Source: Candidatus Heimdallarchaeum aukensis (GTDB lineage: Archaea > Asgardarchaeota > Heimdallarchaeia > Heimdallarchaeales > Heimdallarchaeaceae). Taken from it: DNA of 64,000 nucleotides. The DNA lies in contig CP084166.1 in NCBI GenBank assembly GCA_021513695.1, forward strand, positions 192,001 to 256,000. Reading direction: 5' to 3'. The position numbers and the translations under genes are program-made. The notes below the pieces were generated by a model. That model did not search any database. It was not told the origin of the DNA and worked only from the letters and a program-made list of their open reading frames with translations. This document shows positions 1-64,000 of the stretch, piece by piece (positions within the stretch are counted from its first letter, which is position 1; the number at the start of each line of letters is the position of its first letter).

Positions 1-996
1 ATATTTTTTATTGTCAATTATTAAATAATCTACTGGAAAGAAAAAGTGATTATCTTCAAATTTAACAGGGTTAATGGATATATGAGCCATTCCTTGTATT
101 TTATCTGCAACAATAAGTGAGAGGGGATTTTTAGCATTTGGATTTGTTCCTATTCCAAATTGATCAACATATAGATTGGTTTTTTTCATAAGTTCTTTCA
201 TCATTTTACCTTTTTTTCCTCCTCCTTCTACTTCTGTAATTAGATTATTTTTTATCCACAAAGTTATTTGCTCTGAAAGATCTTCAGTCCAACCAGGAAA
301 AATGTTTAATCTCCCATTAACAAGTATATTGTCATTGTTAGGACCTATAATATCTATACCTACTTCTCCAGATGGAATATTCATTATTAACCCTTTTTCT
401 TCGAAAATTCCTGTGTCACAGTACATACCAACTTGTTTATTTATATTAATTTCAAGAGAACTCCCGGATGGGTCAAATATCCTAAAATTGTTTGTCTTTT
501 TAATTATATTATATAATTTGGTAGTTAGTTTCTTTAAATAAGGAACATTAACGTCTATTGGCCCGTTTGGCAGAAAATCTTCAATAGAAATTTGTGGAGA
601 AGAACATTGATTTATTGCTTTTCTTTTGAGTAAATCATTGAAAACTGTCACTCTGGTAAGAGAAAAATGAGTGATTGTGAATACAAAATCTGATTCGCTA
701 ACTTTCTTGTTTAGTATTGGGTCATCAGGATCAACATAATGCTGATATGTAGGTTTAATAAAATAGATTTTAGTAGGGTTAGGAAAATTTGACTCAATAA
801 CTTTTTTTATGCTTCTAGCAAGTAAATTTCGTTCAATCATATCTGAAAGTAAAGAAATTTGTTTATCTACAAAATCAGTTGATGTGGGATAATCGCTTAC
901 AATTAAAATTTTATCACTTTTATCTAATAACCAGTATTCTTCCACTAATTTTTTAACTGTAGGAGTAATTTTTCTCTCAAGTGTTTTTATTGACAT
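1..996 (-). CDS. M29/AmpS-like aminopeptidase, 3' end runs off the left window edge
   Basis: Absent from the ORF track because no stop lies in the window. My manual reverse-strand translation from ATG 996..994 is open for all 332 codons (MSIKTLERKITPTVKKLVEEYW ... NIPSGEV ... VDQFGIGTNPNAK ... ADKIQGMAHISINPVKFEDNHFFFPVDYLIIDNKKY). The PSGEV, FGIGTNP and G-x-AHI-x-I blocks resemble the M29 thermophilic metalloprotease family. The + ORF 176..541 is its antisense shadow. Confidence 0.55.
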   Translation of the reverse strand, partial: MSIKTLERKITPTVKKLVEEYWLLDKSDKILIVSDYPTSTDFVDKQISLLSDMIERNLLARSIKKVIESNFPNPTKIYFIKPTYQHYVDPDDPILNKKVSESDFVFTITHFSLTRVTVFNDLLKRKAINQCSSPQISIEDFLPNGPIDVNVPYLKKLTTKLYNIIKKTNNFRIFDPSGSSLEININKQVGMYCDTGIFEEKGLIMNIPSGEVGIDIIGPNNDNILVNGRLNIFPGWTEDLSEQITLWIKNNLITEVEGGGKKGKMMKELMKKTNLYVDQFGIGTNPNAKNPLSLIVADKIQGMAHISINPVKFEDNHFFFPVDYLIIDNKKY

Positions 997-1111
997 TCTT
1001 TATGAAATAATAAATTTAACACTTAAAAATTCATTGATAAGATGTGTTTTGAATAAACAGTAAAATTATAAAAAATAGAAGAAGGTAAGGAACAATTATT
1101 ATCGACTAAAA

Positions 1112-1690
1112 TTATTTACTTGGTAAAAATGATTCAAGAGAATGGTTCTTTATATGTTGAATTATAGAATTCTTTGTATCAAAAGTTTCTTTACAAATTT
1201 TACATACGAAAATCTTCTTTTCTTGAATATAATCCCCAAAATTTATAACTATAAATTCTGATTTGAAACTTGATTCTTTTTCTAGATTATTCACAACATT
1301 ACTACAGATTTCATTTTTTGTATTTAATAGGTCAGGTGGGAAATCTAAAGTATCTTCATTTTCTTTAAGATAATCTTCGACTTTTTTTGAGAAATCTCTG
1401 GGAAAATACCATTTATTACCCTTTCTCTCAACAAATTTTTTTAGAAAGTAGTTTATTCTGTTATATAAATTAACCCATGAAGGATGCTGTGAAGCCCCCA
1501 GAAATGATTCAAATTGGCCATATGCTATATATCGAGCAATCGTAGATGTGTCTATTGCTACTGGTTGCCAATCTGCTTTATTCTCAAAATGCTTGAATGA
1601 TTCCACTGCGTCAACTATAGATTTTAGCAAATTTACCTTATCGATATCAAAATTCGCTTCTGTATGTGATGACCCTTTTTCACTAATCAT
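1112..1690 (-). CDS. Hypothetical protein with a C-terminal canonical C2H2 zinc finger
   Basis: 192-aa ORF. FVCKICKETFDTKNSIIQHIKNH (DNA 1142..1210, checked by hand) fits C-x2-C-x3-F-x5-hydrophobic-x2-H-x3-H exactly. I do not recognise the N-terminal 160 aa. Confidence 0.6.
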   Translation of the reverse strand: MISEKGSSHTEANFDIDKVNLLKSIVDAVESFKHFENKADWQPVAIDTSTIARYIAYGQFESFLGASQHPSWVNLYNRINYFLKKFVERKGNKWYFPRDFSKKVEDYLKENEDTLDFPPDLLNTKNEICSNVVNNLEKESSFKSEFIVINFGDYIQEKKIFVCKICKETFDTKNSIIQHIKNHSLESFLPSK

Positions 1691-2034
1691 AATTATAGAA
1701 GCTATAAACCTACTACTTTTAAGTATTATTCTTTTTTCAGAAAGTTGTAAAAAATTGACAAATTTTTATAACTTTTTACTTTTTTAAAATAGTTTGCTAA
1801 ATAATTCCTTATTTAGTGATAAGAAGAGCAATTTCACCAAAATATCTTGGTATTTTAACTAAAAGGTATATTAAGAAAAAAGGTCAATGTTATTGTGAAA
1901 TTATTAGTGATTTTGAGAAATTAATACTTTTTCATATCTTTTTTTAAATAACTAGAAAAAATTATGCTAGAGCAAACACAATCTTTTTATTTTTTAATAC
2001 TATCTATAAATTAAAGAATTCTTGAGTGGTTAAA

Positions 2035-2175
2035 ATGTCAGAAGAAGAAGAAAGAAAAATTGATCCAGACTTGAAGAAAGAATTACTCGAAAAAACTGGG
2101 GAATCAAGTTCCGATGTTGATGAAATAGCAAAAAAATTGGAAGGTAAAATACCAACAAAACCTAAAGAAGAATAA
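2035..2175 (+). CDS. Possible small acidic protein (46 aa)
   Basis: Hand-found ORF, ATG 2035 to TAA 2173..2175: MSEEEERKIDPDLKKELLEKTGESSSDVDEIAKKLEGKIPTKPKEE. No Cys and no recognisable family. It lies in a long AT-rich spacer upstream of the OFOR alpha gene. Confidence 0.25.
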   Translation: MSEEEERKIDPDLKKELLEKTGESSSDVDEIAKKLEGKIPTKPKEE

Positions 2176-2383
2176 TAACTTTTTTTAACATTTTTTTAAA
2201 AAATTATTCTTTCTATTTTGTTTCTATTTTTGTTTAAGTTTTTGATAGAATTTCTTTTCTGGGAGATTCAAGATTTTTAGATTTTAATTAAATTTTGTAA
2301 TTCTTTTTTTATTTAGAATTACTTCTTTATTATTAGAGTTACATAGTGAACTTTAAGAAATAAATATCTTTTTTTTGTTTAGC

Positions 2384-3571
2384 ATGCTTAAGAAAGAGAC
2401 TTATAAAGATATGATTACTGCAAATCAAGCTGTTGCATTAGCTGTTGTTCGTGCAAAACCCAAAGTTATTGCTGCTTATCCTATATCTCCTCAAACTACA
2501 ATTGTTGAATATCTCGCTGATTATTGTGCTTCAGGTGATCTTGATGCAGAATATGTTAGAGTAGAGTCTGAGCATAGTGCAATGACTGTTGTAGCTGCTG
2601 CACAAGGAACAGGTGTTAGAACTTTTACAACCACTGCATCTCAAGGTTTAGCTTATATGCATGAAGTAGTGGCTGCTACTGGAGGAATGCGATTACCTGT
2701 TGTAATGTTTGTAGCTAATCGCACACTCATGAGTCCTGGGGGTATTTGGCCTGAATATTCAGATACCATGCCTGAAAGAGACACAGCTTGGCTTCAAGTT
2801 TATGTTGAAGATAATCAAGAAGTTTTTGATATGATTATTCAAGCTTATAAAATAGCTGAACATAAAGATGTGTTATTACCAATAATGGTCTGTGGAGATG
2901 GATATATTCTTACTCATACATCAGACACTGTTGAAATTTTAGGAGAGAAAGAAGTAGATGAATTTCTTCCACAATATAAATCAGAGCATGCATATTTGGA
3001 TATTGAAAGACCTTTGGCACAAGGAATAATTGTTCCACCTGCATACCATATGGAAGCAAAATATCAAATGCATATGGCTATGAGAAAAGCAAAAAAAGTA
3101 ATCCAAGAAGTTAATGAGGAATTTTCAAAGAAATTCGGTCGAGATTACGGGGGGTTAATAGATACTTATAAGCTAGAAGACGCAGAAATAGCATTAACAG
3201 TTGTAGGTTCAACTACAGGAACAGCAAGAACAGTAGTTGACGAATTAAGAAAAAAAGGGGTAAAAATAGGTCTTCTTAAAATTAGATTCTTTAGACCTTT
3301 TCCATTTGAAGAAATAAGAAAAGCTTTGGAAAATATGAAAGCTATAGGTGTTTTTGATAGAAGCTTATCTTATGGTTCTACAGGACAATTTTTTGGTGAA
3401 GTTAGAAACGCGTTATATGGGTTAAATATTCCTATAGTTAATTTTATTGCAGGATTAGGTGGGAGAGACATTAGAGAAGAAGATATTCGAACAATGATTA
3501 ACAAAATCGATGAACTAAAGGACAAAGAACAACCAGAAGATCCTATAATATTCGTTAATACTCGATTTTGA
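2384..3571 (+). CDS. 2-oxoacid:ferredoxin oxidoreductase, alpha subunit (POR/KOR/VOR class, substrate not assignable)
   Basis: AYPISPQTTIVEYL, ESEHSAMTVVAAAQGTGVRTFTTTASQGLAYMHEV and about 395 aa length are typical of the alpha subunit of four-subunit OFORs. The track starts at TTG 2375; in-frame ATG 2384 (MLKKETYK) seems the likelier start. Confidence 0.9.
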   Translation: MLKKETYKDMITANQAVALAVVRAKPKVIAAYPISPQTTIVEYLADYCASGDLDAEYVRVESEHSAMTVVAAAQGTGVRTFTTTASQGLAYMHEVVAATGGMRLPVVMFVANRTLMSPGGIWPEYSDTMPERDTAWLQVYVEDNQEVFDMIIQAYKIAEHKDVLLPIMVCGDGYILTHTSDTVEILGEKEVDEFLPQYKSEHAYLDIERPLAQGIIVPPAYHMEAKYQMHMAMRKAKKVIQEVNEEFSKKFGRDYGGLIDTYKLEDAEIALTVVGSTTGTARTVVDELRKKGVKIGLLKIRFFRPFPFEEIRKALENMKAIGVFDRSLSYGSTGQFFGEVRNALYGLNIPIVNFIAGLGGRDIREEDIRTMINKIDELKDKEQPEDPIIFVNTRF

Positions 3572-3764
3572 GTATACAATTTTTTTATTTCTCTTTTTTT
3601 TAAGAAAACTAGAAAAAGTGAAGCTAAAAACTTTAAGTTTAATTATTTTTTATCTAGAGACGCTATTACCTTCTATATCATTTACAAGCAGTTAGATTAG
3701 CATTTAGATTCACACTGTTTATAGGATTAACTTAGAGGTTTTTTTCCTTGATTTTAGACTAAAG

Positions 3765-3772
3765 TTTAAATA
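3765..3772 (+). promoter_or_regulatory. Archaeal TATA box (TTTAAATA) for the histone-fold gene
   Basis: Exact TTTAAATA 48 nt upstream of ATG 3820, followed by the Shine-Dalgarno-like AGGAGGT at 3806..3812, 7 nt before the ATG. Confidence 0.55.
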
Positions 3773-3793
3773 CTAGTTCTTTTATAACTAGTA
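3771..3793. promoter_or_regulatory. Perfect 8-bp inverted repeat TACTAGTT-N7-AACTAGTA between TATA box and expected transcription start
   Basis: Read directly: tactagtt cttttat aactagta. It overlaps the 3' end of the TATA box, the usual position of archaeal repressor operators. It could alternatively form a hairpin at the 5' end of the mRNA. Confidence 0.4.
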
Positions 3794-3819
3794 CTTGAAC
3801 CTTTTAGGAGGTTAGAACT

Positions 3820-4026
3820 ATGGCGAAAAAGAAGAAAGCTGCACCAAAAGCTGATATCCTTATCGTCAAATCAAAAGTTCGAGAATATGTTAAGAGCCTT
3901 GGAGAATTCCAAATGAGTTCAGACTTTATTGAAGCTCTAAATACTGAAGTAGCTGGATTAATCAAATCAGCTGCTGAGAGAACAAAGGCTAACAACAGAA
4001 AGACACTCTCTGCAAGAGACGTATAA
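3820..4026 (+). CDS. Small histone-fold (DUF1931-like) protein with Lys-rich N-terminal tail
   Basis: 68 aa: MAKKKKAAPKAD tail, then KSKVREYVKSL / DFIEALNTEVAGLIKSAAERTKANN / RKTLSARDV, i.e. helix1-loop-long helix2-RKT(L)xxxD loop as in archaeal histones. It ends without helix 3, as I recall for DUF1931 proteins. Strong SD and TATA upstream. Confidence 0.6.
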   Translation: MAKKKKAAPKADILIVKSKVREYVKSLGEFQMSSDFIEALNTEVAGLIKSAAERTKANNRKTLSARDV

Positions 4027-4055
4027 AATTCTCGACGTGATTTGATAGGGAAAAA

Positions 4056-4080
4056 GAAGACTCAACTAGGTTGAATCTTC
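4056..4080 (+). terminator. Hairpin followed by T-runs downstream of the histone-fold gene
   Basis: gaagactcaac-tag-gttgaatcttc (11-bp stem with one mismatch), with tttttatttctttctattttttt about 30 nt further on. Archaeal termination mainly uses oligo-T, so the role of the hairpin is uncertain. Confidence 0.3.
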
Positions 4081-4199
4081 CTTAAGTATAAAAATAATTA
4101 TATCTTTTTATTTCTTTCTATTTTTTTGTCGGATGAATATTTAACTTTTAGGCTTTTTTACCAAAAAGTTAATAGTTTTTAGATAATTCTTCCTTAATA

Positions 4200-4910
4200 A
4201 TGCAGATAGAAGGAGAATATACATATGCCAAATTTATAGAAAGGCCAAACAGGTTTTTAGCAAAAGTAAAACTTTATTCTACAGAAAAAGTAGAGTATTG
4301 TCATGTTCCAGATCCAGGAAGATTAAAGGAATTACTTTTACCTAACGTTGAAGTTTTTTTAAGAAAAGAAAAGAGTCAAATTAGAAAAACAAAATATTCT
4401 CTAATAGGTGTTAAAGCGGAAAATGGTACTTGGGTCAACATTGACTCACAGATTAGTAATAAGCTCTTTTATTTAGAGATGAAAAAAATTGAAAATTTTA
4501 GTAACTATAAGATCCTAAAGAAAGAATTTAGTTTAGGAAAAAGTAGAATAGACTTCTTGTTAAGAAATGTTGAAAACAGTAAGCAAGCTTTGGTTGAAGT
4601 GAAAAGTGTTACTTTGGTTGAAGAAAACACAGCTTTATTTCCTGATGCTCCGACGAAGAGAGGAGTAAAGCATCTGAAAGAACTTGAAGAAGCGGTTAAA
4701 GAAAACAAATATAATGCTTTTATTGTTTTTATTGTAAAGAGATCTGATGCTAAAAGTTTTAGTCCTAATTGGGAAAGAGATAAAAATTTTGCTAGCGCAC
4801 TAGTTGAAAGTTCTAAAAAAGGAGTTAAAATAATAGCTGTTGTATGCTCTTTTTCTCCTGAAAGAAAGGAATTGAGTATAATAAATAAAATCCCTATATT
4901 TCTGAATTAA
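4200..4910 (+). CDS. sfsA: SfsA family protein (sugar fermentation stimulation protein A homologue, nuclease-like)
   Basis: FIERPNRFLAKV ... HVPDPGRLKELL ... SRIDFLL ... VEVKSVTL ... FPDAPTKRGVKHLKEL is the conserved SfsA pattern over the full 236 aa. Confidence 0.85.
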   Translation: MQIEGEYTYAKFIERPNRFLAKVKLYSTEKVEYCHVPDPGRLKELLLPNVEVFLRKEKSQIRKTKYSLIGVKAENGTWVNIDSQISNKLFYLEMKKIENFSNYKILKKEFSLGKSRIDFLLRNVENSKQALVEVKSVTLVEENTALFPDAPTKRGVKHLKELEEAVKENKYNAFIVFIVKRSDAKSFSPNWERDKNFASALVESSKKGVKIIAVVCSFSPERKELSIINKIPIFLN

Positions 4911-4928
4911 TATCGCGTCATTTGTTCT

Positions 4929-6404
4929 TTAACTTAACGATTTTTTTCTCATTTTCTCTATATATTCTTGACTATAACCAAACAAAATAAACTTTCTAGA
5001 ATTTTCAAAAGTGATTTTCACTGAAATTTCTTGTTCATTATCTAAAAATATTTCAGGTAGTAGCATGTTTGATTTTATATTTTCAATTTTTATTATAGGT
5101 ATAGATTTTAGAACTCTGTCTTTTGTTGTTAATACAAATAAATGTTCATCAACAATTGTCCATTTTGCTACATATTCTTTTTTTACGACCTCATTTATTG
5201 AATTTATATAGATATCATCGAAGAAAACTTGTTCTGTTTTTATTATTGCTTCTATTATGAAACTGGTCAGTAGGTAGAGAACTATAAACCAATAAACATA
5301 ATTTTCATCCCAAAAATGAATAACAAATAAAACCATTGAAACAATTAAGAACGCAAAATTACCCAGAAATTGAAGAAAATATTTGTGTGCCTTTTTTAAT
5401 CCCTCTTTTACCTTCGTTTTCTGTTTATAAGCAGTAAAATGCTTAAAATTTAGATATTTTTCATAATCGTTTTCATAATCTTTAAAGAAAAAAGGTTGAA
5501 AGATTTTTTTCCATTTAACTACTCTTGCAGGAATTTTGTAAAACATTTCTTCTTCATTACCAAATGATATTTTAGATGAAATCCAATTTTTAGGTAGATC
5601 TTCTTTTTCTTTTACTCTTAAGAAAACATTTTTTATTTCTCTTTTCATTTTTACTTTTTCTCTTAATTTTACTATTTTAAAATATGAAAAAATTAGTATA
5701 ATTGAGAAAAAAGTACTAAGTACAGTAAGTGTGAAAGTTGTATAATATGCAGTTTTCAGACTTATATTATTGTTAAAAGCAATATAGAGCGAGGGTAATG
5801 TTAGGGCCAACATAAACAAAATCCCTATTGCTTGAATATTGTTTTCTAATCTAAAATTCTGATTTCTAGTTCTCCTAATAGATTTCTTTAACAAATAAGA
5901 TAGTAATTTAAAGGCTTTGTAGTATGCTAAAAAGAAGAAAGTAGGAAAAAGTACAAACATACATATATACAACCATATTGAAAATATAGAAGGTTGTGTG
6001 TAATCTTCTGTTCTAAGAAATGAGCTGAAAATAAGAAAGCTAAGTAAAGTTGAGAAACCTAAAACAAATATGTTAGGAAAAATAAAAGTCCAAATCGCAA
6101 ATGATTCCATTATTAACTTCCTTGAATCAACGATTTGATTCAAAGGATATAAATCAGAAAGAGGATCTTGAATGCTTTTATCATCTGTTTCATTCTTGAA
6201 ATAGTAGCCCTCAAATATTATTTCTTTCTGATTCTTTGATTTCCAATTAACAAAATCTATTATTAGTTCTCTTTGGTTATTGGAAATATCTTTGGTATGG
6301 ATGTTGTAATCTTCAATTTCTCCTTTTTTTCTAAAATAATCAGTTTTAATCCTGACAGATTTTTTATTTCTTGAAATATATTTTTCTTTATTTGTTACCT
6401 TCAT
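4929..6404 (-). CDS. Polytopic membrane protein, unknown function (soluble N-terminus, about 6 TM segments in two groups, beta-rich C-terminal domain)
   Basis: 491-aa ORF starting 4 nt after the stop of the helicase gene. Hydrophobic stretches include IWTFIFPNIFVLGFSTLLSFLIF, IWLYICMFVLFPTFFFLAYY, IGILFMLALTLPSLYIAF, FTLTVLSTFFSIILIFSYF, FLGNFAFLIVSMVLFVIHF and WFIVLYLLTSFIIEAII. No family recognised. Confidence 0.6.
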   Translation of the reverse strand: MKVTNKEKYISRNKKSVRIKTDYFRKKGEIEDYNIHTKDISNNQRELIIDFVNWKSKNQKEIIFEGYYFKNETDDKSIQDPLSDLYPLNQIVDSRKLIMESFAIWTFIFPNIFVLGFSTLLSFLIFSSFLRTEDYTQPSIFSIWLYICMFVLFPTFFFLAYYKAFKLLSYLLKKSIRRTRNQNFRLENNIQAIGILFMLALTLPSLYIAFNNNISLKTAYYTTFTLTVLSTFFSIILIFSYFKIVKLREKVKMKREIKNVFLRVKEKEDLPKNWISSKISFGNEEEMFYKIPARVVKWKKIFQPFFFKDYENDYEKYLNFKHFTAYKQKTKVKEGLKKAHKYFLQFLGNFAFLIVSMVLFVIHFWDENYVYWFIVLYLLTSFIIEAIIKTEQVFFDDIYINSINEVVKKEYVAKWTIVDEHLFVLTTKDRVLKSIPIIKIENIKSNMLLPEIFLDNEQEISVKITFENSRKFILFGYSQEYIEKMRKKSLS

Positions 6405-6408
6405 CTTT

Positions 6409-9393
6409 CTACTTCCATATTATTTTTTTATTGACTTTGAAGATTTTATTCTGTTTTTCTCTTTCCTGAGTTATATTTTCTTTTACAATTTCTCCAAGAG
6501 CAACTATCCTGTTCCAAATAACAACTAATTGACTAATTTCATCTGTTTTTAAAAATGAAAGACCTATAACTATTAATTGTTTTAATGCTTTTTCGTTTAT
6601 TTTTTGATTGTTTTTAATTATTGTTTCATCTTCTTTTAATTCTTTAATCGAGATTCCAATATTAGCATTTTGAAGCATGAGCATGGAATCTAATACCGTT
6701 TCTACTTTTGGATTGATTCTTGGTAACAATAGTCGAAAATAATTACCTATTCTTTGGCTAAATGTAACATATTTTATTTCTTCACTGATTAAGTTCAATG
6801 CGTCATTTTTCTTCTTCAGGGCTATTTTATACTCATTTAATAAAATTAAACTTTGAAATACATCAGATAGTAATTCTGTGAAAAGTTTCTTTTCAAAATC
6901 AATGTATCCCTTACGGAAAAACCTTTTTTCATTATTCTTATATTTTATAACTCCATAACTATCGTTCACTACAGGAATGATAAAAGTTCTATCTTCAAAT
7001 TTTAAGTCATAAGATAATAATTCAACGTTGTCATATTTTTCTCCAATTTTCCACTGCTCATAAGTTTTTTCTCTTTGCAACGCCTTATTTATCATGATTT
7101 GGTTAAATTTACTGATATCTTTTGCTATCTCACTTATATCTTCAGAGATTGAAGGAAAAATATGTCCTATTCCTTTTTCTATTATTCCATCTTCTGACAA
7201 TCCATAAAAGTGTTCATGTTTTCGTTGTATATTAAAAAAGGTGCTAAGACCGAAAGGTAAACTAGGCTCAATTACAGCTATATCCCATATGTTGCTTATT
7301 TTTTTGTCATCTGTTTCATCTACTCTATATGCTCTTCCTTTAGTTTGAATAACAGTTTGATAAGCAGATACTGAAGTTAAATCAATAAGTGTATTTAGTT
7401 TAACAGAGTCCCACCCTTCTCCTAATATGTTTCTTGGCCCAATCAGACATTTAGTTATCCCCTTCTCAAGTAAATAAGTAAAAAGAAGAGTGTATATTCC
7501 TGTTCTCCAATCAAATCCCTCTCCTATAATTTGGACAATTTTCTCGTTTTCTGTTCTTTTTATTGACAATTTAAAATCAAATTTGAAATTCTCTTTCCAT
7601 TTTTCACTTTCTTTTAGTATTTGATTAGCTATGTCTCTATCTGTAAGTATTGATGAAGAAGAAATGGAAACTGGATCTAACTGGTTGGTTTTAGTATTTG
7701 AAATAAGCTTTTCTAAGATACTTAACGACAGATTTTCTGTAGTAAAATCATAAATTATTGCTGAACGTAATTTATCCTTTAAATATGAGAATTCATACTC
7801 TAGAATCTCAACAATAGCATTTATTTTTGATTTACTTGAATTAAGAAAACTAAAAGTTACTTCTCTCTCTTTCATTAAATTATCTACATTCTCTAGTTTC
7901 TCAAAAAATCGACCTAATTCGTTATAATAATTTAAAGCTTTTTTAGAATTGAATTTCTGTTTTCTAAGATAATTCCAATAATAGGCGTGAAGAATAATAA
8001 ATAATTCATTTAATGTAAATTTTTCTTGATCAATTGCTTCTTGATTTTCAAAAATCAGATAAATTTTGTTTACTAAATCATCATTCTTGTATCGTTTTAT
8101 TATGTTTAGATGATTATTTTCATATTCTTCTTTAAGAAATTCAATAGGGTCTTTTAGATTTTTAGATTTTAATGAAGAAAAGAGCTTTCTCAAAGGTTTG
8201 AATTTTTTTTCTATTTCCTTTCTTTCTTCCTCTTGAGGATAGACAAAGTATAACAAATCTTGATAAGGGGCTATGTTTTTTTGTTTTACCGCTGCTGGAG
8301 TAGGTATTTCGATATCAACAGAACCAAAAAGTAATTCGTATATTCCTACTTCTTCATCCTCGACATTCACATCAGTTGGAGGAGTTGCAGTTAAACCCAA
8401 AATGAATGGGATGTTAAATTCTTCAATAAGATAGTTTACAATATATGCCCAAATTGATGTAAGATGATGACACTCATCTAAGATTATTAGACCTATTCCT
8501 TTGTTTTTTAGGGTGTCAATTATCTCTAATGTGTTTTTGTGTAGAATGTCTTTAATCTTTATATCTGAAAAATTAAACTCTCCTTTTATTATCTTATGCC
8601 TTATTTTGTTGATATATTCATTTATTTTTGCTTTATACTCTTCATAATTACTTTTTTTTAAAGATTCAATAAATTCTTTATTTTCATTTTTTTCTTTTAA
8701 CCACATTTTTTCAGCAAAATGCTGTAACATCTCTTCTTCTTGAGAATAAACAGAAAAACGTTGGTAGGTCATTACTGTAATTGGAGCTCTTGATTTAGGG
8801 TCTGTATTTCCAATCATCGTGTTAATGATATTGTTTTCTTTGTCAAGAAACAATTTAATTTTATCTATCCATTGGTCCTGAGTAGAAAAATTTGGTGTTA
8901 GCACTAGAGTATTTTTTGCTATTTGTTTTGCTATTTCAAGACCTACAATAGTTTTTCCTGAACCAGGAGGAGAAACAACATAAAACTTCCTTTCTACTGT
9001 GCTAATTTTTTGTTCAAATTTTTCTAAAATAAGTTTTTGAGATTGCCAAAATTCTCCTCGAAAATACATGTTTGTTAATAAAGAAGGATCAATTTGTCCA
9101 TCTCTGTCTAAATCAAATCTGTATTCACGGAAAGAATTTATTGAAATTTTGATAAAATTATTTATTTTCTCTACTTTTTTACAGTGGGGACAATATTCAT
9201 TTATTTTATACCATTGCTCTAAATGTTCAGAATGAAAAAGACTTCTACAATAAGGGCATAGATAGACTATATCTTCTTTATCAAAAGGTGTAAAGCATAT
9301 CTCACATTTAACAATTTCAGCTCTGCAATTTTCACAGAAATTCCAATCTAACTCAATTTTTGAGTTACAGTTTGTACAACTGTAATGATTCAT
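6409..9393 (-). CDS. Zn-ribbon + RING-like finger + SF2 (ResIII/XPB-like DECH) helicase with a large insertion and C-terminal extension
   Basis: N-terminus: CTNC-x10-CENC, then CEIC-x12-CPYC-x4-H-x2-H-x10-CPHC. Helicase motifs: VVSPPGSGKT (I), ILDECHH (II), LGLTATPP (III), LGEGWDS and QTKGRAYR (V/VI). About 300 aa separate motifs III and V. Confidence 0.8.
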   Translation of the reverse strand: MNHYSCTNCNSKIELDWNFCENCRAEIVKCEICFTPFDKEDIVYLCPYCRSLFHSEHLEQWYKINEYCPHCKKVEKINNFIKISINSFREYRFDLDRDGQIDPSLLTNMYFRGEFWQSQKLILEKFEQKISTVERKFYVVSPPGSGKTIVGLEIAKQIAKNTLVLTPNFSTQDQWIDKIKLFLDKENNIINTMIGNTDPKSRAPITVMTYQRFSVYSQEEEMLQHFAEKMWLKEKNENKEFIESLKKSNYEEYKAKINEYINKIRHKIIKGEFNFSDIKIKDILHKNTLEIIDTLKNKGIGLIILDECHHLTSIWAYIVNYLIEEFNIPFILGLTATPPTDVNVEDEEVGIYELLFGSVDIEIPTPAAVKQKNIAPYQDLLYFVYPQEEERKEIEKKFKPLRKLFSSLKSKNLKDPIEFLKEEYENNHLNIIKRYKNDDLVNKIYLIFENQEAIDQEKFTLNELFIILHAYYWNYLRKQKFNSKKALNYYNELGRFFEKLENVDNLMKEREVTFSFLNSSKSKINAIVEILEYEFSYLKDKLRSAIIYDFTTENLSLSILEKLISNTKTNQLDPVSISSSSILTDRDIANQILKESEKWKENFKFDFKLSIKRTENEKIVQIIGEGFDWRTGIYTLLFTYLLEKGITKCLIGPRNILGEGWDSVKLNTLIDLTSVSAYQTVIQTKGRAYRVDETDDKKISNIWDIAVIEPSLPFGLSTFFNIQRKHEHFYGLSEDGIIEKGIGHIFPSISEDISEIAKDISKFNQIMINKALQREKTYEQWKIGEKYDNVELLSYDLKFEDRTFIIPVVNDSYGVIKYKNNEKRFFRKGYIDFEKKLFTELLSDVFQSLILLNEYKIALKKKNDALNLISEEIKYVTFSQRIGNYFRLLLPRINPKVETVLDSMLMLQNANIGISIKELKEDETIIKNNQKINEKALKQLIVIGLSFLKTDEISQLVVIWNRIVALGEIVKENITQEREKQNKIFKVNKKIIWK

Positions 9394-9609
9394 CAGATTC
9401 TATTTCCTAAACATCTATATAATATCTTTCTTTCAAAAAGTGTAAAAATAGAAAGAGTTGAGAATCATAATATGCAATTATCATCATAATTCAGACAGGG
9501 GTAACTTAATCATTTTCTCAACAAAAAAAAGATTTCTTCTTGTTTTTTTAATTTTCCCTTTTGTAAAACTTCTTGAACAGTAAATTTTTGATAAAATATT
9601 GAAAATTTA

Positions 9610-9972
9610 TTATCCGTGCCCTAGCAAGTCATTGGCTACCATGTTAATTACTTCTTGTGCTTCTTTTGATAGTAGGTGTCTTTTAGGAGTAATAGCTGCT
9701 TTATAGATATCATTTAGAATTTTAGCTCTATTCTTATTCACTACATCGAGCAAAGTCATATCATCAATATTATCTGCTTGCTCTTTATATAAAGCAATAA
9801 TGTCGTCTTCAAGTTCTTTTGTTGCTTCTTTTATTGCTTTAATAATTCTTTTTTCTGAAGCTGTAATCTTGCCTGATTTTGAACAGAAGTCAATTACTGA
9901 TTGAACCATATTCTTCAAAATCAATTTAACTTCTTCAATTTCTTTTTCAGTGTCTACTGATTCTGCCAACAA
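9610..9972 (-). CDS. Hypothetical small helical acidic protein
   Basis: 120-aa ORF on the same strand, upstream of the helicase. No motif recognised. Confidence 0.45.
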   Translation of the reverse strand: MLAESVDTEKEIEEVKLILKNMVQSVIDFCSKSGKITASEKRIIKAIKEATKELEDDIIALYKEQADNIDDMTLLDVVNKNRAKILNDIYKAAITPKRHLLSKEAQEVINMVANDLLGHG

Positions 9973-10045
9973 TAAGCACCTATATTTTTGTATATAGTCT
10001 CATATTTATTCTTTTCCGATATCATAAAAATTAATAGAAAAAAAC

Positions 10046-10969
10046 CTAATCATTTTTTATGCTTTCGTCTAGGTTGGTAGCTTTTTCTAATCCTCTATAT
10101 ATCTTCCATCTTCTATCGATATATTCTTTAAGTTTTTCAACTTGTTCAGGGGTTATATTTTTGAATCGTCCTTGTTTTGACAAAAATTCTTCTAATCCTG
10201 TAAATTTAGGTTTTCTGTTAATTTTCACTCTTCCATTTTCATATTCAATTAGTAGCCAATAACCTGATTCAACAGCTTCTTTTGCTAATTGGGGACCTAA
10301 ATGAGTTGGTACTTTCCATCCTGGAGTGCAGATAGACAAAACTTCTATATATCTAAATCCCTTCATCTTCTTTGCTTTTTCTATTTTATTGATAAAATCT
10401 TGAATGTAAGCTGTTGAAGCAGTAGCTACATAGGTAGCTTCATGTGCAATAAGTATCCTTGGAATATCTTTTGGAAACCATTCATTTCCTTTCGATTTTC
10501 CTTTAACAGGAGTTGTTGTAGACCACGAACCATAAGGAGTCAATCCTGAAGCTTGAATTCCTGTATTCTCATATGCTTGATTGTTGTAACAAATATACAA
10601 TATATTTTCATCTCTTTGAGCTGCTCCAGATAGAGCTTGTAGACCTATATCTGCCGTACCTCCATCTCCAGCCATCCCCAAGACTACTATATCTTCCTTG
10701 TTTTGAGCTTTTAAAGCTCTTGAGATCCCAGTAACAGTTGAAGCGGTATTCGCAAACTGTAGATGGAAATAAGGAACATCCCAGTTAAGATTAGGAAAAG
10801 TTCCTCCAAAAACACTTAGACAACAAGGGGGAACACTCACAATTGTTTTTTTCCCTAAAATACGCATTACGTTAATAGCGATATTTGACGCCATACAACC
10901 TGCACAAGCACTGTCTCCGCTTACAAACTCTGCTCTATCTGGAAGATCTTTTAATCTCATAGCTTTCAC
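10046..10969 (-). CDS. 2-oxoacid:ferredoxin oxidoreductase, beta (TPP-binding) subunit
   Basis: GDSACAGCMAS near the N-terminus and GMAGDGGTADIGLQALSGAAQR ... YNNQAYENTG (TPP-binding GDG...N motif); 307 aa. A candidate TATA (atttaaaa on the minus strand, 11003..11010) lies about 35 nt upstream. Confidence 0.9.
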   Translation of the reverse strand: MKAMRLKDLPDRAEFVSGDSACAGCMASNIAINVMRILGKKTIVSVPPCCLSVFGGTFPNLNWDVPYFHLQFANTASTVTGISRALKAQNKEDIVVLGMAGDGGTADIGLQALSGAAQRDENILYICYNNQAYENTGIQASGLTPYGSWSTTTPVKGKSKGNEWFPKDIPRILIAHEATYVATASTAYIQDFINKIEKAKKMKGFRYIEVLSICTPGWKVPTHLGPQLAKEAVESGYWLLIEYENGRVKINRKPKFTGLEEFLSKQGRFKNITPEQVEKLKEYIDRRWKIYRGLEKATNLDESIKND

Positions 10970-11201
10970 TCTAATGGTTATTTTCTCAAATTATTGTTTG
11001 ACTTTTAAATGATTAGGTATATTCGCTTTATCGCTGTCTTGTCCTTCTGCTTTCTGAATTAGTTTTCTAGATTTTTAAATGTTGCATTTTAGACTTTAAT
11101 TTTCAAATATTTTATACTGTTTTATCAAATTATTTATAAGTAAGTATTTTTTTGCTCTTCTGAATAGTTACGTTGTTTACGTAGATTATAGGTGATAGTA
11201 A

Positions 11202-12944
11202 ATGAGTGACAATAGAAGTATAGAGAAAAATCTTGAAAAGCTTGTCCCCCCACATGGAGGAAAACTTGTAGACAAACACATAATAAGTGAAGAAGAAAGG
11301 TACAATTATGTTGAAAAAGCAAAAACTTTGCCTGTTTTAGAATTAAATGAAAGAACATTAGCTGATCTTGAATGTATAGCTACTGGAGTTTACTCTCCTC
11401 TAACAGGATTTATGACAGAAGAAGATTACAATAGTGTTGTCGAAACAATGCGATTGAAAAATGGTATAATTTGGCCTATTCCAGTAACTCTTCCAGTTGA
11501 TGATAACTTTGCTGAAAGTTTAAGTAAAGGAGATGAAATTGCATTAAAGTGGAATGGCATATATATGGGTTTAATGACTGTTTCTGATATTTACAAACCT
11601 GATAAAAAGAAAGAAGCTCTTAATGTTTATAAAACAGAAGATAGCGCTCATCCTGGAGTAGCTGCTCTATACCAAACTGGAAGCTATTATTTGGGAGGAG
11701 AAGTTTTATTAATTGATGATCTTCCTCACAAAGATTTTGTAGAATATAGATTTACTCCAAAACAAACAAGAACTGAATTTGCAAAAAGAGGGTGGAAAAC
11801 AGTCGTAGCTTTCCAAACAAGGAACCCAATACACAGAGCACATGAATATTTACAGAAAGTTGCTTTAGAATCTGTTGATGGATTATTCATAAATCCTCTT
11901 GTGGGTTCAACAAAAAGTGATGATGTTCCAGTTCAAACTAGAATGGAAACTTACAAAGTAATATTAAATGCTTACTATCCAAAAGATAGATTCTTCCTAG
12001 GAGTATTCCCTGCAAACATGAGGTATGCTGGCCCTAGAGAAGCAATTATGCATGCAATTGCTAGACAAAATTATGGTTGTTCTCACATTATTATTGGAAG
12101 AGACCATGCTGGAGTTGGAAACTACTATGGAACTTATGAAGCTCAAGAGATTTTTGAACAATTTAGTGATAATGAGTTAAAGATTAAACCTTTCAAATTT
12201 GAGCACGCTTTTTATTGTAAAATTTGTGAGCAAATGGCTACTCAAAAGACTTGTCCTCATGGTAAAGAGAGTCATGTTTATCTCTCTGGAACAAAAGTTA
12301 GGCAGATGTTAAGAGAAGGACAAATGCTTCCTAGAGAGTTTACTCGACCAGAAGTAGCTATGATTTTAACTGATGCTTATAATGGAAAGGCAAAAATAGA
12401 ACAAAAGGGTGTAACTTTACTATTTACTGGTCTTAGCGGATCAGGAAAAACAACAATAACTAAAGCTCTTGCTCAGGAATTAAAGAAAAGAGGATATCAA
12501 GTAGAACGTCTTGATGGAGATGTTGTAAGACAGTATCTAACCAAAGATTTGGGCTTCAGTAAACATGACAGAGATGAAAACATTAGAAGAGTAGGCTTCG
12601 TTGCTCATATGTTAACTCGTAACAATGTTATAGTTTTAATGGCTAATATTGCTCCTTATCAAGCAGTAAGAGACGAAATCAGACAACTAATTGGAGACTT
12701 TATGGAAGTATATGTAAAAGCTCCTCTAGAGGTTTGTGAATCTAGAGATGTAAAAGGATTATATAAGAAAGCAAAAGCAGGTGAAATATTAAATTTCACA
12801 GGAGTCAATGATCCATATGAACCTCCAACTAACCCTGAAATTGTTTGTGAAACTGATAAAGAAACTGTAGAAGAATCAGTCCATAAAGTATTAGCAAAGT
12901 TAGTCGAATATGGATATGTTGATTCTAGTGTTTTAGAGAAATAA
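11202..12944 (+). CDS. sat: Bifunctional sulfate adenylyltransferase (ATP sulfurylase) / adenylylsulfate kinase
   Basis: [14 protein letters not shown] and [10 protein letters not shown] (Sat) in the N-terminal 390 aa. [10 protein letters not shown]-loop, DGDVVR and the FVAHML region (APS kinase, CysC-like) in the C-terminal 190 aa. AGGTGA lies 8 nt before the ATG. Confidence 0.9.
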
Positions 12945-13019
12945 CTAACTTCTATTTTCTTCTTTTTTTTAAAAATTCTCCCAAAAACATTATTAAATAT
13001 TGAGAAAATAAAATAAAAT

Positions 13020-13658
13020 ATGGAAAAAAATATTGAATCTGTTCCTTTATGGAAGAAAATCGGAGAGAAACTAACACCATATTTAACGAGAGATGATTTC
13101 ATTTCTATGGATAAAGAACGATATATCAGCCTTATTAAAAGATTGAAAGCAATAAATGAATTATCTGAAAAACAATATACTTACGCAAACATTAATCGAG
13201 ATTTAATTTTAATCCGAATGGGGCTTATTCACAATCTTCCAGAAATAACAGATGATTCATTAGAAACAATATTGAAGCAACTAGCTGTTCACTTAGCAAT
13301 ATTATATTACAATGATAATGATGTTAGTAGTTGGACTGAAGCAGAAAATAAGGTTTTAGAAGTTATTTCTTCTGGATTTGAATCAAGAGTAACTATGGGT
13401 TTAAGTCCTACAGAGCATTTAGAAACTTTAAGCTCGAAAATAAAAGAAATAGGACAGATAAATAAAGAAACAATTGCACAAATTATAAATGAAATTGAAG
13501 AAACAAAAGATAAACTCATGCAGTCAGGTATCTCTGGTGTCACTTTGCATAAATTCACTCAATACGCACAAAAACTTAAAAGAGCTGATGATGAATTACC
13601 AACAAAATATGATATATTAGAAGAAATTGCGAGTTGGCAAGAACTTATCTCAAAATAA
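13020..13658 (+). CDS. Hypothetical protein
   Basis: 212-aa ORF, helical and acidic. No family recognised. Confidence 0.45.
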   Translation: MEKNIESVPLWKKIGEKLTPYLTRDDFISMDKERYISLIKRLKAINELSEKQYTYANINRDLILIRMGLIHNLPEITDDSLETILKQLAVHLAILYYNDNDVSSWTEAENKVLEVISSGFESRVTMGLSPTEHLETLSSKIKEIGQINKETIAQIINEIEETKDKLMQSGISGVTLHKFTQYAQKLKRADDELPTKYDILEEIASWQELISK

Positions 13659-14520
13659 AAAGACTAGGGGAGTAAAATTGAGTAAGAACAAGAAAGAAGA
13701 CAAAAAGAAAAGTGAAGACATAGTCAACAATGTTAAAGAAACAATTCCAGATCTACCAGAAATTTTCAGACACGAAAAGAAAGAAGAAACAGAAGAAATA
13801 GCTAGTATTCCAAAAGTAAAAATTGAGAAAAAAGAAAAAGAGCAAGTTGAAGAAACAAAGTCTAGTAATCTTTTTGGTCAGAAAATTCAAGGTCTAAAAG
13901 AAAAAGTTGAACAAATTGTAAATGTTAACAAATTACGTCCCCGAATTGAAAAAGATATTGAAAATCTACTTAAAGATGGAAACACATTACTTATCGGTAA
14001 AAATGTAGGTGTCTTTGCAGAGAGATTAACAGAAAAAGGAATGAATATAATAGCTCGAGACACATCAATTACCTTTATCAGTCCCAAAACTGAAGTGAAT
14101 AATGTAAAAATATTAGAAAAAATGGAATTAAAACCCTTTTCTCTGGAAAAGATGAATAATCTTAAAGGTCCTTTCATAAATATTATTTTATTTTTTGCTT
14201 TAAAAGGAAGAAAAAAGGAAGAAATTTACTCAATAGTAAATAAGTGTAAACAACTATTGTACTCCTCTGGTCTTCTCTTTATTGTAGAAGAATCTACTTC
14301 AGGGTTAAATATTTTTTTAAATTTCTTTAAGTATTTAACCTATGTAAATAAATTCATTAAAAGTAAGATTAAGAAAGAAGAATATACTTGGCCAGTAGTT
14401 AAAATAAAAAAAGTAATTAAACAACTCGAACTAAGAAAATTCAAGACATTCGTTTATGGGGGAAGAAATGTTCAAACTTATGTTCTAGCAAAAAGACTAA
14501 GTGCCTTTCTTTCTAGATAG
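13627..14520 (+). CDS. Hypothetical Lys/Glu-rich protein with a degenerate Rossmann/methyltransferase-like C-terminal half
   Basis: 297-aa ORF; the track start is TTG 13627, overlapping the previous gene, so the true start is uncertain. LLIGKNVGVFAERLTEKGMNIIARDTS resembles SAM-MTase motif I with the glycines degraded. Confidence 0.4.
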   Translation: MRVGKNLSQNKKTRGVKLSKNKKEDKKKSEDIVNNVKETIPDLPEIFRHEKKEETEEIASIPKVKIEKKEKEQVEETKSSNLFGQKIQGLKEKVEQIVNVNKLRPRIEKDIENLLKDGNTLLIGKNVGVFAERLTEKGMNIIARDTSITFISPKTEVNNVKILEKMELKPFSLEKMNNLKGPFINIILFFALKGRKKEEIYSIVNKCKQLLYSSGLLFIVEESTSGLNIFLNFFKYLTYVNKFIKSKIKKEEYTWPVVKIKKVIKQLELRKFKTFVYGGRNVQTYVLAKRLSAFLSR

Positions 14521-14830
14521 CCTTTTTTTTCAAAGAACAATCTGAAAGAAATGAAGAATTAAAGAAGATGTAAGAGTTGCTACAGTTGTTATAAGCGACA
14601 AACTATAGTACAATAGAATATATAAATTAATAATTCTAGTTATGTAAGTTTTAAAAGTAATTTTTGTTCCAGTTTATTTTTAATTTTTAATATAAATTAT
14701 GTAATACTCAAAACTATGTTTTTGTCTTATCTAAATAATATATCAAACACTTTCTAACTACAGATAAAGAATTTGGCCGACATAATTTGTTTAACAGTAA
14801 TATTCACTTTCAATGCACCCTCTCTGTCGC

Positions 14831-14838
14831 TTTAAATA
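14831..14838 (+). promoter_or_regulatory. Archaeal TATA box (TTTAAATA) upstream of the TFB gene
   Basis: Exact TTTAAATA ending 29 nt before ATG 14868, implying a leaderless or nearly leaderless mRNA. Confidence 0.5.
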
Positions 14839-14867
14839 GTACCATTCGAGAAGTTACATGAAAAGAT

Positions 14868-15833
14868 ATGATAAGAACAGAGCAAGAGAATAAAGCTAGA
14901 ATTGTGTGTTCAGAGTGTGGAGAAAGTAATTTTGTTGAAACTGTTTCAGATGTTGTTTGTAGAAATTGTGGTCTTGTAATTGATCAAAGATACAGTTCAG
15001 ATCATTTTGTTGAAAATGATTCCACAGATTGGAGAAAAAAACGTTTTGGTAGTCCTGAAAGTAGAAGAAGTAAAAATACATATTTTTCATCTTTTGAAGT
15101 TTCTCCAGGAGAAAGCAGAGCACAATTTCAGAGAATGTGGTTTGCTGAAAAAAAGTTGGAATATGATGCAATAGAAGAGAACAAGTCAAGATTATTAAAT
15201 ATTCTAACAAAATTAGGCTTTTCTTCTAATCAAAAAAACCAAATAATGTATGAATTAAGAAAGCGATATGAAGCTGAAAAAAGAGCAGGTAACAAAGTAT
15301 CAAACATTTTCCTATTAGCTTCAGCGTTAGCAATTATTTTTTCAAAAAACCTTAATATTCCAGTGAGTATTCGTACTGTAGTTGATGTTTTTAAAAGCTA
15401 TGGCTGTAAAATTAGCTCAAAAGCAGTTAGAGATTATATCATTTCAAACAATTTGGCTTATACCAATTCATCTACAAGTGTTTGGGTAACAAAACATATG
15501 GCAACCTTGAGGTCTGATTTGTCGATTAGAGAGCAAATAAGGCAAGAATTACAAAATGTTGGAGACTCGTTAGAAATAACTGAACTAGATATAGACAAAA
15601 TCTTGACTTCAATTGAACTATTTGCAGTTAAACTTTCCAAAATTGAAGCCAAAAGCAGACGTCCTAGTGTTCTAAGTGTAGCATGTATATTCCTTGCTTC
15701 AGAGATGATAGCTGAAAAGATTAATATTACATTATTTAACCAAGCTTTTTTGGCAAGAACTTGCAAAGTTAGTCCTGCGACATTACGAAGTCACTTAATC
15801 TATCTGAGAAGTAACATAAAAACAAAGATTTAG
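14868..15833 (+). CDS. tfb: Transcription initiation factor B (TFIIB) homologue
   Basis: N-terminal Zn ribbon CSECG-x14-CRNCG; B-reader-like DWRKKRFGSPESRRS; then two cyclin-like repeats (LLASALAIIFSKNLNIPVSIRTVVDVF; LSVACIFLASEMIAEKINITL). 321 aa. Confidence 0.8.
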   Translation: MIRTEQENKARIVCSECGESNFVETVSDVVCRNCGLVIDQRYSSDHFVENDSTDWRKKRFGSPESRRSKNTYFSSFEVSPGESRAQFQRMWFAEKKLEYDAIEENKSRLLNILTKLGFSSNQKNQIMYELRKRYEAEKRAGNKVSNIFLLASALAIIFSKNLNIPVSIRTVVDVFKSYGCKISSKAVRDYIISNNLAYTNSSTSVWVTKHMATLRSDLSIREQIRQELQNVGDSLEITELDIDKILTSIELFAVKLSKIEAKSRRPSVLSVACIFLASEMIAEKINITLFNQAFLARTCKVSPATLRSHLIYLRSNIKTKI

Positions 15834-15863
15834 TTTTTTTCCATTCTAAAAAGTTTTATAAAT

Positions 15864-16793
15864 ATGTTCACAACTTCAAGAGTTATGGTATTATCTCCCA
15901 CAACATTATTTTTGATTTCTATAATTGCTCTAGTCGTTGGTATTTTAAGTGTGATTGCAGGATTAGGTGGTGGGGTATTTATAGTTCCTATCTTAACTGT
16001 TTTATTTAAATATGAGATGCCTATTGTTGTTGGAACAACTTTAGCTTCAACTACATTTATTTCTCTAGTTGGGGTAATAGGTGCAAGAAAAAGAAAAGAA
16101 ATTGATTTTAAATTTGCTTTCGCATTTTTGATTCCTGCCACGATATCAACTTTTTTTGGAGCTCTAATTACAGATATGATTCCTGAAATTATTTTACTCT
16201 CAATATTGTTTTCTTTAGCTCTGTTATTAAGTATTAGGATGCTACTTGAGTCAAGAAAAAAGAAAAAACTTGGAATAAAGACTTATAGACGAGATAAAAT
16301 ACAAGAATTAAAAAAAGAAAAGAAAGAACAAGAAGAACATAGTCATAAAATAGCTTTTTTCGCAAGGTTTCATTATCCTTGGTTAAGACCTTTTATAACT
16401 ATCAAAAGAGATGAATACGAGTTCAAAATAAGTATACCAGTAATAATTGTATTTGGTTTATTAATTGGTTTTATCACTGGGCTTTTAGGATCATCTGGAG
16501 GATGGCTTATATCTCCGTTAATGATCTTAGGATTTGGTTATACTCCTATTGTAGCTTCTGGTACTTCTCTTTTTATCATTCTAATTAAAGCAATTGTAGG
16601 AGGTACAACTCATGTTATACAAGGTCATTTTGATATGATTCTGTTTTTTGTATTATCTGTATTTTTACCGATTGGGGGTTTTATTGGAGATTTAATAAAA
16701 AGACGTATGAAAAATAGAATAGTTGGTTTAATATTAGGATTTTGTCTGTTGGGTGTTTCTGCTGTAATACTTGTGTTCTATTTCATTCTTTAA
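15864..16793 (+). CDS. TauE/SafE (DUF81) family sulfite/organosulfonate exporter-like membrane protein
   Basis: Two homologous halves carrying GLGGGVFIVPIL and LLGSSGGWLISPLMIL, separated by a charged KKKK/E-rich loop. 309 aa. Confidence 0.75.
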   Translation: MFTTSRVMVLSPTTLFLISIIALVVGILSVIAGLGGGVFIVPILTVLFKYEMPIVVGTTLASTTFISLVGVIGARKRKEIDFKFAFAFLIPATISTFFGALITDMIPEIILLSILFSLALLLSIRMLLESRKKKKLGIKTYRRDKIQELKKEKKEQEEHSHKIAFFARFHYPWLRPFITIKRDEYEFKISIPVIIVFGLLIGFITGLLGSSGGWLISPLMILGFGYTPIVASGTSLFIILIKAIVGGTTHVIQGHFDMILFFVLSVFLPIGGFIGDLIKRRMKNRIVGLILGFCLLGVSAVILVFYFIL

Positions 16794-16899
16794 CAAATTT
16801 TTTTAAGTTTAGAAACTTTTATGGTGAAAGCTTTTTTTGAATAATTGAATTTTTTTTTATTAAGATACCTTTATATTTTTCCATATAACTCGGTGCATA

Positions 16900-17634
16900 A
16901 TGAGTGAGAATAGTGCAGAAGATATAATATTAACTAAAGATCTAGTTAAGAACTTTAAACTTGATAGAGATACTATAGTAAAAGTTCTTACTGGAGTAAA
17001 CATGAGAATAAAAAAAGGCGAATTTGTTGCTATAATGGGGCCCAGTGGTTCAGGAAAGAGTACGCTAGTAAATATATTATCAACTTTAGAGACAATTACA
17101 GATGGTGACGTATATATTGTTGGAACTAATTTAAAAGAGTTAACAAACAAAGAATATTTAGAAATTAGGAGAAAAACTTCCTCAATCGTTTTTCAAAATT
17201 TCAGTTTGATCTCTTATCTCACAGCTTTAGAAAATGTAAAACTTCCTATGATTTTAAGAGGAGAAGATGATGAAACAGCTACAAGAAAAGCTATAGCATA
17301 TCTAGAAAATGTAGGTCTTTACGGAAGAATGCATCATTTACCAGAACAACTCTCAGGGGGAGAACAGCAAAGAGTTGCAATAGCACGTGCATTAGCTCAT
17401 GAACCAGATATTATATACTGTGATGAACCTAGTGGCAATTTAGATACTGTTACAGGAAGAGAAATAATAAGTTTGTTTAAACAGTTGAGCAAAGAGAAGA
17501 ATATTACTGTAGTTATGGTTACTCATGATCATGAAGCAGCAAAACAGACAGATCGATTATACATTTTGCGTAATGGAAAACTTGCAGAAGAGCAGATTTC
17601 AATTTTAAACAAGCGTAGAGGTGAAAGAAAATGA
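16900..17634 (+). CDS. ABC transporter ATP-binding protein (MacB/LolD-like)
   Basis: GPSGSGKST (Walker A), LSGGEQQRVAIARAL (signature), IIYCDEPSGNLD (Walker B), VTHD (H-loop). Overlaps the permease gene by 4 nt. Confidence 0.9.
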   Translation: MSENSAEDIILTKDLVKNFKLDRDTIVKVLTGVNMRIKKGEFVAIMGPSGSGKSTLVNILSTLETITDGDVYIVGTNLKELTNKEYLEIRRKTSSIVFQNFSLISYLTALENVKLPMILRGEDDETATRKAIAYLENVGLYGRMHHLPEQLSGGEQQRVAIARALAHEPDIIYCDEPSGNLDTVTGREIISLFKQLSKEKNITVVMVTHDHEAAKQTDRLYILRNGKLAEEQISILNKRRGERK

Positions 17635-20444
17635 GTATTTCAGGTAAAATTATTGCAATGATTAATTATATTCAACTTGCATTTAAGTCTATTATCTCAT
17701 ATAAGAGAAGATCTCTATCGATTGTTGCTGGGTTAATTCTAGGAGCAGCAATCTTCTCGAGTATTTTCTTTTATGGTTCTATTGTAAAAACAATAGCTGT
17801 AATGGATATAGTAAATAACATTGAAGCTGAAGTTATCTTTTATCCAAATGATTTAGGATTTAATAACCCATGGGAGCTTTCTAATGAGATAGCAAATGAA
17901 CCAGAAGCGAAAGAGGCAACGATTATTTACACAAAAAGTTATGGTTATATAAGTGGAGAAGATTTTTTTGAGTTTAGTTTTGAACTTACAGAAAATGTAA
18001 GTGATACGAAATATCAACCTGAATATCTGAATCCAATTGTTATCGATGAAGAGGATGTAAATAATGAGTTCGTTAATTCAATAGATTTAGTTGATGGAAA
18101 TCTATCTCTTAACGAGGGCGAATGTATAGTATCTGAAACTTTGTCTCTAATATATGGTTTGGAGATTGGTGATAATTTACCTGTAAATATAACAGCATCC
18201 ACTCTTGTATTTGATGATCTTACTCGAAACTTTACTGTTACTGAATCAGTAAATCTTGTAACTAATCTTACAATTTCAGGATTCTTTAACATTGAACGAG
18301 TAAGAACAGGAATAAGTTTCTTCAGTTCTGAAGATGTTATTTTTTCTTCTTCTAATCTAATAGATGAAATGATTGATTCACTTGTAAAACATGGGTATTA
18401 CATAATTGGAGTGAAATTAGATTATAGTAACTTATCAGTCGACGATATAAATAAAATGAGTGAAGAAATTGACATTTTCATTGATAGAATAATTAGAAGG
18501 CATCCAAATCAACTAGAAGGAATTAACCTTGTTGGTTTAGTGTTGCAAGCAAACTCAATATTAACTTTGATAATGCAAATAATAGATTTTGTTCTTTATA
18601 TTCCTGCGTTAATACTTTCTATAATTTTAATTAACTTTGGTGCTGATCTTGCATTACAAGAAAGGAAATACGAGGTAGGAGTACTAAAAGCTCAAGGAGC
18701 AAGTCCAAAGCAAATAAAAAGGATGATTTTTACAGAAATCATTATTATTGGAATTATAGGTGAAACTATAGGCATCAGTCTTGGAACAATTGGAGCAGCA
18801 GTCGTGGTATCTTCTTATAGCTTTATGAATGTGAATATATCACAGTTCAGTGAAGCTTTTACTTTTTTAAGTATTAAAGCTGGAGGAATTATCACTACAA
18901 TAATTGTTACACTAGGCATTTTACTAATTACAACTAACAAGAAAACAAAAACATTCTTAAAACAAGAAATAGCAGTAGTGAAAACAATAGATAAACCAAA
19001 GATTGGTTTCTTTAAACGTATTTATGCAGATGTCTTCGCTTTTTCATTTGGAATGATAGGCGTATTTCTATCATTTTTAAGAGAAATAAATGAAAATGTT
19101 AAATTCCAAGGTTGGGCAATCTTTCTCCAGATTACTTCACCTATTTTACTATGGTACGCTTCAGGATTGGTTGCTTCTAGAATCGCTCCTAAGATCCCAC
19201 AAGTTTTGGATAAGTATATAGTTAGAGTATTTAAAAGGATTGGACTCTTAATAAAAGGAAGTTTAAGTAGAAGACACCAATATTTCCCAAGAATAACTTT
19301 GCTTCTCTGCTTATCAGTTTCTCTTTCAGTTTTTACTGCCATTCAAGGAGCGACAGGGAACGAATTTCTTATCCAACAAGTAGAGACCAATGTAGGCGGA
19401 GATATGAGAATAGAATTAGTTGGTAATATCAACTCTCTTAGTATATCAAACTTCACAGGATTTGAAGACAAAATAGAGAGTGTAGTCCCTATATATTATA
19501 AATCTGCAGAACTGTTTTGGGGAGGTAAGATATTTATCTTTGGAGTAGACATTGAATTATACTCCGAAGAATGCTTCTGGCATAAAAATGCGATAGAAGA
19601 TTATAAAAATCCAAAAGATGGGTTAGATGTTCTACTTGCAGATCCTCTTAATAACATGGCTGTAGACAAGATGACTGCCAACTATCTTGAAATTGATACA
19701 AATTCCACTATCTCATTAACTGAAGTCAACAAAACAATTACTGCAGAAGCTAAAATTGTTTATGATCATGCTCCAGCATTGTTGGATGTAGAAAATGAAT
19801 GGGGTTTCCATGCTTTGGTCGATAAAAGATTCCTAATTGCTCATTTTCCAGATACGACAAAGATTGTAAGAGCAGTCATAAACTTTAAACTAGGAGTAAA
19901 TGTGGAAAAAGAAAGGTTAGCTTTTGAATTCAAGAAGAATTTTGAGTGGATAAGCGATATTTATACTTATGATGAGGTGCTAGAAGATTTACAAAAAGCT
20001 GAAGGACGAAGCTTTGGAATACCAGGACTTCTTTCGATTAACTATATCGTTGCTATTACTATTTCAATCATCGGAGTATTTATCTTTATGATGTTAATAA
20101 TTAATAAACGAAGAAAAGAATTTGCGATTTTAATTGCTGAAGGTGCTTCGAAAAAGCAACTAATTCTACTAGTAATAAGTGAAATACTTTCTATTGCTAT
20201 ATTTGCGACATTATTTGGTTCAATCATAGGTTATTTATTTGCTTATCAATTCAATATCTTCATCTCGTTCTTTGATTCGGTATTAGGCTTTTCTCAAGTA
20301 ACCTTTAAACGGAATTTATACATACCAATAGTGTCATTATCAATTACAATAGTAATATCTTTTGTGTCGATAATAATAGCTACGTTAATACCTGCAATTA
20401 GCGCATCAGAAGTAAACGTAGTCGAAGAAATGAGAGTAGTTTAG
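17631..20444 (+). CDS. ABC transporter permease with two FtsX-type domains and large extracytoplasmic domains
   Basis: 937 aa. Two modules, each ending in the FtsX-like pattern (ERKYEVGVLKAQGASPKQI...; RRKEFAILIAEGASKKQL...) followed by TM helices. Confidence 0.8.
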   Translation: MSISGKIIAMINYIQLAFKSIISYKRRSLSIVAGLILGAAIFSSIFFYGSIVKTIAVMDIVNNIEAEVIFYPNDLGFNNPWELSNEIANEPEAKEATIIYTKSYGYISGEDFFEFSFELTENVSDTKYQPEYLNPIVIDEEDVNNEFVNSIDLVDGNLSLNEGECIVSETLSLIYGLEIGDNLPVNITASTLVFDDLTRNFTVTESVNLVTNLTISGFFNIERVRTGISFFSSEDVIFSSSNLIDEMIDSLVKHGYYIIGVKLDYSNLSVDDINKMSEEIDIFIDRIIRRHPNQLEGINLVGLVLQANSILTLIMQIIDFVLYIPALILSIILINFGADLALQERKYEVGVLKAQGASPKQIKRMIFTEIIIIGIIGETIGISLGTIGAAVVVSSYSFMNVNISQFSEAFTFLSIKAGGIITTIIVTLGILLITTNKKTKTFLKQEIAVVKTIDKPKIGFFKRIYADVFAFSFGMIGVFLSFLREINENVKFQGWAIFLQITSPILLWYASGLVASRIAPKIPQVLDKYIVRVFKRIGLLIKGSLSRRHQYFPRITLLLCLSVSLSVFTAIQGATGNEFLIQQVETNVGGDMRIELVGNINSLSISNFTGFEDKIESVVPIYYKSAELFWGGKIFIFGVDIELYSEECFWHKNAIEDYKNPKDGLDVLLADPLNNMAVDKMTANYLEIDTNSTISLTEVNKTITAEAKIVYDHAPALLDVENEWGFHALVDKRFLIAHFPDTTKIVRAVINFKLGVNVEKERLAFEFKKNFEWISDIYTYDEVLEDLQKAEGRSFGIPGLLSINYIVAITISIIGVFIFMMLIINKRRKEFAILIAEGASKKQLILLVISEILSIAIFATLFGSIIGYLFAYQFNIFISFFDSVLGFSQVTFKRNLYIPIVSLSITIVISFVSIIIATLIPAISASEVNVVEEMRVV

Positions 20445-20455
20445 GTGATAAAAAA

Positions 20456-21457
20456 ATGTATACAGGAATAATGAAAAAAGCAGAACTCCCGGAAGATTTA
20501 GCTTTGCAGTGTTTAGACCTTTATCATGTATATGGGACTGAACTAGAAAATAAAGTAGTAGCTCTTAGAGGGGTAAGTTTTGATATTAAAAAAGGAGAAA
20601 TACTTTCAATAATTGGCCCATCTGGAGCAGGAAAATCAACATTGCTTTTGAGTTTAGGTGGAATGTTAAAACCTTCAGCAGGTCAGATAATATTCAGTGA
20701 TGGAACAGATATTACTAAATTACCGGAGAAGTTCCTTTTTGAGTTTAGAAGAAAGAAGGTAGGGTATGTTTTCCAAGAACAGAACCTATTACCTCATTTA
20801 AGTGCAGAAAAGAACATAGAAATGCCCATGAAACTTTTAAATACTCCTTACTTAGAAATGAAAAGAAAATCAAAAGAACTTATGCAAAGATTAGGAATTT
20901 TCCATAGAAGACATCATATTCCCACTAAACTATCAGGTGGAGAAAGGCAAAGAGTAGCTATAGCAAGAGCTTTAGCAAATAATCCTGAAATAATACTCGC
21001 AGATGAACCTACAGGAGCTGTAGATGCTGAAACATCAGTACAAATTTTGGAGTTATTTACAGAACTTTCTGATGAATTTGGAACAAGTTATCTTATATGC
21101 TCTCATGACCCTATTGTTGCAGATTTCTCCAATCGTTCTTTGGAAATTCGAGATGGAATAATCATAGGAGAACATGGAATGGGTTTTGACCTCGAGAATC
21201 TTGATCAAACTCGATTGCTTGTTCCAGATAATCAAGGTAGATTGAGTATTCCAGAAGAAGCTATGCGACAATTAGGAGGAGCTTTTCTTTTCTCTTGGGA
21301 GGTTACAGAACAAGGTCTTTTGTTGAAACCTATCAAATCTCCAGAAAAAAGAGAAGGGCCAAAAATAAAGTTTTGCCCAAGTTGTGGGCTGGAAATACCA
21401 CCTAATACCTATTCTTGTCCTCGCTGTGGAACTAAACTAACAAGAGTAATTCATTAA
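20456..21457 (+). CDS. Second ABC ATPase with C-terminal AbrB/SpoVT-like segment and Zn ribbon
   Basis: GPSGAGKST, LSGGERQRVAIARAL, ILADEPTGAVD, CSHD. The tail (about 21212..21454) has GRLSIPEEAMRQLGGAFLFSWEVTEQGLLLKP (AbrB-like swapped-hairpin pattern), then CPSCG-x10-CPRCG. Confidence 0.85.
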   Translation: MYTGIMKKAELPEDLALQCLDLYHVYGTELENKVVALRGVSFDIKKGEILSIIGPSGAGKSTLLLSLGGMLKPSAGQIIFSDGTDITKLPEKFLFEFRRKKVGYVFQEQNLLPHLSAEKNIEMPMKLLNTPYLEMKRKSKELMQRLGIFHRRHHIPTKLSGGERQRVAIARALANNPEIILADEPTGAVDAETSVQILELFTELSDEFGTSYLICSHDPIVADFSNRSLEIRDGIIIGEHGMGFDLENLDQTRLLVPDNQGRLSIPEEAMRQLGGAFLFSWEVTEQGLLLKPIKSPEKREGPKIKFCPSCGLEIPPNTYSCPRCGTKLTRVIH

Positions 21458-21531
21458 TTTCTTTTATCTTTTTTAAACTAGTTTTTTAATTAGTAATATT
21501 TTTAACTAATGAATGTTCTATAAGGCTGAAA

Positions 21532-23337
21532 ATGGTTAAACAAGAAATCATTCCTCCAGAAGATAAAATTGACTCATGGGTTTATCGCCGAAAAATAGGT
21601 GAATATTCCAGTTTAAAAGAATTAGCAAGAAGAATTACTCAAGAAGAAAATATTCCTTTATTAGACTTAACACTTTTTCCAGATGTTTCTTATAATGAGA
21701 TAGAAGGAAAGCCAATAAGCGAAAAAAGCATACCTTATTTGTTAAACAAAGTTATGATTCAGAAGCCTACTGATAATCCAAATGATCATTTATTTGTTCT
21801 AGCTATGGATTATGGATATTTAGGAAAGAATATTACAAAAAAAATAGTTTCCATAAATAAAAAATATCCTTCACAAAGTAAACCTAAAGGAAAAGTAATT
21901 TTTTCTCTTTACAACGAAAATAAAATAAAAATTGCAGAAGTACCTTTTTTGCACTCTTCAAGTTTTCAAGGTCATCCTGTCTCTTCAGCTCCTCAAATAT
22001 TCTTGTGTTTCCTACCAAATTTAGAGGAGAATCAGAAATTTTATTATCAGATAATAGGTTATTCTAATGGAAATACAATAATTTGTGGATCTAAATTATT
22101 ATCGTTTAAGAATTATAGAAATAGCTCTTCTGAACCTTTTTTCTTTGTTGCAGCTTCAGATTTACATGCAGGCGCAGGAGCAAGATTCAAAAGAGGAAGA
22201 GTATGGGGGCTCTTTCCTCGAAATAATAAACATTTAATGAAGTTAATGAATAACATCGCAGAAAATGAAAGTACATACAGTTTTGATCATGGATATAATG
22301 CTTTTATGACTTCAGGAGATAATATAGATAATGGTTCTTATCACGAATATTGGGAAGATTTTTTAGACTGTAGTTCAATAGTATTATCTAAAATTCCTAT
22401 TTATCCTACAATAGGGAATCATGATTATTTGTTTGGAGGAATTTTTAGAGGAACATATCTCTCTTCTTGGAAAAAAACCCAAAAAAGTTTTCACGCTCTT
22501 TTCCATGTTCCACGAACTAGTCCTAAAGGTGCATTCTACGCTCATTCAAATGGAAACGTGAAATTCATCCACCTAGACTCAATGGGGTTGAATTGGGGAA
22601 ATGAGTCAATATATTGTGGAAGTAGACAATATGAATGGGTAAAATATCAGCTTAAAGAATGGAGGAGAAATCAGAAAAAGAATGAAGAAGAACCCGATTT
22701 CTGTGTAGTTTTTCTACATTCTGCTATTCTCACAATAGGTTTCTTTGGAAGAACGCAAGGAAAATCATCTGATGCTCTAGCAAATAAAAGCTTAATACCC
22801 TTGTTCAACACCTACGACGTTAATCTAGCAGTTTTTGGACATGATCATATGTACCAAAGATCAGAAGTAGACAAAACTTCATATTGCTGTATAGGATTGT
22901 CAGGGAAGACTCCCATAAATTATTTTGATTTCTTAAGGAATGTAGTAGGATATAAAATTCACAGAGATGAAGAAGGAGAAATAGCAAGGGGTTATGCAGT
23001 AATTTATGTGCCACCAAAAGTAAAAAATCAAACTGAAGAACAAAAAAGAGAGTTTGACAATTTTCTAGAGAGTGTTAGAAAAAAAGCAATGGAAAATATA
23101 GAACTTTATTATTACTTTAGTAAAAAAGAAAAAAGAAAAAACAAAGAACTATTTACTGATAAAGATAAATTAAGTGAGTTTGTTAAGAATAAAATAATAG
23201 CTAAACTAAAAGATCATCTGTGGTGGAGATTCTATAACTTAAAAGGAGAACTAGTGGATAGCTGCTTTATTCAAAAAACAACTGGAAATTATGATGACAT
23301 TGAAAAAATACAATGTCCGGGAGAGCACATAAGATAG
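21532..23337 (+). CDS. Calcineurin-like metallophosphoesterase (purple-acid-phosphatase-like) with N-terminal extension
   Basis: ASDLHAG (DxH), SGDNIDNG (GDxxDxG), GNHDY, FLHSA and FGHDHMYQR (GHxH), in the canonical order. Confidence 0.75.
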   Translation: MVKQEIIPPEDKIDSWVYRRKIGEYSSLKELARRITQEENIPLLDLTLFPDVSYNEIEGKPISEKSIPYLLNKVMIQKPTDNPNDHLFVLAMDYGYLGKNITKKIVSINKKYPSQSKPKGKVIFSLYNENKIKIAEVPFLHSSSFQGHPVSSAPQIFLCFLPNLEENQKFYYQIIGYSNGNTIICGSKLLSFKNYRNSSSEPFFFVAASDLHAGAGARFKRGRVWGLFPRNNKHLMKLMNNIAENESTYSFDHGYNAFMTSGDNIDNGSYHEYWEDFLDCSSIVLSKIPIYPTIGNHDYLFGGIFRGTYLSSWKKTQKSFHALFHVPRTSPKGAFYAHSNGNVKFIHLDSMGLNWGNESIYCGSRQYEWVKYQLKEWRRNQKKNEEEPDFCVVFLHSAILTIGFFGRTQGKSSDALANKSLIPLFNTYDVNLAVFGHDHMYQRSEVDKTSYCCIGLSGKTPINYFDFLRNVVGYKIHRDEEGEIARGYAVIYVPPKVKNQTEEQKREFDNFLESVRKKAMENIELYYYFSKKEKRKNKELFTDKDKLSEFVKNKIIAKLKDHLWWRFYNLKGELVDSCFIQKTTGNYDDIEKIQCPGEHIR

Positions 23338-23393
23338 CATTAAGTCTTCTATAAAAAAAGAAAAAAGGAAAAAAGAAAAAGGTTGCTTAGAAA

Positions 23394-24818
23394 TTATTTA
23401 GCAGGTTTTAGTGAAGCACCACATTTTATGCAAAATGAACTGTCTCCTGGGTTCTTAGCCTCACAGAAAGGACAGATAATTTCTTTATCTTTTGCTGGAG
23501 AACTTACAGAAAGAATCTCGTCAAACTCTGATGAACTTTTATTAACCGATAGAGGTTGATGGGTTGGAAAAGTCGCTTTTCTCGTAGAATATTCATGTTT
23601 AACCTTTTTAGCTTGTTCTGATTTTTGTATTCCAGGAATGAAAACAATGTCATTTTTCACATCATAAGCTATATTTGCAAGTCCTAAATTAATTATCTTC
23701 CAGATGTCTTGATGCACAACTTTGTATGGGGAGTTAAGTATTTTTGTTAGATCTCGAATATATATTGCTCCGTAACCTTGAACTATCTGGATAAGTTTTT
23801 CTCTCCTGTTCCTTGAATTATACATTACAATTGCAGTAATGATAGCTAGTATAATTGGCATTGCAAAAATGTTCCAAAAAGTAGCTGTAAAGCAACCAAT
23901 CAAGAAGAAGAATACTGACAGTAATATAAGAACTCTTTCGGTAATATCTGTTTGGTCATATTGATAATGTAATTTATTTATGAATTTGTTTTTGCTAACG
24001 TAAGTTTTTGGTGATTTAGCAACAATAAAGTTCTCAGAGATATTTGCTAATGCAGGTATGTACCTTGTTTTTCTATCAACTGCTTCAGTTATAGTAGATG
24101 GAGTTACTCTTGCTGAAGGCTTTGTTTTGTCGTTTGAACTAGATATATCTTTTTCTGCTCTAGAAACTGGTGCGCTAGAGGGTTTACTAGTCTCTTTTTC
24201 ACTGTGTTTACTGGGCCTTGAATAATAGTAACTTTCTCGTCTAGCACTTCTATCATAGCCCTTTCGTTCATCATATTTCGAAGCTCCTCCTGTAATTGGT
24301 ACTATAAATATATTCTTGATTAGGTATCCAATTGTGTGTAGAAACAACAATAACAAGAAGAAACCATCTATTACCCCGAAAATGAATGCTGAAATAACAA
24401 AAGCTCTTGGTATACTTACCATAATATAATATATAGAAATTGTAAAGTCATTTTCATTGACTAAGTATATTGCAGCATCATTATTATCATTTCCGAATAT
24501 TATTTCGCTATGTTTCTTATTTTTTACAGCATCATATTGATCAATATTTGAATATATGTCTTCAATATAATTCTCTATATGATATGTTGTTACTTTTACA
24601 TCTTCACCTGCATTTACATAATATTGAATGAAGTGGTAATATGAACTGTCTAATTCTAGAATTGTGTAATTGCCAGGATCAAGTGTAATTGTAGTCTCAT
24701 TATAATTTGTGTTTAATCCTCCAATCGTTACTACAATTCCAAGAGGTATTGTAGCGATTGCAATGAATACGATGGATGTTACTGCTAATCCGTTCAAATA
24801 TTTTGCGTGATTACCCAT
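23394..24818 (-). CDS. Membrane protein with disordered Ser/Lys-rich linker, wHTH-like segment and C-terminal Zn ribbon
   Basis: 474 aa. TM segments (VTSIVFIAIATIPLGIVVTIGGL; AFVISAFIFGVIDGFFLLLLFLH; VLILLSVFFFLIGCFTATFW/AMPIILAIITAIVMY). YGAIYIRDLTKILNSPYKVVHQDIWKIINLGLANIAY looks winged-helix-like. The C-terminus is CPFC-x11-CIKCG. Confidence 0.6.
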   Translation of the reverse strand: MGNHAKYLNGLAVTSIVFIAIATIPLGIVVTIGGLNTNYNETTITLDPGNYTILELDSSYYHFIQYYVNAGEDVKVTTYHIENYIEDIYSNIDQYDAVKNKKHSEIIFGNDNNDAAIYLVNENDFTISIYYIMVSIPRAFVISAFIFGVIDGFFLLLLFLHTIGYLIKNIFIVPITGGASKYDERKGYDRSARRESYYYSRPSKHSEKETSKPSSAPVSRAEKDISSSNDKTKPSARVTPSTITEAVDRKTRYIPALANISENFIVAKSPKTYVSKNKFINKLHYQYDQTDITERVLILLSVFFFLIGCFTATFWNIFAMPIILAIITAIVMYNSRNRREKLIQIVQGYGAIYIRDLTKILNSPYKVVHQDIWKIINLGLANIAYDVKNDIVFIPGIQKSEQAKKVKHEYSTRKATFPTHQPLSVNKSSSEFDEILSVSSPAKDKEIICPFCEAKNPGDSSFCIKCGASLKPAK

Positions 24819-24839
24819 TTTTCATCACTTTCTACTTTT

Positions 24840-24855
24840 TACTACTGTGGTAGTA
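24840..24855. promoter_or_regulatory. Palindrome TACTAC-N4-GTAGTA (site 1) in the divergent promoter region
   Basis: tactac tgtg gtagta read directly. It lies between the self-complementary TATA element (24867..24874) and the start of the minus-strand gene at 24818. Confidence 0.45.
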
Positions 24856-24866
24856 GTTTCTACCTA

Positions 24867-24874
24867 TTTATAAA
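24867..24874. promoter_or_regulatory. TATA-like TTTATAAA (self-complementary), candidate promoter for the minus-strand gene 23394..24818
   Basis: The sequence is its own reverse complement and sits 49 nt upstream of ATG 24818. Confidence 0.35.
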
Positions 24875-24897
24875 TGTATCTATTTATTTCTAAATTT

Positions 24898-24915
24898 TTA
24901 CTACTCAAGTAGTAA
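24898..24915. promoter_or_regulatory. Palindrome TTACTAC-N4-GTAGTAA (site 2) abutting the TrmB-family gene promoter
   Basis: ttactac tcaa gtagtaa, perfect 7-bp arms. It ends 2 nt before the TATA-like TTTATATA at 24918..24925 (BRE position). Confidence 0.5.
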
Positions 24916-24917
24916 TA

Positions 24918-24925
24918 TTTATATA
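24918..24925 (+). promoter_or_regulatory. TATA-like box (TTTATATA) for the TrmB-family regulator
   Basis: Ends 25 nt before GTG 24951, consistent with a leaderless transcript. Confidence 0.45.
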
Positions 24926-24950
24926 CAATCAAGTGTGAAAAAACATGTAA

Positions 24951-25895
24951 GTGAGAAAATTGTCAAAGAGAGAGCAGTTGGAAAAGAATATAAGAAGATT
25001 ACAACAACTGGGATTTTCACAATACAGTGCTAAAGCTTACTTAGCTTTGGTTAGATTAGGAAAAGGAACTGCCTCTGAAATTGCTAAGAAGGCAGAGATT
25101 CCTCAAGCAAAAATATATGGTGTACTAGATGATTTATATGAGCGAGGATTTATAAGCAAAATAGAAGATGTTACCCCTGCATCGTTCATAGTAGAAAAAC
25201 CAAAAGAGCAATTCTTAAAGTTCTTAGAGAATTTTACAGAGCTAGCAGACTACCTGAATGAGATATACAACAGCGCTGGAGCAGAAAGTAAGTATGGTTT
25301 TGTGACTAAAGGTAACTTTACAGGAAAGCTACAAGCAACAGACTTTTTTTATATTTTTGATATGAGCGATAATTTATTCAAAAAATTCTTTGAGAGAAAA
25401 ATTCACAATTATTTCAAAGTTGGAGGGCCTTCAAACTCATTGATTGCAATTGGAGAAAAATACACAATTCTGCTAATTGAAAAAGATCATGGAATACAAT
25501 ATATTAAAATTGAAGATCAGATTTTTTCAAGGATGATAGATACATTATTAGCTTTATCGCCGTCTAATAGGCATATTACAGAAGAGATGTACGAAATAAG
25601 TATGGGAGAACCTATCTTATACATTGATTCAGTTTTAACTTCTTCAGGATATGTTTTTGGTCAATATGGCACAATATGGCTCTCTCCTGAAAGATTTTTT
25701 ATAAAAATTCCTGGAAAGGATGTTTACGCTCGTCCTCTCTCTTCTCTAGCAAGCTATGTTCTTACTGAAGATGACTCAATAGAACTTAATGTAGCAAGAT
25801 TAGATGGTGAGAGGGAGTTAAGTGAGATATTTACATTATCAGATCCTACAATTATTTTGAATTTGATAGATTTCATAAAAAATAAAAGAAAATAG
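24951..25895 (+). CDS. TrmB-family transcriptional regulator
   Basis: N-terminal LQQLGFSQYSAKAYLALVRLGKGTASEIAKKAEIPQAKIYGVLDDLYERGFISK is the TrmB wHTH pattern. GTG start; the 314-aa length allows a C-terminal effector domain. Confidence 0.8.
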   Translation: MRKLSKREQLEKNIRRLQQLGFSQYSAKAYLALVRLGKGTASEIAKKAEIPQAKIYGVLDDLYERGFISKIEDVTPASFIVEKPKEQFLKFLENFTELADYLNEIYNSAGAESKYGFVTKGNFTGKLQATDFFYIFDMSDNLFKKFFERKIHNYFKVGGPSNSLIAIGEKYTILLIEKDHGIQYIKIEDQIFSRMIDTLLALSPSNRHITEEMYEISMGEPILYIDSVLTSSGYVFGQYGTIWLSPERFFIKIPGKDVYARPLSSLASYVLTEDDSIELNVARLDGERELSEIFTLSDPTIILNLIDFIKNKRK

Positions 25896-25930
25896 TTAAA
25901 TTTCGTATTCGAAGCTACTTTATAAAAAAA

Positions 25931-26926
25931 TCACTTTTTTCTTTTTTCTTTATTATTATTAATGTAGTCCCGTTCTGAATCTTTAATCATATCTTCTAAT
26001 GACATCATTGGCTTATATCCAATTTTCATTATCTTTTCATTTGAAAGTGTCCAACATTTACCTATCATCTGTGCATATTCACGATTAAATAGTGGTTCTC
26101 TATGTGGTTTGATTATTCGAGACATAAACTCAAAAATCATTGCACCAAACAACAATAAAGGATATGGTAACATGAATTTAAATCGCTGTTTATTAAAAGC
26201 AATTAATTCTATCTTTTTTATAAGTTCTTCAAATTCAGCGTCATAGCTTGAAACATTATATACTTCTATTTTGTTATTACTATGTTCTGTAATTGTAAGG
26301 ATAGCTCTAGCGACATCATAGGCATGAATAGTACCGATTTTGTGATTTCTTTTCCCCATAATAGGAAAAAGATTTCTTTTTATTAGCTTTCTTGCAAAAA
26401 CATAAAAATGTCTGCTTCCTTTGCCAAGAACCAAAGGTATTCTGATAATAGCTCCTTTAATACCTGCTTCCTCACATAATTGTTGAACATATTTTTCTGC
26501 CTTTACTTTCGATTTAGCATAATAACCAATAGGATTAAGGGGACTGTCTTCTGTAATTGGACATTCTTTAAAAATCCCATAAACTGCCGCACTACTGGAA
26601 AAGAAAAACCTCTTTACTTGATTCCTTTTGGCAGCTTCAATCAGATTAATAGTCCCTTGAACATTTACTTTTTCATAAAGATCTTTGTGTTCATTGTTTA
26701 CAGCGGCAGCAAAATGGTAAATGTCTGTGATTCCCGTCTTTTTAATTAAGACATCTAAACTTTCATAATCTGTTAAATCACATATTAGATATGTAACTCC
26801 TTTGATCAAGTTTTCTATTGGTCTTCTGACTAACCCAAATAACTCGTAGTCTGTATTTTTACTAAGATATTCTAACACTCCTTGGCCTATACATCCGGAA
26901 GCTCCAGTAACTAATACCTTTATCAT
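25931..26926 (-). CDS. NAD-dependent epimerase/dehydratase (extended SDR, 3-beta-HSD-like)
   Basis: VLVTGASGCIGQGV (Rossmann), FFSSSAAVYG, YAKSKVKAE (YxxxK), and a hydrophobic segment MLPYPLLLFGAMIFEFM near the C-terminus. Confidence 0.8.
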   Translation of the reverse strand: MIKVLVTGASGCIGQGVLEYLSKNTDYELFGLVRRPIENLIKGVTYLICDLTDYESLDVLIKKTGITDIYHFAAAVNNEHKDLYEKVNVQGTINLIEAAKRNQVKRFFFSSSAAVYGIFKECPITEDSPLNPIGYYAKSKVKAEKYVQQLCEEAGIKGAIIRIPLVLGKGSRHFYVFARKLIKRNLFPIMGKRNHKIGTIHAYDVARAILTITEHSNNKIEVYNVSSYDAEFEELIKKIELIAFNKQRFKFMLPYPLLLFGAMIFEFMSRIIKPHREPLFNREYAQMIGKCWTLSNEKIMKIGYKPMMSLEDMIKDSERDYINNNKEKRKK

Positions 26927-27152
26927 TCAGTCCTTTCTTTTTTCACCTATTTTTATAACTATTGCTAGTGGAAAATTAACTTTTTTTATATCGCTTTTAA
27001 TTATACTTAAGTAAGGATTCTAAATACTTCCAAAAAACTTCTTTTTCAATTACATTTAGTTAAAATTTTTCATACAAATTTTCATTTCAAATTTAATGGA
27101 ATTCAAAACTAGATGTGTAAAAAACTCGCACTACAAAAGGTAAGGCGAAAGT

Positions 27153-27160
27153 TTTTATAT
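27153..27160 (+). promoter_or_regulatory. TATA-like box (TTTTATAT) with purine-rich upstream BRE-like GGCGAAAG for the hydrogenase operon
   Basis: Ends 22 nt before ATG 27183 (MKTYKL...). This argues that 27183, not the track start 27159, is the real leaderless start. Confidence 0.4.
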
Positions 27161-27182
27161 GTGTTGTGTCTCACACATTAAA

Positions 27183-28229
27183 ATGAAGACCTATAAATTA
27201 ATGAAAGAAGATTTTCCACAATTTCTAAGTCTTCTGCAAGAAAAAGGGAATCTTTATGGTCCAGTAAAGTCAAAAAATCATTATTCTTTCGAAAAGATTG
27301 ATGATTTGTCTAAGTTGACTTTTGACTACACAAGGACGCTAATGGGATTAAAAAAATTTGTAACTCCTCCCAAGTATAAAGTAAAACATTTTGATAAATC
27401 AGGCTCAGAGGATGTAATTCCTGAAGATGAAACAAATATAGTAATTGGTGCTCATCCTTGTGATATCCATGCGATGAAAATTCTTGATAAGCTATTTCTA
27501 GGACAGATCAAAGACCCATATTATAAAAAAAGGAGAGAAAATTTGGTGATTGTTGGACACTCATGTTTGCCAGATGAGAACTGCCTTTGCACTTCGACAG
27601 GTACAGATATGGTGTCGGATGGATTTGATTTGTTCTTAACGGAACTACAAGATTTCTATTTAGTGTGGGTAGGTTCTAGTAAAGGTTTATTTATTATCAT
27701 GTCTTCAGAAGATTTGTTTAATGATAAAATAGAAATGTGTGACATTGCAGAATATACAAGTTGGCAAGAAAACAGACAAAATTCATTCAAGACGACTATT
27801 CCATTTCATTTAATGCCTGATATAGTCCATCTAATATATGAAGAAGATGAATTATGGGATCAATTTGGAGAAAAATGTTTAAGCTGTGGTACTTGCAGTC
27901 TTGTATGTCCAACATGTAATTGTTTCAATGTTGAAGATAAGATACTTATTCATGCCGATGAAGTAGTTAGAGAAAGAATGCTAGACAGTTGTACCCTACC
28001 CTACTACTCTGTAGTAGCAGGAGATCATGATTTTAGGCCTGACAGAACTAAGAGGTTGAAACTCTATTACACTCATAAATTAAAAGAATATATAGGAAAA
28101 TGGGGTCAACCAGCTTGTGTTGGTTGTGGACGATGTGTCACTTATTGTCCTGTTGGTATAAATGTTAAAACAGTTTCAAATGCTTTTTACGAAGCGATTC
28201 AATGTGTTCGGGAGGTAAAGAAAATATGA
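27183..28229 (+). CDS. hydB: Group 3b [NiFe]-hydrogenase (sulfhydrogenase-type) beta subunit, 4Fe-4S protein (AsrA-like)
   Basis: CLSCGTCSLVCPTCNC and CVGCGRCVTYCPVGI ferredoxin-type motifs. First gene of a beta-gamma-delta-alpha cluster with the same order as Pyrococcus hydBGDA. Confidence 0.75.
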   Translation: MKTYKLMKEDFPQFLSLLQEKGNLYGPVKSKNHYSFEKIDDLSKLTFDYTRTLMGLKKFVTPPKYKVKHFDKSGSEDVIPEDETNIVIGAHPCDIHAMKILDKLFLGQIKDPYYKKRRENLVIVGHSCLPDENCLCTSTGTDMVSDGFDLFLTELQDFYLVWVGSSKGLFIIMSSEDLFNDKIEMCDIAEYTSWQENRQNSFKTTIPFHLMPDIVHLIYEEDELWDQFGEKCLSCGTCSLVCPTCNCFNVEDKILIHADEVVRERMLDSCTLPYYSVVAGDHDFRPDRTKRLKLYYTHKLKEYIGKWGQPACVGCGRCVTYCPVGINVKTVSNAFYEAIQCVREVKKI

Positions 28230-29086
28230 TATCAGATAGAACTAAATTAGAAAATCCATATGAAGACCATTTGGCTACAATCATTGATTATCGCGATTTA
28301 ACAAGCGATACAAGATATTATAAGTTGAAATTTGTAGAACCAGAAGTACAAGAACACACTGGTGATTACAAACCAGGTCAGTTTGCGATGTTCTCCATTC
28401 CTGGTGTTGGAGAAGCTCCATTCTCTATATCTTCAACTCCGACAAGACCAGCTTTTCTAGAGTTTGGAATTAGAAAAGTGGGTTCATTTACTGATGCTTT
28501 ATTCAAGAAAAAAGAAGGAGATACTGTTTATATCCGTGGTCCTTATGGAAATGGATTTGACATGAAAAGCATGGAGGGAAAAGATATAGTTATAGTAAGT
28601 GGAGGATTAGGTGCAGTTCCATTAAGATCTGTTTTACTTTATCTAGAAGATAAAAGAGAATTATATAATAATGTATTCTTCCTAAATGGAGCTAGAACAC
28701 CTGAAGATATGCTTTTTAAAGAAGACTTCTTAGCTATGCATGCAAGAGAAATAATTGAAACACATTTAACAGTAGATAAAGATCCTACTGGAGAATGGAA
28801 ACACAATGTAGGTGTTGTAACTACACTATTCGAAAAAATTAACGGTCGAGTGGATAAAGATAATGCATATGCCTTAATCTGTGGGCCCCCAGTAATGTAT
28901 AAATTCGTTATAAAAGAATTGCTAAAAATGGAATTTTCAAAGAAAAATATACTAATGACACTAGAAAGAAGAATGAAGTGTGGTCAAGGACACTGTGGAC
29001 ATTGTGCTATTCACGGTGTTTATACTTGCTTAGATGGACCAGTGTTTAACTACTGGGATTATGAACGTATGGTGGAGTTGATTTAA
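28226..29086 (+). CDS. hydG: Hydrogenase gamma subunit, FAD/NAD(P)-binding oxidoreductase with C-terminal 2Fe-2S site
   Basis: FNR-like GQFAMFSIPGVGEAPFSIS, GGLGAVPL, and C-terminal MKCGQGHCGHCAIHGVYTCLDGPVF. GGAGGT at 28211..28216, with ATG 28226 overlapping the upstream TGA (ATGA). The track start 28202 is probably too early. Confidence 0.8.
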   Translation: MISDRTKLENPYEDHLATIIDYRDLTSDTRYYKLKFVEPEVQEHTGDYKPGQFAMFSIPGVGEAPFSISSTPTRPAFLEFGIRKVGSFTDALFKKKEGDTVYIRGPYGNGFDMKSMEGKDIVIVSGGLGAVPLRSVLLYLEDKRELYNNVFFLNGARTPEDMLFKEDFLAMHAREIIETHLTVDKDPTGEWKHNVGVVTTLFEKINGRVDKDNAYALICGPPVMYKFVIKELLKMEFSKKNILMTLERRMKCGQGHCGHCAIHGVYTCLDGPVFNYWDYERMVELI

Positions 29087-29087
29087 G

Positions 29088-29879
29088 ATGTGGACAAGTG
29101 AGCATAAACCTATTGTTGGTGTTTTTGGTTTCAGTGGTTGTGCTGGAGATCAGTTGCGATTAATTCATATGGAGGATGAACTTGTTAGTTTATTTACCAC
29201 AGCAGAGATTAAATTCTTTCATATGGCTCAATCTCATCAAGAAGTTGAGCATGTTGACATTGCTCTAGTTGAAGGTAGTATAAATACCAAAAAGCAACTT
29301 GAAGAACTGAAAGAGATACGTGAAAAATCTACTTTTCTAGTTGCATTAGGTACTTGTGCTTGTTTTGGCGGTATTCAATATTTGAACGAGAAAGATGAAG
29401 CTTTTGAAGAGCGATTTAGACATGTATACGGTTCAAATATCAAGAAAAAAGAATTTATAGTCGGAGAAGCTATCCCTCCTCAACCTTTATGCAACTTTGT
29501 AAAAGTCGATGCCATGGTTCCAGGATGTCCAATAGAAAAAGATAATCTTTTACCTATATACACTAAATTGATAAAAGGTATTAGACCTCAAAAATATCCT
29601 GCTCCCGTTTGCGTTGAATGTAAATTGGAAGGTAATGATTGTCTTCTTCTTCACGGTATTCCTTGTATAGGACCTGTGGTCTCTGCAGGTTGTGGAGCTA
29701 TATGCCCTAGTCATAATCTCCCATGTGTAGGTTGTTGGGGTCCTTATGAAGCAGCGAACTATAAATCAATGATTGACAAGCTCGAAGAGATAGGTGTAGA
29801 TAAAGAAACAGCGTTACGCAAGATCAAGTTATTTGGCGGAAGTAAGGCAGAAGAAGAATTGGAAAAGGTGATAAAATGA
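29088..29879 (+). CDS. hydD: [NiFe]-hydrogenase small (delta) subunit
   Basis: GFSGCAGDQL, GTCACFGG, PGCP and further Cys clusters (CVECK, CGAICPSHNLPCVGCWGP). 263 aa. Confidence 0.8.
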   Translation: MWTSEHKPIVGVFGFSGCAGDQLRLIHMEDELVSLFTTAEIKFFHMAQSHQEVEHVDIALVEGSINTKKQLEELKEIREKSTFLVALGTCACFGGIQYLNEKDEAFEERFRHVYGSNIKKKEFIVGEAIPPQPLCNFVKVDAMVPGCPIEKDNLLPIYTKLIKGIRPQKYPAPVCVECKLEGNDCLLLHGIPCIGPVVSAGCGAICPSHNLPCVGCWGPYEAANYKSMIDKLEEIGVDKETALRKIKLFGGSKAEEELEKVIK

Positions 29880-31159
29880 GTAAGGATATTAATGTAAAAG
29901 TTCTCTCTCGTGTTGAGGGCGATGGAGGAATAAAAGTATATGTGAAGAACAATAAAGTGGAACAAGTGCTAGTTGATATTTTTGAAGGACCACGAATGAT
30001 CGAAGCTTTAGTAAGAGGAAAAACTTTTCAGGAAAACGTTTCTCTCGTATCAAGGATTTGTGCAATTTGTACAGTTTCACATCGTTATGCTTCAATCAAA
30101 GCAATAGAGAAAGCTCTGAAGGTTGAAGTTCCTGAGAAGATACAATTGTTAAGAAAACTTCTACATTTAGCTGAATATATAGAATCTCATATTTTACATG
30201 TTTACTTCTTAGCCCTTCCTGATTTCTTTAGGAAACCTAGTGCTATCGCTTTACTTCCTACACATAAAGAAACTGTTGTAGAAGCAATAACATTGAAGAA
30301 GTACGGAACAGAATTAATGAAATTGTTAATGGGGAGAAAGATTCATGGAGAAAATCCACAAGTAGGCGGTTTTGGAAGAATACCAACTAATAAAGAACTA
30401 GATGAATTTGCTGAAAAAGCAAAAGAATATATTCCTCAACTTGCTGCATTTATCGATGTGTTAGCTTCACTTGAAATACCAGATTATTGCGAGAGAGAAA
30501 CAACATTTATGTGTTGTAATCCTCCAAACAATGAATTTGGATTTGAAGGAGACACTATTCTTATTTCTACTGGAGAGGAATATCCTGTTGAAGAATACAA
30601 GAAACTAACAAATGAGCGAGTTGTTCCTCATTCATATGCTAAAAGATCAAGATACAAAGATAAACCATTCACCGTTGGAGCACTAGCAAGACTTATTTTA
30701 ATTGGTGATAGACTAACAGGATTAGCTAAAGAAAAATTTGAGAATTACTATAATGAAAAATGGAAAGTTAATCCATTATACAATAACTTAGCTCAAGCAA
30801 TAGAAGCTCTCTGGTCATTTGAACAGATTCCAGAACTAGTAGAAAAAATAAAGTCTCTTCCTGACTCAGAAATCGTTGAAGTGAAAAACCTTAACGGAAA
30901 AGCAACTGCAGCTGTTGAAGCTCCTAGAGGTATACTCTATCACACCTATGAAATTAAGGATGGAAAGATGGTCAGCGCTGACATTATTACACCAACTGCT
31001 CAATTCCTTGATGATGTTGAAGAGTACATTAGAGTTGCAGCAGAGAAGCTAATTGCCGAGAAAAACGAAGAAACCGAGTTACATTTAGAAATGATTGCTA
31101 GAGCTTATGATCCTTGTATCTCTTGCAGTTGCCACATGGTAAAACTAATTGAAGAATAA
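29876..31159 (+). CDS. hydA: [NiFe]-hydrogenase large (alpha) subunit
   Basis: N-terminal SRICAICTVSH (RxCxxCxxxH) and C-terminal DPCISCSCH (DPCxxCxxH) Ni-Fe ligand motifs. 427 aa, the size of group 3 enzymes. ATGA overlap with hydD. Confidence 0.9.
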   Translation: MSKDINVKVLSRVEGDGGIKVYVKNNKVEQVLVDIFEGPRMIEALVRGKTFQENVSLVSRICAICTVSHRYASIKAIEKALKVEVPEKIQLLRKLLHLAEYIESHILHVYFLALPDFFRKPSAIALLPTHKETVVEAITLKKYGTELMKLLMGRKIHGENPQVGGFGRIPTNKELDEFAEKAKEYIPQLAAFIDVLASLEIPDYCERETTFMCCNPPNNEFGFEGDTILISTGEEYPVEEYKKLTNERVVPHSYAKRSRYKDKPFTVGALARLILIGDRLTGLAKEKFENYYNEKWKVNPLYNNLAQAIEALWSFEQIPELVEKIKSLPDSEIVEVKNLNGKATAAVEAPRGILYHTYEIKDGKMVSADIITPTAQFLDDVEEYIRVAAEKLIAEKNEETELHLEMIARAYDPCISCSCHMVKLIEE

Positions 31160-31170
31160 AAGTGTGGTAA

Positions 31171-31650
31171 TTGACAGAAGAAAATTCAAACCCTTTTTCT
31201 TTTTCTTGTTTTACAAAACCAGAACACACTGCTTTTCTTTGTTTTGGAAATTTAGATAGAAGTGATGACGCTATAGGTCTTCTTATAGCTCGAGATTTAA
31301 AAAACCTTTTTCCACACGTTTTTAGTGAAGAATTCGACGACCCCATTGGCGAACTACTAATGATTCTTGAAGATGAAAGTATAGAGTGCATAACTGTAAT
31401 TGATGCATGTGATCTAAAAGCTGAAAATGGAAGTGTAATTGTATCTTCTAATATTAAAGTTGCAGAAAGTCGTTTGAGTACACATACTATACCTATAAAG
31501 CAATTGATAGAACTGATCCACAACGAAGGAAAAGAATTTGTTTTTATTGGTGTTCAAGTTTATAATGTAGAATTTATGGGAGAAATGAGTGAAGAAGTAT
31601 TAAAAGCTAAAGAAAAAATCCTTTCTTGGTTTGTTAAAGAAAATCAATGA
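31171..31650 (+). CDS. Hydrogenase maturation endopeptidase (HycI/HoxW family)
   Basis: LCFGNLDRSDDAIGLLIA matches the GNxxxxDDGxG motif. Lies immediately downstream of the large subunit. TTG start. Confidence 0.7.
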   Translation: MTEENSNPFSFSCFTKPEHTAFLCFGNLDRSDDAIGLLIARDLKNLFPHVFSEEFDDPIGELLMILEDESIECITVIDACDLKAENGSVIVSSNIKVAESRLSTHTIPIKQLIELIHNEGKEFVFIGVQVYNVEFMGEMSEEVLKAKEKILSWFVKENQ

Positions 31651-32980
31651 GTTCTCTCATTTTTGAATAAGCATCTATTCCTTTTCTTGTAATTGAATAA
31701 TATTTTTTGTTTTTCCCTTTTATTTTTGAAGAAATCAGATTCTTTTCTTCAAGCTCATTGAGATGTTGGTATATTGATTGAAGCGATTTTCTTTTTCCTA
31801 GAGCTTTCCAGATAGCGTAACCGTGATTTGCTTTCTTTCTGGAAATCAGATCCAATATTTCAAACTTTGTTGTAGATTTTTCAGAAAGACCCCATACTGC
31901 TTTTTTAATTCCTCTTAATTTAGAAGCAAATATGTTTAACGCATTCAAGCCTGACCCAGAAAGAAGAGCAACTGTAGAATCGACGTTGATTCCTTCATTT
32001 TCTAATAATTGATTAGCAGCAACAACAACAGAAGCTGAAGCAGGTTCAATAAATAAGCCTTCTTTTTTTGCTAAAAGAAGGGCTTGATCTATCATTTTTT
32101 CTCCCTCTATTTCAATTTCTTTTCCTTTAGTTTTTAGAAGAATATCGCCGATTTTTTGAGAAAGTGTCTGAGGTGTAGGAATCTTTAGAGATTCTGCATA
32201 AAAGTCTAAATCTTCTTGTTTCAAAGACACAGCATAAAATGAGGGGATTTTTTCTATCCAACCAGATGCTAAAGCATCTTCAAAACCCCTATATATAGAA
32301 TAGAAAAGAGAGCCAGAACCTTTTGGAATAATAATATTTTCAATTGTTTCAGATAAGTGAGCGATTTCTAAACCTATAGTTTTCTGACCTTCAACAGTCA
32401 AAATATTGTCAGATGAAGCGAAAAAAACTCCACCCTTTTGTAGTTCTCTCCCCTTCTCAATTGCTTCTTCAGTAGTAGAACCATGTTCGACTACTTTACT
32501 TCCATAAACTTTCATCTGTTCAATTTTTGATAATTCTAAATTCGAAGGTACAATGTTAGTGAGTTCTAAACCTGCTAATGCAGAGTAAGCTGATAAACTT
32601 ATGCCTAAAGAACCAGAACTAGAGCACACCAGTTTAGAAATAGAGGAAGAAGAAAGATAAGAAGCAATAAGTGAAGATGCACGGTCTCTGAATGATCCAG
32701 TTGGATTTCTAAATTCAAGTTTTAGTTTTAATCCTTTTAGTGATGAAATGTTGTTAATTAATAAAATAGGTGTATTTCCTTCAGACAATGTATAAACCTT
32801 CTCTAGTGAAGGTAAAAAAGGACTGAATGACCATATATTTGATATTTTTATCTTACTTTTTTCAGGTCCTTGAATAGGGTCTATGTTTTGGATAGAACCA
32901 CAAAAAGGGCAAAGAAGATCAAAATTAATAGATAATGTATCTTTCTTACATTTGATACAATACGGTTTTTTCTTCCACAT
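31634..32980 (-). CDS. Zn-ribbon + threonine-synthase-like fold-type II PLP domain (PLP lysine replaced) + C-terminal PadR-type wHTH
   Basis: CIKC-x14-CPFC; EGNTPIL; FRNPTGSFRDRAS, where family members have NPTGSFKDRG (codon AGA at 32687..32689, verified on DNA); SSSGSLG in place of SSGNxG; C-terminal GYAIWKALGKRKSLQSIYQHLNELEEKNLISSKIKGKNKKYYSITRKGIDAY. Confidence 0.75.
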   Translation of the reverse strand: MWKKKPYCIKCKKDTLSINFDLLCPFCGSIQNIDPIQGPEKSKIKISNIWSFSPFLPSLEKVYTLSEGNTPILLINNISSLKGLKLKLEFRNPTGSFRDRASSLIASYLSSSSISKLVCSSSGSLGISLSAYSALAGLELTNIVPSNLELSKIEQMKVYGSKVVEHGSTTEEAIEKGRELQKGGVFFASSDNILTVEGQKTIGLEIAHLSETIENIIIPKGSGSLFYSIYRGFEDALASGWIEKIPSFYAVSLKQEDLDFYAESLKIPTPQTLSQKIGDILLKTKGKEIEIEGEKMIDQALLLAKKEGLFIEPASASVVVAANQLLENEGINVDSTVALLSGSGLNALNIFASKLRGIKKAVWGLSEKSTTKFEILDLISRKKANHGYAIWKALGKRKSLQSIYQHLNELEEKNLISSKIKGKNKKYYSITRKGIDAYSKMRELIDFL

Positions 32981-32991
32981 TTTTTAGCTCC

Positions 32992-33186
32992 TTATTCTGT
33001 TAAAACAGGCTCTTCTTTTGGATCGATTCTAATATCGCTATTACAGAGTGCATCAAAAATTTCTTCGATCTTAAAAGAATCAGGGTCTTTAAAGTAGAGA
33101 TAAAGTTCCAAATCTCTCTTGATTAAGAAATCAAGAAGTTTTATAAGCAATTCTTTTTCTGTTTTTGAGTTAACAATAATTTGCAT
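32992..33186 (-). CDS. Hypothetical small protein (64 aa)
   Basis: ORF 11 nt upstream of, and co-directional with, the ThrC-like gene. No family recognised. Confidence 0.35.
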   Translation of the reverse strand: MQIIVNSKTEKELLIKLLDFLIKRDLELYLYFKDPDSFKIEEIFDALCNSDIRIDPKEEPVLTE

Positions 33187-33371
33187 TATATAAACATAGA
33201 TTTTCTATTCTTATATTTTTTGAATAAATATTACATTATTTTTGAATAAACAAAGTTGTCCTAAACATTCTTTAAATCAATATCTTTCATATTTTTTTGA
33301 TTTGAAAAATAATTGTTTTTAAGATAATTTTATAAATAACCTCTATCTTTTGATAAAATAAGGAGTTAAAA

Positions 33372-35081
33372 ATGCCACAGAAATTATGGAAATATATACC
33401 TTCAATACCTGATGAAATTGAAATACCAGATAAGAGTATTATTGAATTATTTAGAGAAACAGCTAGCAATTTTCAAGATTTACCACTAACTTATTTTGAA
33501 GGAAAATACAAAACCTACAAAGAAGTAGTTGATGACATTAATCGTTTAGCAAATGGTTTAAGAGATTTGGGTATAAAGAAAGGTGATAGGGTTGCAGCCT
33601 TTTTACCCAATAGCCCTCAATTTGTAGTAACTTTCTTAGCTGTACATTCATTAGGAGCTATTTTTACAGGTATTAGTGCACTCAGTTCCCAAAAAGAACT
33701 TCAATATCAACTAGAAGATAGTGGAGCAAAAGCTATAGTCACTTTTGATGTATTTTTAGACAAAGTCAGAGAAGTTAAAGGTGAAACATCACTAGAGCAT
33801 ATCATTGTCACATCTGCAGCTGATGAGTTGCCTTCAATTAAAGCATTTTTATATAGATTAATAATAGGTAGAAAGAATCCTAAAGTAAAAAATGAAATAA
33901 AATACAAGGATTTATTAAAGAAAAGTTCAAATGAACCAATTATTACAAAAGTAGATCCAAAGGAAGATATAGCAATTCTGCAATATACTGGTGGTACAAC
34001 TGGTGTAATGAAGGGTGCAATGCTTACTCACAGAAACTTAGTTGCCCAAGCGATTACTCTAGATTATTGGAAAAATTGGTTAGATAACGTGCCAGAAAAG
34101 CCATATAGAATAGTTGGAGCTTTACCGTTTTCTCATATTTTTGGACTTTCAACTTCGTTATTATGGCCTGCGATTGCTGGAGCAACAATATATCTGTTCC
34201 CTGACCCAAGAAAATTAGAAGCAATAATGAAGTCAATAGACAAATTCAAAATTCAATTTTTCATGGGTATTCCTGTAATGTTCTTGAAAATATCAGAACA
34301 TCCTAATGTGGATAAATATGATCTATCCTCTTTACTAATGTGCATTTCTGGAGGAGAATCCTTACCGCAAGTAACAGTTGAAAAATTTGAATCAAAAACA
34401 GGTAATGTTCTAGTTGAGGGATATGGTTTAACTGAATCTTCACCTGTTACACATGTCAACCCTGCAAATCGAAAATATAGGAAAATAGGAACAATCGGTA
34501 TACCAATACCTAATGTAAAAGCAATGATAGTCGATACAGATACATTAGAAGAAATAACAGAGTTTGGAAAACCAGGAGAATTATGGATTCGAGGACCTTC
34601 AGTGATGAAAGGATACTGGAACAATAAAGAAGCAACAGAAAACTCTCTAGTGAAAGGTTGGTTAAGAACAGGAGATATAGCTGTCATGGATGAAGAAGGG
34701 TTCTTTGCAATAGTAGATAGAATAAAAGATATGATTATCGTTTCAGGCTATAAAGTGTGGCCTAATGAAGTTGAGGATGTGCTATATAGTCACCCTGCAA
34801 TAAATATGGCAGCAGTAATTGGTGAAAAAGCTGAAACAAAAGAAATAGTAAAAGCATATCTAGTAAAAGAACCAGGACATGAAGAGTTGTCGCTAGAAGA
34901 AGTAAGAGAATATTGTAAGAAACACTTGGCTCCTTATAAAGTTCCAAGAAAAATAGAATACTTAGAAGAATTACCACGCACAGCTCTTGGAAAAGTTCTA
35001 AGAAAAGAACTAAGAGCATTATCAGCGGTAACATCTGCTCAATCATTACCAAAAGAAACTATTGAAAAACTAGCTAAATAG
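33372..35081 (+). CDS. AMP-dependent synthetase/ligase (long-chain-fatty-acid-CoA ligase-like)
   Basis: LQYTGGTTGVMKGAMLTHRN (AMP-binding motif), EGYGLTES, WLRTGDIA, SGYKVWPNEVE, PRTALGKVLRKEL. AAGGAG lies 7 nt before the ATG. Confidence 0.9.
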   Translation: MPQKLWKYIPSIPDEIEIPDKSIIELFRETASNFQDLPLTYFEGKYKTYKEVVDDINRLANGLRDLGIKKGDRVAAFLPNSPQFVVTFLAVHSLGAIFTGISALSSQKELQYQLEDSGAKAIVTFDVFLDKVREVKGETSLEHIIVTSAADELPSIKAFLYRLIIGRKNPKVKNEIKYKDLLKKSSNEPIITKVDPKEDIAILQYTGGTTGVMKGAMLTHRNLVAQAITLDYWKNWLDNVPEKPYRIVGALPFSHIFGLSTSLLWPAIAGATIYLFPDPRKLEAIMKSIDKFKIQFFMGIPVMFLKISEHPNVDKYDLSSLLMCISGGESLPQVTVEKFESKTGNVLVEGYGLTESSPVTHVNPANRKYRKIGTIGIPIPNVKAMIVDTDTLEEITEFGKPGELWIRGPSVMKGYWNNKEATENSLVKGWLRTGDIAVMDEEGFFAIVDRIKDMIIVSGYKVWPNEVEDVLYSHPAINMAAVIGEKAETKEIVKAYLVKEPGHEELSLEEVREYCKKHLAPYKVPRKIEYLEELPRTALGKVLRKELRALSAVTSAQSLPKETIEKLAK

Positions 35082-35161
35082 ACTTTTTTATTTTTATTTT
35101 TGTTTTTATTTTTCTAAATTTTGGTCTTATTTTATTGGAAAATGAAGGTGATGTTAGTTTA

Positions 35162-36112
35162 TTACTTTGTTAGAAACTCAAGTTTCTCGATATTAATAAA
35201 ACCAAAACTCACTAGATTTGAAAATAAAGAGAGAAAATAGGGGAAAGAAATAATTAATTCTTCATTCTTAAAAATCTCATAAATATCGTAAATCGTATGA
35301 TTAATATTTCCACAGCATTCTTTTAGCATTTTTATGAAAAGTTTGTAAACTTTAACTGGTGTCATCGGGAAAATCTCATCAAAATTTTTTTCGAATATAT
35401 CAATATTTGTTTTGTAACTGTGTGGAATAGCGATTCTAGATTGTAATAACAAATCCAACTCTAGCAATGAAATATCATCAGGGGGATTTTCAATAATTCT
35501 ATCAATGTAAGCAGGGATAAAAGCTAGTGAAAAATTGTCTAAATAAACAAGCTGTTCTATTAAATCGTTAATTTTCTTAATCCACAGTTGAGCTATTTTA
35601 GTATTTAGTGATGAATTGATGCAGATCTTAGTTTCTATGAAGTTGAGAATAGAGTATTCAACAATTTCATTGCACTGTTTATCAGTATTATTGGAATTCT
35701 CTTCAAGATAGTATATTTCTTCTCTTAATTTGTCTATTATCTTAAGAGAGTATAGGTTTACTCCTCCGTAATCAATCGTTGGGGTTAATATTTGCTGATT
35801 ATATTTTGAAATTGATGGTATTGGAATCCCGAATTCTACATCTTGTTCTCCTATTATTGAAGGTGTTTTATCAATATCCGTACGCAAAAGAACATGAGAT
35901 CTAACTGAATTGTTAGTGTCTATAAAGAGTTTTGTAGCTCTTAATGAGCTATCTCCACACTCATGTACATCTACAAGTTCAAAGATATCTTTACCTTCGT
36001 TCAAAAAAGGTAAAATCGTCTTTGGAATGAAAATTATTCTTTGTTTTTGACATGCTGTACATAAATACTCTATTGAAACTCGAGATTCAGCTCTTATTGT
36101 CAATTTCTTCAA
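35162..36112 (-). CDS. Unknown-function protein, CxxC...HxC N-terminal module; paralogue of 48127..48990
   Basis: IEYLCTACQKQRIIFIPK...DIFELVDVHECG...LFIDTNNSVRS...GIPIPS aligns by eye with IEYQCNICLKQRIMGLPE...LMDIIDVHKCK...LHVDSDLNVRT...GLPLPS of the other gene. Both have helical C-terminal halves ending in a wHTH-like LxxLVxxGxINI. Confidence 0.6.
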   Translation of the reverse strand: MKKLTIRAESRVSIEYLCTACQKQRIIFIPKTILPFLNEGKDIFELVDVHECGDSSLRATKLFIDTNNSVRSHVLLRTDIDKTPSIIGEQDVEFGIPIPSISKYNQQILTPTIDYGGVNLYSLKIIDKLREEIYYLEENSNNTDKQCNEIVEYSILNFIETKICINSSLNTKIAQLWIKKINDLIEQLVYLDNFSLAFIPAYIDRIIENPPDDISLLELDLLLQSRIAIPHSYKTNIDIFEKNFDEIFPMTPVKVYKLFIKMLKECCGNINHTIYDIYEIFKNEELIISFPYFLSLFSNLVSFGFINIEKLEFLTK

Positions 36113-36507
36113 TAAAAAGTATACTTAATTATTTATATATTTATACATACGGTTTTTCTTTCTACTCGATGTGAAGAGAAATACTTGTTGTATGTAATTT
36201 ACAGAAAATGAGAACTTAAGTTTCAATGAACATATGACCATTTTCTAGCCAAAAAAGACCTGAAAGAAAGTCAGTGTTTTGAAAATAAAAAGATAAAAAT
36301 TTATTTGAAAACAATTTTATTAAATAGAACCTTTGTCAAACAGTTTCAAAGTAAATAGAAGAATGTTTAGTATAGTTTTCTTTTTTAGTTTAAAAGATTT
36401 AAAAAGGGAGTTTATAGTTTAAGAAAAAAACATTTATTCTTTTAATTGAATATTGTTAGAGTAGATAAGTTTTAATAGAATAAAGGTGAATTATATTAAG
36501 TAAACCA

Positions 36508-37092
36508 GTGGTACAAATGAACTCATTGAATCAAAACATCTTTAAAATCGTACTCCTTGGAGAAGGAGCTGTAGGAAAAACCTCTTTAAAACGAACTTAT
36601 ATGGGTGAAGAATTCGTAGAAGGATATAAAATGACAGTAGGTGCTGATTTCGCAGTCAAGAAACTGGAGGTAGATTTCTACAAAATAACTTTGCAGATAT
36701 GGGATCTAGCAGGGCAACCTAGGTTTGATGCGGTAAGAGAGGCATACTATAGAGGAGCTAAAGGAGCTTTACTAGTTTTTGATATCTCTAGACCAGAAAC
36801 ATACGAAATACTACCTAAATGGCTAAATGAGTTAATAAAAAACAGTGGTGGACGAAAGGTACCAATAATTCTAATTGGAAATAAATCTGACTTGCGCGAA
36901 AAACATGATCAAACTGTTCCAATTAACTATGCTGAAGATTATGCTGAAAAGCTAACAATGTGGTCTGGATATCACGTGTCTTACGTTGAAACAAGTGCAA
37001 AAACGGGAGAAAATGTAGAAAAAGCCTTTAGTGAATTAGCTCTTCAACTTGTACGTAATTTAGAAAAATTAAAAGTTGAACTAGGGATATAA
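36508..37092 (+). CDS. Rab/Ras-like small GTPase
   Basis: G1 GEGAVGKTS, switch I TVGADF, G3 WDLAGQPRF, YYRGAKGALLVFD, G4 GNKSDL, G5 ETSAKTGENV; collinear with Rab proteins. No C-terminal Cys. Start is GTG 36508 or ATG 36517. A TATA-like TTTAATAG sits at 36471..36478. Confidence 0.9.
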   Translation: MVQMNSLNQNIFKIVLLGEGAVGKTSLKRTYMGEEFVEGYKMTVGADFAVKKLEVDFYKITLQIWDLAGQPRFDAVREAYYRGAKGALLVFDISRPETYEILPKWLNELIKNSGGRKVPIILIGNKSDLREKHDQTVPINYAEDYAEKLTMWSGYHVSYVETSAKTGENVEKAFSELALQLVRNLEKLKVELGI

Positions 37093-37096
37093 AAAA

Positions 37097-37867
37097 TTAC
37101 TTTCTAAAATATGGTATTTTTACATAAGGTAATTTAATAATAAATTTGTCTTTTGAATAAACAATTATTCCACCAAGTCCTTTAACACAATGTTCGATAA
37201 AATCTTGTTCTATTGACTTTACTTTTTCTCTTTTACCTAAAGTTTCAACCAATTTAAACTTATCATAAAGATTAATTTTAAATACAAAATCCAGCATGTT
37301 CTGCTCATTACTGTATATAATTATAATCTCTGAATTTTTTTGTTGTTGCAATAAGGATTGAAACATAAGATATTCAAATAGGATATCGAGATTTTCATCT
37401 TTAACTATACATAAATCAGCAGAACCTTCAGGAAAAATAATGTCTGGAGATTGTTTAGTATAATGAGTGAGAAGATAGTGAGAAGTTAATTCTTTTATGA
37501 ACTCATGCAAGTTAACAAATGTCTTTTTGTACAATCTTCTAGATAATAACGTTATCAACTGTCTAGTAAATTTAATTTTAAAAATACTCTCTTCTAAAAG
37601 TAGAAGTGATTCATTATTCTCAAAACTTCCTTCTTTCATTGCTGATAAAATACTTAAATTATATACTGTATGGAGAAGATTTCCCATGTCATGGGTTAAA
37701 ATTTCAACTATTTTTGTTGTTCTTTGGTTTTCAGTCTCTATTTCTCGAGTCTTAATTTTTAGATTTTTACTTAACTGATAATTCCAAAGAAATAGAGATA
37801 TGATTAATATAAGTACTAAAGCGAATATAGAGACTACAGCGATTAGAAAAATTGCATAGCTATTCAA
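37097..37867 (-). CDS. Membrane-anchored histidine-kinase-like protein with degenerate ATP-binding boxes
   Basis: One N-terminal TM (FLIAVVSIFALVLILIISLFLW). H-box-like ILTHDMGNLLHTV. The C-terminal alpha/beta region has GLGG (G2-like), but I see no clear N-box Asn or DxGxG. Its stop lies 4 nt from the GTPase stop (convergent). Confidence 0.5.
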   Translation of the reverse strand: MNSYAIFLIAVVSIFALVLILIISLFLWNYQLSKNLKIKTREIETENQRTTKIVEILTHDMGNLLHTVYNLSILSAMKEGSFENNESLLLLEESIFKIKFTRQLITLLSRRLYKKTFVNLHEFIKELTSHYLLTHYTKQSPDIIFPEGSADLCIVKDENLDILFEYLMFQSLLQQQKNSEIIIIYSNEQNMLDFVFKINLYDKFKLVETLGKREKVKSIEQDFIEHCVKGLGGIIVYSKDKFIIKLPYVKIPYFRK

Positions 37868-37953
37868 GAATCTTCATTAATGTCTACATTTTATTACTTA
37901 TATTTTTTTTTAATTAGATAATGTGATGAAAAATAAAGAAAATAAAAAACGCT

Positions 37954-39330
37954 TTACCCTGAAACTGTAATATTGGCTATTGAAACAGCAGGAGCATCTA
38001 AAGGCCAAGGTGATTGTAGTACATCATCACCAATTGAAATAAAGTTTTCAAAGACTTGGTAATAGTTTCCTGCAATGCTTACAGATCTTAAAGGTAATGT
38101 ACGTTCTCCTTTTTCAATTAGAAAAGCGTTGTTTGAAGTTATACTGAAATCTCCTGTAATTACATTTGCTGTGAATAGTCCTATTGGTGTCTCTTCAATA
38201 TAGATTCCTTTATCTATTTCTGCTATCTGTTCTTCGAGGTTTTTCTTTACTGGTTCAACTACGAGTTTTCTAGGAGAAACACTTGGGATATTTTCGAAAG
38301 CAATTCCTCCCATCATACCTCCTCTGCTTGCATTAGCTGTTGTTTCTGTATTTGCAGCTTTAGCATACATTCTATCAAAGAGGAAAGTTTTCAAAATTCC
38401 TTTTTCGATGATTGAAGTTTTACCTACTGGGCTTCCTTCTCCGTCAATTGCTACTGTACTTTGACTTTCAGGTATTTGTCCGTCGTCAATTAAGTTGAAC
38501 CTTTCATCAGCAATCTTTTTACCTAGCTTGTCTCCTAAAGGATTCCTTTTTTCCACATATGCAGCTCCAGAGAGTGATTGCATAAATGGAACAGTAAGAA
38601 ATGCTGAAGAAGTATAAGGATGAAGTACAATAGGAAGTTTTTCACTCACATTAAAGGGTTTTGAACCTAAATGCTGAAAACCTTTTTCTACTGCTTTTTG
38701 ACCTAGTTCACTAATATCTTCATTCTTTCTACTAAGGACAAATTCAGATGCAGTTTTCCTATCTCCTTCTTTCATTACAACTGCATACGCTGATCCTCCA
38801 AAGACAGTAGATAAAGTAGAAACTAAACATCCTTCAGTAGTTCCAATAGCGTATCCTCTTACTACTTTTTCGACGTTTACAGATACACCTATGATTCTTT
38901 GATCATTTTTATCAACATTGTAAAGTAGTTCTGAAATTTTGTCTGCTAATTTCTCAGGAGTTAAATGTAAAACTTCATGGTCGAGAATACCATCTTTAGA
39001 TTGTTTACTTTCACTTACAAAACTTTCAAAAAGAGGATTTTTTGGGCTAGCTTTAGCAATAGCATAAGCTTTTCTTAAAGCTTCCTTGATTGATTTTTCA
39101 GAAAAACCAGTACAAGAGGAGAAACCTAGTTGTTTTCCTATTGCAACTCGAATTCCTACCCCCTGAACTACACCATCTCTACTGTCTACTTTACCTTTGT
39201 TTTCGCTTAAACTGGTCTCTAACGAATTATAAACAAAAGCTTCAGCAGACGGAATGTTAAGATCTCTAGCATATTTAATCGTAGTATCGGCAATATTCAA
39301 TATTTTTTCTCGTATTTCATTCAGTTCCAT
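37954..39330 (-). CDS. pmbA: PmbA/TldE-family protein (partner of the TldD metalloprotease)
   Basis: TldD/PmbA-family architecture, 458 aa, no HExxxH. Its ATG overlaps the tldD stop (TAATG). Confidence 0.8.
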   Translation of the reverse strand: MELNEIREKILNIADTTIKYARDLNIPSAEAFVYNSLETSLSENKGKVDSRDGVVQGVGIRVAIGKQLGFSSCTGFSEKSIKEALRKAYAIAKASPKNPLFESFVSESKQSKDGILDHEVLHLTPEKLADKISELLYNVDKNDQRIIGVSVNVEKVVRGYAIGTTEGCLVSTLSTVFGGSAYAVVMKEGDRKTASEFVLSRKNEDISELGQKAVEKGFQHLGSKPFNVSEKLPIVLHPYTSSAFLTVPFMQSLSGAAYVEKRNPLGDKLGKKIADERFNLIDDGQIPESQSTVAIDGEGSPVGKTSIIEKGILKTFLFDRMYAKAANTETTANASRGGMMGGIAFENIPSVSPRKLVVEPVKKNLEEQIAEIDKGIYIEETPIGLFTANVITGDFSITSNNAFLIEKGERTLPLRSVSIAGNYYQVFENFISIGDDVLQSPWPLDAPAVSIANITVSG

Positions 39331-40781
39331 TATTTTGCACCTCCAACTAAAACTTCATCTACAAGTAACTCTGCACCCCCAAGTCCAACAGGTAATGGAA
39401 ATTGTCCACCTTTACCACATCCACCAAAATAACCAGTCATAATGTTGAAATCTTTGGTTACTCCTTGAACTTGTTTGATTAATTCTAAGATATTTCCTGA
39501 AAGTGATGCATCTCTTACAGCATACTTTATCTCTCCATTTTCAACCCAATAACCTCTATTGCAATTGAATAGAAAGTTTCCATCTAAACCCACTTGACCA
39601 CCTGATGAAGAAACTGCATAAAAACCATCTTTAAGCTGTTCTAGAGCTTCCTCTAGACTTAAGTCTCCAGGAGCAAAGTAAGTATTTTTCATTCGTGGGA
39701 TAGGTGGATACATAAAGGTGATAGCTCTTGAATTTCCTGTTGGTTCAGCATTCATCTTTTTAGCTGTTCCTCTGTTATGTAAGTATCCTTTCAATACTCC
39801 TTTCTCTAAAAGAACAGTTTTGTCAGTTTTAATTCCTTGGTCATCATAAGGAAGCCACAGACCATTTGTTTCTCTTGGGATTGTTCCTTCATCGATAATT
39901 GTTGCCATTTCAGTACCTAAAACTTCGCCTATTTTATCAGATAATGGAGACATTCCAGTTACAACAAAATCACTTTCAGATAAATGTCCAAAGGATTCGT
40001 GAGCCAATACTCCTCCTAATCTCCATCCAATAAGGGCTTTCTGTTTTCCCGCTTTAATTGGCTTTGCTTCAGTTTGCTCTTTGCAATATTTTCCAGCATT
40101 GGTTCCAATTGTTTCAGGAAGATATTTCTCTTTTTCAAAAACTTCTAAACCAAGTGAAGAACCAATTCCATCAATACCCATAGCTCTTTTTCCTTCAATC
40201 ATGGATATAGCTTGTATTCGAAGGTCAACTATCAAAGGTTGCCAGAAGATTTCACTTTCTTCAGAATTCACAAAATATTTGTCTCCATATAGTTCTCCGT
40301 ATAACCCTGTTGTACTACTCGGTTGAATGTGATTTTCAATAGCTTTTACTCCCCGTTTTAACATGGATAATTTTTCATCAAACTCTACATTCTTAGGGTG
40401 CTTCTTTACCTCTGTAAATTGTTTATCAACAATAGGATTCTGTGTTTCAAATTCCATTTTGACTTTATTTCTAGGAGCTGTTGCTTTAGCTATCTTGACT
40501 GCATTTTCAACTGTCTGAAGAATACTTTCCCAGTTTCTCTCTGGAGTGAAAGAAAAACCAGGAGAACCATCGAAATAAGCCATTATTCCAAAACCTTTTC
40601 TTAATTTAGTAGAAGCCTCTCTAATTCTTTCGTTGAGCAGATTAACTGTCATTAAGCTCATATCATCGTATCTAGCCTCAACAAAATCTGCTCCTAAATC
40701 TAATCCTTTATTTACTGCTTTATGTAGTAAATCAAAAATATATTCGTCTATAGCCTTCATCTCGAAAACAACATTGCTCAA
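39330..40781 (-). CDS. tldD: TldD-family metalloprotease
   Basis: AHESFGHLSE (HExxxH), the Gly-rich C-terminus GGCGKGGQFPLPVGLGG, and 483 aa. Confidence 0.85.
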   Translation of the reverse strand: MSNVVFEMKAIDEYIFDLLHKAVNKGLDLGADFVEARYDDMSLMTVNLLNERIREASTKLRKGFGIMAYFDGSPGFSFTPERNWESILQTVENAVKIAKATAPRNKVKMEFETQNPIVDKQFTEVKKHPKNVEFDEKLSMLKRGVKAIENHIQPSSTTGLYGELYGDKYFVNSEESEIFWQPLIVDLRIQAISMIEGKRAMGIDGIGSSLGLEVFEKEKYLPETIGTNAGKYCKEQTEAKPIKAGKQKALIGWRLGGVLAHESFGHLSESDFVVTGMSPLSDKIGEVLGTEMATIIDEGTIPRETNGLWLPYDDQGIKTDKTVLLEKGVLKGYLHNRGTAKKMNAEPTGNSRAITFMYPPIPRMKNTYFAPGDLSLEEALEQLKDGFYAVSSSGGQVGLDGNFLFNCNRGYWVENGEIKYAVRDASLSGNILELIKQVQGVTKDFNIMTGYFGGCGKGGQFPLPVGLGGAELLVDEVLVGGAK

Positions 40782-40885
40782 GTATTAATAAATCTATACT
40801 TTCACTTTGAGCTAAATCATTTCACCCTTTGGTTAAAAATCTTTTTTTAACCGTTTTTCTTGATCTGATAAAGGTAAAGATAATT

Positions 40886-42922
40886 TTACTCAAAATAAAC
40901 TTCTTTGATCTTTGTATCAATATATTCTTTTATTTCTTCATATTCCAATATATCTTCATGAGGATACTCTAATAGCTTTTTTTCAATCAAGACGGCTATT
41001 TCTTCAGTCTTTTTCTTTAGTGCATACGAAAAACGGTCTACGAATAAAGCAATTGTAAATTCACTTTTTCCTAATAAAAGCATTATATATTCAGAGTGTT
41101 CCAAAATTCTTAGCTCTCCTTTCTTTAGTTTTAGAGTTTTGCTTATATTTTTTATAGCATTAATCATTCCAACAATAAGCAACTCATCAGAATGGAAAAT
41201 ATCTCCATAAGAGTAACTATAGAAAGGAACATTTTCAACAATTAATAAGAAATGAAAAAGATGGAAGTTATTTCTACTGCTTCTAATCTCTGAAGTGAGT
41301 AATCCCTTTGTAGTGTATTGTTTTATTAGATTATCTATTTCTAAAGAAAAATCCATAGAAAAGGGAGTTTGTTCGAATTCTGAGTTTGCTTTTGCCTTCT
41401 TTAGTAGTTGATAGATTTGTCTAATATTCTCTTCTTTATAATTTAAATTATGCTTTTTACATATTATTTCCACTCTTTTTAGCAAATCTTCTGAAAGGTG
41501 AAGTTTGTTTGTATATATGTAAACTGTTGCTAATAGCAACATATAATTTACTAATTGATAAAAGGCATTAAGTTCTTTCAATAGAATAATTATTTCTTGA
41601 GAATATAACTCGATTTCCTCTAATATTTTTTGCTTATTAATTTTATTAGTCTCGATTTTAAACATTACAAGATATAATTCAATCAAGTAAAGAAGAGCAT
41701 TTAATGCTTGGGGAAAAAGGTTCAATTCTCTGGCATAATTTATTCCTTTTAGTAAATAATCTCTGGATGAATAGTAATTCATTTTATAAAATTCAAAAAT
41801 GCCTTTAGTTGTAATATAGGTAGTATAATAAGCGTTAAGTTTAGGCTCATCTAATTTAAATGTCTTTGAATATTTTTCTAAATACAATCCTGCTTTATCA
41901 AAATTGTTAGATATAGCGTATGTCTCTGCTGCTAAAGGATAAATATAATCAAGAGCAATATTGTATTGTTCACTAATTTTAATAGCCTGTTCTAGAAATT
42001 TAAGGGATTCAGGAATGTTATTTAACAGTCTGTAAGCATAGATTATTTCTGCATTTATCATGGCTATATTTCTTAATTCTTTCTTTTTTTCCATAAAAAT
42101 AAGAATGTTAAATAAGTGTTTTAAACCCTCTTTGAAAAATCCTTGTTTGAGCAAAACTACTGCATAATTTGCTTTAGCAACTATTTTTCCTCTTTCAATT
42201 TTTTCAGAACTGAATAATTTAATTGCCTCTGCATAGGCAACCTTACTTTCTATTATTGATCCAGAATAAAGAAGGCAATTTCCTTGCATATTTAGTAAAT
42301 ATGCGTGCAAGTAAACATCTGAAATATCATGTTTTAGGATTTTTTGTAATGCTTTCTCTGAAATGTAAATTCCTTTAATATATTGATGTTTCATGTAGTT
42401 GAACAAGGTTTCTGTATAAAGATACATTATTTCGTAAAATCTACAAAGTTTTTTATCTTTTTCAAATTCACTAACTTGGTCCAATATCTCTAATGCTTTA
42501 TTCAAATATTCTTCTGCTTGCTCAAGTTCGTTTATAACAGAATAGTATTCTACTACATGAAGAAAAAAATCAAAAAGATAGATAATTTGAGTATTGATTT
42601 TACCTTTATCCAGTTTTTCTATTATTTCTTCGATTTTTGGATAATCTCCTTGTATTGCTACAATACGCGAAAAAGAAGCAAAAATTTCAAAAGATTTAAA
42701 CTTCAGATAAAACTCTGATAATTTTTCTCTATCATCATAAATTAATAGAATTTTAGCAATTAAAGCTTGATAATCTGAAGGAACTGAAGAAGATAGAATT
42801 TCATCCCAATACTTTAGGATTGTATTGTAGAAATCAAAATAAGTGTTAAACAACTTTGGATGCATTTTTCCATGTAAGAAATCTTCTTCTAAAAACCTCT
42901 CATATCGCTTTATTTGCATCAT
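40886..42922 (-). CDS. TPR-repeat protein with C-terminal longin/roadblock-like domain (paralogue 1)
   Basis: 678 aa. LGN-like TPRs (LLNMQGNCLLYSGSIIESKVAYAEAIKLF ...). C-terminal about 128 aa (40889..41272): HLFHFLLIVENVPFYSYSY / DELLIVGMINAIKNISKTL / GELRILEHSEYIMLLLGKSEFTIALFVD / FSYALKKKTEEIAVLIEKKL, a beta-beta-alpha-beta-beta-beta-alpha pattern. Confidence 0.65.
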   Translation of the reverse strand: MMQIKRYERFLEEDFLHGKMHPKLFNTYFDFYNTILKYWDEILSSSVPSDYQALIAKILLIYDDREKLSEFYLKFKSFEIFASFSRIVAIQGDYPKIEEIIEKLDKGKINTQIIYLFDFFLHVVEYYSVINELEQAEEYLNKALEILDQVSEFEKDKKLCRFYEIMYLYTETLFNYMKHQYIKGIYISEKALQKILKHDISDVYLHAYLLNMQGNCLLYSGSIIESKVAYAEAIKLFSSEKIERGKIVAKANYAVVLLKQGFFKEGLKHLFNILIFMEKKKELRNIAMINAEIIYAYRLLNNIPESLKFLEQAIKISEQYNIALDYIYPLAAETYAISNNFDKAGLYLEKYSKTFKLDEPKLNAYYTTYITTKGIFEFYKMNYYSSRDYLLKGINYARELNLFPQALNALLYLIELYLVMFKIETNKINKQKILEEIELYSQEIIILLKELNAFYQLVNYMLLLATVYIYTNKLHLSEDLLKRVEIICKKHNLNYKEENIRQIYQLLKKAKANSEFEQTPFSMDFSLEIDNLIKQYTTKGLLTSEIRSSRNNFHLFHFLLIVENVPFYSYSYGDIFHSDELLIVGMINAIKNISKTLKLKKGELRILEHSEYIMLLLGKSEFTIALFVDRFSYALKKKTEEIAVLIEKKLLEYPHEDILEYEEIKEYIDTKIKEVYFE

Positions 42923-43046
42923 TTTATTTCATTATTACTTTATCATAGTATATCTCAAGAGTCGTTAAAAGTTTATCTGATTTTCAAAAATTGATTGATT
43001 CTCGGCGACTCAAAAATAATAAAATAGCTAGAGTTCAAAAGAATAA

Positions 43047-45095
43047 CTACTTTTCAAATATTTCAATTCTTAAATTATCTATTTCTTGTTTTATAGGAGT
43101 TAAAATCTTATTGGTAAAATAGTCAATCTGCAAAACTTCTGTTTGTTGCAATAAACTCTCAATTTTGTTAGCAAATTGAATCAAACGTTCTTTTACAGAA
43201 TAATAGAACTCATCAATGAAGAGAACAACTGAATATTTCTTTCGTTTTTCAATCATTACTATAAAATCAGTAAACTCGATAAGCTTAAAGATTCCATGTT
43301 TTTTTGTCAGAGAGTCACTGAACGATTCAATAGCTTTGAATAATCCAGATAGAAGAAGTTGTTTTTCTTCAATTTTTTCTCCTTTAAATTGATGTGAATA
43401 TAATGGTAAACCGTTAAAGTGAATAATTATTAGATTTATTAGGTGATCTTTGTTATATAAATTGAGGTTTACTTCTATGTTCCTAATTTCTGTAGAAGGT
43501 TTCTGTAATGTTTTTGTTATACTATTCAAACTGAATATTTGAAGAGCTTTATCATCTAACTTTTCAGGATTCTGTTCCATTTTTTTCAGTGTTTGCATTT
43601 CACGTAAAATTTCTTTAAGTTGAGTATTCATATTGTAGTTTTTACATAACTCTACAGTTAAAGAGTAAATATGGTTCGCAAGATCGAATTTCTCCTGAAG
43701 TGCATAAATCCTAGCTAAAAGTAATTGAAAATCTATTTTTAAGTAAATGTTGCTGTGTTTTCGTAATATTAGGGATATCTCTTCGCAAATTTCCTCTAAT
43801 TCACTTATAATTTCTTCAGAATACTGTATTTGTAATTTCTTAATCAAGTAAATTGAATGATATTTCAGTCCAGTTAGATAAAGGGGAAAATTTTTGATAC
43901 TTTTAGCTATTTCTATTCCTTTTTCCAGGAAAATAGATGCATTGTATAAATTTCCTCTTATTAATTCGTAATATCCCTTTAAAGAATAAAATGCACCATT
44001 ATGGAAACTGATGTTTTCTTTATCTTTTAAGATAATATTTTCAAATGTTTTCAAAAGTTTTTCAACAATATCAAATTTTTGAATTTGTATTGCGAACTCG
44101 ATTGATGATATTAATACTTCGTCGTCATAGACTAATCTTGTTTCTAAGAGTTTTATATTTTCTTTAAGATATTCTACTGCTTTTTCTGTTTTACCAATTT
44201 CTATTAGGCATTGCATAATCTCTCTATTTATTAAAGCTACATTTCTCAACTCATTGTTTTCAGAGAAAAATTCTTTGATTTTTATTAACTTAGGTAGAGC
44301 TTCTTTATGTTTTCCGAGTTTGATATCTAAAGAAGCTATATTTCCTTCTGTTACAATTTTTCCTCGATTATTATTCATTTCATTAAACAAATTAAATGAT
44401 TTATAGTAATTTGACTTCGATTGTTTAAGCAACCCTTTAAACATGTAAGCGTTACCTAGAGTGTTGTAAGTAACTGCTAAAAGAAATTCATCTGTTTTTT
44501 CAATATTTTCTAATATTTTTTTGGCTTCACTAAAGTAAAAAATAGCTTTATCTGACTCTCGATATCTAAAAACAGTGAAACCCAGAGTATAGAATAAATT
44601 TGCTTGAAGAAAAAGAAACAATTGACCTTCACTCTTATTTAAGAGAAGTTTGCATTGTGAAATTAGCTGAGAAGCTAATTCATTATTGAAAGTTGTAGCA
44701 AATATTTTTATTTCAGAGTTGTAGAAGTAAAATCTAGGAAAAATTGAAGATTTAGAAATAGATGCTAGATCAGTTTCTGCAATATATGTTTGTGCTTTAA
44801 TTAATCCTCTTTTTAATCGTAATATGTTGAGTAAAGGGCCTAAAGTTTCGATTGAATTATATTTTTTATAAAGAAATTCTAATTTATCATATTCTCCATA
44901 CATATTAAACAAATAACTAATTAAAAATTGAACATCAGGGGGTATGAAAATGTCTCTTATCTTTTTCCAATAATTTTGAACATTTCTGTAAAGATTAAAC
45001 TCTTTCACTTCTGTTATAGTTTTTAACTTTAGATATTTTTTTATCCAATTTTGATCATCAGAGTTTAATAACTGTAAATACCAATCCAAAACCAT
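43047..45095 (-). CDS. TPR-repeat protein with C-terminal longin/roadblock-like domain (paralogue 2)
   Basis: 682 aa. TYNTLGNAYMFKGLLKQSKSNYYKSFNLF-type TPRs. C-terminal (43050..43448): LINLIIIHFNGLPLYSHQF / KQLLLSGLFKAIESFSDSL / GIFKLIEFTDFIVMIEKRKKYSVVLFID / FYYSVKERLIQFANKIESLL. Starts 9 nt after the Grx-FTR gene stop. Confidence 0.65.
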   Translation of the reverse strand: MVLDWYLQLLNSDDQNWIKKYLKLKTITEVKEFNLYRNVQNYWKKIRDIFIPPDVQFLISYLFNMYGEYDKLEFLYKKYNSIETLGPLLNILRLKRGLIKAQTYIAETDLASISKSSIFPRFYFYNSEIKIFATTFNNELASQLISQCKLLLNKSEGQLFLFLQANLFYTLGFTVFRYRESDKAIFYFSEAKKILENIEKTDEFLLAVTYNTLGNAYMFKGLLKQSKSNYYKSFNLFNEMNNNRGKIVTEGNIASLDIKLGKHKEALPKLIKIKEFFSENNELRNVALINREIMQCLIEIGKTEKAVEYLKENIKLLETRLVYDDEVLISSIEFAIQIQKFDIVEKLLKTFENIILKDKENISFHNGAFYSLKGYYELIRGNLYNASIFLEKGIEIAKSIKNFPLYLTGLKYHSIYLIKKLQIQYSEEIISELEEICEEISLILRKHSNIYLKIDFQLLLARIYALQEKFDLANHIYSLTVELCKNYNMNTQLKEILREMQTLKKMEQNPEKLDDKALQIFSLNSITKTLQKPSTEIRNIEVNLNLYNKDHLINLIIIHFNGLPLYSHQFKGEKIEEKQLLLSGLFKAIESFSDSLTKKHGIFKLIEFTDFIVMIEKRKKYSVVLFIDEFYYSVKERLIQFANKIESLLQQTEVLQIDYFTNKILTPIKQEIDNLRIEIFEK

Positions 45096-45104
45096 ATTTT
45101 TCCC

Positions 45105-45800
45105 CTAAGTATATCTATCTTTAGGTCTCCTTTCTGGTATCATTTCAATTTCTTGATTTTTTGTGAAATCATAATCTTTCTTAAAGAATAGAGCACAATA
45201 GCATCTTCCATATTCATTGATATCTTCTTCTGCATAATCACAAGGACAACAAATATCTCTATCAAGCTGAATATTTTCGTTTGTATCTCGACAAGGACAA
45301 TTAAAATAACCTATTCTATTATAATTATCTTTTAGTCCTTGTATTAACATGTCTAAAGTTCCATCGTTATTTGGATGTAACTTCCAATTCTTCTTTTTAG
45401 CTATATTCTGAACATATTTCTTTACTTCTTCAAAAGTTTTTGACTTTTTACTTCTTCCAATACCATGAAAGAGTTTCTCCCATTTCTTTTTGTTAAATCC
45501 CATTTCATATTTTTCTCCGTCAATAACTACGAATGGAAAAGCTATAAACTCCAAATTAAAAGCATGTCTTATTTCTTTTTTGATCTCTTTTTTTTCATTA
45601 TAGTTTATTAGATCTATATCGATAAAATAGTAAGAAATTTTATTATCTTTTAGCCAATTTTTACTTTTTTTACACCATTGACATGTAGAGATAGCAAAGA
45701 GAAAAACTTCAAAATCAGTTGTTGAATCTTCAAATAGCTCTAAATTATAGTTTGGCAAACTCTTAATTTTTTTTGCTATCTTTAAGTTTAGTTTCTCCAT
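45105..45800 (-). CDS. Glutaredoxin/NrdH-like domain fused to a ferredoxin:thioredoxin reductase catalytic-subunit-like domain
   Basis: N-terminal VFLFAISTCQWCKKSKNWL (CxxC in a thioredoxin-fold context). C-terminal CPCR ... CCPC ... GRCYCALF corresponds to the FTR-c CPC / CPC / CHC cysteine pattern, with Tyr in place of His. Confidence 0.65.
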   Translation of the reverse strand: MEKLNLKIAKKIKSLPNYNLELFEDSTTDFEVFLFAISTCQWCKKSKNWLKDNKISYYFIDIDLINYNEKKEIKKEIRHAFNLEFIAFPFVVIDGEKYEMGFNKKKWEKLFHGIGRSKKSKTFEEVKKYVQNIAKKKNWKLHPNNDGTLDMLIQGLKDNYNRIGYFNCPCRDTNENIQLDRDICCPCDYAEEDINEYGRCYCALFFKKDYDFTKNQEIEMIPERRPKDRYT

Positions 45801-45875
45801 AGTATCACTTATTCGTCAATATTATACTAACTGTGTTGATTAATAATAAATGTTCTTCTACTATCAATCCAATAA

Positions 45876-46427
45876 TTATAAAGTATTTAAAAAGGCTATT
45901 TCATTGAAATTCTTTCTTGGAGGTCTATTTTTTTCAGAGTTTGCATCCTTTTCTGATAATACTTCAGTATAATTCTCATTATGTCTTCCCACTATAATTA
46001 ATGTAATAATTCTGTATTCTTGGGGAATATTCAATACATTTTTAGCTTCTTCTTCGTTAAACCCAGCTATTGGATGGGCAACAAGTCCCATTTCTGTTAA
46101 ACGTAGGATAATATTTGCTGTTGCCATTCCTGTATCAAAAAGATAGTATTCTCTTCCTTTAACTATACAATCTAAATCTGGTTTAGAGAAAACAGCAATT
46201 ACCATTGAAGCTTTTTTCGCCCAAGCATTTGCTTCAGATAAAGTAGAAAAGATTTTTTCCAGATTTTCTTTCCCGTAAACAAAGACAAATCTCCAAGGTT
46301 GTTTGTTAAAACAAGAAGGAGCTAAACTTGCTAATTCAACCAATTCCTTTATCATTTCTTCTTTTACTTCAAAGGGAAGTAATGATCTGTATGCTCTCCT
46401 TTTATTAACTATTTCATAAAAATTCAT
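45876..46427 (-). CDS. Nitroreductase-family flavoprotein
   Basis: FYEIVNKRRAYRS, PSCFNKQPWRF, and 183 aa. Its ATG directly abuts the bcp stop. Confidence 0.75.
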   Translation of the reverse strand: MNFYEIVNKRRAYRSLLPFEVKEEMIKELVELASLAPSCFNKQPWRFVFVYGKENLEKIFSTLSEANAWAKKASMVIAVFSKPDLDCIVKGREYYLFDTGMATANIILRLTEMGLVAHPIAGFNEEEAKNVLNIPQEYRIITLIIVGRHNENYTEVLSEKDANSEKNRPPRKNFNEIAFLNTL

Positions 46428-46904
46428 TTAATCACCTTTTATATTTAAAATTGTAGACAAAACATCCATAGAATGCTCTTTAACTTTTACTTTTTCCCAT
46501 ATCTTAGCAACTTTTCCTTCAGGAGAAATAAGGAAGGTCTTTCTAGCTGTACCAAAAAACTTCTTCGGTCCCATTTTCTTCTTAACCCAACAACCATAAG
46601 CTTCAATTATTTCATGGTTTTCATCGCTTAGTAAAATTACTTTTAGATCCTTTTTCTCTTCAAATTTCTTAAGTTTACTAATTGGGTCATTACTTATCCC
46701 AAAAATTATGGCATCTCTTTTCTTGAATTCTTCAATTTGTTCAGAGAATGTTTTTGCTTCAATTGTACATCCTGGAGTATTTGCTCTGGGGTAAAAATAA
46801 ACTACAACCCATTTTCCTAAATAGTCTTTTAGACAATGTTCTTTCCCATTTTGGTCCTTTAGACAAAAATCAATGGCTTTATCACCAACTTTTAAATTTG
46901 ACAT
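46428..46904 (-). CDS. bcp: Peroxiredoxin, Bcp type
   Basis: WVVVYFYPRANTPGCTIEAKTF (peroxidatic Cys motif PxxxTxxC), and 158 aa. Confidence 0.85.
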   Translation of the reverse strand: MSNLKVGDKAIDFCLKDQNGKEHCLKDYLGKWVVVYFYPRANTPGCTIEAKTFSEQIEEFKKRDAIIFGISNDPISKLKKFEEKKDLKVILLSDENHEIIEAYGCWVKKKMGPKKFFGTARKTFLISPEGKVAKIWEKVKVKEHSMDVLSTILNIKGD

Positions 46905-47006
46905 AATATCAAAGACTAGTTGTTTTTCAAATTATTTAAAAATGATGTTCTAACAAAAAAAATTTAGAAAGTTAGTTAAGAGAAAATTGAGAAAATTAAG
47001 AATTTT

Positions 47007-48023
47007 TTATCTGTGATATCCAACACCAATATCTTCTTTTACATCTAGATCAACAAAAATACATTCTTTCTTCTGTGGTACTGGATTAAGAGAATCTGCC
47101 ATCCAAAATTGATAATTTTTGAAGTTTGCAGCAGAAGCAACGTTTCCATCTTTATCCATTACCAAAATAGACAGAGTTCCTACATTAGGTTCCAAATTTT
47201 CAATCATTTTTATGGCATAAACAGCAGCTTCTTCTACATTTTTTCCTTTAGATAATTCATATACAGCTATTCTAGCGAGAGATAATCTGATGGCTATTTC
47301 TCCTACGCCTACACAAGCAGCTGCTCCATATCTGCTATCAGCATAATTCCCAGCACCAATTAAAGGAGAATCACCCGCTCTACCAGGAAACTTGAAAGAT
47401 AAACCACTAGTTGAAACTCCTGAGCAAATATTTCCATTAATATCTCGTGCAATAACATTGACTGTTCCATGTTTCTCTTTGGCATATTTTTCATACCAGG
47501 ACATTAAATCATTATTTTCGACCATTTTCTTGAAAGATTTAAAATATCTCTCTTTAAGTTTCATAGTTTTCTCGTTGTCGTAAGGATAAGTCTCGATCTT
47601 TTTCTTTTTTAAGAAATCATTGTATATAGCTTTGGCATTTTCTGTAAGTAATTCTGATTGAGGGAATCCAATAACATCTGCGAACAAATCAGCAAATTCC
47701 CCAACTAAAAGAACATGTGGGGTTAATTCTAATACTTTTCTTGCAATTGAAATGGGATTTTTGTGTTTTCTAACTCCTGCAACCGCTCCAGCTTTTAAGG
47801 TAGTTCCATCCATTATAGAGGCATCTAGTTCCACTTCACCTAGTAAATTGGCTAATCCTCCAATACCAACTGTCCAGTCATCCAAATTGTCTTCAACAAT
47901 CTTTATTGTCTCTTCTACAGCATCTATTGCCTTATTTCCTTGTAACAAAAGCTCAATCCCTTTAGGTAAACCAACATCAGAACGAATCGTTCCTGCAATA
48001 ACAGCTCTTTCCAATTTAATCAA
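47007..48023 (-). CDS. Ntn-hydrolase of the (glycosyl)asparaginase / isoaspartyl peptidase family
   Basis: AIDAVEE ... VGIGGLANLLGEVELDASIMDG ... HGTVNVIARDINGNICSGVSTSGLSFKFPGRAGDSPLIGAGNYAD (autoprocessing Thr in HGT|V, GDSP-x-GAG). TTG start in the track, so the N-terminus is uncertain. Confidence 0.8.
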   Translation of the reverse strand: MIKLERAVIAGTIRSDVGLPKGIELLLQGNKAIDAVEETIKIVEDNLDDWTVGIGGLANLLGEVELDASIMDGTTLKAGAVAGVRKHKNPISIARKVLELTPHVLLVGEFADLFADVIGFPQSELLTENAKAIYNDFLKKKKIETYPYDNEKTMKLKERYFKSFKKMVENNDLMSWYEKYAKEKHGTVNVIARDINGNICSGVSTSGLSFKFPGRAGDSPLIGAGNYADSRYGAAACVGVGEIAIRLSLARIAVYELSKGKNVEEAAVYAIKMIENLEPNVGTLSILVMDKDGNVASAANFKNYQFWMADSLNPVPQKKECIFVDLDVKEDIGVGYHR

Positions 48024-48126
48024 TTGAGAGTTCAGCTGGAATTAAAAAGATTTACTATTTGGAATCAGAAGATGAAGTCTTAAGCTATTTAATAGTAGAA
48101 AAACATGTGGATAAAGAAAAGAAAAA

Positions 48127-48990
48127 TTATTTTTTATCTACAAAATTTATGGTTAAGATATTAATTATACCTTTTTCAACTAAATTAGCTAAGATTGCGA
48201 TATATTCACTAAAAGAAAAATTATACTTTAGTTCATTGTATATTAGTAATATGTTGTTTTTATCATTGTTTTTACACTTTTCAATAATAGAAGCTAGATT
48301 TCGACTTTCAACAGTATCAAGGTCATTAAAAATCTCTCCAAATTCAGTGTCTTCTTTTATAGTTTGAGGAATTGAGCAAATACTATTTATTATTAATTCA
48401 AGAGCAAGTTTATCGCTCAAGTTCATCTCGTTCGTTACCTTATCATCTAAAAATTTTAGTACAAGTTCTAAAGCTTTGACATCAATATAGGTTGCTTTAG
48501 AGTAAGCTTCTTCAATTCCAGTTAACCATTTTTTAACTTGTTTTTTCTGAACTTCTTTTTCTGTTAATATTTGAATTTCAAGGAATTGGTCATCAATAAT
48601 TATTTTATCTAAGTCGTTTTTTTTAGTTTGATCAAAAACAAATATCTTATTTCTAATTTTATCGTTTATTTGGAAATAATCAATGTTTCTGATTCTAATA
48701 AGATGATCAGTAATGATTTCAATTTTCGATCTCTCTACTTTTTGAGGAGAAGGAAGAGGAAGTCCAGGAATACTAGATTCATCATTTTCCTTTTTTACTG
48801 GAATCTGTGTCCTTACATTTAAATCAGAATCCACATGAAGTAGAATAGCATTTTCCTTATTACCTTTGCATTTGTGAACATCAATAATATCCATTAAACC
48901 TCTCGTATCTACATTAAAATTTATATTTTCAGGAAGACCCATTATTCTTTGTTTTAAGCAGATGTTACATTGATATTCTATCTTCTTCAT
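48127..48990 (-). CDS. Unknown-function protein, CxxC...HxC N-terminal module; paralogue of 35162..36112
   Basis: See 35162..36112. 287 aa: MKKIEYQCNICLKQRIMGLPENINFNVDTRGLMDIIDVHKCKGN..., with C-terminal EYIAILANLVEKGIINILTINF. Confidence 0.6.
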   Translation of the reverse strand: MKKIEYQCNICLKQRIMGLPENINFNVDTRGLMDIIDVHKCKGNKENAILLHVDSDLNVRTQIPVKKENDESSIPGLPLPSPQKVERSKIEIITDHLIRIRNIDYFQINDKIRNKIFVFDQTKKNDLDKIIIDDQFLEIQILTEKEVQKKQVKKWLTGIEEAYSKATYIDVKALELVLKFLDDKVTNEMNLSDKLALELIINSICSIPQTIKEDTEFGEIFNDLDTVESRNLASIIEKCKNNDKNNILLIYNELKYNFSFSEYIAILANLVEKGIINILTINFVDKK

Positions 48991-49153
48991 TCAAACTCTA
49001 CCATTAAATTATATATTTATTTTATTCATGAAGGAATTAATTAATATTTTGGTTTTTTCTTTTAAAATTTCTTAGAGATAAAATTATATTTTAAAAAGTA
49101 ATCTTAAATTATGGCTTAAAACCTTTCTAGTTTAAACTTTTTTGTAATTTAAA

Positions 49154-50062
49154 TTAAGTTGGAATTTTATCAATTATTTTTTTCATTGTTTGTGTAAATT
49201 CGTATACACCAGGTTTGATATGAAAGTAATCATATGTTGGAACAGTTAATGTTTTACAGTTTGGAATAATCTCTTCTAATTTCTTTGACTCTTGATAATT
49301 GTGATATTTATCATGTTCTGTTAATATTAAGAAAACAGGGCTTTTAATACCTTTAAAGTCGTTTGTAGCATCCCACTTCCTAACTTGATTACAGTTTTTC
49401 CACTTTTCGATATTGATTTTTTCAACTCTCTGGTAATAAACTTCTTTCTGAAAACCTTCAGACACTTTGTTCCTTAAATACATTCTACCTATTTTTTTGC
49501 CTAACCAATTTACAATATTTTTAGGAAGAATTAGTGCTAATGTGATCAAAAAACCAGGCGCTCTAGGTTTTCTAGCAGGACTTGCAAAAAAGCAACACTT
49601 TGGCTCAATTTTTTCTTGAGTTATACAATGAGCAATGTATGTTGCTCCTACACTCGAACCGAAAAATACTATGTTCTTTTCTTCAATTTGGTAATGTTTA
49701 ATGATCTCTGCTATATCTTTTGCCATTCTCTGAACAGAACATTCTGAATCTTTTTGTAAATTGATAGTGTCTTTATCTCTAGGATCAATAACAAGTAAGT
49801 TGTATACTTCAGCTATAGCATCCCAAAGATCTGTCCATGTTTCTTTTTCAGAACCAAAACCTTGAATAAAGACAAAAGTGGTTCTATTAGTATTCTTATT
49901 TTTATTAGAATAAATGCAATAAATATCTAGGTTGTCAGAAACAGTAACATATTCTTTTTTTGCTTCATTAATGAATTTCCAATCGAACTTGTATTTTGAT
50001 TCAAAGTCGTTTTTAGGCATAAAAATGATTGTGAAAAACTTGTATAAAAAGTAATCCATCAT
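49154..50062 (-). CDS. Alpha/beta-hydrolase fold protein
   Basis: FVFIQGFGS, nucleophile elbow FFGSSVGATY (GxSxG), LTEHDKYH, YDYFH. A hydrophobic lid segment PGFLITLALILP. Paralogous in layout to 53917..54798. Confidence 0.65.
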   Translation of the reverse strand: MMDYFLYKFFTIIFMPKNDFESKYKFDWKFINEAKKEYVTVSDNLDIYCIYSNKNKNTNRTTFVFIQGFGSEKETWTDLWDAIAEVYNLLVIDPRDKDTINLQKDSECSVQRMAKDIAEIIKHYQIEEKNIVFFGSSVGATYIAHCITQEKIEPKCCFFASPARKPRAPGFLITLALILPKNIVNWLGKKIGRMYLRNKVSEGFQKEVYYQRVEKINIEKWKNCNQVRKWDATNDFKGIKSPVFLILTEHDKYHNYQESKKLEEIIPNCKTLTVPTYDYFHIKPGVYEFTQTMKKIIDKIPT

Positions 50063-50259
50063 AAATGGAATTTATAGGCCTTTAAACAAATAAATATACA
50101 AATTCGTGAAAATAAATTTATGTTGTTTCATAGGTTAATTTCAGTTTTATTCATTGTTAATCACATACCCTCGTAACCCACTTTCTATATTTTTGTTACC
50201 TATTTTTCTTGAGTAAACAAGATAGAACAGAGCCTTAAATGTTAAAAAAAAGAGAAGGC

Positions 50260-50730
50260 TTACTCTCCAAGAATTTTTGTTTTAAGATTAGCCATTTCAA
50301 TTGCTGAAAGAGCAGCATCTACTCCTTTATTTCCCATTTTTGTTCCTGCTCGCTCTATTGCTTGTTCTAGTGTATCAGTTGTTAATATTCCGTAACTTAT
50401 TGGTACATCTAGGTTCAATGATGCTTTAGCAACTCCTTTTGATACTTCACTGGCTACGTAATCAAAATGTGGCGTTGCACCTCTAATAACTGCCCCCAGA
50501 GCTATTATTGCATCATATTTTTTCTTTTCGCCCATTATTTTGAGAGTATAAGGTATTTCAAAAGCTCCTGGAGTCCATACTACATCTATATCTTCATTCT
50601 CGACTTCATGTCGTATTAATGTATCTATGGCTCCTTTTAGCAATTTACTTGTAATTAGTTCATTAAACCTACTTACAACTATTCCGATCTTTAAATTTTT
50701 TCCTGTTTGTTTTCCTTCAAAAATTTTCAT
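50260..50730 (-). CDS. ribH: 6,7-dimethyl-8-ribityllumazine synthase
   Basis: [22 protein letters not shown] ... [10 protein letters not shown] ... [16 protein letters not shown]; 156 aa. Confidence 0.95.
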
Positions 50731-50741
50731 TTATACTCCTC

Positions 50742-51944
50742 TCAATTATCGATAATATTCAACAAATGACCCAATTTCTCTTGTTTCGCTTTTAAGTAAG
50801 CATAATTTTGTATATTAGGATCCATTCTCAAAGGTATTCTCTGTGCTATTTTTATGTTGTATTTCTCAAGTTTTTTTATTTTATCAGGATTGTTTGTTAA
50901 TATTCTGATCTCGTTTATTCCTAAATCTTTCAAAATATCCGCAGCTATCTTATAATCTCGCAAATCTGCAGGAAAACCTAATTTTAGATTTGCATCGAAA
51001 GTATCATATCCACACTCTTGAAGTTTGTAAGCTTTCAATTTATTTAATAAACCAATTCCTCTTCCTTCTTGTCTTAAATAGAGTAGTACTCCCGTTCCTT
51101 CCTCTGCTATCATTTCCATAGATTTCTCAAGTTGCGAACCACAATCACATTTTAATGATTTTAAAACATCACCTGTAAGACATTCAGAATGTAATCGGAT
51201 CAATATTGACTGATTTTCTTTTATTTCTCCTTTAATTAAAGCAATATGTTCTAATCCATTATACTTGTCGCTATAACCTATAATCTTGAATGTTCCAAAT
51301 TTTGTAGGTATATTTGTTTCTACTACACGTTCAACAAAGCTCTCATTTTTTAATCTATATTCAATCAATGAAGATATTGTTATAATTTTCAATCCATATC
51401 TTTGAGCAAAAGAGAGTAACTCTGGAACTCTTGCCATGTGTCCATCATCTTTTATTATTTCGCAAATAACAGCTGCGGGAAAAGCATTACAGATTTTTGC
51501 TAAATCAACAGATGCTTCTGTATGTCCCTCTCTTTTTAGAACTCCTCCTTCTACAGCAATTAAAGGAAAAATGTGTCCGGGTCGTCTGAAATCTTCTGCT
51601 TTTTTAGTACGGTCTGTAATGTCACGAACAGTTTTTGCACGTTCATAAGCAGAAATTCCTGTAGTACAATCAATACTGTCAATCGATACCGTAAAAGCAG
51701 TTTGGTTGGGATCATTATTCTTTGTAACCATAAGAGACAAGTTTAACTCTCTTGCTCTTTCAGAAGTAATGGGCACACAGACCAACCCTCGAGCAAAACG
51801 GATCATAAAATTAATTGTATCTGGTGTGATTCTATCGGCTAAAGCTACAAGATCTCCCTCATTCTCTCTCTCTTCATTATCAATTACAATGATACATTTT
51901 CCTTCTTTTAAATCTTTTATGGCTTCTTCTATTGAATTAAACAT
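50742..51944 (-). CDS. ribBA: Bifunctional 3,4-dihydroxy-2-butanone-4-phosphate synthase / GTP cyclohydrolase II
   Basis: [20 protein letters not shown] and [10 protein letters not shown] (DHBP synthase). [23 protein letters not shown] and [14 protein letters not shown] (GCH II). Confidence 0.95.
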
Positions 51945-51954
51945 TTAACCACTC

Positions 51955-52611
51955 CTAAAAACTATGTTCAAACAAAAATTCTTTTGAAAGAATGATTGAT
52001 TGCCTTTTCTCCTCATTGAACTTTTGCAGCAAATGTTCAACATATTTTGATAATATGTCGCACTCGATATTAACTACAGAACCTATCGAATATTTTCTCA
52101 TGATAGTATTTTCCAAAGTATGAGGAATAATAGAGACAGTAAAGCTACTAGAATTTTTATAGACACCGACAACAGTCAAACTTACACCATCAATAGCAAT
52201 CGAACCCTTTGGAACAATATAATTTAGAAGAAATGAACGAGTTTTTATTCTAAAAATTATTGAATTTTGTTTTGTTTCTTTCTTAACTATTTCTCCCATG
52301 GCATCAACATGCCCTTGTACAAAGTGGCCGTTTAATCGATCTTGTAACTTCAAAGCTCTCTCAAGATTAACAAATGAACCTCTCTGAAGAAATTTTAGAT
52401 TTGTTCGTTCTAATGTTTCTGGCATCATATCAGCTGTAAAGGCTGTACTAGTAAAACCAGTAACTGTTAAACATACTCCATTAACAGAAATACTTTCTCC
52501 AATACGTATATCTTGTAAAACTGTTCTAGCCTTTATCTCAATTTTACACTGGCTTCTTGACCTATTTAGATGATTAACTAAACCTATTTCTTCAATAATT
52601 CCTGTAAACAT
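51955..52611 (-). CDS. ribE: Riboflavin synthase, bacterial/eukaryotic alpha-chain type
   Basis: MFTGIIEEIG, GESISVNGVCLTV, repeated GSIAIDGVSLTV, NGHFVQGHVD; 218 aa. Confidence 0.95.
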   Translation of the reverse strand: MFTGIIEEIGLVNHLNRSRSQCKIEIKARTVLQDIRIGESISVNGVCLTVTGFTSTAFTADMMPETLERTNLKFLQRGSFVNLERALKLQDRLNGHFVQGHVDAMGEIVKKETKQNSIIFRIKTRSFLLNYIVPKGSIAIDGVSLTVVGVYKNSSSFTVSIIPHTLENTIMRKYSIGSVVNIECDILSKYVEHLLQKFNEEKRQSIILSKEFLFEHSF

Positions 52612-52993
52612 TGGTTCGACCTACATTGTTCCATTTGTGTGAAATTACGGTAATTTGAATTTAGGAACTCTAATTGAATTAAAAACCTACTCATATATTA
52701 ACATTGTTACTCATATACTGGTAATTGCTCTATAGAGAAAACAAAGAAAAGAGTATTTTAAACGTAATTCTTTGTTATTATTCAAAAATAGGAGTACAAA
52801 ACTGTCAAAATATATAAAATACTAAACAAATTATTTTGATAAATCTGTTTTAAAATTAATTAAAAAACTTTCAAATAAAGAATAAGACCCTCAACAACCT
52901 TCTATGGCTTTACTTTTTAGTTTTGTTTTTTTATATCTGTTCTAAAAAGATGCCTTTTTGTAACAACCTCTTTCTTATTTATTACCCCCTTTA

Positions 52994-53027
52994 TTTCGAG
53001 TGGAAAGACCTTTTTTTCGAGTGGAAA
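52994..53027. repeat. 13-bp direct repeat TTTCGAGTGGAAA x2 with 21-bp periodicity in the 552-bp spacer upstream of ribE
   Basis: Exact copies at 52994..53006 and 53015..53027, read directly. It falls inside a dubious 45-aa minus-strand ORF (52917..53054), where it would encode FPLEK/FPLEI. Confidence 0.5.
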
Positions 53028-53163
53028 AAATGATAGATAAAAGATTGGAATCATTAAAGTAGGACGTTGTAATAGGTCTGAAAATTTATTTAAAATGTAA
53101 TAATTTGAAAACTTAATTTCATTACTTTCTGGTAATAAGTATTAAATGAGGAAAAAGTAGAAA

Positions 53164-53802
53164 TTAAATTCCACTAGATATTAAGATATAGTGCAAAGCT
53201 GCTCCTATTATTATGAAGATATGGAAAAATTCATGTCCTTCAATTACTCCAGGAATGAGAATAGGCTTTTTGTAATAGCTCATTATCGCACCGACAGTGT
53301 AAGCAATTCCCCCTAAAAATAAAAACATAATCTTAACAAATCCTAGATTATTTAACATGTAAGGTAGAGCAAGGACTGCTAACCAACCCATTATTATGTA
53401 CATAGTTGTATCCCATATATTTTTTTTCTTTATTTTTTTAGACAACTTGAGATAAACGCCTGCTATAGCTACAATCCACTCTATAATAATCATGGGGATA
53501 TAGTATAATTTGGGAAGGAAAAGATAAGAAATAATGGTATAAGAGCCTGCAATCATTAGGTAAATAGCTGCATGATCTATTTTTCTTGCCAACAATTTCT
53601 CGTAATTATCACCCTTTTGGGAGTGATATATGGCACTAGCACTAAACATTGCTAACATACAGATTGAATAAAGAAGAGCAATAAAGAATACTCTTAAATC
53701 ACTAAAACTGTTAATAAGAAGAAAAACTGAACCAATTAAAGCTAAAACAGCTCCTAATGCATGACTAATAGTGTTAAAGGTTTCTTGTTTATTGTAGAAC
53801 AT
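53164..53802 (-). CDS. Hemolysin III / PAQR family membrane protein
   Basis: Seven TM segments with SHALGAVLALIG, YHSQ, KIDHAAIYLMIAGSYT and HEFFHIFIIIGAALHY (conserved His/Asp positions of the family). Confidence 0.85.
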   Translation of the reverse strand: MFYNKQETFNTISHALGAVLALIGSVFLLINSFSDLRVFFIALLYSICMLAMFSASAIYHSQKGDNYEKLLARKIDHAAIYLMIAGSYTIISYLFLPKLYYIPMIIIEWIVAIAGVYLKLSKKIKKKNIWDTTMYIIMGWLAVLALPYMLNNLGFVKIMFLFLGGIAYTVGAIMSYYKKPILIPGVIEGHEFFHIFIIIGAALHYILISSGI

Positions 53803-53916
53803 AAGTAATGGTTTTCTAACTTGTATTTATTTATTTTCAAACAAAATTTTGTTAACCTAATTTTTGGAAAAAAGAAAGACTAATTAAGACAATGAATCTT
53901 TCGAAGTTAGACAAAG

Positions 53917-54798
53917 ATGGTTAGACGACCAAAAAAAGAATACTGGCTTGAAGAAGAAGCAGAAAAAATGATTTTAGAACTAGAAAATGGAGCAAAGTTA
54001 AGAATACTTTATTTTAAAGCAAAAAATAAAAGCAAAGAGACTTTAAATTTAGTGTTCTATTCTGGTTTTATTTCTTATGTTTATATCTGGGAAAAAGCTA
54101 TAGAAAAACTCCGAGAAAAGCATGATATTTACTTTATAGAAACAAGAGAAAAAGAATTTTCACGCTTTCCTAAAGATGAAGTAGTATATAACACAGAAAC
54201 TTTAGCTGAAGATTTCGTTTTGGTTCTTAAAGAATGTAAAATAATAGGGCATGATTTAGAAAATACTGTATTTATAGGTTCTTCAATAGCTTCTGTAGCT
54301 ATGCTTGAAGCAATGGGAAAATATGACATTAATCCTCTGATATCTTTCCACTCTTCTCCTCAAATGAAATATACAGCAGCTGACAGAAGAAAAAATATGC
54401 ATATAGTAGGAAGAATACCCTATTTTATTGTTCTTCTCATTAAACCACTGATTTTCTTCTTTTATGGTTTGAAATTTAGAAAGGATAGAGATTCTGCAAG
54501 AAGAAGAAAACATACATTAGCCAGATTGCTGCAACCTTCTCAACAAAAATGGATGAGAAAAGCTAAAACATTTGCAGCACCATATGAAGTAGATAAAGAA
54601 GCTCTAAAAAAGATTAAGTCCCCAGTAATAATAATTGGTGCAAAAGAAGATCCAGAACACGATGAAGAAGAAGTACAAAAACTAATAAATCTTATTCCTA
54701 GGAGCAAGTTCAGAAAAGTTAAAGAAAAAGCAGATACTCACAACGAAGTCTTAGCTGAGATAGTTTTTGAAGAATTAAGCAAATTAAGGAAAAAGTGA
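53917..54798 (+). CDS. Alpha/beta-hydrolase fold protein (GSSIA nucleophile elbow variant)
   Basis: VFIGSSIASVA, IKSPVIIIGAKEDPEH, ADTHNE. Hydrophobic lid IPYFIVLLIKPLIFFFYGL. Same layout as 49154..50062. Confidence 0.6.
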   Translation: MVRRPKKEYWLEEEAEKMILELENGAKLRILYFKAKNKSKETLNLVFYSGFISYVYIWEKAIEKLREKHDIYFIETREKEFSRFPKDEVVYNTETLAEDFVLVLKECKIIGHDLENTVFIGSSIASVAMLEAMGKYDINPLISFHSSPQMKYTAADRRKNMHIVGRIPYFIVLLIKPLIFFFYGLKFRKDRDSARRRKHTLARLLQPSQQKWMRKAKTFAAPYEVDKEALKKIKSPVIIIGAKEDPEHDEEEVQKLINLIPRSKFRKVKEKADTHNEVLAEIVFEELSKLRKK

Positions 54799-54931
54799 AA
54801 AAAAGAACTTTGCCCTAAATAATCAGAATAGTGTTTAGGAAATGATTCACTTTATTTTTAGACAAATCTCGCAAATATTTTTATAATAGTCAATTTTTTT
54901 TTAAGATATAACTCTTAAAGGCGAATTTTGT

Positions 54932-55565
54932 TTGAATATGCGAGAAAATGAAGAAATAGAAATTAAAGGAAAAAGTAAAATTAGAAGAATAGCATCTCTT
55001 GATTTTCAAAGAGGATTGGCAATTTGGATGATGGTTTTTTTACACGTCTGGAATCATATTTACGACTTTAGTTGGATAGATTTAGGAACAATATTTCAAG
55101 AAGCAAACTTTCTTTTTGGAATTTGGGTAATTTTCTGTGGATTTTTCGGCGGGTGGGCTGGATATTTCCTTTAATTTCTTCAACAGTTAACGCTTTAGCT
55201 TCTGTGAAAAAAGTAAGAAAAAGTGGAAGTGCTGAAAGAGTTTTAGCAAAGCAAATTCTTACAGGAATAGGGGTTCTTATAGCTGGAAGATTGACAGAAG
55301 CTTTTGGATACTACGGTTATTTTGAAGAGTCTTTAGGTCAGGAAAATCACTTTTTTCGATAGAAACTTGGACCGATACACACTACTACTCTTTTATTTGG
55401 AGAAGAATCTTTATGGTTGAAGCTCTTCAGATTATTGGCTGGGCTATGATAATTAACGCTGTTATTCAATTTTTCTTGATCAAGAATGGAGGAGCAGAAA
55501 AAACGGTAAGAAACTTGATGATTTATGCTTCTTTAGTTGTTCTTGTTGCTACTCCTTTCATATGA
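54932..55565 (+). pseudogene. Frameshifted and probably truncated DUF1624/HGSNAT-like acyltransferase-type membrane protein gene
   Basis: Three consecutive frames carry one continuous membrane-protein sequence. Frame 2 runs 54932..55174 (DFQRGLAIWMMVFLHVWNH...GGWAGYFL*). Frame 1 runs to 55362 (...PLISSTVNALASVKK...GVLIAGRLTEAFGYYGYF...). Frame 0 runs to TGA 55563..55565 (...WTDTHYYSFIWRRIFMVEALQIIGWAMIINAVIQFF...). The shifts lie near 55165-55175 and the T6 run at about 55351. Assembly errors are not excluded. Confidence 0.6.
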
Positions 55566-55632
55566 GTTGAAATTTTACTTAATTTCTTCAGGACTCTACC
55601 CAACCAGTCAACAAACATATCGAAAGTTGTGA

Positions 55633-55758
55633 GGACTGGGTTAAGAGAACATGAAAGACACAGTCTTAAGTGAGTTCTCTAAAGGGTTCATCTCCTGATC
55701 CCGGGCACTCATCACTCCCACATGGAAGACCGGGTGTCGTAGGAATGAAACCTACGTC
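55633..55758. ncRNA. GC-rich, non-coding, hairpin-rich island (candidate structured RNA or element remnant)
   Basis: Hand count gives 62 G+C in 126 nt (35 of 60 in 55683..55742), well above the AT-rich flanks. All six frames are closed. Nested stem AGAGAAC(55644-50)/GTTCTCT(55674-80) encloses AAGAC-ACA-GTCTT (55655-67). Hairpin CGTAGG-aatgaaa-CCTACG at 55738..55756. CCCGG/CCGGG pairing at 55699-55735. Identity and strand are unknown. Confidence 0.25.
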
Positions 55759-56043
55759 TTTAAGCATATAGATCAAAACACTAGATAAATGAGAATTGAA
55801 TATATAAAGACTGCAGAAAAGTTGTGACACTTCCCAATATCGTGTATTCTTTATTAATCCAAATGTGCTTCTGGTTGTTCTTGGTCTAATAACTCCACAA
55901 ACTAAAAATTTAGTTCTTTACGTAAAAAAGTATTTCATCAAAACTAAACTTCAGAGAGATGCTAAAATAATGTGGAATGGTTAAATTATAAAGAACTTTC
56001 CAGATCCTAACTCTTTTTTTCTTTTAAAAAAATGAGAAAAAGA

Positions 56044-56856
56044 TTACTCTTTAACTGCTTTTAAGGCAAATAAAAGAGGAAAATCAATTTTTTCATCTTT
56101 GAAGTACCAATATCTGTCTTCATGTTGTACTAAAAAAGGAAATTGCTTAAATTCACTAAACGGATATTCGTTAAACAATTCAATTTTTAGTCCTTCTTTT
56201 ATCAAAGAATTGAGGATTTCACTTATAGTATGCATCCACTCGTAAGTCTTTAAATGTTCGATTTTTTTATCAGAATCAGTGTAAGTGTATTCAGAATCAA
56301 ATTCCATTGCTTCTTTTGAGAAATAACTGTATCTAATTTTTAGTTCTTTTTCATTTTCATCATCAAAGACATGTGAGAGAGGGTGCGATTCTACAATTAG
56401 AAAATTTCCACCTTTTCTTAAAAATTTGGAAATTATTTCTGCCCATTTTCTTATGTCAGGTAACCAAGGTAGAACACCATAAGTAGTGAAAACAATATCA
56501 AACTTTTCTTTTAGAAGCTTATCAAGATCATAAATGTTTGCACAAATAAATTTAGCACGAACATTAATTTGTTCACTTAATTTTTTGGCAAAGGTAATAG
56601 CTTTTTCAGAAAAGTCTACTCCAGTCACTTGAGCTCCCATTCTAGCTAAAGAAAGGGTATCCATTCCAAAGTGACATTGTAAATGGAGTATTTTTTTTCC
56701 TTTTATATTTCCAAGCAGTTCAAGCTCAACTGAGTGTAAAGAGTTTTTTCCTTTTAGAAAACCCTCTAAATCATAGCTTTTTGATTTTGAATGAATCTCA
56801 ACAAGTTCATCCCATCGCTTTTTATTTGTTTCCATAAATTCTTTGTTGCTATCCAT
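56044..56856 (-). CDS. Class I SAM-dependent methyltransferase
   Basis: KILHLQCHFGMDTLSLARMGAQVTGVDFS (motif I and the acidic post-I residue), FDIVFTTYGVLPWL, GGNFLIVESHP. Confidence 0.75.
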   Translation of the reverse strand: MDSNKEFMETNKKRWDELVEIHSKSKSYDLEGFLKGKNSLHSVELELLGNIKGKKILHLQCHFGMDTLSLARMGAQVTGVDFSEKAITFAKKLSEQINVRAKFICANIYDLDKLLKEKFDIVFTTYGVLPWLPDIRKWAEIISKFLRKGGNFLIVESHPLSHVFDDENEKELKIRYSYFSKEAMEFDSEYTYTDSDKKIEHLKTYEWMHTISEILNSLIKEGLKIELFNEYPFSEFKQFPFLVQHEDRYWYFKDEKIDFPLLFALKAVKE

Positions 56857-56967
56857 TATGGAAAACTGAAAAGTTAGCTAATAAGAATTTCTATATATTA
56901 TCTTTTACAATATTTTAAATAGAAGTTTTTTCTAAATAGGCAAAAAGCAAATACCTACGAAGAGTAG

Positions 56968-58365
56968 ATGATCTTGAATTTTAGAAAAATATCTATCAAA
57001 GAAAATTTATTGAAAATGGTTATTCCTTTAGTACTATTCATCATTTCAATTACTGTTCGTTTACTCCTCAGAAAATGGTTTTATGCAAATTATGATGTAA
57101 CACATTATATTTCTGAAGAAGGATACTATTGGGAAACATATTTAGACGCAGATACTTACTATCAGTACTACCTTTACGCTTTTAAGCATGAAAATTGGTT
57201 AATTTACGATCCTTCCAGTCCATATCCTCTCTCAGGATATGTTTATGGCCCTTTATTCGTATACTTTTTGACTATACTATCTTATTTTGTAGGTATATTT
57301 TTTCCTAACTCCACAAAACTTGAAATAGCTTGGAAAACAGTGATTTTTGCCCCTCAATTGTTTGACTCTCTATCAACAGTTGTTATTTATTATATTATTA
57401 AAGCAATGGCAAAAGAGATATCAGAAGAAAAAGTAAAAAGCAAAGTAAGAACAGAAATAATAGCTATTTCTACTTCCATCATTTTCATTTTTATGCCTGT
57501 AGTTTTATTCTACAATAATTTTCTTTATCTTAATTCTTATATGTATACCTTCTATGCGTTACTAGCTTTCTTATTTCTGATAAAAGAAAAGTTTGATCTT
57601 TCTGCATTTTGGTTAGCTATCTCGATAATGACAAAGCAATTATCTCTTTTTCTTCTCCCACTGTGGTTTTTGTATATTTTTAGAATAGATAAGAAAAAAG
57701 CGCTGAGATATGGGATTTTAACTTTCTTACTAGGTTCACTTCTTTCTCTTCCTTGGATAGTTCTTTTTCCTGAAAGCTTTTTGGTAAGAATGTTTTTTCA
57801 AGGTACTCCTAAACTCACTTCTTTCTCTATTGAATATAGATGGATTTTATGGTCAACAACTCCTTTCCATGCTTTCCTGTATTGGGGCTGGGATAAAGCT
57901 GCTTTGTTTTACTTTAAACTGAATCAGAAATATATTCCTTTTATAATATTCAATGTTTTGAGCTATTTCTGGATTATTTTAACAGGAAAAAAACTCAACG
58001 AAAATAAAAGTAATTTATTAACATCTCAAGCTCTTTTTGCTCTAGGGATGCACATTTTTCTGTCTAGAGGATGTTACAAATATTATGACGCATTTTTTAT
58101 TCCTTTTGTAATTCTTGCTTTAGGAGGAAAAACATTATCAATAAAGAGAGATTGGTTAAAAATCCTATATCTAAGTTCCTTTAGCATATGGATTTTCTTC
58201 TTAAATTTGTGGATAGTAATTAAAATTAAGTGGTTACATCAATTTTATGTTTTCTTGATATTTCTGACGGTATTATTGTTAATTGATGAAGATCTATTTC
58301 TTTACTTATTTAAGAAAGAAGCTTACTCCTCAATTATCAAAGAAATAGATTTTAGAAGAAAATAG
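56968..58365 (+). CDS. GT-C-type glycosyl/mannosyltransferase-like polytopic membrane protein (PIG-M/PimE/DUF2029-like)
   Basis: 465 aa, at least 10 TM segments. The first loop, YLDADTYYQYYLYAFKHENWLIYDPSSPYPLSGYVYGPLFVYFL, resembles the Dx(D)Y...SPY...Y-x-Y-x-PL pattern of GT-C mannosyltransferases. The family assignment is tentative. Confidence 0.45.
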   Translation: MILNFRKISIKENLLKMVIPLVLFIISITVRLLLRKWFYANYDVTHYISEEGYYWETYLDADTYYQYYLYAFKHENWLIYDPSSPYPLSGYVYGPLFVYFLTILSYFVGIFFPNSTKLEIAWKTVIFAPQLFDSLSTVVIYYIIKAMAKEISEEKVKSKVRTEIIAISTSIIFIFMPVVLFYNNFLYLNSYMYTFYALLAFLFLIKEKFDLSAFWLAISIMTKQLSLFLLPLWFLYIFRIDKKKALRYGILTFLLGSLLSLPWIVLFPESFLVRMFFQGTPKLTSFSIEYRWILWSTTPFHAFLYWGWDKAALFYFKLNQKYIPFIIFNVLSYFWIILTGKKLNENKSNLLTSQALFALGMHIFLSRGCYKYYDAFFIPFVILALGGKTLSIKRDWLKILYLSSFSIWIFFLNLWIVIKIKWLHQFYVFLIFLTVLLLIDEDLFLYLFKKEAYSSIIKEIDFRRK

Positions 58366-58482
58366 ACTTATCACTTATATTTCTATTATTATGTATGTTC
58401 TTGGAAATTTTTAAGATTAATTATTGATTTGTTGTTAGTGTTAAAACAAAAAAGAAATAAAAAGATAGTTTGTGCTCTTACA

Positions 58483-59424
58483 ATGACCTCTCTACGCGAA
58501 ATTATCAAACCAAACAAAAAGTTCAATCTAATCAATTTAGATGAAAAAAAAACTGTAGAATTTTGGATTATTTGCTTAGTTGTTGTTATAGATTTGATTT
58601 TTTCAGTTATCATAAATTTGGTTATTTATCGCTTTGGAATATTTAATTGGATTTACGATATAACAGGTTTTGTAACGCCAACAATGCTTGCTTATACAAT
58701 ATTATATTTAGTTATTATAGGTTTATTAATAATTTATTTAGGAAAGCTAAAACCTAAAGATTTAGGATTTTCAACTAGCAAACTTTGGCAAGGTGTTTTA
58801 ATTGTGTTTGTTGGTTGGTTCATTATTCAAATTGCAGGTGTAATTTATTCACTAATTATAAGTGGGACATTAACAATTGATAGTTATATGGTTCAATCTT
58901 CTGCAAAGTTAATAATTATAAAAAACGTTGTTCAATGGTTTTTTAATGCACCATTTGAAGAATTTTTATTTAGAGAATTTTTACTTACACAACTATATTT
59001 ACAGTTCAAAAATAGATTAATTGATGATCCTAAATCGGTTAAGAAGTCTCTAACTCGTTCTTTGATAATATCACAACTAATATTCTCGTTTATGCATATT
59101 CCAAATCGTATTCTATGGGTAGTGAGTTCAGAAAGTTATACTGTAAAAGAAATAATCTGGGCAGCGGTTAATCCTCTTCAATACGGAGTTTTGTTCCTAA
59201 TAGGATTAACATTTGCCATGTTGTATCACAGGACTGATAATATTTTCATTGTTATAGGAATACATGCACTTTTTAATGAACCTAACTCTTTGTTCTTTCC
59301 TAAATGGATAGGTTCAATCTTAATTTATGTTCTTGCAATAATTATAATCCTTTTCTATCCGTTTTTCTTGAGTAAATACTCTAAAGAAAAAGAAATAATT
59401 ATTGAAAAAGATAAAATCCCTTAA
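58483..59424 (+). CDS. CPBP-family intramembrane glutamic endopeptidase (CAAX protease/Abi-like)
   Basis: NAPFEEFLFREFL (EExxxR), FSFMHIPN (FxxxH), IGIHALFN (HxxxN). The track starts at TTG 58429; ATG 58483 (MTSLREII) is preferred. Confidence 0.75.
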   Translation: MTSLREIIKPNKKFNLINLDEKKTVEFWIICLVVVIDLIFSVIINLVIYRFGIFNWIYDITGFVTPTMLAYTILYLVIIGLLIIYLGKLKPKDLGFSTSKLWQGVLIVFVGWFIIQIAGVIYSLIISGTLTIDSYMVQSSAKLIIIKNVVQWFFNAPFEEFLFREFLLTQLYLQFKNRLIDDPKSVKKSLTRSLIISQLIFSFMHIPNRILWVVSSESYTVKEIIWAAVNPLQYGVLFLIGLTFAMLYHRTDNIFIVIGIHALFNEPNSLFFPKWIGSILIYVLAIIIILFYPFFLSKYSKEKEIIIEKDKIP

Positions 59425-59509
59425 GCTTTTTCATTTTTCATCATATATTTTAGTCGTTTGCTAAACAATTGCTTCGTTTCGCTTTATATTTAAACGTAAA
59501 AGTTTTTTA

Positions 59510-60337
59510 ATGCAAAATAAAAAGCAATTTATGAAAAATCTTTCTTCAATTGAAGACATTGAAGATGAGTATGTAAGAATCCGTCTTCAAGAATTAGCTA
59601 AAGAAGATTATGTACTAGGAATTCAGATAAATGGTAGCAGAGCAACAGGTTTTGCTCGACCAAACGCTGATTGGGATGGTTTTTTGTATGTCACAGAGGA
59701 ATATTACAGTTCATTGTCTCTTAGAGAAATTCATATTTTAGAATTTGATGAAACAGTTGAACCAAAAAGATTACTTTTTGATTTTCTCCTAATTACAGAC
59801 AAATGGATGGGAGAAAGGTTAAACTCTCCTCAAGATGTAGAGCACTATGCATTTGTTGAAGGTAAAATAATTTATGATCCTACTGGAAAACTCAAAGCAT
59901 GGACAAAAAAAATAGCTCAATATCCTGAAGAAGAGCATGAAATTAGACTAAAAGCAAAATATATGCTGTGGAGAGAATCATTAGGTTTTGGACTAATAAA
60001 TGATAAACGGGGATTTGAAACAAATAAGAATGTTAATTTGCATAGAGCAGTTCTTGCTGCTGTTCATTTATGGTTTACAATTCGAAAAAGTTGGACTCCT
60101 CCTTTGAAGTGGTGGAGTTTTCATGCAAAGAAAATGGGTATGGATAATAATACTTACAAACTTTTTGAAAAAATAATTAATAATCCTGACTTAGAAGATA
60201 TGAAAAAGATAGATGCAAAGTTCAAGGAAATGATTAAGGAAAGTGGATTTGATTTTGTAGATAATATGTATGACGTTTATATGGAATATTATAGAGCAAA
60301 TCGCGATGAAGCTTTCCATAGACACATGTTCTTGTAA
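59510..60337 (+). CDS. Pol-beta-superfamily nucleotidyltransferase with helical C-terminal domain (KNTase/DUF4037-like)
   Basis: INGSRATGFARPNADWDGFLYV fits hG[GS]-x10-DxD. The helical C-terminal half ends in NRDEAFHRH (an R-x4-H string). Confidence 0.6.
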   Translation: MQNKKQFMKNLSSIEDIEDEYVRIRLQELAKEDYVLGIQINGSRATGFARPNADWDGFLYVTEEYYSSLSLREIHILEFDETVEPKRLLFDFLLITDKWMGERLNSPQDVEHYAFVEGKIIYDPTGKLKAWTKKIAQYPEEEHEIRLKAKYMLWRESLGFGLINDKRGFETNKNVNLHRAVLAAVHLWFTIRKSWTPPLKWWSFHAKKMGMDNNTYKLFEKIINNPDLEDMKKIDAKFKEMIKESGFDFVDNMYDVYMEYYRANRDEAFHRHMFL

Positions 60338-60415
60338 TTTTTTTGTAAAAAAATTAAAAAGCGAATAGAGTATCTTCTATCTAGAATGTTTTTTTCCTTT
60401 GTTCTAAACTGAATA

Positions 60416-61279
60416 ATGATTTTTCTGATCTCTCTTAAAAAAATTCAAAAAAAAAATAAATATCAAGAAGAAGAAAAAAGAACCATGAGCGAAGAAAAAT
60501 CAAAAGTTAAGTCATTCTTTAATCCAATTTCTTTTGTAGTTATTTTGCTAATTTGGAATTGGTTAGGTGGTTATCTACTTGATCTTTTTTCAGTTCCGTC
60601 TCAATGGATAGGGACTTATTATCTAGCAGGAACACTTATTTGGAGTTTAGTTTTTGCTAGAGTAGTCAATAAGAAACTAGAAAATATTGGTGTTACAGTT
60701 AAAGTCAAATTTGATTTAAAGTCTTTATTACTAATTATTTTAGCTGCTTTAATAGGTTCAGTATATTTGCTTTTGTCTGCGATCTACAAGTATTCTTTAC
60801 CTTTGGTTGAAATAAACACAGAAATCATAGTCACACTTATTGTTTTACCTATCTCAATTCTAATACAAGCTTTTTTTGAAGAGATAGCTTGGGCAGGATG
60901 GCTTTATTCAAACTTGAAAATGAGAGAAGAAGTAAAGAACTTGATTATAGGTTTGGTATGGGCTGTCTGGCATGTTCCTTTCTATCTATGGGGAATCAAA
61001 TATTTCACATATACACCCTTGTTATACTCTCTTAATGTCATAGGGATAATCTTATCACGTTTTGTTATTAACTGGTTCAGAAAAGAAATGGACAATGTAT
61101 GGTGGCCAACTTTCTATCATGGAGGAATAAATTTAGGTGGATTTATAATCATAGTATTGTATCCTGGTATCGAAAAAATAGCTGAAGTTATAGTATATTC
61201 AGGGTTAATACGAACAGTTATAATCTTGATTTTACAGATTGTAATAACTTTTATTGGAAAGAAAAGAGAAAAAGTTTAA
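60416..61279 (+). CDS. CPBP-family intramembrane protease-like protein (second copy, divergent)
   Basis: QAFFEEIAWAGWLY (EE motif with the Arg position changed), VWAVWHVPFY, TFYHGGINL. An alternative start is ATG 60485 (MSEEKSK). Confidence 0.6.
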   Translation: MIFLISLKKIQKKNKYQEEEKRTMSEEKSKVKSFFNPISFVVILLIWNWLGGYLLDLFSVPSQWIGTYYLAGTLIWSLVFARVVNKKLENIGVTVKVKFDLKSLLLIILAALIGSVYLLLSAIYKYSLPLVEINTEIIVTLIVLPISILIQAFFEEIAWAGWLYSNLKMREEVKNLIIGLVWAVWHVPFYLWGIKYFTYTPLLYSLNVIGIILSRFVINWFRKEMDNVWWPTFYHGGINLGGFIIIVLYPGIEKIAEVIVYSGLIRTVIILILQIVITFIGKKREKV

Positions 61280-61291
61280 TTTTTCTCCTTT

Positions 61292-64000
61292 TCAATCCAA
61301 TTTTAGCATTTTTATTTCTATTGGATCAAAGCCAACTTTTAATTTGTTTTCTACTTTTTCTAATTCCTTTACAACTGTTCCATCAATCATAATTTGATTT
61401 ACTTTAGAAACAGTAGCAGGTACTTGAATCGTAGTTTCTTGTTTCTTTTCAGATAGATTGTATAATGTAACTAAAATTGCTCCATCTTTCTTTCTTAATG
61501 AAGATATTCTGATAAAAGGGTTAGAATTGGTTATTATTGGTTCAATCTTTTTATTTTCACTGTTATTACTTACAACAATAGAAATAGGTTGTAAACAAGC
61601 ATTTTCAGAAAGATTATCTGAATAAACAATGTTCTTATTTTTGGAGTGAGCTACAATTGAATACTCAAACTCGAAAGACTTGTTTTCTTCTTGTGCTCCT
61701 GGAGTGTATAAAAAGGGGCCAGCATGCATAGGTCTTTCTGGAAAATCAGAACGAGATAACCAACCTACAGATCTGAGGAGTGTAAGACATAATTTTGAAC
61801 CTTCTACAAGCTCAACTTCAGGTAAACCTTTGTTTATTAAAGTAAAAGCTTCTTCACCTTTCTCATTTCCTACTCTGATCCACCTTTTCTGTGCTTGTAT
61901 TCCAGAAGGTTTTTCTACATAATTTTCTGCTTCTTTCGGATAAGAATTTCTTTCAATATAACCAAAATGAGTAGAAGTGTAAGTTTTTTTACTTGAGAAA
62001 GGTAATGAGAAAGTAATTCTTAAACGATGGTCTTTTGCAGTATTGAATATTTTTGTTTTTATATCAATTCGTGGAGAATCTCTGAAAAAAGTAAAATGAG
62101 TAACTACATCAATTTTTGTTTTTCCTATTCTCTTTTCTCTTTTCTCATCTAATTGCCTAAATGTTTTAAAAGTGGCTTTTTCTTCGACTACTGTGAAAAC
62201 TTCACCTTTTGTTATAATTCTTCTTTTAGTTTTTGACAATTTAGTCTTTACAGGACCTACAAAACTGTAAGTGTATTCATCTCCTCTATCTCCAGTGTCT
62301 TCAAATTGATGAAGTAGAGAATATTCAGTTTTTGTTTTCTTATCATAAAGAGAAAAGGAACCATTTCTCTTAAATTTGACAATATAATAATTGTTAGAAA
62401 TAGTATTCTTTGTTACATTAAATTCTTTTTGAGTTATTGTGTTATCATTTGCTTTTATTGATGAATTAACAGTAAAGCGAGTAAAAGACCAAGGTTTAAG
62501 AGGAGCAAATGAAGCGTATTTTTGCTTAACTCCTCTAGTAGCAACAACATGAAAAAGCTTAAACTTACCACTATTGATCATCTCTTTCAATTCTTTCTTC
62601 ATTTTATCGATATTTAGTTCACCAATAGGTTTCTTTCCACATATAATTTTAATCTCACAAATAGAGTTTTCCTCATCTTTGTTAATAATTACCTCATTGA
62701 TGTAATCATCAATTATTTTTCTACCAGGAAGAAGTTTTAATCCTGATTTTAACATCAATGGTTTCATCTTTTCGTCTAAAATTTTTTCTTGCGAACTATA
62801 AAGTGGTTGAATAGTGTATCTTTGACCGTCTTCACTTATTATCGTCTTTATAGGGAAGTCTAATGGAAAATCAAATTCAAAATAAGTAGGTTCACTACTA
62901 TTTGTCGGGTTGAAAATCATAATCTCTTTAGGCTTTTCAGATTCGTCTAAAGACATTTTAGCTAAAATATTTTCTAAAATGATGTTAGCAATACTTTCAG
63001 ACCAATAAAACCTTGATTTCATTTCTTCATGAGTTTGATCAATTGAACACCCACAAATCGAGTCATGAGGGTGGTTTTTTAGTAACCATTTCCAAGCTAA
63101 ATCTAAATAGGTTTTAGGATATTCAAACGTATAATAATAAGATAAATAAGTTGAAAGTGGTTCTGCATAATGTACAAGGAGATCCTCTATTTTTTGGTTC
63201 CACTGTTTAATCCAAACCCTACTGGAATATGTGTCTTGCAAAAGAGGAGCTCTTTCTGAAGAACGAAATTCTCCTGCATAATGAGCAGGTCCATAATTTT
63301 CCTTTTTCATTTTTTCATTCAATTTTTCTATGAATTCACTAAGAGAACCTAATTTTACTTCAAGATTTTCATATTTTATTTCTTTTAACATTCTGGGGAT
63401 TTTTTCCTTTGGAAATTGGTGGTCCGTTCCATTCATAAGTAAATATAAAGGAAAAGGAGAAAAACTTTCTAGATCTTTTACACAAGTTTCTATTTGAGAT
63501 TTAAGTTCTTCTTTATTTTCGTCTGTTAAATGAGCTGCATTTCCATATCCATAAGGCATGTAAATTCCTAAAATTGATTTAGTAGAGTTTTCATTTCCTT
63601 TCCAAATGAAGGGTACTGTATTTATTTCCTCTCCTACTCCTCTCCAGATAATAGAACCAGAAAAATCAGTTAAATCTGAAACTAATTGAGGAATAGCTCT
63701 TGTATGACCAAACTGGTCAGGAAGATAAGCGAGTTTCATTAATGGAATGTTGTATTTTTTTGAAAGATTATAACTAACTTCAAGATTTCTTATCAAACTT
63801 TCTTGTCCAACTAACCATTCGTCTGGAAGAACATACCAGGGTCCTACTTCAATTTTTCCTTTTTTAATCAAATCCAGTAATTCTTCTTTATTTTCTTTTC
63901 TAATCTCAAAATAATCTTCCAAAACTATAGTTTGTCCATCTAGCATAAAGTAATAATCTTGTTTTCTATTTATCTCAATTAGCTTGTCGATTAATTTTAC
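61292..64000 (-). CDS. GH38 alpha-mannosidase, 5' end beyond the right window edge
   Basis: LDGQT, YLPDQFGHTRAIPQL, NHPHDSICGCSIDQTHEEM and a long beta-rich C-terminal region. The frame stays open upstream of the track Met (63946) to position 64000 (VKLIDKLIEINRKQDYYFMLDGQT), so the N-terminus is outside the window. Confidence 0.85.
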   Translation of the reverse strand, partial: VKLIDKLIEINRKQDYYFMLDGQTIVLEDYFEIRKENKEELLDLIKKGKIEVGPWYVLPDEWLVGQESLIRNLEVSYNLSKKYNIPLMKLAYLPDQFGHTRAIPQLVSDLTDFSGSIIWRGVGEEINTVPFIWKGNENSTKSILGIYMPYGYGNAAHLTDENKEELKSQIETCVKDLESFSPFPLYLLMNGTDHQFPKEKIPRMLKEIKYENLEVKLGSLSEFIEKLNEKMKKENYGPAHYAGEFRSSERAPLLQDTYSSRVWIKQWNQKIEDLLVHYAEPLSTYLSYYYTFEYPKTYLDLAWKWLLKNHPHDSICGCSIDQTHEEMKSRFYWSESIANIILENILAKMSLDESEKPKEIMIFNPTNSSEPTYFEFDFPLDFPIKTIISEDGQRYTIQPLYSSQEKILDEKMKPLMLKSGLKLLPGRKIIDDYINEVIINKDEENSICEIKIICGKKPIGELNIDKMKKELKEMINSGKFKLFHVVATRGVKQKYASFAPLKPWSFTRFTVNSSIKANDNTITQKEFNVTKNTISNNYYIVKFKRNGSFSLYDKKTKTEYSLLHQFEDTGDRGDEYTYSFVGPVKTKLSKTKRRIITKGEVFTVVEEKATFKTFRQLDEKREKRIGKTKIDVVTHFTFFRDSPRIDIKTKIFNTAKDHRLRITFSLPFSSKKTYTSTHFGYIERNSYPKEAENYVEKPSGIQAQKRWIRVGNEKGEEAFTLINKGLPEVELVEGSKLCLTLLRSVGWLSRSDFPERPMHAGPFLYTPGAQEENKSFEFEYSIVAHSKNKNIVYSDNLSENACLQPISIVVSNNSENKKIEPIITNSNPFIRISSLRKKDGAILVTLYNLSEKKQETTIQVPATVSKVNQIMIDGTVVKELEKVENKLKVGFDPIEIKMLKLD

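Follow-up and report, generated by a model that had tools for sequence, protein, structure and literature searches.

In bacterial regulators of the MocR/GabR/PdxR type, a PLP-enzyme fold is reused as the effector sensor of a winged-helix transcription factor. In MocR proteins, an N-terminal GntR winged helix-turn-helix (wHTH) precedes an aminotransferase-like domain of fold-type I, which retains the lysine for PLP binding, and sensing proceeds by aldimine chemistry. Enzyme homologs also serve as sensors in the archaeal one-component vitamin regulators ThiR, which has a ThiN-like domain, and RbkR, in which a riboflavin kinase is combined with a wHTH; the enzymes belong to the pathway of the regulated vitamin, and both regulators control genes for its synthesis or uptake. 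Typical PadR-type regulators begin with the wHTH, followed by a short helical C-terminal part, and measure ~110-200 aa in all; PadR and LmrR recognize ATGT-N8-ACAT sites. Members of the PdxR group regulate vitamin B6 genes (PMC5320631, PMC9997740), and apart from a few bacteria little is known of how B6 is transported and regulated (PMC9997740).

We analyzed a stretch of 64,000 nucleotides from Candidatus Heimdallarchaeum aukensis, subsequently designated the window. Translation and Pfam analysis revealed a protein composed, from N- to C-terminus, of a zinc ribbon, a PLP fold of the threonine synthase (ThrC) type and a PadR wHTH. An initial annotation of this DNA had reported the open reading frame and its tail-to-tail overlap with the gene of a hydrogenase protease, and both are real. 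A protein from a Heimdallarchaeaceae MAG (P0001) is 100% identical to the encoded protein. The gene, its parts and its immediate surroundings are as follows:

31634..32980, minus strand: regulator gene, whole; Lys-less ThrC paralog with PadR wHTH, 448 aa (ORF; Pfam PALP and PadR)
32900..32959, minus strand: zinc ribbon, C8-x2-C11-x12-C24-x2-C27 (translation)
31955..32791, minus strand: PALP/ThrC domain of fold-type II, presumed sensor; residues 64-342 (PF00291, E 7e-49)
32687..32689, minus strand: Schiff-base lysine position; codon AGA, Arg98, in the motif RNPTGSFRDRASS
32609..32611, minus strand: Ser124, replacing the Asn of the S-x-G-N loop; change of the Asgard clade (alignments)
31859..31954, minus strand: linker between enzyme fold and wHTH; residues 343-374, with a conserved VWGLS..STTKFEIL segment
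31670..31858, minus strand: PadR-type winged helix-turn-helix; residues 375-437 (PF03551)
31745..31783, minus strand: presumed recognition helix LQSIYQHLNELEE; residues 400-412, helix H400-412 in the AF2 model
32992..33186, minus strand: 64-aa ORF upstream of the regulator, at a distance of 11 nt (tblastn conservation in sister loci)
31634..31650: convergent overlap of 17 nt with the gene of the HycI-type hydrogenase protease; site at which the ECF transporter genes were lost
31171..31650: HycI-type protease ORF, tail-to-tail with the regulator gene

Compared to MocR, the order of the domains is reversed, the wHTH is of the PadR rather than the GntR type and the enzyme-derived part is a fold-type II PALP domain. 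In addition, the lysine is gone and with it the internal aldimine. The likeness to MocR/GabR regulators proposed in the initial annotation is therefore fair as far as the working mode is concerned, but by domain order, fold type and lysine the protein is not a member of that family. ThiR and RbkR make use of other enzyme folds and other DNA-binding domains, and RbkR keeps catalysis, whereas the archaeal fusion family has lost the catalytic residue. The combination of a Lys-less ThrC fold with PadR had been noted as unfamiliar, and a full-text literature search found no published description of the fusion.

The parent of the sensor part is readily recognized. In Foldseek searches with the AF2 model of the window protein (pLDDT 88, pTM 0.81), the best matches were the ThrC structures 2zsj, 6nmx and 1uin with TM-scores of 0.78-0.80 on the target, and Pfam and Foldseek agree in a PALP fold that is closest to ThrC. 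The fusion has the parent fold in common with the zinc-ribbon ThrC subfamily (NF006050/NF004170 types), together with the Cys4 ribbon at the N-terminus and the majority of PLP-scaffold motifs, but it lacks the Schiff-base lysine, has the substrate-phosphate residues replaced and carries an added linker and PadR domain. The four-Cys ribbon is present as annotated, but its spacing is CxxC-x12-CxxC and not x14. Its cysteines are conserved in 82-94% of both the pseudoenzymes and the Lys-bearing relatives, and the ribbon is also found in the true ThrC encoded beside the fusion in Bathyarchaeia. Since it is equally present in relatives that carry the lysine and lack the wHTH, the ribbon is an ancestral trait of this ThrC subfamily and no part of the innovation.

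Replacement of the Schiff-base lysine by Arg was confirmed on the DNA and by phmmer alignments to the solved ThrC proteins 2zsj, 6cgq and 2d1f, in which R98 pairs with the K of NPTGSFKDR. Arg occupies this position in 119 of 120 close homologs, and the exchange is thus neither chance nor a sequencing error; the objection that orthologues might retain the lysine, which would have pointed to a strain-specific mutation or a reading error, was not borne out. To relate the lysine to the domain architecture, the top 150 representatives and five controls were scored. Lys was kept in only 2 of the 87 scorable wHTH-bearing representatives (P0124, P0127) as compared to 60 of 62 relatives without wHTH, and the two exceptions in the latter group were a fragment and a protein matched only to profile position 320. 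The wider wHTH family has R, L, I, V, T, M or F at this position. Hence, throughout the family, loss of the lysine is coupled to the wHTH.

The remainder of the cofactor site has been retained. Scaffold positions N92, P93, T94, F97, D99, R100, G123, G221, G223, E312, T341 and G344 are 89-100% conserved in pseudoenzymes and enzymes, demonstrating that the scaffold is still under selection in the pseudoenzyme family. The loop Asn, which contacts the 3'-OH of PLP in enzymes, is kept in 85% of the pseudoenzymes and 96% of the enzymes, and its loss within the pseudoenzyme family is confined to the Asgard clade. The window protein belongs to this clade: as noticed earlier, its loop reads SSSGSLG, which pairs with ASTGNTS of the solved ThrC proteins and places S124 where ThrC has Asn. 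The clade has in addition exchanged K346 for N; enzymes and the remaining pseudoenzymes conserve both positions. Owing to the N124S and K346N changes, PLP binding is less secure in the Asgard clade than in Bathyarchaeia. The substrate side of the pocket was altered as well. The residues that bind the phosphate of O-phosphohomoserine in ThrC are the Thr following G-N, the N-S..R motif and the Asn of the G-N-A-G-N loop. Between true ThrC and fusion of the same loci, GNT changes to GNM, LN-S..NPFR to ATS..NPLV and GNAGN to GSGGT; the window protein reads SGSLG, ASSDNILT and GSGSL at these positions, i.e. the ThrC residues are replaced.

A well conserved PLP scaffold would also be expected of a protein that is still an enzyme, namely a bifunctional threonine synthase or other PLP-dependent enzyme in which another residue or free PLP takes over for the lysine. 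BirA, PutA and RbkR are bifunctional enzymes and DNA-binding proteins. In addition, P0124 and P0127 combine Lys with a wHTH, Lys and Arg are only one nucleotide apart, family members are entered in databases as 'threonine synthase', and some Lys-less members such as P0139 exceed curated ThrC cut-offs. However, the window protein stays far below all curated NCBIfam equivalog cut-offs for ThrC (NF004170, 252 versus 421; NF006050, 108 versus 303; TIGR00260, 80 versus 167). More than half of the wHTH-bearing representatives carry Leu, Ile, Val, Met, Phe or Thr in place of the lysine, none of which could substitute as Schiff-base residue or general base. The family alignment contains no new conserved Lys in the pseudoenzymes: the enzymes likewise conserve K87, K152 and K200. 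The substrate-phosphate residues are gone and a true ThrC is encoded in the same loci. We therefore regard retained catalysis as very improbable.

The C-terminal part is a bona fide PadR domain, as suspected in the initial annotation. PF03551 scores 36.5 bits over residues 375-437 of the full window protein and 40.7 bits against the isolated domain, in both cases above the gathering score of 27 bits, and all of 16 family members inspected match. A profile of the domain finds the solved PadR regulators 9qbc (E 1.4e-7), 4esb and 5dym. In the AF2 model, the C-terminal elements H367-380, H387-393, H400-412, E416-421, E425-430 and H432-447 follow the pattern helix-helix-helix-strand-strand-helix, which is a winged-helix topology with recognition helix and β-wing and corresponds to the three helices, two-stranded wing and trailing helix of the PadR family. 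Unlike in typical PadR proteins, the wHTH is placed behind an enzyme-derived domain of 370 aa. Blockwise pLDDT lies at 80-94 for residues 371-440, declines to 59 at the C-terminus and drops to 58-77 in the 10-residue blocks spanning residues 341-370, i.e. in the linker. The YQHL residues Y404, Q405, H406 and L407 hardly vary, if at all, across the range from Asgard to Bathyarchaeia, and in comparison with the orthologue of H. endolithica the wHTH region shows the lowest dN/dS of the protein (0.039).

The regulator family is archaeal and occurs in at least 588 species genomes, including Asgard, Bathyarchaeia and Thermoproteota; it is also present in two cultured species, Promethearchaeum syntrophicum (MK-D1, orthologue P0051) and Lokiarchaeum ossiferum. 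The fusion architecture is ancient and widespread (the NJ tree of the family is without support values). Two subfamilies were distinguished by the residue at the lysine position, an Arg-type to which the window gene belongs and a Leu/Ile/Val-type.

In both subfamilies, the regulator gene is tightly linked to the S component of an ECF-type importer. Among the 80 Arg-type loci examined, 62 contain an ECF-S gene (PF07155), which is adjacent and on the same strand in 47 of the 74 loci having enough downstream sequence. An ECF-S gene is also present in 53 of 80 Leu/Ile/Val-type loci, but in this subfamily it is divergently oriented and located directly upstream (43 of 67 loci). Full modules encoding S, A-A' and T are found in Heimdall and Desulfurococcales loci. 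The linkage of regulator and S component is accordingly conserved in the family in two distinct gene arrangements. Databases offered only generic names and no substrate-level name for the S component. Its profile matches a single PDB entry, 4hzu chain S (PdxU2/HmpT, a vitamin-B6 importer; E 6e-16), which also belongs to PF07155; no other relative has a solved structure. The resemblance is weak and falls mostly within the first 100 residues, and the archaeal proteins are ~90 residues longer. In the alignment, Glu41 of HmpT pairs with an invariant Glu and His84 with a Lys of the archaeal S components. PdxU and PdxU2 are both members of PF07155/COG4720, and homology transfers the substrate specificity of S components poorly (PMC9997740).

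The ambiguous assignment of 4hzu_S also bears on the ligand. The protein was first assigned as HmpT, a hydroxymethylpyrimidine (HMP) transporter, and the same regulator might thus control an HmpT-type importer in response to the thiamine-pyrimidine precursors HMP-P or HMP-PP. HMP-P closely resembles PLP in its 2-methyl group, 5-phosphooxymethyl group and ring nitrogen, and as it has no aldehyde, the lysine would not be needed. It also has no 3'-OH, which would fit the loss of the loop Asn (contact of this group in PLP) in the Asgard clade. Moreover, the next gene in 29 of 80 loci encodes a PurM-superfamily protein with similarity to ThiL (thiamine-phosphate kinase) and HypE. However, this protein remains below the curated cut-offs of both and scores higher for HypE, the Asn persists in most of the family, and the recurrent neighbours include no thi genes. 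4hzu_S has been reported to carry pyridoxamine and not HMP, as determined by mass spectrometry (PMC4860826). For these reasons we consider an HMP-type ligand unlikely, albeit worth keeping in mind, and favour a B6 vitamer.

A different ligand is suggested by nine Bathyarchaeia loci in which a Lys-bearing true thrC lies directly beside the fusion gene in divergent orientation, with a spacer of 137-214 nt in six of them. Fusion and true ThrC of the same loci share 42-45% identity. In six of the nine loci, ilvD and a homoserine dehydrogenase gene precede thrC, and a gene for an ACT-domain protein lies between in five. These arrangements could mean that the pseudoenzyme senses a metabolite of the threonine pathway (O-phosphohomoserine, homoserine or threonine), possibly together with non-covalently bound PLP, and regulates thrC and hom. 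A conserved block, ACGGCTAtTCTTATCGGC, in the thrC-regulator spacer of four related loci would fit this scenario. However, the arrangement is restricted to 9 of 80 loci of one lineage, while the link to the S component exists in both subfamilies. The homoserine dehydrogenase and ACT-domain neighbours were rejected as a functional link, since they are explained by the true thrC next door. The palindrome of the family described below was not found in the thrC-regulator spacer, and the sequences behind ACGGCTAtTCTTATCGGC are too few and too close in relationship to give the block weight; common descent alone could account for it. As the phosphate-binding residues of true ThrC are all replaced in the fusion, sensing of a threonine-pathway metabolite appears improbable, and control of the importer remains the preferred reading.

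Putative operators were found at the expected target gene. In Arg-type loci, the core WAGTTNNAACTW occurs 3.66 times per kb upstream of S genes as compared to 0.007 times per kb elsewhere, i.e. it is ~500-fold enriched at the S-gene promoter. The predicted operator is an 18-bp palindrome with the core WAGTT-NN-AACTW, located between a TATA-like box and the start of the S gene, and the 18-mer is present upstream of S in 50 of the 62 S-gene loci. Sequences from two groups are:

Candidate operator, Heimdall form: TTCAAGTTGTAACTTGAA
Candidate operator, Bathyarchaeia form: GTATAGTTATAACTATAC

For the Leu/Ile/Val-type, the putative operator is CCTATATATAGG, which with at most one mismatch was detected at the regulator in 46 of 78 loci versus 6 times elsewhere in 682 kb; it overlaps the TATA position in the short divergent spacer. 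Where the S gene has been displaced (L119) or inverted (L046), the palindrome moves along with it. The two subfamilies thus have differing predicted operators despite a near-invariant YQHL helix, and the elements are unlike the ATGT-N8-ACAT sites of PadR and LmrR. Upstream of the Arg-type regulators themselves, k-mer, dyad and EM searches yielded background levels; a motif of width 20 reached an information content of 12.8 versus 11.3-11.8 for null sets. A universal operator at this position was therefore rejected, the element being located downstream, in the spacer between regulator and S.

The window carries a derived version of this locus. In sister loci (L161-L164, L003, L004, L012), genes for the ECF-S component, a double ATPase and a probable T component are located between regulator and HycI, joined by an MFS gene in L003, L004 and L012. 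According to synteny, the transporter genes are absent from this position in the window and in L001, and tblastn detected no homolog of the S component or the PurM-like protein within the 64 kb. Both the window and the H. endolithica PR6 locus have lost the transporter genes. The tail-to-tail contact with the hydrogenase protease is the scar of this deletion and does not reflect a functional link; a connection to hydrogenase deduced from the overlap was rejected, since sister genomes hold three or four transporter genes in between. Without these genes, the window copy is an orphan, and the targets on which it acts must lie beyond the window. No credible operator was found in the 64 kb: a match at 11926 lies inside the ATP-sulfurylase/APS-kinase coding sequence and one at 49128 just past the 3' end of a gene, both at chance level (0.18 and 1.44 expected, respectively), and an inverted repeat at 33267-33310, upstream of the 64-aa ORF, was discarded because it is not conserved at L001, which has a 90%-identical orthologue. 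The 64-aa ORF is conserved in sister loci (tblastn; 81% identity in L001 and 46-56% in L002-L006 and L010), is annotated as a gene in L161-L164 and has no Pfam match. A GGAG is present between its stop codon and the ATG of the regulator, and judged from sequence the two are probably co-transcribed. The window gene is still under strong purifying selection, with an overall dN/dS of 0.078 relative to the H. endolithica orthologue.

Gene linkage alone would also be compatible with a physical partnership, in which the wHTH makes no contact with DNA, the protein acts as a cytoplasmic partner of the ECF transporter in substrate trapping or gating, and the palindromes are read by another factor. However, the protein has a full PadR signature and the wHTH is its most constrained part, gene-specific palindromes at regulator-type positions accompany the family, and purifying selection persists where the adjacent transporter was lost. 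Of the explanations considered, this one has the least to commend it and is hardly to be expected.

Taken together, we think that the Lys-less ThrC paralog with its PadR domain is probably a ligand-sensing one-component regulator of a vitamin-type ECF importer, for which a phosphorylated B6 vitamer would be the likeliest ligand. The recruitment of an enzyme fold as sensor of a transcription factor, proposed in the initial annotation, is supported by the coupling of lysine loss to the wHTH, the conserved scaffold, the replaced substrate-phosphate residues, the coexisting true ThrC, the PadR domain and the palindromes at S genes. According to our model, a paralog of a ThrC with zinc ribbon exchanged its Schiff-base lysine (for Arg in the window gene), kept the cofactor pocket and gained a C-terminal PadR winged helix; PLP chemistry is no longer possible, as the lysine is replaced. 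The protein, presumably a dimer, would bind the palindrome at the promoter of the adjacent ECF-type importer with its PdxU2/HmpT-like S component. Repression is the likely mode, because binding at the operator positions would block TBP/TFB or RNA polymerase. A small molecule in the former PLP pocket would shift the affinity for DNA. This ligand is probably a B6 vitamer, most likely PLP or PMP, bound reversibly and non-covalently; since without lysine there is no trapping as internal aldimine, the protein could read the pool of free cofactor. The analysis demonstrates the architecture, the loss of the lysine, the conservation of the pocket, the gene linkage and the specificity of the palindromes, and from these we infer DNA binding, repression and ligand identity. 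Going one step further, and more tentatively, the family may be the missing vitamin-B6 regulator of Archaea, which would bind PLP or PMP reversibly and repress the PdxU2-like importer via the 18-bp palindrome when B6 is plentiful. Such a system would be ancient, comprising Asgard and Thermoproteota/Bathyarchaeia, and independent of the bacterial PdxR of the MocR type.

The fusion marks out a large group of archaeal transcription factors, hitherto uncharacterised, for which a target gene and operators can now be predicted; for archaeal and especially Asgard regulators, hypotheses as amenable to testing are uncommon. Independently of MocR, a PLP-enzyme fold would here have become the sensor of a regulator for a second time, by a route that differs in fold, DNA-binding domain and loss of the lysine. 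It may further reveal an archaeal importer of the vitamin-B6 type together with its regulator. Finally, as the Lys-less proteins are systematically misnamed 'threonine synthase', threonine biosynthesis predictions are inflated in metabolic reconstructions of Asgard and Bathyarchaeia.

The minus-strand ORF 31634..32980 codes for a 448-aa protein, described in the initial annotation as a threonine synthase (ThrC)-like pseudoenzyme fused to a zinc ribbon and a PadR-type DNA-binding domain. The following features, all on the minus strand, were recorded:

N-terminus: zinc-ribbon cysteines C8, C11, C24 and C27, spaced CxxC-x12-CxxC
Residues 64-342: PALP domain (Pfam, E 7e-49)
32687..32689: codon AGA of Arg98, read on the DNA
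Residues 375-437: PadR domain (Pfam, 36.5 bits, above the 27-bit gathering score)

Aligned to solved threonine synthases, the protein has Arg98 at the position of the Schiff-base lysine in NPTGSFKDR and SSSGSLG opposite ASTGNTS, bearing out both the exchanged lysine and the altered SSGNxG loop that had been read from the sequence. The N-terminal cysteine ribbon is likewise present, but with a spacing of x12 rather than the x14 given originally. An AlphaFold2 model based on a 26-sequence alignment was confident (pLDDT 88.4, pTM 0.81) and showed a flexible linker leading into a C-terminal domain of the order helix-helix-helix-strand-strand-helix, i.e. a topology resembling a winged helix (wHTH), which together with the Pfam match upholds the proposed PadR domain. 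A structural search with this model returned ThrC structures as top matches, and the architecture of the regulator was absent from the solved structures.

A Heimdallarchaeaceae MAG encodes an identical protein (100%), which places the window in an Asgard archaeon. A genome scan detected relatives in at least 588 species-level genomes, with hosts including Heimdall-, Loki-, Odin-, Baldr- and Jord-archaea, many Bathyarchaeia and Desulfurococcales. Arg occupies the lysine position in 119 of 120 homologs (Ser in one). In the Asgard clade STGSF replaces S-x-G-N, while remoter members retain the Asn. From an exhaustive profile search over 1.84 billion representatives, the best 150 and five controls were aligned to the profile. 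Here, proteins with the wHTH carry R (22), L (21), I (17), V (8), T (5), M (4), F (3) or others at the lysine position and only 2 retain the lysine; K is present in 60 of 62 proteins without wHTH, the exceptions being one fragment and one protein matched solely to profile position 320. In these alignments, loss of the lysine and presence of the wHTH are near-perfectly coupled. In a neighbor-joining tree (no support values) built on enzyme-domain columns alone, the wHTH proteins cluster together and divide into an Arg-type and a hydrophobic-type (Leu/Ile/Val) subgroup. The same tree places P0124 (Bathyarchaeota) and P0127 (Lokiarchaeota), which possess the wHTH yet keep the Schiff-base lysine (SFKDR), within the Arg-type subgroup; these may combine enzyme and regulator functions, represent ancestral intermediates, or have reverted from R to K through one nucleotide change.

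Pseudoenzymes and Lys-bearing relatives conserve the four zinc-ribbon cysteines to the same degree, and the ribbon is therefore ancestral. Equal conservation in both groups also applies to the PLP scaffold (N92, P93, T94, F97, D99, R100, G123, G221, G223, E312, T341, G344). In nine Bathyarchaeia loci the fusion has a canonical ThrC as its direct neighbor (Lys, ASTGNTS and zinc ribbon present, wHTH absent), and side-by-side comparison revealed replacement in the fusion of the positions that bind the phosphate of O-phosphohomoserine in ThrC structures. Because the lysine is lost, the scaffold is conserved, these positions are replaced and a canonical ThrC stands alongside, the fusion would be a catalytically dead ThrC paralog with a cofactor-shaped pocket retained. 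Residual enzyme activity, which the intact scaffold might otherwise suggest, is unlikely since hydrophobic residues occur at the lysine position and a true ThrC coexists with the fusion.

One partner gene recurs in 62 of 80 Arg-type loci and encodes an ECF-transporter S component (PF07155, E 4e-28). It usually follows the regulator directly in the same orientation (median gap about 90 nt), as in 47 of the 74 loci with sufficient downstream sequence, and in some lineages a double ABC ATPase and a CbiQ-type T component are added, giving what would be a complete dedicated ECF importer. As an independent test set we used 80 metagenomic loci of the hydrophobic-type subfamily: the same S-component family was found in 53, and in 43 of the 67 loci with sufficient upstream sequence the S gene sits immediately upstream of the regulator in divergent orientation. 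The linkage of regulator and S gene has survived this rearrangement. In the PDB, the S-component profile matched only 4hzu chain S (E 6e-16), which is PdxU2/HmpT with pyridoxamine reported as cargo (PMC4860826), and PF07155/COG4720 includes both known ECF-type B6 S components (PMC9997740). Since the PLP scaffold is retained and the partner is PdxU2-like, we tentatively favor a B6 vitamer phosphate as ligand, although this assignment is somewhat less than an even bet. It competes with a ligand of the HMP-P type (the thiamine-pyrimidine precursor), for which structural similarity to PLP and the history of the HmpT assignment speak, and with a ligand from the threonine pathway, suggested by thrC adjoining the regulator in one lineage.

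In 29 of 80 Arg-type loci the S gene is followed by a gene for a PurM-superfamily (AIR-synthase-related) protein, an addition frequent in Bathyarchaeia:

L034, 10017..11027: PurM-superfamily gene
L044, 10008..11015: PurM-superfamily gene
27 further Arg-type loci: PurM-superfamily gene

This protein is nearest to HypE and ThiL, under both curated cut-offs, and may be an ATP-dependent enzyme, a candidate to act on the imported compound.

Candidate operators were found in both subfamilies. Short divergent spacers of the hydrophobic type contain ATATATAAGctt.agCCTATATATaGGc. In 46 of 78 loci the 12-bp palindrome (at most 1 mismatch) stands close upstream of the regulator, against only 6 occurrences elsewhere in 682 kb (exact matches: 24 versus 1). 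Its center lies about 26 nt ahead of the ATG, where a leaderless transcript has its TATA box. In L119, where the S gene is 2.4 kb away, the palindrome is found 30 nt upstream of S and none precedes the regulator. In the regulator-to-S spacer of Arg-type loci, an 18-bp palindrome right after a TATA-like box, 5-25 nt before the S start, reads GTATAGTT-NN-AACTATAC in Bathyarchaeia and TTCAAGTT-NN-AACTTGAA in Heimdallarchaeia and Asgardarchaeum. The 18-mer precedes S in 50 of 62 Arg-type S-gene loci. For the common core WAGTTNNAACTW, 42 occurrences fall in S-upstream windows totalling 11.5 kb and 7 in the other 1,027 kb, a ~500-fold enrichment. The palindrome keeps its place 13 nt upstream of S even in L046, where the S gene is inverted. 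We infer that such positions are typical of archaeal repressors, and the common core fits the almost invariant YQHL recognition helix.

In two metagenome loci, further copies of the CCTATATATAGG palindrome stand ahead of radical-SAM genes (about 320 aa) that are homologous to each other: exact at L094 8609, one mismatch at L086 6872. Another copy, with one mismatch, lies ahead of an EcfA-like ATPase gene in L107. The radical-SAM proteins matched no curated family above cut-off; all three genes are possible regulon members. The divergent thrC-regulator spacer of four related Bathyarchaeia loci (L015, L016, L020, L029) contains a conserved block ACGGCTAtTCTTATCGGC about 20 nt upstream of a TATA-like element, which could be a second regulatory site or mere shared ancestry.

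In sister Heimdallarchaeaceae genomes an acyl-CoA synthetase gene on the opposite strand comes first, then the 64-aa gene, the regulator, ECF-S, the double ATPase and the T component, and finally HycI, on the opposite strand, and the [NiFe] hydrogenase. The window and H. endolithica PR6 share this order minus the three transporter genes, and the 17-nt overlap with the hydrogenase protease, noted initially and present, is therefore read as a deletion scar. Neither an S-component homolog nor an operator above chance was found within the window. The regulator gene is under strong purifying selection relative to its H. endolithica orthologue (dN/dS 0.078 overall, 0.039 over linker and wHTH). By this sequence-based measure the window copy is functional, and it must act elsewhere in the genome. 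The following neighbors were also observed:

32992..33186, minus strand: 64-aa ORF, its end 11 nt before the regulator and GGAG in the intervening stretch
28202..31650, plus strand: [NiFe] hydrogenase cluster of four genes (NAD-binding/Fe-S subunit; Oxidored_q6 small subunit; NiFeSe_Hases large subunit; HycI-type maturation protease), syntenic in Heimdall and Baldr loci
35162..36112 and 48127..48990, both minus strand: paralogous pair (25% identity, E 6e-23) with a common N-terminal IEYxCxxCxKQRI..DVHxC motif; no Pfam match for the former
11202..12944, plus strand: 580-aa fusion of a PUA-like domain with ATP-sulfurylase and APS kinase, in which one polypeptide would accomplish sulfate activation

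Seven Heimdall loci have the 64-aa ORF at the equivalent place (46-81% identity), and the gene calls of four sister MAGs include it. It has no Pfam match, is probably co-transcribed with the regulator and may encode a small Heimdallarchaeia-specific partner protein. The hydrogenase cluster was considered as a functional link and dismissed, being unrelated to the regulator except as deletion border.

The idea that the enzyme fold serves as ligand-sensing domain of a transcription factor gains support from the coupling of lysine loss to the wHTH, the kept pocket, the S-gene linkage and the palindromes. In the model with the best support, the protein would regulate an ECF importer in response to a ligand, with the former PLP pocket as sensor; that the family is a PadR-type regulator with this importer as target we consider probable.

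Databases name family members 'threonine synthase' or 'PLP-dependent enzyme'. When the NCBIfam 'threonine synthase' equivalog models NF006050, TIGR00260 and NF004170 were scored on P0139, P0150 and others, some Lys-less members exceeded the curated NF006050 and TIGR00260 cut-offs (P0139, Ile at the lysine site: 329 versus 303 and 240 versus 167), so annotation pipelines will label these regulators threonine synthase. MocR-type PdxR proteins are the only regulators listed in a 2023 survey of bacterial and archaeal PLP metabolism (PMC9997740), and a full-text literature search found no description of a ThrC-PadR fusion, in agreement with the initial impression of an undescribed combination. Enzyme-derived sensors joined to a wHTH are already known as a concept; the family brings a concrete, testable regulon prediction.

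Follow-up and report, generated by a model that had tools for sequence, protein, structure and literature searches.

A putative zinc-site protein family of Heimdallarchaeia, with two old paralogues in Candidatus Heimdallarchaeum aukensis and a possible role as a non-DNA-binding adaptor

Two genes of Candidatus Heimdallarchaeum aukensis, here termed A and B and located in a window of 64,000 nucleotides (positions 192,001 to 256,000 of contig CP084166.1), are best explained as members of a Heimdallarchaeia-restricted family of four-part zinc-site proteins that would act as non-enzymatic adaptors without binding DNA, and whose bracketing of the genes between them would be accidental. We attach to this reading a probability of roughly 0.42. 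The features concerned are collected in Table 1.

The paralogy of A and B, proposed in an earlier note on this DNA, is borne out by BLASTP, which aligns the two products over their full length (E = 6e-23, 25% identity), and the motifs and minus-strand positions quoted there are all present. On these grounds A and B can be taken as real, full-length and old paralogues, and their placement in an NJ tree assigns them to different old subfamilies. The product of B is 100% identical to an H. aukensis protein, and P0001-P0011 are homologues of A. The idea of a two-member family holds within this window, where tblastn detected no third copy, but not for the H. aukensis genome, which carries at least two further paralogues (K9W45_01790 and K9W45_01815) and hence at least four copies.

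A profile search returned 93 matches at E < 1e-3, nearly all of 290-335 aa, and clustering at 50% identity divides the family into some 93 groups. All named members come from the Heimdallarchaeia, and as far as sequence comparison goes these proteins of about 300 residues form a previously undescribed family restricted to this group of Heimdall-type Asgard archaea. The first reading of the sequence had been unable to place the family, and searches of Pfam, NCBIfam, PADLOC and PDB sequences likewise gave no known family; PDB chains showed no sequence similarity at E up to 10, and Foldseek against the PDB gave no match at E < 0.05. Residue-column counts and Pfam scans refer throughout to 61 family members. 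Three candidates were discarded: DUF7505 (PF24337), matched at chance level by A (12.9 bits against a gathering threshold of 27, E = 0.088) and by 0 of the 60 other members; P0049, a eukaryote-like tandem-repeat protein of 4132 aa with 11 matching stretches, the repeats of which inflate its score into a spurious match; and a 322-aa neighbour in locus L004, tried as a hidden paralogue (probability 0.1%).

Table 1. Positions in the window of the two family genes, their predicted parts and the neighbouring features
Feature	Positions	Strand	Basis or remark
Gene A, 316 aa, A-type member	35162..36112	-	TTG start; ORF list
A residues 8-78, predicted N-terminal five-stranded β-domain with putative metal site	35879..36091	-	Predicted models, column counts
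A putative ligand codons	C18 36059-36061; C21 36050-36052; H50 35963-35965; C52 35957-35959	-	
A residues 79-104, low-confidence linker ending in PxP motif	35801..35878	-	Predicted models
A PxP codons	P97 35822-35824; P99 35816-35818	-	
A residues 105-190, predicted five β-strands and long helix; roadblock/longin/profilin-like α/β domain	35543..35800	-	
A residues 191-316, predicted acidic helical region and C-terminal winged helix	35165..35542	-	
Ras/Rab-like small GTPase, divergent from A, 395 bp away	36508..37092	+	Pfam Ras, E=1e-48
"HK-like" ORF	37097-37867		No HisKA or HATPase match, no PDB relative
Asparaginase_2, peroxiredoxin, nitroreductase, Grx-FTR, TPR2 block	43047..48023	-	Context of B
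Gene B (K9W45_00935), 287 aa, B-type member	48127..48990	-	ORF list
B PxP motif, P78 and P80	48751-48759	-	
B putative ligand codons	C8 48967-48969; C11 48958-48960; H39 48874-48876; C41 48868-48870	-	

The four parts were delimited on an AlphaFold (AF2) model of A (pLDDT 85.6, pTM 0.84). The linker is poorly defined at residues 81-102, with pLDDT below 50 in both models, and leads into a motif in which P97 is invariant (61/61) and P99 is found in all members save one (60/61). The α/β domain that follows conserves S154, W177 and E186, and the protein closes with a predicted winged-helix fold. The winged-helix-like ends pointed out previously are hence recovered in the model; what is not supported is their use in DNA binding. 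Across the family the winged helix carries a mean net charge of -3.1, and the C-terminal domain is net-positive in only 15% of members. Helix 3, which would be the recognition helix, is hydrophobic, with Lys plus Arg frequencies not exceeding 0.10 at positions 290-301, and position 310 in the wing is the only one that is often basic (56%). Such an acidic C-terminus, devoid of basic residues, makes DNA binding unlikely.

These data bear directly on the first alternative, a one-component transcription regulator in which an N-terminal metal or redox sensor and a GAF/profilin-like domain would control a DNA-binding winged helix, the paralogues regulating their respective neighbours. The proposal draws on the presence of GAF, IclR and CodY sensor domains among the N-terminal matches, on the spread of several paralogues of one genome over different surroundings, on the divergent orientation of A with respect to its neighbour and on the fact that B adjoins the redox cassette in a second contig (L020) too. 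Example targets would be the Prx-NTR-Grx/FTR cassette for B and the divergent GTPase gene for A. Against it, besides the charge distribution, none of the 61 members matches an HTH or winged-helix model of Pfam, and the upstream regions of A and B share no convincing palindrome, the operator-like matches common to both being AT-rich and at chance level. We consequently consider a regulator of this kind unlikely.

The genomic surroundings were compared across the family, those of the H. aukensis paralogues P0109 and P0023 being read on the near-identical contig L019. Most genomes hold A-like copies in an operon-like run composed of a membrane zinc-ribbon protein, often HlyIII/PAQR, the family gene and an M28 peptidase. 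This run recurs in about a dozen loci (L003/L010, which are one contig, L007-L009, L012, L022-L026 and L028); HlyIII/PAQR is present in most of them, though not in all, and the 553-aa polytopic membrane zinc-ribbon partner is retained at identities down to 45%. B-type copies are accompanied by HlyIII (53164-53802 in this window), asparaginase, redox genes and a TPR protein, and the asparaginase/redox/TPR block is collinear with the B-type gene in L020, a more distant Heimdallarchaeaceae contig (identities of 36% for B, 77% for the asparaginase, 64% for Prx, 63% for NTR and 40% for TPR2). The B-asparaginase-redox-TPR gene order is thus conserved at the family level. In L013 and L014, the gene of one distant member is embedded in a chemotaxis cluster. 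Peptidases (M28, TldD/PmbA and asparaginase_2) are recurrent near the family genes. The scattering of several paralogues over varied contexts is a pattern also expected of a transcription-factor family, and as such counts against an adaptor.

The divergent pairing of A with the GTPase gene noted in this window is real, and it is kept in three Heimdallarchaeum-level loci. It underlies a second alternative, according to which the proteins would be dedicated regulators or platforms of small GTPases (GAP, GEF or scaffold), with a roadblock/longin-like domain as in MglB, Ragulator and NPRL2/3 and with A acting on the Rab-like GTPase beside it; it also agrees with the report that Heimdallarchaeia encode GAP-type longins (PMC12290439). 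Outside the genus Heimdallarchaeum, however, the association that the earlier note proposed to look for elsewhere is lacking: a GTPase adjoins the A-type gene only in that genus (L002, L006), in 1 of about 10 contexts, and no Ras-like gene occurs within 8-10 kb in any of the approximately nine other distinct contexts. The Pfam models Longin and Folliculin have no match in the family, nor does Robl_LC7 (PF03259), with 0 matches among the 61 members at E values as high as 10. The family also shares no domain with the neighbouring TPR proteins, the C-terminal domain of which lacks profile similarity to it (hhalign probability 4.7%). Moreover, GAP longins of the FLCN/SMCR8/NPRL2 type are characterized by a GP motif located between strands β1 and β2 of their longin domain (PMC12290439), whereas the β1-β2 loop of the family reads C-x-x-C-x-K-x-R, with no Gly-Pro in A, B or the consensus. 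With regard to the catalytic arginine finger that would face the GTPase in GAP longins, the family conserves R25 and R71. Taken together, a dedicated GTPase regulator appears quite unlikely.

The 12-kb block framed by A and B had been read as the possible trace of a segmental event or as a functional module. Neither suggestion is supported: A and B stem from different old subfamilies, which the NJ tree separates, long repeats, whether direct or inverted, are absent from the flanks of the block, and the only DNA similarity between the genes is a stretch of 41 nt that encodes the conserved motif IEYxCxxCxKQRI; in addition, the reading of the pair as framing a GTPase module does not extend to other genomes. 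The framing is an accident of gene order and not a module. The labels "HK-like" and "TPR-longin" given to genes inside the block also found no Pfam or PDB sequence support. A conservon-like module (sensor kinase, roadblock, DUF742 and GTPase) was rejected as well, given the lack of HisKA/HATPase, Robl or DUF742 matches and an arrangement confined to one genus.

The N-terminal domain carries the putative metal site. C18 and C21 are found in 60 of the 61 members, the sole exception being an N-terminally truncated sequence, and H50 is found in all of them. The claim of four conserved Cys/His forming a zinc module stands for these three residues and needs amending for the fourth, since C52 is present in only 42 members, none of which has the His-Gly pair that all 17 members lacking C52 display at positions 58-59, across the same hairpin. 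C52 and H58 are mutually exclusive, the fourth ligand is absent in only 2/61, and the complete set (C18, C21, H50 and C52 or H58) is found in 59/61. This swap argues for a genuine four-ligand metal site, even if its confinement to a single clade makes it effectively one evolutionary event. Judging from the conservation pattern, the site most likely holds one metal ion, a structural zinc.

Y16, R25, D48, D65 and R71 are also conserved in this domain, the Asp and Arg residues being kept in 57-61 of the 61 members, and the conserved Asp, His, Arg and Tyr surrounding the site might just as well point to a pocket for catalysis or ligand binding. They give rise to a third alternative, a metalloenzyme or thiol-based redox switch in which the Cys2-His site and its variable fourth ligand would form a catalytic or redox-labile centre flanked by these five residues. 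Three invariant ligands with a replaceable fourth would suit such a centre, as would the retained synteny of B with peroxiredoxin, nitroreductase and Grx-FTR and the peptidases recurring nearby. Nonetheless, the near-universal four-ligand set is typical of structural zinc, no match to a hydrolase or oxidoreductase active-site fold stands out, and the charged residues may do no more than form salt bridges within the structure. An enzymatic or redox role seems, therefore, even less probable than the two preceding proposals.

As a best guess, the family would serve as protein-protein adaptors stabilised by zinc. One metal ion would be held jointly by two hairpins, β1-β2 with CxxC and β3-β4 with DxHxC (in one clade DxH...HG), and would staple the N-terminal domain, while partner proteins would dock on the α/β platform, the PxP motif and the acidic winged helix. 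The role of the protein would then be that of an adaptor or regulatory subunit with neither enzymatic activity nor DNA binding, and different paralogues probably serve different partners. The least probable of the readings considered, and a decidedly speculative one, makes the family a zinc-stapled roadblock/longin derivative with non-DNA-binding winged helices, forming a membrane-proximal platform or regulator for small GTPases or other switches (for the Rab-like GTPase beside A, for example) as an archaeal precursor or analogue of lysosome-type signalling scaffolds; the repeated proximity of genes for polytopic membrane proteins, PAQR/HlyIII and peptidases would be in keeping with a platform of this kind.

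Few known archaea are as closely related to eukaryotes as the Heimdallarchaeia, whose lineage-specific families with several copies may represent regulatory machinery as yet unexplored. The present family, which carries no annotation, is tractable for biochemistry, since its fold is well predicted, its putative metal site is nearly invariant and it has a conserved linear motif. Were it shown to act as an adaptor for GTPases or membrane signalling, it would provide a new building block for models on the origin of eukaryotic trafficking and signalling scaffolds; should it be only a lineage-specific structural protein, the main result would be the removal of a false "GTPase module" lead.

Several known systems invite comparison. 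The roadblock/LC7 and longin proteins considered here (MglB, LAMTOR, the VAMP7/Ykt6 longin, AP sigma, TRAPP Bet5 and the Asgard roadblocks 7F8M/9JQ8) have no sequence-profile match to the family, which does not clearly keep the canonical β-β-α-β-β-β-α-α order of longins and which possesses an extra N-terminal metal-binding β-domain and PxP linker. The zinc-stapled platform envisaged above would follow the same architectural logic as eukaryotic GTPase regulators of the NPRL2/3 type, but NPRL2 and NPRL3 (GATOR1), which combine longin and winged-helix domains, are of 380-570 aa as opposed to about 300, and the family has neither a conserved GTPase neighbour nor sequence similarity to PDB chains. 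With respect to the winged-helix metalloregulators Fur, Zur and PerR, to which it bears no sequence similarity, the family reverses the domain order, has an acidic winged helix without basic recognition residues and places its putative zinc site in an unrelated β-domain. Pfam zinc-ribbon models gave no consistent match among the 61 members, yet, as in zinc-ribbon and zinc-knuckle modules, a CxxC knuckle in a β-hairpin would supply two ligands; the second pair, in contrast, would come not from another knuckle but from HxC at a strand end (or from H...H across the same hairpin), with the whole site built into a five-stranded sheet.

Genes A and B, the two CxxC...HxC members of the window (GC ~30%), occupy in the ORF list the positions that an earlier note had read from the sequence, their products align end to end by BLASTP (E=6e-23, 25% identity), and the gene divergent from A matches the Ras family, so that the descriptive part of that note, including the paralogy and the divergent pairing with a GTPase, is correct. 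No third family copy was detected in the 64-kb window by tblastn. The family is real, undescribed and lineage-restricted. Word-indexed searches yielded 11 relatives for A and four for B, none annotated and the named ones from Heimdallarchaeaceae, and a profile built from 13 sequences and searched against 1.84 billion representative proteins returned 93 matches below E=1e-3, of which 35 fell below E=1e-30. With few exceptions the matches span 290-335 aa and present one single architecture (a 4132-aa match was discarded as a repeat artefact), and the named members are all Heimdallarchaeia (Heimdallarchaeaceae, Kariarchaeaceae or "Heimdallarchaeota archaeon"). As the first reading had been unable to place the family, so Pfam, NCBIfam and PADLOC models gave no consistent match and a PDB sequence search no match whatever; a weak hit of A alone to DUF7505 (E=0.088) was attributed to chance. 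The family gene of contig L030 is split by a frameshift, pseudogenization or an assembly error.

Table. Features of the window, of other family-bearing contigs (L numbers) and of protein A (AlphaFold2 model); locations are window positions unless otherwise indicated.
Feature	Location	Strand	Remarks
Putative [NiFe]-hydrogenase cluster	27159-31650	+	Assigned by size and by collinearity with L002; Fer4, NAD-binding/Fe-S, small subunit, large subunit, HycI protease
Putative PALP-PadR fusion	31634-32980	-	By size and collinearity with L002
Gene A	35162-36112	-	316 aa, TTG start
Ras-family GTPase	36508-37092	+	Pfam Ras E=1e-48; divergent from A
"HK-like" ORF	37097-37867	-	N-terminal hydrophobic segment
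TPR1	40886-42922	-	Paralogue of TPR2, about 26% identity
TPR2	43047-45095	-	Paralogue of TPR1
Grx-FTR-β	45105-45800	-	One fused 231-aa protein
Gene B	48127-48990	-	287 aa; K9W45_00935 of H. aukensis, 100% identical
HlyIII/PAQR-family membrane protein	53164-53802	-	Pfam E=3e-36
GH38 α-mannosidase-like protein	61292-63946	-	884 aa
TPR proteins elsewhere	L001 12505-14418; L009 2740-4818; L020 14840-16786		Share C-terminal domain
Grx and FTR-β genes	L020 14093-14769		Two overlapping genes, 110 + 126 aa
553-aa membrane protein	L007 7583-9247		Also L003, L008, L009, L022, L024, L028
K9W45_01815 counterpart	L019 2306-3163	-	
K9W45_01790 counterpart	L019 7340-8236	+	
P0106 locus	L013, L014 7696-15590		Distant member
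Split family gene	L030 381-1323		Two frames, 381-674 and 607-1323
β-domain	A residues 11-76		Strands 11-17, 24-30, short helix, strands 43-52, 56-65, 70-76
Linker	A residues 81-102		Low confidence; PxP motif at its end
α/β domain	A residues 105-187		Five further strands, long helix 171-187
C-terminal region	A residues 193-316		Helical region, then helix-helix-helix-hairpin

AlphaFold2, run on a 13-sequence alignment, produced a confident model (pLDDT 85.6, pTM 0.84) that places CxxC in the β1-β2 loop and HxC where β3 ends. When residues 1-192 were modeled by themselves (pLDDT 75.6), the profilin-like superfold was again the sole match, and a weak one (Fuzzy 5.9, roadblock 5.0; LAMTOR, profilin, GAF and MglB 4-5), and Foldseek against the PDB gave nothing at E<0.05. 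As modeled, the family appears to be a new combination of three elements, namely a β-domain with the predicted metal site, an α/β domain distantly like roadblock/longin, and a winged helix.

The four conserved Cys/His of the earlier note were counted, with other residues, in a 61-sequence alignment (A numbering). Cys18 and Cys21 (60/61 each, as Tyr16, the sole exception being a truncated sequence) and His50 (61/61, as Asp65, Arg71 and Pro97) are near-invariant, whereas Cys52 is present in only 42/61; Asp48, Pro99 and Trp177 (60/61 each), Glu186 (59/61) and Arg25 (57/61) are also conserved. The 19 sequences devoid of Cys52 include 17 with His-Gly at positions 58-59, across the β3-β4 hairpin from position 52 and preceding Asp65 by seven residues, a dipeptide found in 0/42 Cys52 sequences. 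Four ligands (Cys18, Cys21, His50 and either Cys52 or His58) are hence kept in 59/61 members, and such a swap is to be expected of a real tetrahedral metal site. All 17 His-Gly sequences fall in one clade of a neighbor-joining (NJ) tree, which makes the swap in effect one evolutionary event and the evidence weaker than its Fisher p-value of 3e-13 implies. From these patterns we infer that the family binds metal, at a predicted site that is convincing.

A one-component transcription factor, in which the winged helix would contact DNA, seems unlikely. The C-terminal 66 positions average a net charge of -3.1 and are net positive in only 15% of members (n=61), the helix placed for recognition (290-302) is hydrophobic, Lys and Arg together reaching a frequency of 0.10 at most up to position 301, and a basic residue is frequent at the wing tip alone (position 310, 56%). 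Acidity extends to the full-length protein (mean charge -6.3), and protein-binding winged helices therefore fit better than transcription factors; judged by its composition, the domain probably does not bind DNA.

Less likely still is a dedicated GTPase regulator, a role to which the pairing of A with a GTPase might point. The order A, divergent GTPase, "HK-like" ORF, pmbA, tldD, TPR1 and TPR2 recurs in L006 (Ca. H. endolithica) and L002 (a JGI contig), the proteins of which are 82-95% identical to those of the window and thus of the same genus; within 8-10 kb of family members in all other contexts examined there is no Ras-like gene, and the GP motif of GAP longins (PMC12290439) is absent from the family. 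The "TPR-longin" and "HK-like" labels of the neighbors likewise found no confirmation in Pfam or PDB sequence searches. The "HK-like" ORF, conserved only within the genus (84% identity), has no HisKA/HATPase Pfam match, and a PDB search up to E=10 gave no relative. The TPR proteins end in an α/β-type domain of ~140 aa, common to TPR proteins near family members in L001, L009 and L020, which has no Pfam or PDB sequence match and no profile similarity to the family; such proteins lie 1.5-5 kb from family members in three lineages and are absent in the syntenic L007 and L008. A metalloenzyme or redox switch, which the predicted metal site might also serve, we regard as the least probable of these three rivals.

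What does recur around A-like genes is a co-directional, tightly spaced run, found in about a dozen genome or metagenome loci (L003/L010, which are one contig, L007-L009, L012, L022-L026 and L028) and composed, in this order, of a polytopic membrane protein of 553 aa that carries a cytosolic zinc ribbon, HlyIII/PAQR (most loci), the family gene and an M28 peptidase. It is kept even where the membrane proteins of two loci share only 45% identity; L030 retains the membrane protein immediately upstream, while on the downstream side a response-regulator/PAS/histidine-kinase gene takes the place of the peptidase. This 553-aa protein, which has about 9-10 hydrophobic segments and bears its zinc ribbon on a central basic loop, is encoded directly upstream of A-like genes in genomes that have diverged from one another, and the window contains no homologue of it. 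HlyIII/PAQR, the next most recurrent neighbor, is immediately adjacent to family members, upstream on the same strand in clade-S loci, and convergent, between the B-type gene and asparaginase, in L020 and L021. GH38 homologues lie 7-10 kb from family members in the clade-S loci L007-L009 and L012, a placement that suggests remnant synteny with the B side of the window.

That B side is conserved at family level, as shown by L020, a more distant Heimdallarchaeaceae contig collinear with the window: a B-type gene (36% identical to B) is followed by HlyIII, asparaginase_2 (77%), Prx (64%), nitroreductase (63%), Grx, FTR and TPR2 (40%), the contig stopping short of where A would fall. The proposal that A and B frame a GTPase/longin module finds no support: the GTPase linkage is genus-limited, no repeats flank the block, DNA similarity is confined to 41 nt that encode the conserved IEYxCxxCxKQRI motif, and in the NJ tree A groups with P0016, P0006 and two other H. 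aukensis paralogues (K9W45_01790 and K9W45_01815), and B with P0020, so that they are old paralogues and not products of recent duplication. The counterparts of those two paralogues in the near-identical L019 are separated by about 4 kb and lie 5-8 kb from the ESCRT-II/ubiquitin-like genes EAP30 (ESCRT-II), UFC1 (UFC1-like E2) and JAB; their 229-aa and 318-aa uncharacterised neighbors are also kept beside an orthologue in L004 and L005. That the members of two pairs lie about 4-12 kb from each other, in a genome of 3 Mb, hints that ancient local duplication enlarged the family; no module is defined thereby. Elsewhere, one member adjoins a type I cas operon, a second is surrounded by housekeeping genes, and P0106 lies between cheB and cheC-cheA-cheY. 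The latter is downstream of an MCP gene and of cheB, 60 bp separating it from cheB, and faces cheC-cheA-cheY; a chemotaxis cluster in a Heimdall-type contig is a notable context.

In the best-supported reading, to which we assign a probability of roughly 0.4, the proteins would be adaptors or regulatory subunits stabilised by zinc that act via protein-protein contacts; each paralogue would have its own partners, in many cases membrane proteins and peptidases. The modeled fold can be taken with confidence, and the function of the family as putative at most. The finding is thus a lineage-restricted new family with a convincing predicted metal site, rather than the frame of a GTPase/longin module, and its likeness to known structures is one of fold only.

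Follow-up and report, generated by a model that had tools for sequence, protein, structure and literature searches.

A tail-less Rab-like GTPase of Candidatus Heimdallarchaeum aukensis and two nearby TPR proteins with predicted Mon1/Fuzzy-type longin domains

The window analysed here is a stretch of 64,000 nucleotides of the Candidatus Heimdallarchaeum aukensis genome (GCA_021513695.1 CP084166.1:192001-256000), with a GC content of ~30%, in which a gene for a small GTPase is flanked by one divergent and one convergent gene. Beyond the latter lie a pair of metallopeptidase genes and two tandem genes for TPR proteins. No second GTPase, tRNA or Rfam RNA was found in the window. The features are as follows, with positions counted from the first nucleotide of the window.

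35162..36112, minus strand: 316-aa CxxC...HxC protein, function not assigned, divergent neighbour of the GTPase gene
36430..36516, plus strand: promoter-proximal stretch with the A/T-rich TATA-like boxes TTTTAATAG and TTATATTAA
36517..37092, plus strand: coding sequence of the Rab-like small GTPase, 191 aa from the ATG at 36517, read as monocistronic
36559..36582, plus strand: G1/P-loop, GEGAVGKT
36637..36651, plus strand: switch I and RabF1-like VGADF, the G2 Thr lying in KMTVGADF
36688..36738, plus strand: RabF2-like TLQIW, G3 DLAGQ with the catalytic Gln, and RabF3-like RFDAVR, switch II
36703..36717, plus strand: G3, DLAGQ
36745..36789, plus strand: RabF4 YYRGA and RabF5-like LVFDIS
36880..36891, plus strand: G4, NKSD, guanine specificity
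36994..37002, plus strand: G5, SAK
37097..37867, minus strand: 256-aa single-pass membrane protein (TM256) with an invariant LTHDMGNLL, convergent with the GTPase gene
37954..39330, minus strand: PmbA, metallopeptidase pair with TldD
39330..40781, minus strand: TldD, metallopeptidase pair with PmbA
40886..42922, minus strand: 678-aa TPR protein ending in a predicted longin domain (aa ~551-678, nt 40889-41272), putative regulator of the GTPase
43047..45095, minus strand: 682-aa TPR paralogue (TPR682), likewise ending in a predicted longin domain (aa ~548-682, nt 43050-43454), a putative regulator of the GTPase that may heterodimerise with the 678-aa protein

The GTPase reading frame extends on the plus strand from an in-frame GTG at 36508 to 37092 (194 aa) and opens with GTG-GTA-CAA-ATG. 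The ATG at 36517 is the likelier start, because the public protein P0001 (191 aa, 99% identical to the window GTPase) begins there and the N-terminus of a 74% identical orthologue, P0002, lacks the extra residues that the start at 36508 would add. A spacer of 395 bp (36113..36507) separates the gene from that of the CxxC protein, and its stop codon, ending at 37092, lies 4 nt from the stop codon of the convergent reading frame, which starts at 37097; both distances agree with those given in a preliminary description of the locus. With such a spacer upstream and a convergent gene immediately downstream, the GTPase gene appears to be transcribed alone. The stretch 36430..36516 is near-identical in Candidatus Heimdallarchaeum endolithica, while the remaining part of the 395-bp spacer has diverged, and it presumably comprises an archaeal promoter and a short leader.

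That the gene encodes a Rab-like small GTPase, as the preliminary description had proposed, is borne out by profile, structure-database and motif comparisons. The Pfam profile Ras (PF00071) matches the protein with E=9.9e-49 and 165 bits over profile positions 1-160 of 162, next to 58 bits for Arf and 33 bits for Gtr1_RagA, and the five G boxes, G1 GEGAVGKT to G5 SAK, follow each other in order within ~170 aa, as is characteristic of the Ras superfamily, along with the Rab strings listed previously. Among the 835 PDB sequences that match at E<1e-5, the best 60 are all Rabs, led by the Thorarchaeota Rab 7EZB (E=3.2e-40) and followed at ranks 2-60 exclusively by eukaryotic Rabs (Rab11, Ypt31/32, Rab30, Rab14, Rab7, Rab12, Rab1, Rab43 and Rab2). 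Rabs are reportedly recognized, by the definition of Pereira-Leal and Seabra, by the RabF1-F5 motifs, which lie within and next to the switch regions. The corresponding strings of the window protein are VGADF, TLQIW, RFDAVR (a partial match only, at RabF3), YYRGA and LVFDIS, as compared with IGVDF, KLQIW, RFRTIT, YYRGA and VVYDVT in Rab1A and with IGADF, TMQIW, RFQSLG, FYRGA and LVFDVT in Rab7A; in the same motif table, they are not matched by HRAS, RHOA, ARF1 or MglA. Overall, the Rab-type motifs are closest to those of Rab7 and Rab11, and the RabF strings are most like those of Rab7A.

The likeness to eukaryotic Rabs (Rab11, Rab7 and Rab1), which covers G1-G5, RabF1-F5-like motifs, the catalytic Gln and 36-43% sequence identity, does not extend to the C-terminus. 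Eukaryotic Rabs carry a prenylatable Cys (CC, CxC, CCxx or CAAX) after a hypervariable tail, whereas the window GTPase has neither and ends, with ...NLEKLKVELGI, ~10 residues past helix alpha5. The Cys-less end (...LKVELGI) had already been noted as precluding prenylation; in fact, the whole protein contains no Cys at all.

Proteins of this kind have been described before. Crystal structures of a Rab from Thorarchaeota SMTZ1-45, Thor-Rab (PDB 7EZB, 7EZD and 7EZE), revealed a Rab fold and nucleotide binding, and the same study reports that Thor and MK-D1 Rabs lack the C-terminal Cys and the tail extension, that terminal cysteines occur in no MK-D1 small GTPase, that homologues of REP and RabGGTase were not found by BLAST database searches and that GDI, too, is absent from Asgard archaea (Tran et al. 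2024, PMC10933270). The window GTPase, which has 7EZB as its top match, shares with Thor-Rab the DLAGQPRF switch II, RabF-like motifs, a truncated, Cys-less C-terminus and its occurrence in an Asgard archaeon, and differs from it in belonging to another Asgard lineage, in being part of a Heimdallarchaeaceae-specific paralogue pair and in carrying a short insertion, LTMWSGYH, before beta6. It is one more tail-less Asgard Rab-like GTPase, and adds little that is new in itself, because P0001 is already named ‘Rab family GTPase’ at NCBI and the loss of the tail has been published for 7EZB. The view of such GTPases as a hallmark of Asgard archaea is likewise established knowledge.

The relatives of the protein conform to the Asgard context assumed earlier. 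In a search of 5.8 billion proteins, all those of the best 120 matches that carry a source name are from Asgard archaea, mostly Heimdallarchaeaceae, and a genome scan identified a 92% identical orthologue in Ca. Heimdallarchaeum endolithica PR6 (locus L001) and, in the same genome, a 66% identical paralogue (L002). A neighbour-joining tree was computed from 62 taxa and 173 columns with 100 bootstraps, including ten reference sequences verified as exact database matches (HRAS, RHOA, CDC42, RAN, ARF1, RAB1A, RAB5A, RAB7A, RAB11A and MglA). The window GTPase forms an orthologue group with the sequences of L001 and L082, the sister of which is a group of Heimdall paralogues. The Asgard sequences cluster with the eukaryotic Rab, Ras, Rho and Ran proteins, well apart from ARF1 and MglA, and these four eukaryotic families stand together, nested among the Asgard sequences. 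Because Rabs alone are the nearest references of the window GTPase in only 23 of the 100 bootstraps, the label ‘Rab-like’ is justified by the similarity ranking and the RabF motifs, and not by membership in a Rab clade. Over the trimmed columns, identity decreases from ~44% to Thor-Rab and 43% to Rab11A through 38% to Rab5A and Rab7A and 34% to HRAS and RHOA down to 25% to MglA and 21% to ARF1.

These comparisons leave hardly any room for a prokaryote-type polarity GTPase of the MglA/Rup kind, the resemblance of which to Rabs would lie merely in the G boxes. Such an origin would suit the prokaryotic host, a protein that is not lipidated, as MglA is not, and the roadblock/longin-type genes near some of its relatives. 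Yet identity to MglA is 25% versus 43% to Rab11A, the Pfam Ras profile scores 165 bits, and DLAGQ and NKSD/SAK occupy the places of TVPGQ and VAP in MglA. Moreover, MglA, which is the outgroup in the tree, and ARF1 are found on long branches outside the cluster of Asgard and Rab/Ras/Rho/Ran sequences; a grouping with MglA, the outcome against which the preliminary description had suggested checking its assignment by phylogeny, did not emerge.

All sequence elements for Mg-GTP binding and hydrolysis are present in the protein, namely the P-loop, the switch-I Thr, the Gln of DLAGQ, NKSD and SAK, and it would act as a soluble Rab-like switch of the Ras superfamily, cycling between GDP- and GTP-bound forms. 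With both the hypervariable tail and any Cys missing, it cannot be lipid-anchored; it is likely to be cytosolic and would be localised via protein partners.

In the 316-aa product of the divergent gene, the arrangement C18-x2-C21...H50-x-C52 pointed out previously is present, and all four residues are kept in each of the five homologues found. Searches of Pfam, of NCBIfam and, by profile, of the PDB gave no match for the protein, and hhalign showed no resemblance to the longin profile described below; it is most likely a lineage-specific zinc-binding protein. A metagenome scan for it returned only two further loci. In L003 and L087, the gene divergent from the CxxC homologue encodes a 177-aa multi-pass membrane protein, which we take to be CarS-like, and not a GTPase. 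A GTPase gene does occur in L003, 7 kb from the CxxC homologue; its product is related to the window GTPase (57% identity), and it adjoins peroxiredoxin and nitroreductase genes, the window homologues of which are located at 45876-46904, an arrangement that looks like decaying synteny.

The convergent gene, which encodes TM256, stands at the end of the series TldD-PmbA-TM256 in the window, the metallopeptidase pair being its conserved companion. The TM256 family consists of four homologue clusters, none of which carries a Pfam domain. The sole more distant homologue, P0411 (31% identity), is likewise encoded after TldD-PmbA on the same strand (L088/L089), where the three genes are followed by that of a 995-aa protein and there is no GTPase. 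The gene had been described as membrane-anchored and histidine-kinase-like, of which the first part holds, the protein having one strong N-terminal hydrophobic helix (~aa 5-27), and the second is not borne out. The H-box-like LTHDMGNLL is all that speaks for a histidine kinase: HisKA and HATPase_c are without a match in Pfam (E<=10), NCBIfam and the PDB profile search, neither the Asn of an N box nor DxGxG was found by eye, and hhalign against HK853 (the sequence of 2C2A) yielded a probability of 0.1% and E=0.52, with LTHDMGNLL and the HK853 segment ISHELRTPL as the only parts aligned. We therefore rejected the classification of TM256 as a histidine kinase and retain no more than the likeness of this motif to an H-box. 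It bears no resemblance to the longin profile either.

The divergent/convergent pairing of the GTPase with these two genes, to which the preliminary description had drawn attention, is confined to a narrow clade: it is kept in the window, in L001, where the whole 20-kb block is collinear, and in the JGI contig L081/L082 (GTPase 74% identical), with the order CxxC(-)/GTPase(+)/TM256(-)/PmbA/TldD/TPR fragment, and is absent from L088/L089, L003 and L087. One could regard the two flanks as functional partners, with TM256 tethering or regulating the tail-less GTPase and the CxxC protein co-regulated from the 395-bp spacer. The triad has indeed been maintained in three genomes even though in L081/L082 the CxxC protein and TM256 retain only 44% and 36% identity with their window counterparts, the window and L001 share conserved sequence at either end of the spacer, and a CxxC homologue again occurs at 7 kb from a related GTPase in L003. 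We nevertheless regard a partnership as improbable: the distant TM256 homologue is encoded after TldD-PmbA at a locus that lacks a GTPase, the CxxC homologues of L003 and L087 are paired with the putative CarS-like gene, the convergent orientation of TM256 means that it is not co-transcribed with the GTPase, neither flank resembles known GTPase regulators or the longin profile, and the three genomes with the triad represent one narrow clade in which the entire block is collinear. Since homologues of both proteins further out occur without an adjacent GTPase, the flanks are probably bystanders in decaying synteny rather than partners of the GTPase. We assign a probability of roughly 0.8 to this reading, that is, a Rab-like GTPase with a predicted switch mechanism, the immediate flanks of which are bystanders; the estimate does not include any link to the TPR proteins.

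The two tandem TPR paralogues, which are ~25-27% identical, each combine weak TPR matches over the first ~540 aa with an unannotated C-terminal domain of ~130 aa. An exhaustive HMMER search queried with these two domains collected 136 representative proteins (full-length TPR682 as the query gave only two near-identical matches, probably an effect of low-complexity words that dominated the search). The commonest architecture of the family is TPR plus the domain (600-750 aa); others are 6-7 predicted TM helices plus the domain (360-400 aa), the stand-alone domain (120-160 aa) and fusions to an Arf/SRPRB-like GTPase (P0312) or to Roadblock/LC7 (P0362). An AlphaFold2 model of TPR682 aa 545-682 built from a 47-sequence alignment reached pLDDT 86.4 and pTM 0.83, as against a pLDDT of only 47 with a 2-sequence alignment, and has the topology beta-beta-alpha-beta-beta-beta-alpha-alpha; its top Foldseek matches all belong to the Roadblock/longin superfamily, so that both the topology and the structural similarity are those of a longin.

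In eukaryotes, the longin fold serves in the regulation of Rab GTPases and is found in the tri-longin Rab GEFs Mon1-Ccz1, BLOC-3 and CPLANE and in the longin subunits Bet5 and Trs23 of TRAPP; Fuz_longin_1 is the first longin domain of FUZ, MON1 and HPS1. In Pfam, 19 of 47 family members match Fuz_longin_1 (PF19036; best E=8.5e-7), seven match Intu_longin_1 and four match Robl_LC7, whereas the two domains of the window, taken individually, have no Pfam match. Against the PDB, the family profile matches MON1 LD1 and TRAPPC1 at E~0.015-0.02 (0.015 for MON1 LD1). On the strength of the modelled topology, the Foldseek matches, the Fuz_longin_1 matches in 19/47 and the profile matches to MON1 LD1 and TRAPPC1, we assign the C-terminal domains of both TPR proteins to a predicted Mon1/Fuzzy-type longin that Pfam does not see in the window sequences. 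The two genes had been singled out as candidates in the preliminary description, and both turn out to carry this domain. A conserved G-[LI]-P before beta2 of the family resembles G-K-P in the MON1 alignment and differs from the adjacent ‘GP’ motif that has been proposed for GAP longins (PMC12290439). A 672-aa gene beside the nitroreductase gene of L003, considered as a diverged TPR-longin gene, was ruled out by hhalign. Neither Robl_LC7 nor DENN domains were detected in the window.

The presence of Mon1-type longins near this GTPase raises the question of whether the latter is a true Rab-family orthologue, Rab7-like, and the locus an archaeal module of the Rab7/Mon1-Ccz1 type. The pairs VGADF/IGADF, TLQIW/TMQIW and LVFDIS/LVFDVT (window/Rab7A), the exclusively Rab top matches in the PDB and the MON1/FUZ/HPS1 LD1 type of the nearby longins are all in keeping with this possibility. 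It is, however, distinctly unlikely, given that Rab, Ras, Rho and Ran come together among the Asgard sequences, with Rabs alone nearest in 23/100 bootstraps, that Rab11A (43%) is closer than Rab7A (38%) and that the prenylatable C-terminus and hypervariable tail are absent. Furthermore, in Mon1-Ccz1, BLOC-3 and CPLANE each subunit has three tandem longins, whereas each window protein has one, placed at the C-terminus after ~540 aa of TPR.

A different matter is whether the TPR-longin pair acts on the GTPase at all. The pair lies 3.8-8 kb downstream of the GTPase gene with three genes in between and, in a further departure from the longin Rab GEFs, is encoded on the opposite strand. Its genes stand in a series of equally oriented genes for peroxiredoxin, nitroreductase, FTR/Grx and TldD/PmbA, and could serve this series instead of the GTPase; synteny of the TPR-longin block extends to L001 and L081. 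When the family profile was searched against 85 loci centred on relatives of the window GTPase, 14 of them gave matches, and seven (L002, L084, L007, L008, L023, L040 and L063) encode a family member no more than 1.5 kb from their central Rab-like GTPase. At the paralogue loci L002 and L084, this is a 7TM-longin gene that follows the GTPase and a ThiS-like gene (annotated in L084); in L023, it is a TPR-longin gene; and in L040, from Helarchaeota, a protein with tandem Fuz_longin_1 and Intu_longin_1 is encoded 86 bp upstream of the GTPase on the same strand. A TPR-longin gene also occurs 3-5 kb from the paralogous Heimdall GTPase in L002, L084 and L091, L037 contains a fusion in the order longin-GTPase, and in L090 and L092, from another Heimdall Rab-like lineage, a Robl_LC7 gene is found within 3 kb of the GTPase.

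Set against a rough local-density estimate of ~3-5 expected cases, the seven observed represent a marginal enrichment, which is confounded by orthology among several of the loci. Small GTPase and longin/roadblock genes are abundant in Asgard genomes, with 94 small-GTPase and 130 Roadblock/longin asCOGs (Liu et al., 10.1101/2020.10.19.343400), and because both gene families crowd these genomes, their proximity may arise by chance. Small-GTPase genes are generally located outside operons with roadblock (RB)/longin genes (PMC10933270), although an Asgard operon of a LAMTOR1-like RB protein, a Rab-like GTPase and a DENN protein has been described (Liu et al., 10.1101/2020.10.19.343400). The window resembles the latter, and also the MglA/MglB system, in that a prokaryotic small GTPase is encoded near a regulator candidate of the roadblock/longin superfamily; it differs in that there is no operon and the GTPase is not MglA-like. 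By virtue of the fusions of the domain to a GTPase (P0312 and L037) and to a Roadblock domain (P0362), the cases of adjacency and the TPR-longin genes at paralogous loci, the TPR-longin pair represents the most plausible cis-encoded candidates for regulators of the GTPase in the window. A functional link between the two is a tentative proposal, to which we give rather less than even credence.

MglA and MglB themselves are a bacterial Ras-like GTPase and its Roadblock GAP. In the window, the longin domains of the two TPR paralogues would pair into a GTPase-binding platform, be it an exchange factor, a GAP or a scaffold, and the TPR arms would recruit other proteins; taken jointly, these steps are possible, if somewhat doubtful. 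A more specific version, in which the paralogues heterodimerise via their Mon1/Fuzzy-type longins and act as an exchange factor or as a membrane/protein-targeting platform for a tail-less Rab7/Rab11-like GTPase, and would thus represent a prokaryotic forerunner of Mon1-Ccz1, BLOC-3 and CPLANE, seems unlikely to us.

The main interest of the locus resides in the context of the longin family and not in the GTPase. It is a long-standing gap that genome layout does not reveal which regulators belong to which Asgard small GTPases (Tran et al. 2024, PMC10933270). Here, a Mon1/Fuzzy-type longin family invisible to Pfam recurs beside Rab-like GTPases at this locus, at the paralogous locus and in other Asgard lineages, and its members combine the longin with TPR arrays, 6-7 TM helices, roadblock domains or GTPase domains, which may provide concrete GTPase-regulator pairs. 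In the literature searched, we found no description of this family fused or adjacent to small GTPases, the 7TM-longin proteins included. The locus also suggests a possible answer to the question of how a Rab without a lipid might reach the membrane: if the proposed relationship is true, the 7TM-longin proteins encoded next to the paralogous GTPase would provide Asgard Rabs with their missing membrane anchor.

Directly upstream of the tandem TPR-longin genes of the window lies a run of redox genes:

window 45105-46904, minus strand: peroxiredoxin (AhpC/TSA), nitroreductase and a glutaredoxin/ferredoxin-thioredoxin-reductase catalytic chain fusion

The peroxiredoxin-nitroreductase pair recurs in locus L003, where it adjoins the related GTPase. 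After the TldD-PmbA metallopeptidase pair comes, in the same orientation, a gene for a small single-pass membrane protein carrying an invariant LTHDMGNLL motif (window 37097-40781; locus L088, 424-4170). This gene order is kept across Heimdallarchaeaceae, and the membrane protein may be a membrane partner or a substrate of the peptidase.

Elsewhere in the window, the product of 58429-59424 belongs to the Rce1-like type II CAAX prenyl endopeptidase (CPBP) family (Pfam E=2.4e-15). CPBP-type CAAX proteases are common among prokaryotes, and the window GTPase is excluded as a CAAX substrate of this protein because it lacks cysteine. In the 994-aa product of 6409-9393, a RING finger at the N-terminus (zf-RING_2, E=5e-6) is joined to a ResIII/DEAD helicase core, an unusual, eukaryote-flavoured pairing within one protein. 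Two possible transcription factors are encoded at 1112-1690, a small protein whose C2H2-type zinc finger match lies below the Pfam cutoff, and at 14868-15833, where the 321-aa product carries a TFIIB-type zinc ribbon. A cytoplasmic [NiFe]-hydrogenase cluster (27159-31650) comprises a 4Fe-4S protein, an FAD/NAD subunit, the small and large subunits and the HycI maturation protease; a partial HycI gene adjoins PALP/PadR at the start of locus L081.

Near GTPases of another Heimdall Rab-like lineage (57-59% identity, Ca. H. aukensis included), a Roadblock/LC7 gene and two unannotated genes of ~250-280 aa lie <3 kb from the GTPase, in a layout common to both genomes:

L090:6960-7487: Roadblock/LC7 gene
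L092:12275-12796: Roadblock/LC7 gene

Longin domains occur in several further contexts outside the window, among them domain fusions of the longin family:

L040:9157-9915: 253-aa longin protein of Helarchaeota LW55_61 (Pfam Fuz_longin_1)
L037:16602-17516: longin fused to a Roc/Arf/Ras-type GTPase
protein P0312: Arf/SRPRB-like GTPase fused to a longin
protein P0362: longin fused to Roadblock/LC7

The L040 protein matches the MON1/FUZ-type first longin domain (Fuz_longin_1, E=2e-5) and, weakly, the CCZ1/INTU type (E=5e-3), and a Rab-like GTPase gene lies 86 bp downstream on the same strand. The arrangement resembles a Mon1-Ccz1-like longin pair, fused and sharing an operon with its GTPase.

A short way downstream of the gene for the paralogous Rab-like GTPase are genes for proteins of 360-400 aa, in which 6-7 predicted transmembrane helices precede a longin domain as in the window TPR proteins (7TM-longin; further members P0297, P0320, P0330 and P0344):

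L002:11035-12147: 7TM-longin
L084:10954-12159: 7TM-longin
L083:6839-7993: 7TM-longin
L063:11783-12904: 7TM-longin

A ThiS-like (ubiquitin-fold) gene separates the two genes in L084, and TPP-enzyme, ThiS-like and two more genes do so in L083. The gene divergent from the paralogous GTPase in L084 (L084:8440-9840) encodes 466 aa that match presenilin (PF01080) weakly. No description of 7TM-longin proteins was found in the literature searched; they could be membrane receptors for tail-less Rab-like GTPases.

Follow-up and report, generated by a model that had tools for sequence, protein, structure and literature searches.

The genes P1 and P2, which lie in tandem in the window (the whole stretch of DNA analysed, 64,000 nucleotides from Candidatus Heimdallarchaeum aukensis; Table 1), belong, as two old paralogues, to a family of soluble proteins (approximately 600 to 750 amino acids) that is found across Asgard archaea. 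The best explanation, to which a probability of about 55% is assigned, is that the longin domains of these old TPR-longin paralogues pair as a P1:P2 heterodimer, which would form a platform for a small GTPase. Longin and roadblock modules are the shared platform on which eukaryotes control small GTPases (TRAPP, Mon1-Ccz1, Ragulator, folliculin and GATOR1), and the family bears on the question of the origin of this machinery from Asgard archaea.

Table 1. Features of the P1/P2 region (positions in the window).
Feature	Position	Strand	Description
Ras/Rab-type GTPase gene	36508..37092	opposite to P1	Pfam Ras E=1e-48
P1 gene	40886..42922	(-)	678 aa; architecture as in P2; downstream tandem member
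P1 longin domain (predicted)	40889..41263	(-)	~aa 554-678; family HMM E=1e-30, profile positions 6-129
P2-P1 spacer	42923..43046	(-)	124 nt; T-rich runs past P2 stop codon; AT-rich ahead of P1 start codon
P2 gene	43047..45095	(-)	682 aa; TPR array between a presumably helical N-terminal region and a C-terminal longin domain (predicted); upstream tandem member
P2 longin domain (predicted)	43050..43445	(-)	~aa 551-682; beta1-beta2-alpha1-beta3-beta4-beta5-alpha2-alpha3
P2 TPR/helical-repeat array	43506..44735	(-)	~aa 121-530
P2 N-terminal conserved region	44736..45095	(-)	~aa 1-120; block YW..I....P.D.Q.LI, common to P1
Grx-FTR/P2 spacer	45096..45104	(-)	9 nt, GGGAAAAAT; could hold a ribosome-binding site (GGGG-type)
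Grx-FTR gene	45105-45800	(-)	directly upstream of P2

Two paralogous TPR proteins and their family

An earlier description of the region, made from the letters alone (the sequence-only reading), had called P1 and P2 tandem paralogues. The coordinates and lengths that it gave for the two open reading frames (678 and 682 amino acids, minus strand) were correct, and all of the peptide strings it cited were found in the proteins. BLASTP aligned P1 and P2 as full-length paralogues (25% identity across approximately 660 residues) with an E-value of 3e-46, which puts the proposed paralogy far beyond chance. Orthologues of P2 in Heimdallarchaeaceae were 99% and 82% identical, and those of P1, among them K9W46_00800 of Ca. 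Heimdallarchaeum endolithica, 97% and 87%. Neighbour-joining placed P2 in a P2 clade together with the protein P0010 (35% identity), and at another locus (L009) a P2-like gene was followed by a P1-like gene (36% identity to P1, E=6e-108).

An exhaustive HMMER search yielded 111 family clusters at 50% identity, and every member with a named source came from Asgard archaea (source names Heimdall, Hod, Hermod, Promethearchaeota, Baldr, Thor and Harpocratesius). The family HMM detected a single, C-terminal longin domain per protein, nearly always at the very end of chains of 600-750 amino acids; TPR_12 was present in 51 of 80 members, and none of the family's variant architectures included a fused GTPase or DENN domain. 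Members are labelled in databases only as 'tetratricopeptide repeat protein', 'MalT-like TPR region' or 'hypothetical', and no description of the TPR + longin architecture was found in the searchable literature, in line with the sequence-only reading, which had not recognised it as a described family. The combination of a TPR solenoid with one Mon1/Bet5-like longin domain is a well-populated, Asgard-wide architecture that is unrecorded in Pfam and in public database names.

The N-terminal region of P2 (approximately aa 1-120) had no match in the Pfam search; its invariant columns in a sequence alignment were Y36, W43, I46, P52, D54, Q56, L58, I59, Y66, K71 and L72. Behind it, repeats could be detected by sequence at approximately aa 165-320 of P2, and the remainder of the array (approximately aa 121-530) presumably consists of divergent repeats. 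The Pfam model TPR_12 scored 36.5 bits in P2 and 25.4 bits in P1, above and below its 30.1-bit cut-off, respectively, and P2 additionally matched TPR_1, TPR_8 and TPR_MalT. An LGN-style TPR array, as had been proposed, was supported by this P2 score and by the PDB comparisons, in which LGN/GPSM2 was the best match both of P2 (phmmer) and of the family profile (E=5e-18), followed for the profile by Pins, kinesin light chain and Rap phosphatases (TPR matches spanning profile positions ~86-420; E=5e-18 to 1e-12 for the LGN/GPSM2-Pins and kinesin-light-chain TPRs). The likeness to LGN/GPSM2-Pins and kinesin light chain is one of repeat type only, with no evidence of orthology, and GoLoco motifs and heptad-repeat regions are absent.

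A predicted longin fold at the C-terminus

The C-terminal domain of P1 and P2 (approximately 130 amino acids) has a longin fold in the predicted structure. AlphaFold2, run on the domain with 71 sequences, gave a pLDDT of 87.2 and a pTM of 0.83 (pLDDT 82-87 across all five models). In the DSSP assignment (E8-15, E20-25, H32-52, E59-63, E68-73, E77-83, H88-108, H118-137) the model had a five-stranded antiparallel sheet in longin order, which reproduced the strand-strand-helix-strand-strand-strand-helix succession read earlier from hydrophobic periodicity, plus one extra C-terminal helix. The sequence-only reading had taken the region to be longin/roadblock-like, with structure prediction and Foldseek as the check, and these placed the fold in the longin/roadblock superfamily: each of the 50 best Foldseek matches in the PDB was a roadblock or longin protein (for example, Fuzzy, with a query TM-score of 0.61 over 137 columns), and hundreds of structural matches belonged to this one superfamily. 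The P1 domain could be aligned with that of P2 along its whole length.

Sequence comparison of 71 family C-terminal domains with Pfam matched 28 of them to Fuz_longin_1 (E<=0.1, best 1e-6), eight to Intu_longin_1, five to Sybindin and four to Robl_LC7. The family consensus matched Fuz_longin_1 with E=3e-5 and 24.5 bits, under the gathering score of 26.1, and the C-termini of P1 and P2 themselves had no match to longin Pfam models even at E<=10. When the core profile was compared with the PDB, 12 of the 14 matches up to E=10 were longin or roadblock chains, headed by Bet5 (0.006), MK-D1 Roadblock3 (0.017) and MON1A (0.034). Singly, these PDB sequence matches were marginal (E=0.006-1). The motifs sGxPxYS and G...A..SF were common to the family and MON1A in the alignment. 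These comparisons, which run via relatives of the domain, relate its sequence to TRAPP Bet5 and to the first of the longin domains in Mon1/Fuz/HPS1.

It is very improbable that the longin fold is not real and merely combines a model artefact with chance sequence matches. The missing Pfam match in P1 and P2, the marginal PDB E-values and a poor model obtained with only four sequences (pLDDT 53.6) would fit such an artefact, but that poor model already had the identical order of secondary-structure elements, confidence rose in all five models with 71 sequences, hundreds of structural matches fell in a single superfamily, and independent HMM evidence from 28 relatives led to the same family.

Conservation peaked in the beta1-beta2 hairpin and helix alpha1 (G562, G584 and A588, each 66/71; L581, 62/71), and P564 was conserved in 54 of the 71 domains. 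P1 differs from the family consensus at G562N, F592I and E616L (P2 numbering). The consensus residues missing from P1 are different from those missing from P2, as expected if the two are non-equivalent subunits.

Small GTPase and redox genes near the pair

The Ras/Rab-type gene at 36508-37092 had been suggested as the client of P1 and P2, which would make them regulators (GEF or GAP) or effectors dedicated to it. The gene encodes a true Ras/Rab-type protein 3.8 kb from P1, the arrangement is retained at locus L001, and small-GTPase regulation is a common role of longin domains. On the other hand, the GTPase gene and P1 are encoded on opposite strands and are separated by three genes, those for TldD, PmbA and a membrane protein, and the retention of the arrangement at L001 says little because L001 comes from a close relative (82-87% protein identity) in which the whole region has the same gene order. 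Twenty loci were searched for GTPases, using phmmer with the window GTPase and a scan for P-loop/NKxD motifs, with which the Pfam tables agreed; small GTPases near family members were found only at L001 and, 8.1 kb away, at L017. In approximately 16 independent loci (~269 kb of flanking DNA) the latter was the only one within 10 kb, so that the conserved co-occurrence, whose absence the sequence-only reading had set as a ground for refutation, was not seen. The MK-D1 genome has a size of approximately 4.4 Mb. It is reported to contain 74 small-GTPase-related genes (PMC10933270), or about one per 60 kb. At that density a 4-kb gene pair would have one no more than 5 kb away in approximately 20% of cases, so that background density alone could account for the adjacency; the figure is rough and comes from another organism. 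A dedicated relationship to this particular GTPase is therefore quite unlikely, and a neighbouring GTPase gene is no valid basis for assigning partners in these genomes. The lack of linkage does not refute the regulator idea as such, because Asgard GTPases are reported not to share operons with genes for roadblock or longin proteins in general (PMC10933270), and a general role of P1 and P2 in GTPase control is plausible by analogy with other longin domains.

Upstream of P2, the 9-nt gap to the Grx-FTR gene that had been noted earlier was found at 45096-45104, and identical spacing with the same layout of redox genes was present at L001; Grx-FTR and P2 are likely to be co-transcribed, in this genus only. 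P2, and perhaps P1, could on this ground belong to a redox-stress operon (peroxiredoxin, nitroreductase and Grx-FTR) and be controlled by, or act on, thiol redox, given four tightly packed genes on the same strand (46428-46904, 45876-46427, 45105-45800 and, past the 9-nt spacer, P2). At L009, however, the tandem directly follows an asparaginase gene, without Prx, nitroreductase or Grx-FTR genes; redox genes are likewise absent at all other loci, and the longin domain has no conserved cysteines in the family alignment. The redox input suggested by the sequence-only reading is accordingly quite unlikely, the Grx-FTR neighbour of P2 being kept only within the genus.

Paired longin genes and comparison with known systems

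At 7 of approximately 15 loci, the gene of a family member had another gene coding for this longin domain within 5 kb. Full-length tandem pairs were present in the window and L001, L009 and L006, the paralogues being just 25-32% identical, and shorter partner genes with a longin domain at L018, L019, L020 and L003. L009 and the window are only partly independent cases, because the order of the asparaginase and HlyIII genes is partly kept there too. The recurrence of neighbouring longin genes, often in twos as in Mon1-Ccz1-type pairs, suggests longin-longin dimers. Adjacent paralogues may also merely represent tandem duplication.

In the preferred reading, the longin domains would pair, in this organism as a P1:P2 heterodimer. 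Two conserved elements would form the contact, namely the beta1-beta2 hairpin (G-x-P-x-Y-S) and helix alpha1 (L..G...AI..F); no residues of the family are better conserved than the i/i+4 Gly and Ala of this helix. Such a dimer would serve as a binding platform for one of the organism's small GTPases, acting as exchange factor, GAP or effector, and the TPR solenoids may recruit additional partners. Paired longin or roadblock modules are exemplified by Mon1-Ccz1, Bet5-Trs23, FLCN-FNIP and MglB2.

A less probable but serious alternative is that the longin domain is a mere dimerisation or partner-binding module of a TPR scaffold unrelated to GTPases (for example, in a proteostasis or signalling complex), much as SNARE longins and the sigma/mu subunits of adaptors are longin domains with other work. 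The absence of a genomic link between the family and GTPases fits this view, as does the fact that LGN, kinesin light chain and Rap phosphatases, to which the TPRs are most similar, are peptide-binding scaffolds, and dimerisation alone would suffice to explain the recurrent gene pairs. Against it, the closest sequence families (Fuz_longin_1, Intu_longin_1, Sybindin and Robl_LC7) are all GTPase-binding longin or roadblock modules, and no member matched SNARE-type Longin or Clat_adaptor_s among the top Pfam families of the 71 C-terminal domains.

Adjacent pairs such as P2/P1 might also, though this is doubtful, encode a heterodimeric archaeal exchange factor that activates an Asgard Rab-like GTPase through its longin-longin interface, with the family as the closest prokaryotic relative of the catalytic LD1 module of the tri-longin Rab exchange factors; if true, the principle of a two-subunit longin GEF would be older than eukaryotes. 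Because two such genes recur side by side, the heterodimer hypothesis lends itself to direct tests on recombinant proteins, and the conserved hairpin and helix signature can be mutated.

Among known systems, the tri-longin LD1 (Mon1-Ccz1, Fuzzy-Inturned and HPS1-HPS4; PF19036 Fuz_longin_1 and PF19031 Intu_longin_1) is the closest family by sequence. In these exchange factors two paralogous subunits, each with three consecutive longins, form a heterodimer through LD1 and act on a Rab, whereas P1 and P2 have one longin domain, C-terminal, behind a TPR array of approximately 400 amino acids, and fall under every longin Pfam threshold. The TRAPP longins Bet5/TRAPPC1 and Trs23/TRAPPC4 (Sybindin) are small, separate subunits flanked by members of the Bet3 family; the family longin is instead fused to TPRs, with no Bet3/TRAPPC3-like gene nearby. 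Compared with roadblock/LC7 proteins (MglB, LAMTOR and the solved MK-D1, Thor and Odin roadblocks), which have a helix ahead of beta1 (alpha-beta-beta-alpha-beta-beta-beta) and lack paired C-terminal helices, the predicted topology appears to be of longin type, with two C-terminal helices, and 118-130 residues could be aligned with longins against approximately 100 with roadblocks. The roadblock-type N-terminal helix is not in the model, whose segment starts 7 residues before beta1, so that a helix donated by the linker is possible.

Longin GAPs of the FLCN/NPRL2/SMCR8 type combine a GP motif before beta2 with a catalytic arginine finger and a DENN- or NPRL2-type downstream domain (PMC12290439). 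P1 and P2 have no such downstream domain because the proteins end with the longin domain. In contrast to FLCN, NPRL2, SMCR8/C9orf72 and the GP-motif Asgard longins (PMC12290439), the family motif is G-x-P, as in Mon1, and P1 carries Asn for its Gly. The structural scores of longin GAP subunits were lower than those of the Mon1 and TRAPP longins.

The tandem paralogues and their repeat region

The two adjacent, co-directional paralogous genes described in the sequence-only reading were confirmed as open reading frames encoding 678 (P1) and 682 (P2) amino acids, and every peptide string quoted from them was located there (40886-45095; see table). The two genes are separated by a spacer of 124 nt, in a window with a G+C content of about 30%. 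As BLASTP aligned approximately 660 residues of the two proteins at 25% identity (E = 3e-46), P1 and P2 are full-length paralogues; the closest database proteins to them were from Candidatus Heimdallarchaeaceae and Ca. Heimdallarchaeum endolithica. Pfam models TPR_12, TPR_1, TPR_8 and TPR_MalT matched at around residues 130-320 in P1 and P2 alike, with TPR_12 over its cut-off in P2 and slightly under it in P1. The best solved sequence relatives of P2 were LGN/GPSM2 and Pins, and a full-length family profile (16 sequences) matched GPSM2 at E = 5e-18, followed by Pins, kinesin light chains, Rap phosphatases and designed TPR/PPR proteins, the matches to solved structures spanning profile positions of approximately 86-420. 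The earlier description as an 'LGN-style TPR array' is thus correct with respect to repeat type.

Coordinates of genes in the window and in loci holding family members in other genomes (distances in the L rows, except L017, relate to the family member)
Sequence	Feature	Position	Strand	Remarks
Window	316-aa protein	35162-36112	minus	
Window	Ras/Rab-type GTPase	36508-37092	opposite to P1	Pfam Ras, E = 1e-48; 3.8 kb from P1
Window	256-aa membrane protein	37097-37867	minus	After PmbA
Window	PmbA	37954-39330	minus	After TldD
Window	TldD	39330-40781	minus	Downstream of P1
Window	P1	40886-42922	minus	678 aa
Window	P2	43047-45095	minus	682 aa; upstream of P1
Window	Spacer GGGAAAAAT		minus	9 nt, Grx-FTR fusion gene/P2
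Window	Grx-FTR fusion	45105-45800	minus	Glutaredoxin + ferredoxin-thioredoxin-reductase-beta (catalytic chain)
Window	Nitroreductase	45876-46427	minus	
Window	Peroxiredoxin (AhpC/Redoxin)	46428-46904	minus	
Window	287-aa protein	48127-48990	minus	
L003	379-aa longin protein	3359-4498		3.8 kb upstream
L004	68-aa ORF	11600-11803	plus	Beta4-alpha2 part of longin domain, E = 1e-5; 1.2 kb downstream
L017	Ras/Roc-type GTPase	1342-1860	plus	
L018	306-aa longin protein	12285-13205		178 nt downstream; domain mid-protein (ORF residues 101-212)
L019	227-aa longin protein	12256-12939		Convergent; match weak and partial, E = 5e-6
L020	366-aa longin protein	7771-8871		1.1 kb upstream
L020	Stand-alone Robl_LC7 protein, 151 aa	5894-6349	plus	3.7 kb upstream

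The C-terminal longin domain and its family

The last approximately 130 residues of P1 and P2 had no Pfam match, even at E <= 10. An AlphaFold2 model built from four sequences was poor (pLDDT 53.6), its secondary-structure order being longin-like even so, and a model built with an alignment of 71 family C-terminal domains reached a pLDDT of 87.2 and a pTM of 0.83. The elements predicted in the latter (strands 8-15 and 20-25, helix 32-52, strands 59-63, 68-73 and 77-83, helices 88-108 and 118-137) follow the longin order. Structural comparison of this model gave values of 12.2 for both MglB and Mon1, 12.1 each for synbindin, Bet5 and an MK-D1 roadblock, 11.7 for HPS4, and 11.5 for both a Lokiarchaeota longin domain and Ccz1; longins aligned to it over 118-130 residues and roadblocks over about 100. 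The 50 best Foldseek matches all belonged to one superfamily, longin/roadblock. The longin/roadblock-like fold proposed earlier for this region is supported by the 71-sequence model, the Foldseek matches and the Pfam matches of relatives, and the assignment of the domain to the longin fold, as judged from prediction and sequence comparison, is sound.

Fuz_longin_1, the first longin domain in FUZ, MON1 and HPS1, was matched by 15 of 80 full-length relatives and by 28 of the 71 isolated domains (best E = 1e-6), some of which also matched Intu_longin_1 (8), Sybindin (5) or Robl_LC7 (4). The family consensus matched Fuz_longin_1 at E = 3e-5 and 24.5 bits, slightly below the 26.1-bit cut-off, and P1 and P2 themselves are too divergent for direct Pfam membership. 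When a core profile was searched against PDB sequences at E up to 10, longin/roadblock chains made up 12 of 14 matches (Bet5, E = 0.006; MK-D1 Roadblock3, 0.017; MON1A, 0.034), and the motifs sGxPxYS and G...A..SF were common to the family and MON1A in the core-profile alignment. The longin call is confirmed and sharpened, the nearest sequence neighbours of the domain being the Mon1/Fuz-type LD1 and TRAPP Bet5-type longins.

The family was recovered solely through an exhaustive HMMER search with the domain profile against 1.84 billion cluster representatives, which found 111 proteins at E <= 1e-3, and not through word-indexed searches, which returned only near-identical Heimdallarchaeaceae proteins for full-length P1 and P2 and three proteins for the domain alignment. 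Most of the 111 are 600-750 aa in length, and the domain almost always lies at most a few residues from the C-terminus. Since TPR_12 was found in 51 and TPR_MalT in 44 of 80 relatives, a TPR array with a C-terminal longin domain is the usual architecture of the family. Among ten variants (proteins of 315-385 aa or about 940 aa, plus two with a mid-protein domain), Pfam revealed no informative fusion, for example to a GTPase or DENN domain. All members with a named source were from Asgard archaea (Heimdallarchaeota/-aceae, Hodarchaeales/-ota, Hermodarchaeota, Promethearchaeota, Baldrarchaeia, Thorarchaeota and Ca. Harpocratesius), many metagenome members being nameless, so that the range may be wider; database names were 'tetratricopeptide repeat protein', 'MalT-like TPR region domain-containing protein' or 'hypothetical'. 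In a neighbour-joining tree P2 grouped with another member, P0010 (35% identity), and P1 belonged to a different clade. At least a third paralogue is present in Ca. H. endolithica (P0014, locus L007, 3.18 Mb).

Conservation concentrates in a surface made up of the beta1-beta2 hairpin (in P2 numbering, G562 in 66, P564 in 54, Y566 in 52 and F570 in 51 of the 71 domains) and helix alpha1 (L581 in 62, G584 and A588 in 66 each, I589 in 51 and F592 in 53). Residues that differ from the consensus are G562N, F592I and E616L in P1, and D578K and H608F in P2.

Recurrent pairs of longin-bearing genes

Of about 15 loci whose flanks could be used, 7 have another gene encoding this longin domain near a family member. 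Full-length tandem pairs, with paralogues merely 25-32% identical, occur in the window and its close relative L001, in L009 and in L006. The shorter longin proteins (227-379 aa) of L003, L018, L019 and L020 may be dedicated partner subunits, and the 68-aa ORF of L004 is probably what is left of a tandem paralogue that has been lost. This recurrent pairing is the most useful new lead. In Ca. Harpocratesius sp. (L020), a gene for a stand-alone Robl_LC7 protein was seen upstream of the TPR-longin gene.

Longin/roadblock domains work as homo- or heterodimers (Mon1-Ccz1, TRAPP Bet5-Trs23, FLCN-FNIP2, NPRL2-NPRL3, C9orf72-SMCR8, LAMTORs, MglB2), and a small GTPase binds the joined sheet and one-helix face of the dimer. 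On these grounds, together with the spacing of G584 and A588 and the differing consensus losses, we favour a reading in which the longin domains of P1 and P2 would pair as a heterodimer carried by two TPR solenoids, serving as a scaffolded regulator or effector platform for some small GTPase. The near-invariant small residues G584 and A588, placed i/i+4, would fit tight helix-helix packing on alpha1, and the loss of different consensus residues by P1 and P2 would fit non-equivalent subunits. Such a heterodimer might be an exchange factor or equally a GAP. The G-x-P hairpin of the family is like that of Mon1, an exchange factor, and unlike the GP motif, which has been tied to GAP-type longins (PMC12290439).

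The family falls outside the known classes: it has one longin domain, whereas tri-longin exchange factors have three; unlike the FLCN/NPRL2 GAP class, it has neither a GP motif nor a downstream domain; and it differs from canonical roadblocks in its longin topology. Asgard genomes are rich in roadblock and longin proteins. The Roadblock/LC7 superfamily comprises 130 asCOGs, with many multidomain architectures that are Asgard-only (10.1101/2020.10.19.343400), and in ESCRT-related proteins of the Vps28-C or steadiness-box types TPR repeats are among the added domains, and some of these proteins also have a longin domain (PMC10936438). In agreement with the sequence-only reading, to which the architecture was unfamiliar, no account of a plain TPR array with a single C-terminal Mon1/Bet5-like longin was found in the literature searched, the asCOG tables excepted. 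Were the P1/P2 pair an archaeal counterpart of Mon1-Ccz1-type heterodimeric exchange factors, it would be of high interest.

Small GTPases, redox genes and other neighbours

Twenty loci were gathered, of which about 16 are independent of the window; a 13-sequence alignment subset led to seven genome loci and two short metagenome loci. When the window GTPase served as phmmer query and the loci were scanned for P-loop/NKxD motifs, small GTPases were detected in 2 of the 20 loci only: L001, in which the order of the entire region is kept, and L017, from another Heimdallarchaeota genome. The L017 GTPase has the same P-loop (GEGAVGKT) as the window GTPase and lies 8.1 kb from the family member, with eleven unrelated genes between. 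As the independent flanks, about 269 kb in all, contain a single GTPase, there is no enrichment, and the proposed pairing of P1 and P2 with the window GTPase is therefore not supported, conserved co-occurrence being absent across the approximately 16 independent loci apart from the distant L017 gene. Given that small-GTPase genes of MK-D1 generally lie outside operons with roadblock or longin genes (PMC10933270), the absent linkage counts against this particular pairing and not against a general GTPase role.

The suggested redox input through Grx-FTR fared no better. In L009 the gene directly downstream of an asparaginase gene is P2-like and the next one P1-like (E = 6e-108 against P1, at 36% identity), and peroxiredoxin, nitroreductase and Grx-FTR are all absent; nor did any of the three adjoin a family member in the other loci, so that the 9-nt coupling is restricted to the genus. 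An all-against-all comparison found no window neighbour conserved beyond closely related genomes, the immediate neighbours of family members being unrelated metabolic enzymes. A functional link to the downstream TldD/PmbA was dropped, the pair being present in the window and L001 only.

The whole block is flanked by two paralogues of 316 and 287 aa (phmmer E of about 1e-20), both kept in L001, which have a common N-terminal C-x-x-C ... DVH-x-C motif and no significant Pfam match (DUF7505 only, E = 0.09). The gene for the 316-aa protein and the GTPase gene are divergently oriented around a 395-nt spacer, a placement that makes the 316-aa protein no weaker a candidate partner of this GTPase than P1/P2. 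The 256-aa protein, in which Pfam found no kinase domain, has one N-terminal membrane helix and contains 'EILTHDMGNLLH', resembling a histidine-kinase H-box; its gene and the GTPase gene are convergent, their ends lying 4 nt apart. Farther out, lumazine synthase, a DHBP synthase/GTP cyclohydrolase II fusion and a riboflavin synthase bearing two lumazine-binding domains make up a cluster for riboflavin biosynthesis (50260-52611, minus strand). On the other side, the plus strand encodes at 29876-31650 the large subunit of a [NiFe]-hydrogenase and then a HycI-type maturation protease, and the minus strand at 31634-32980 encodes a PLP-dependent enzyme that carries a PadR-type winged helix at its C-terminus. 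The redox cluster (45105-46904) is compact, the peroxiredoxin and nitroreductase genes abutting at 46427/46428, and in the TldD/PmbA metalloprotease pair (37954-40781) the PmbA start codon and the TldD stop codon share one base, 39330.
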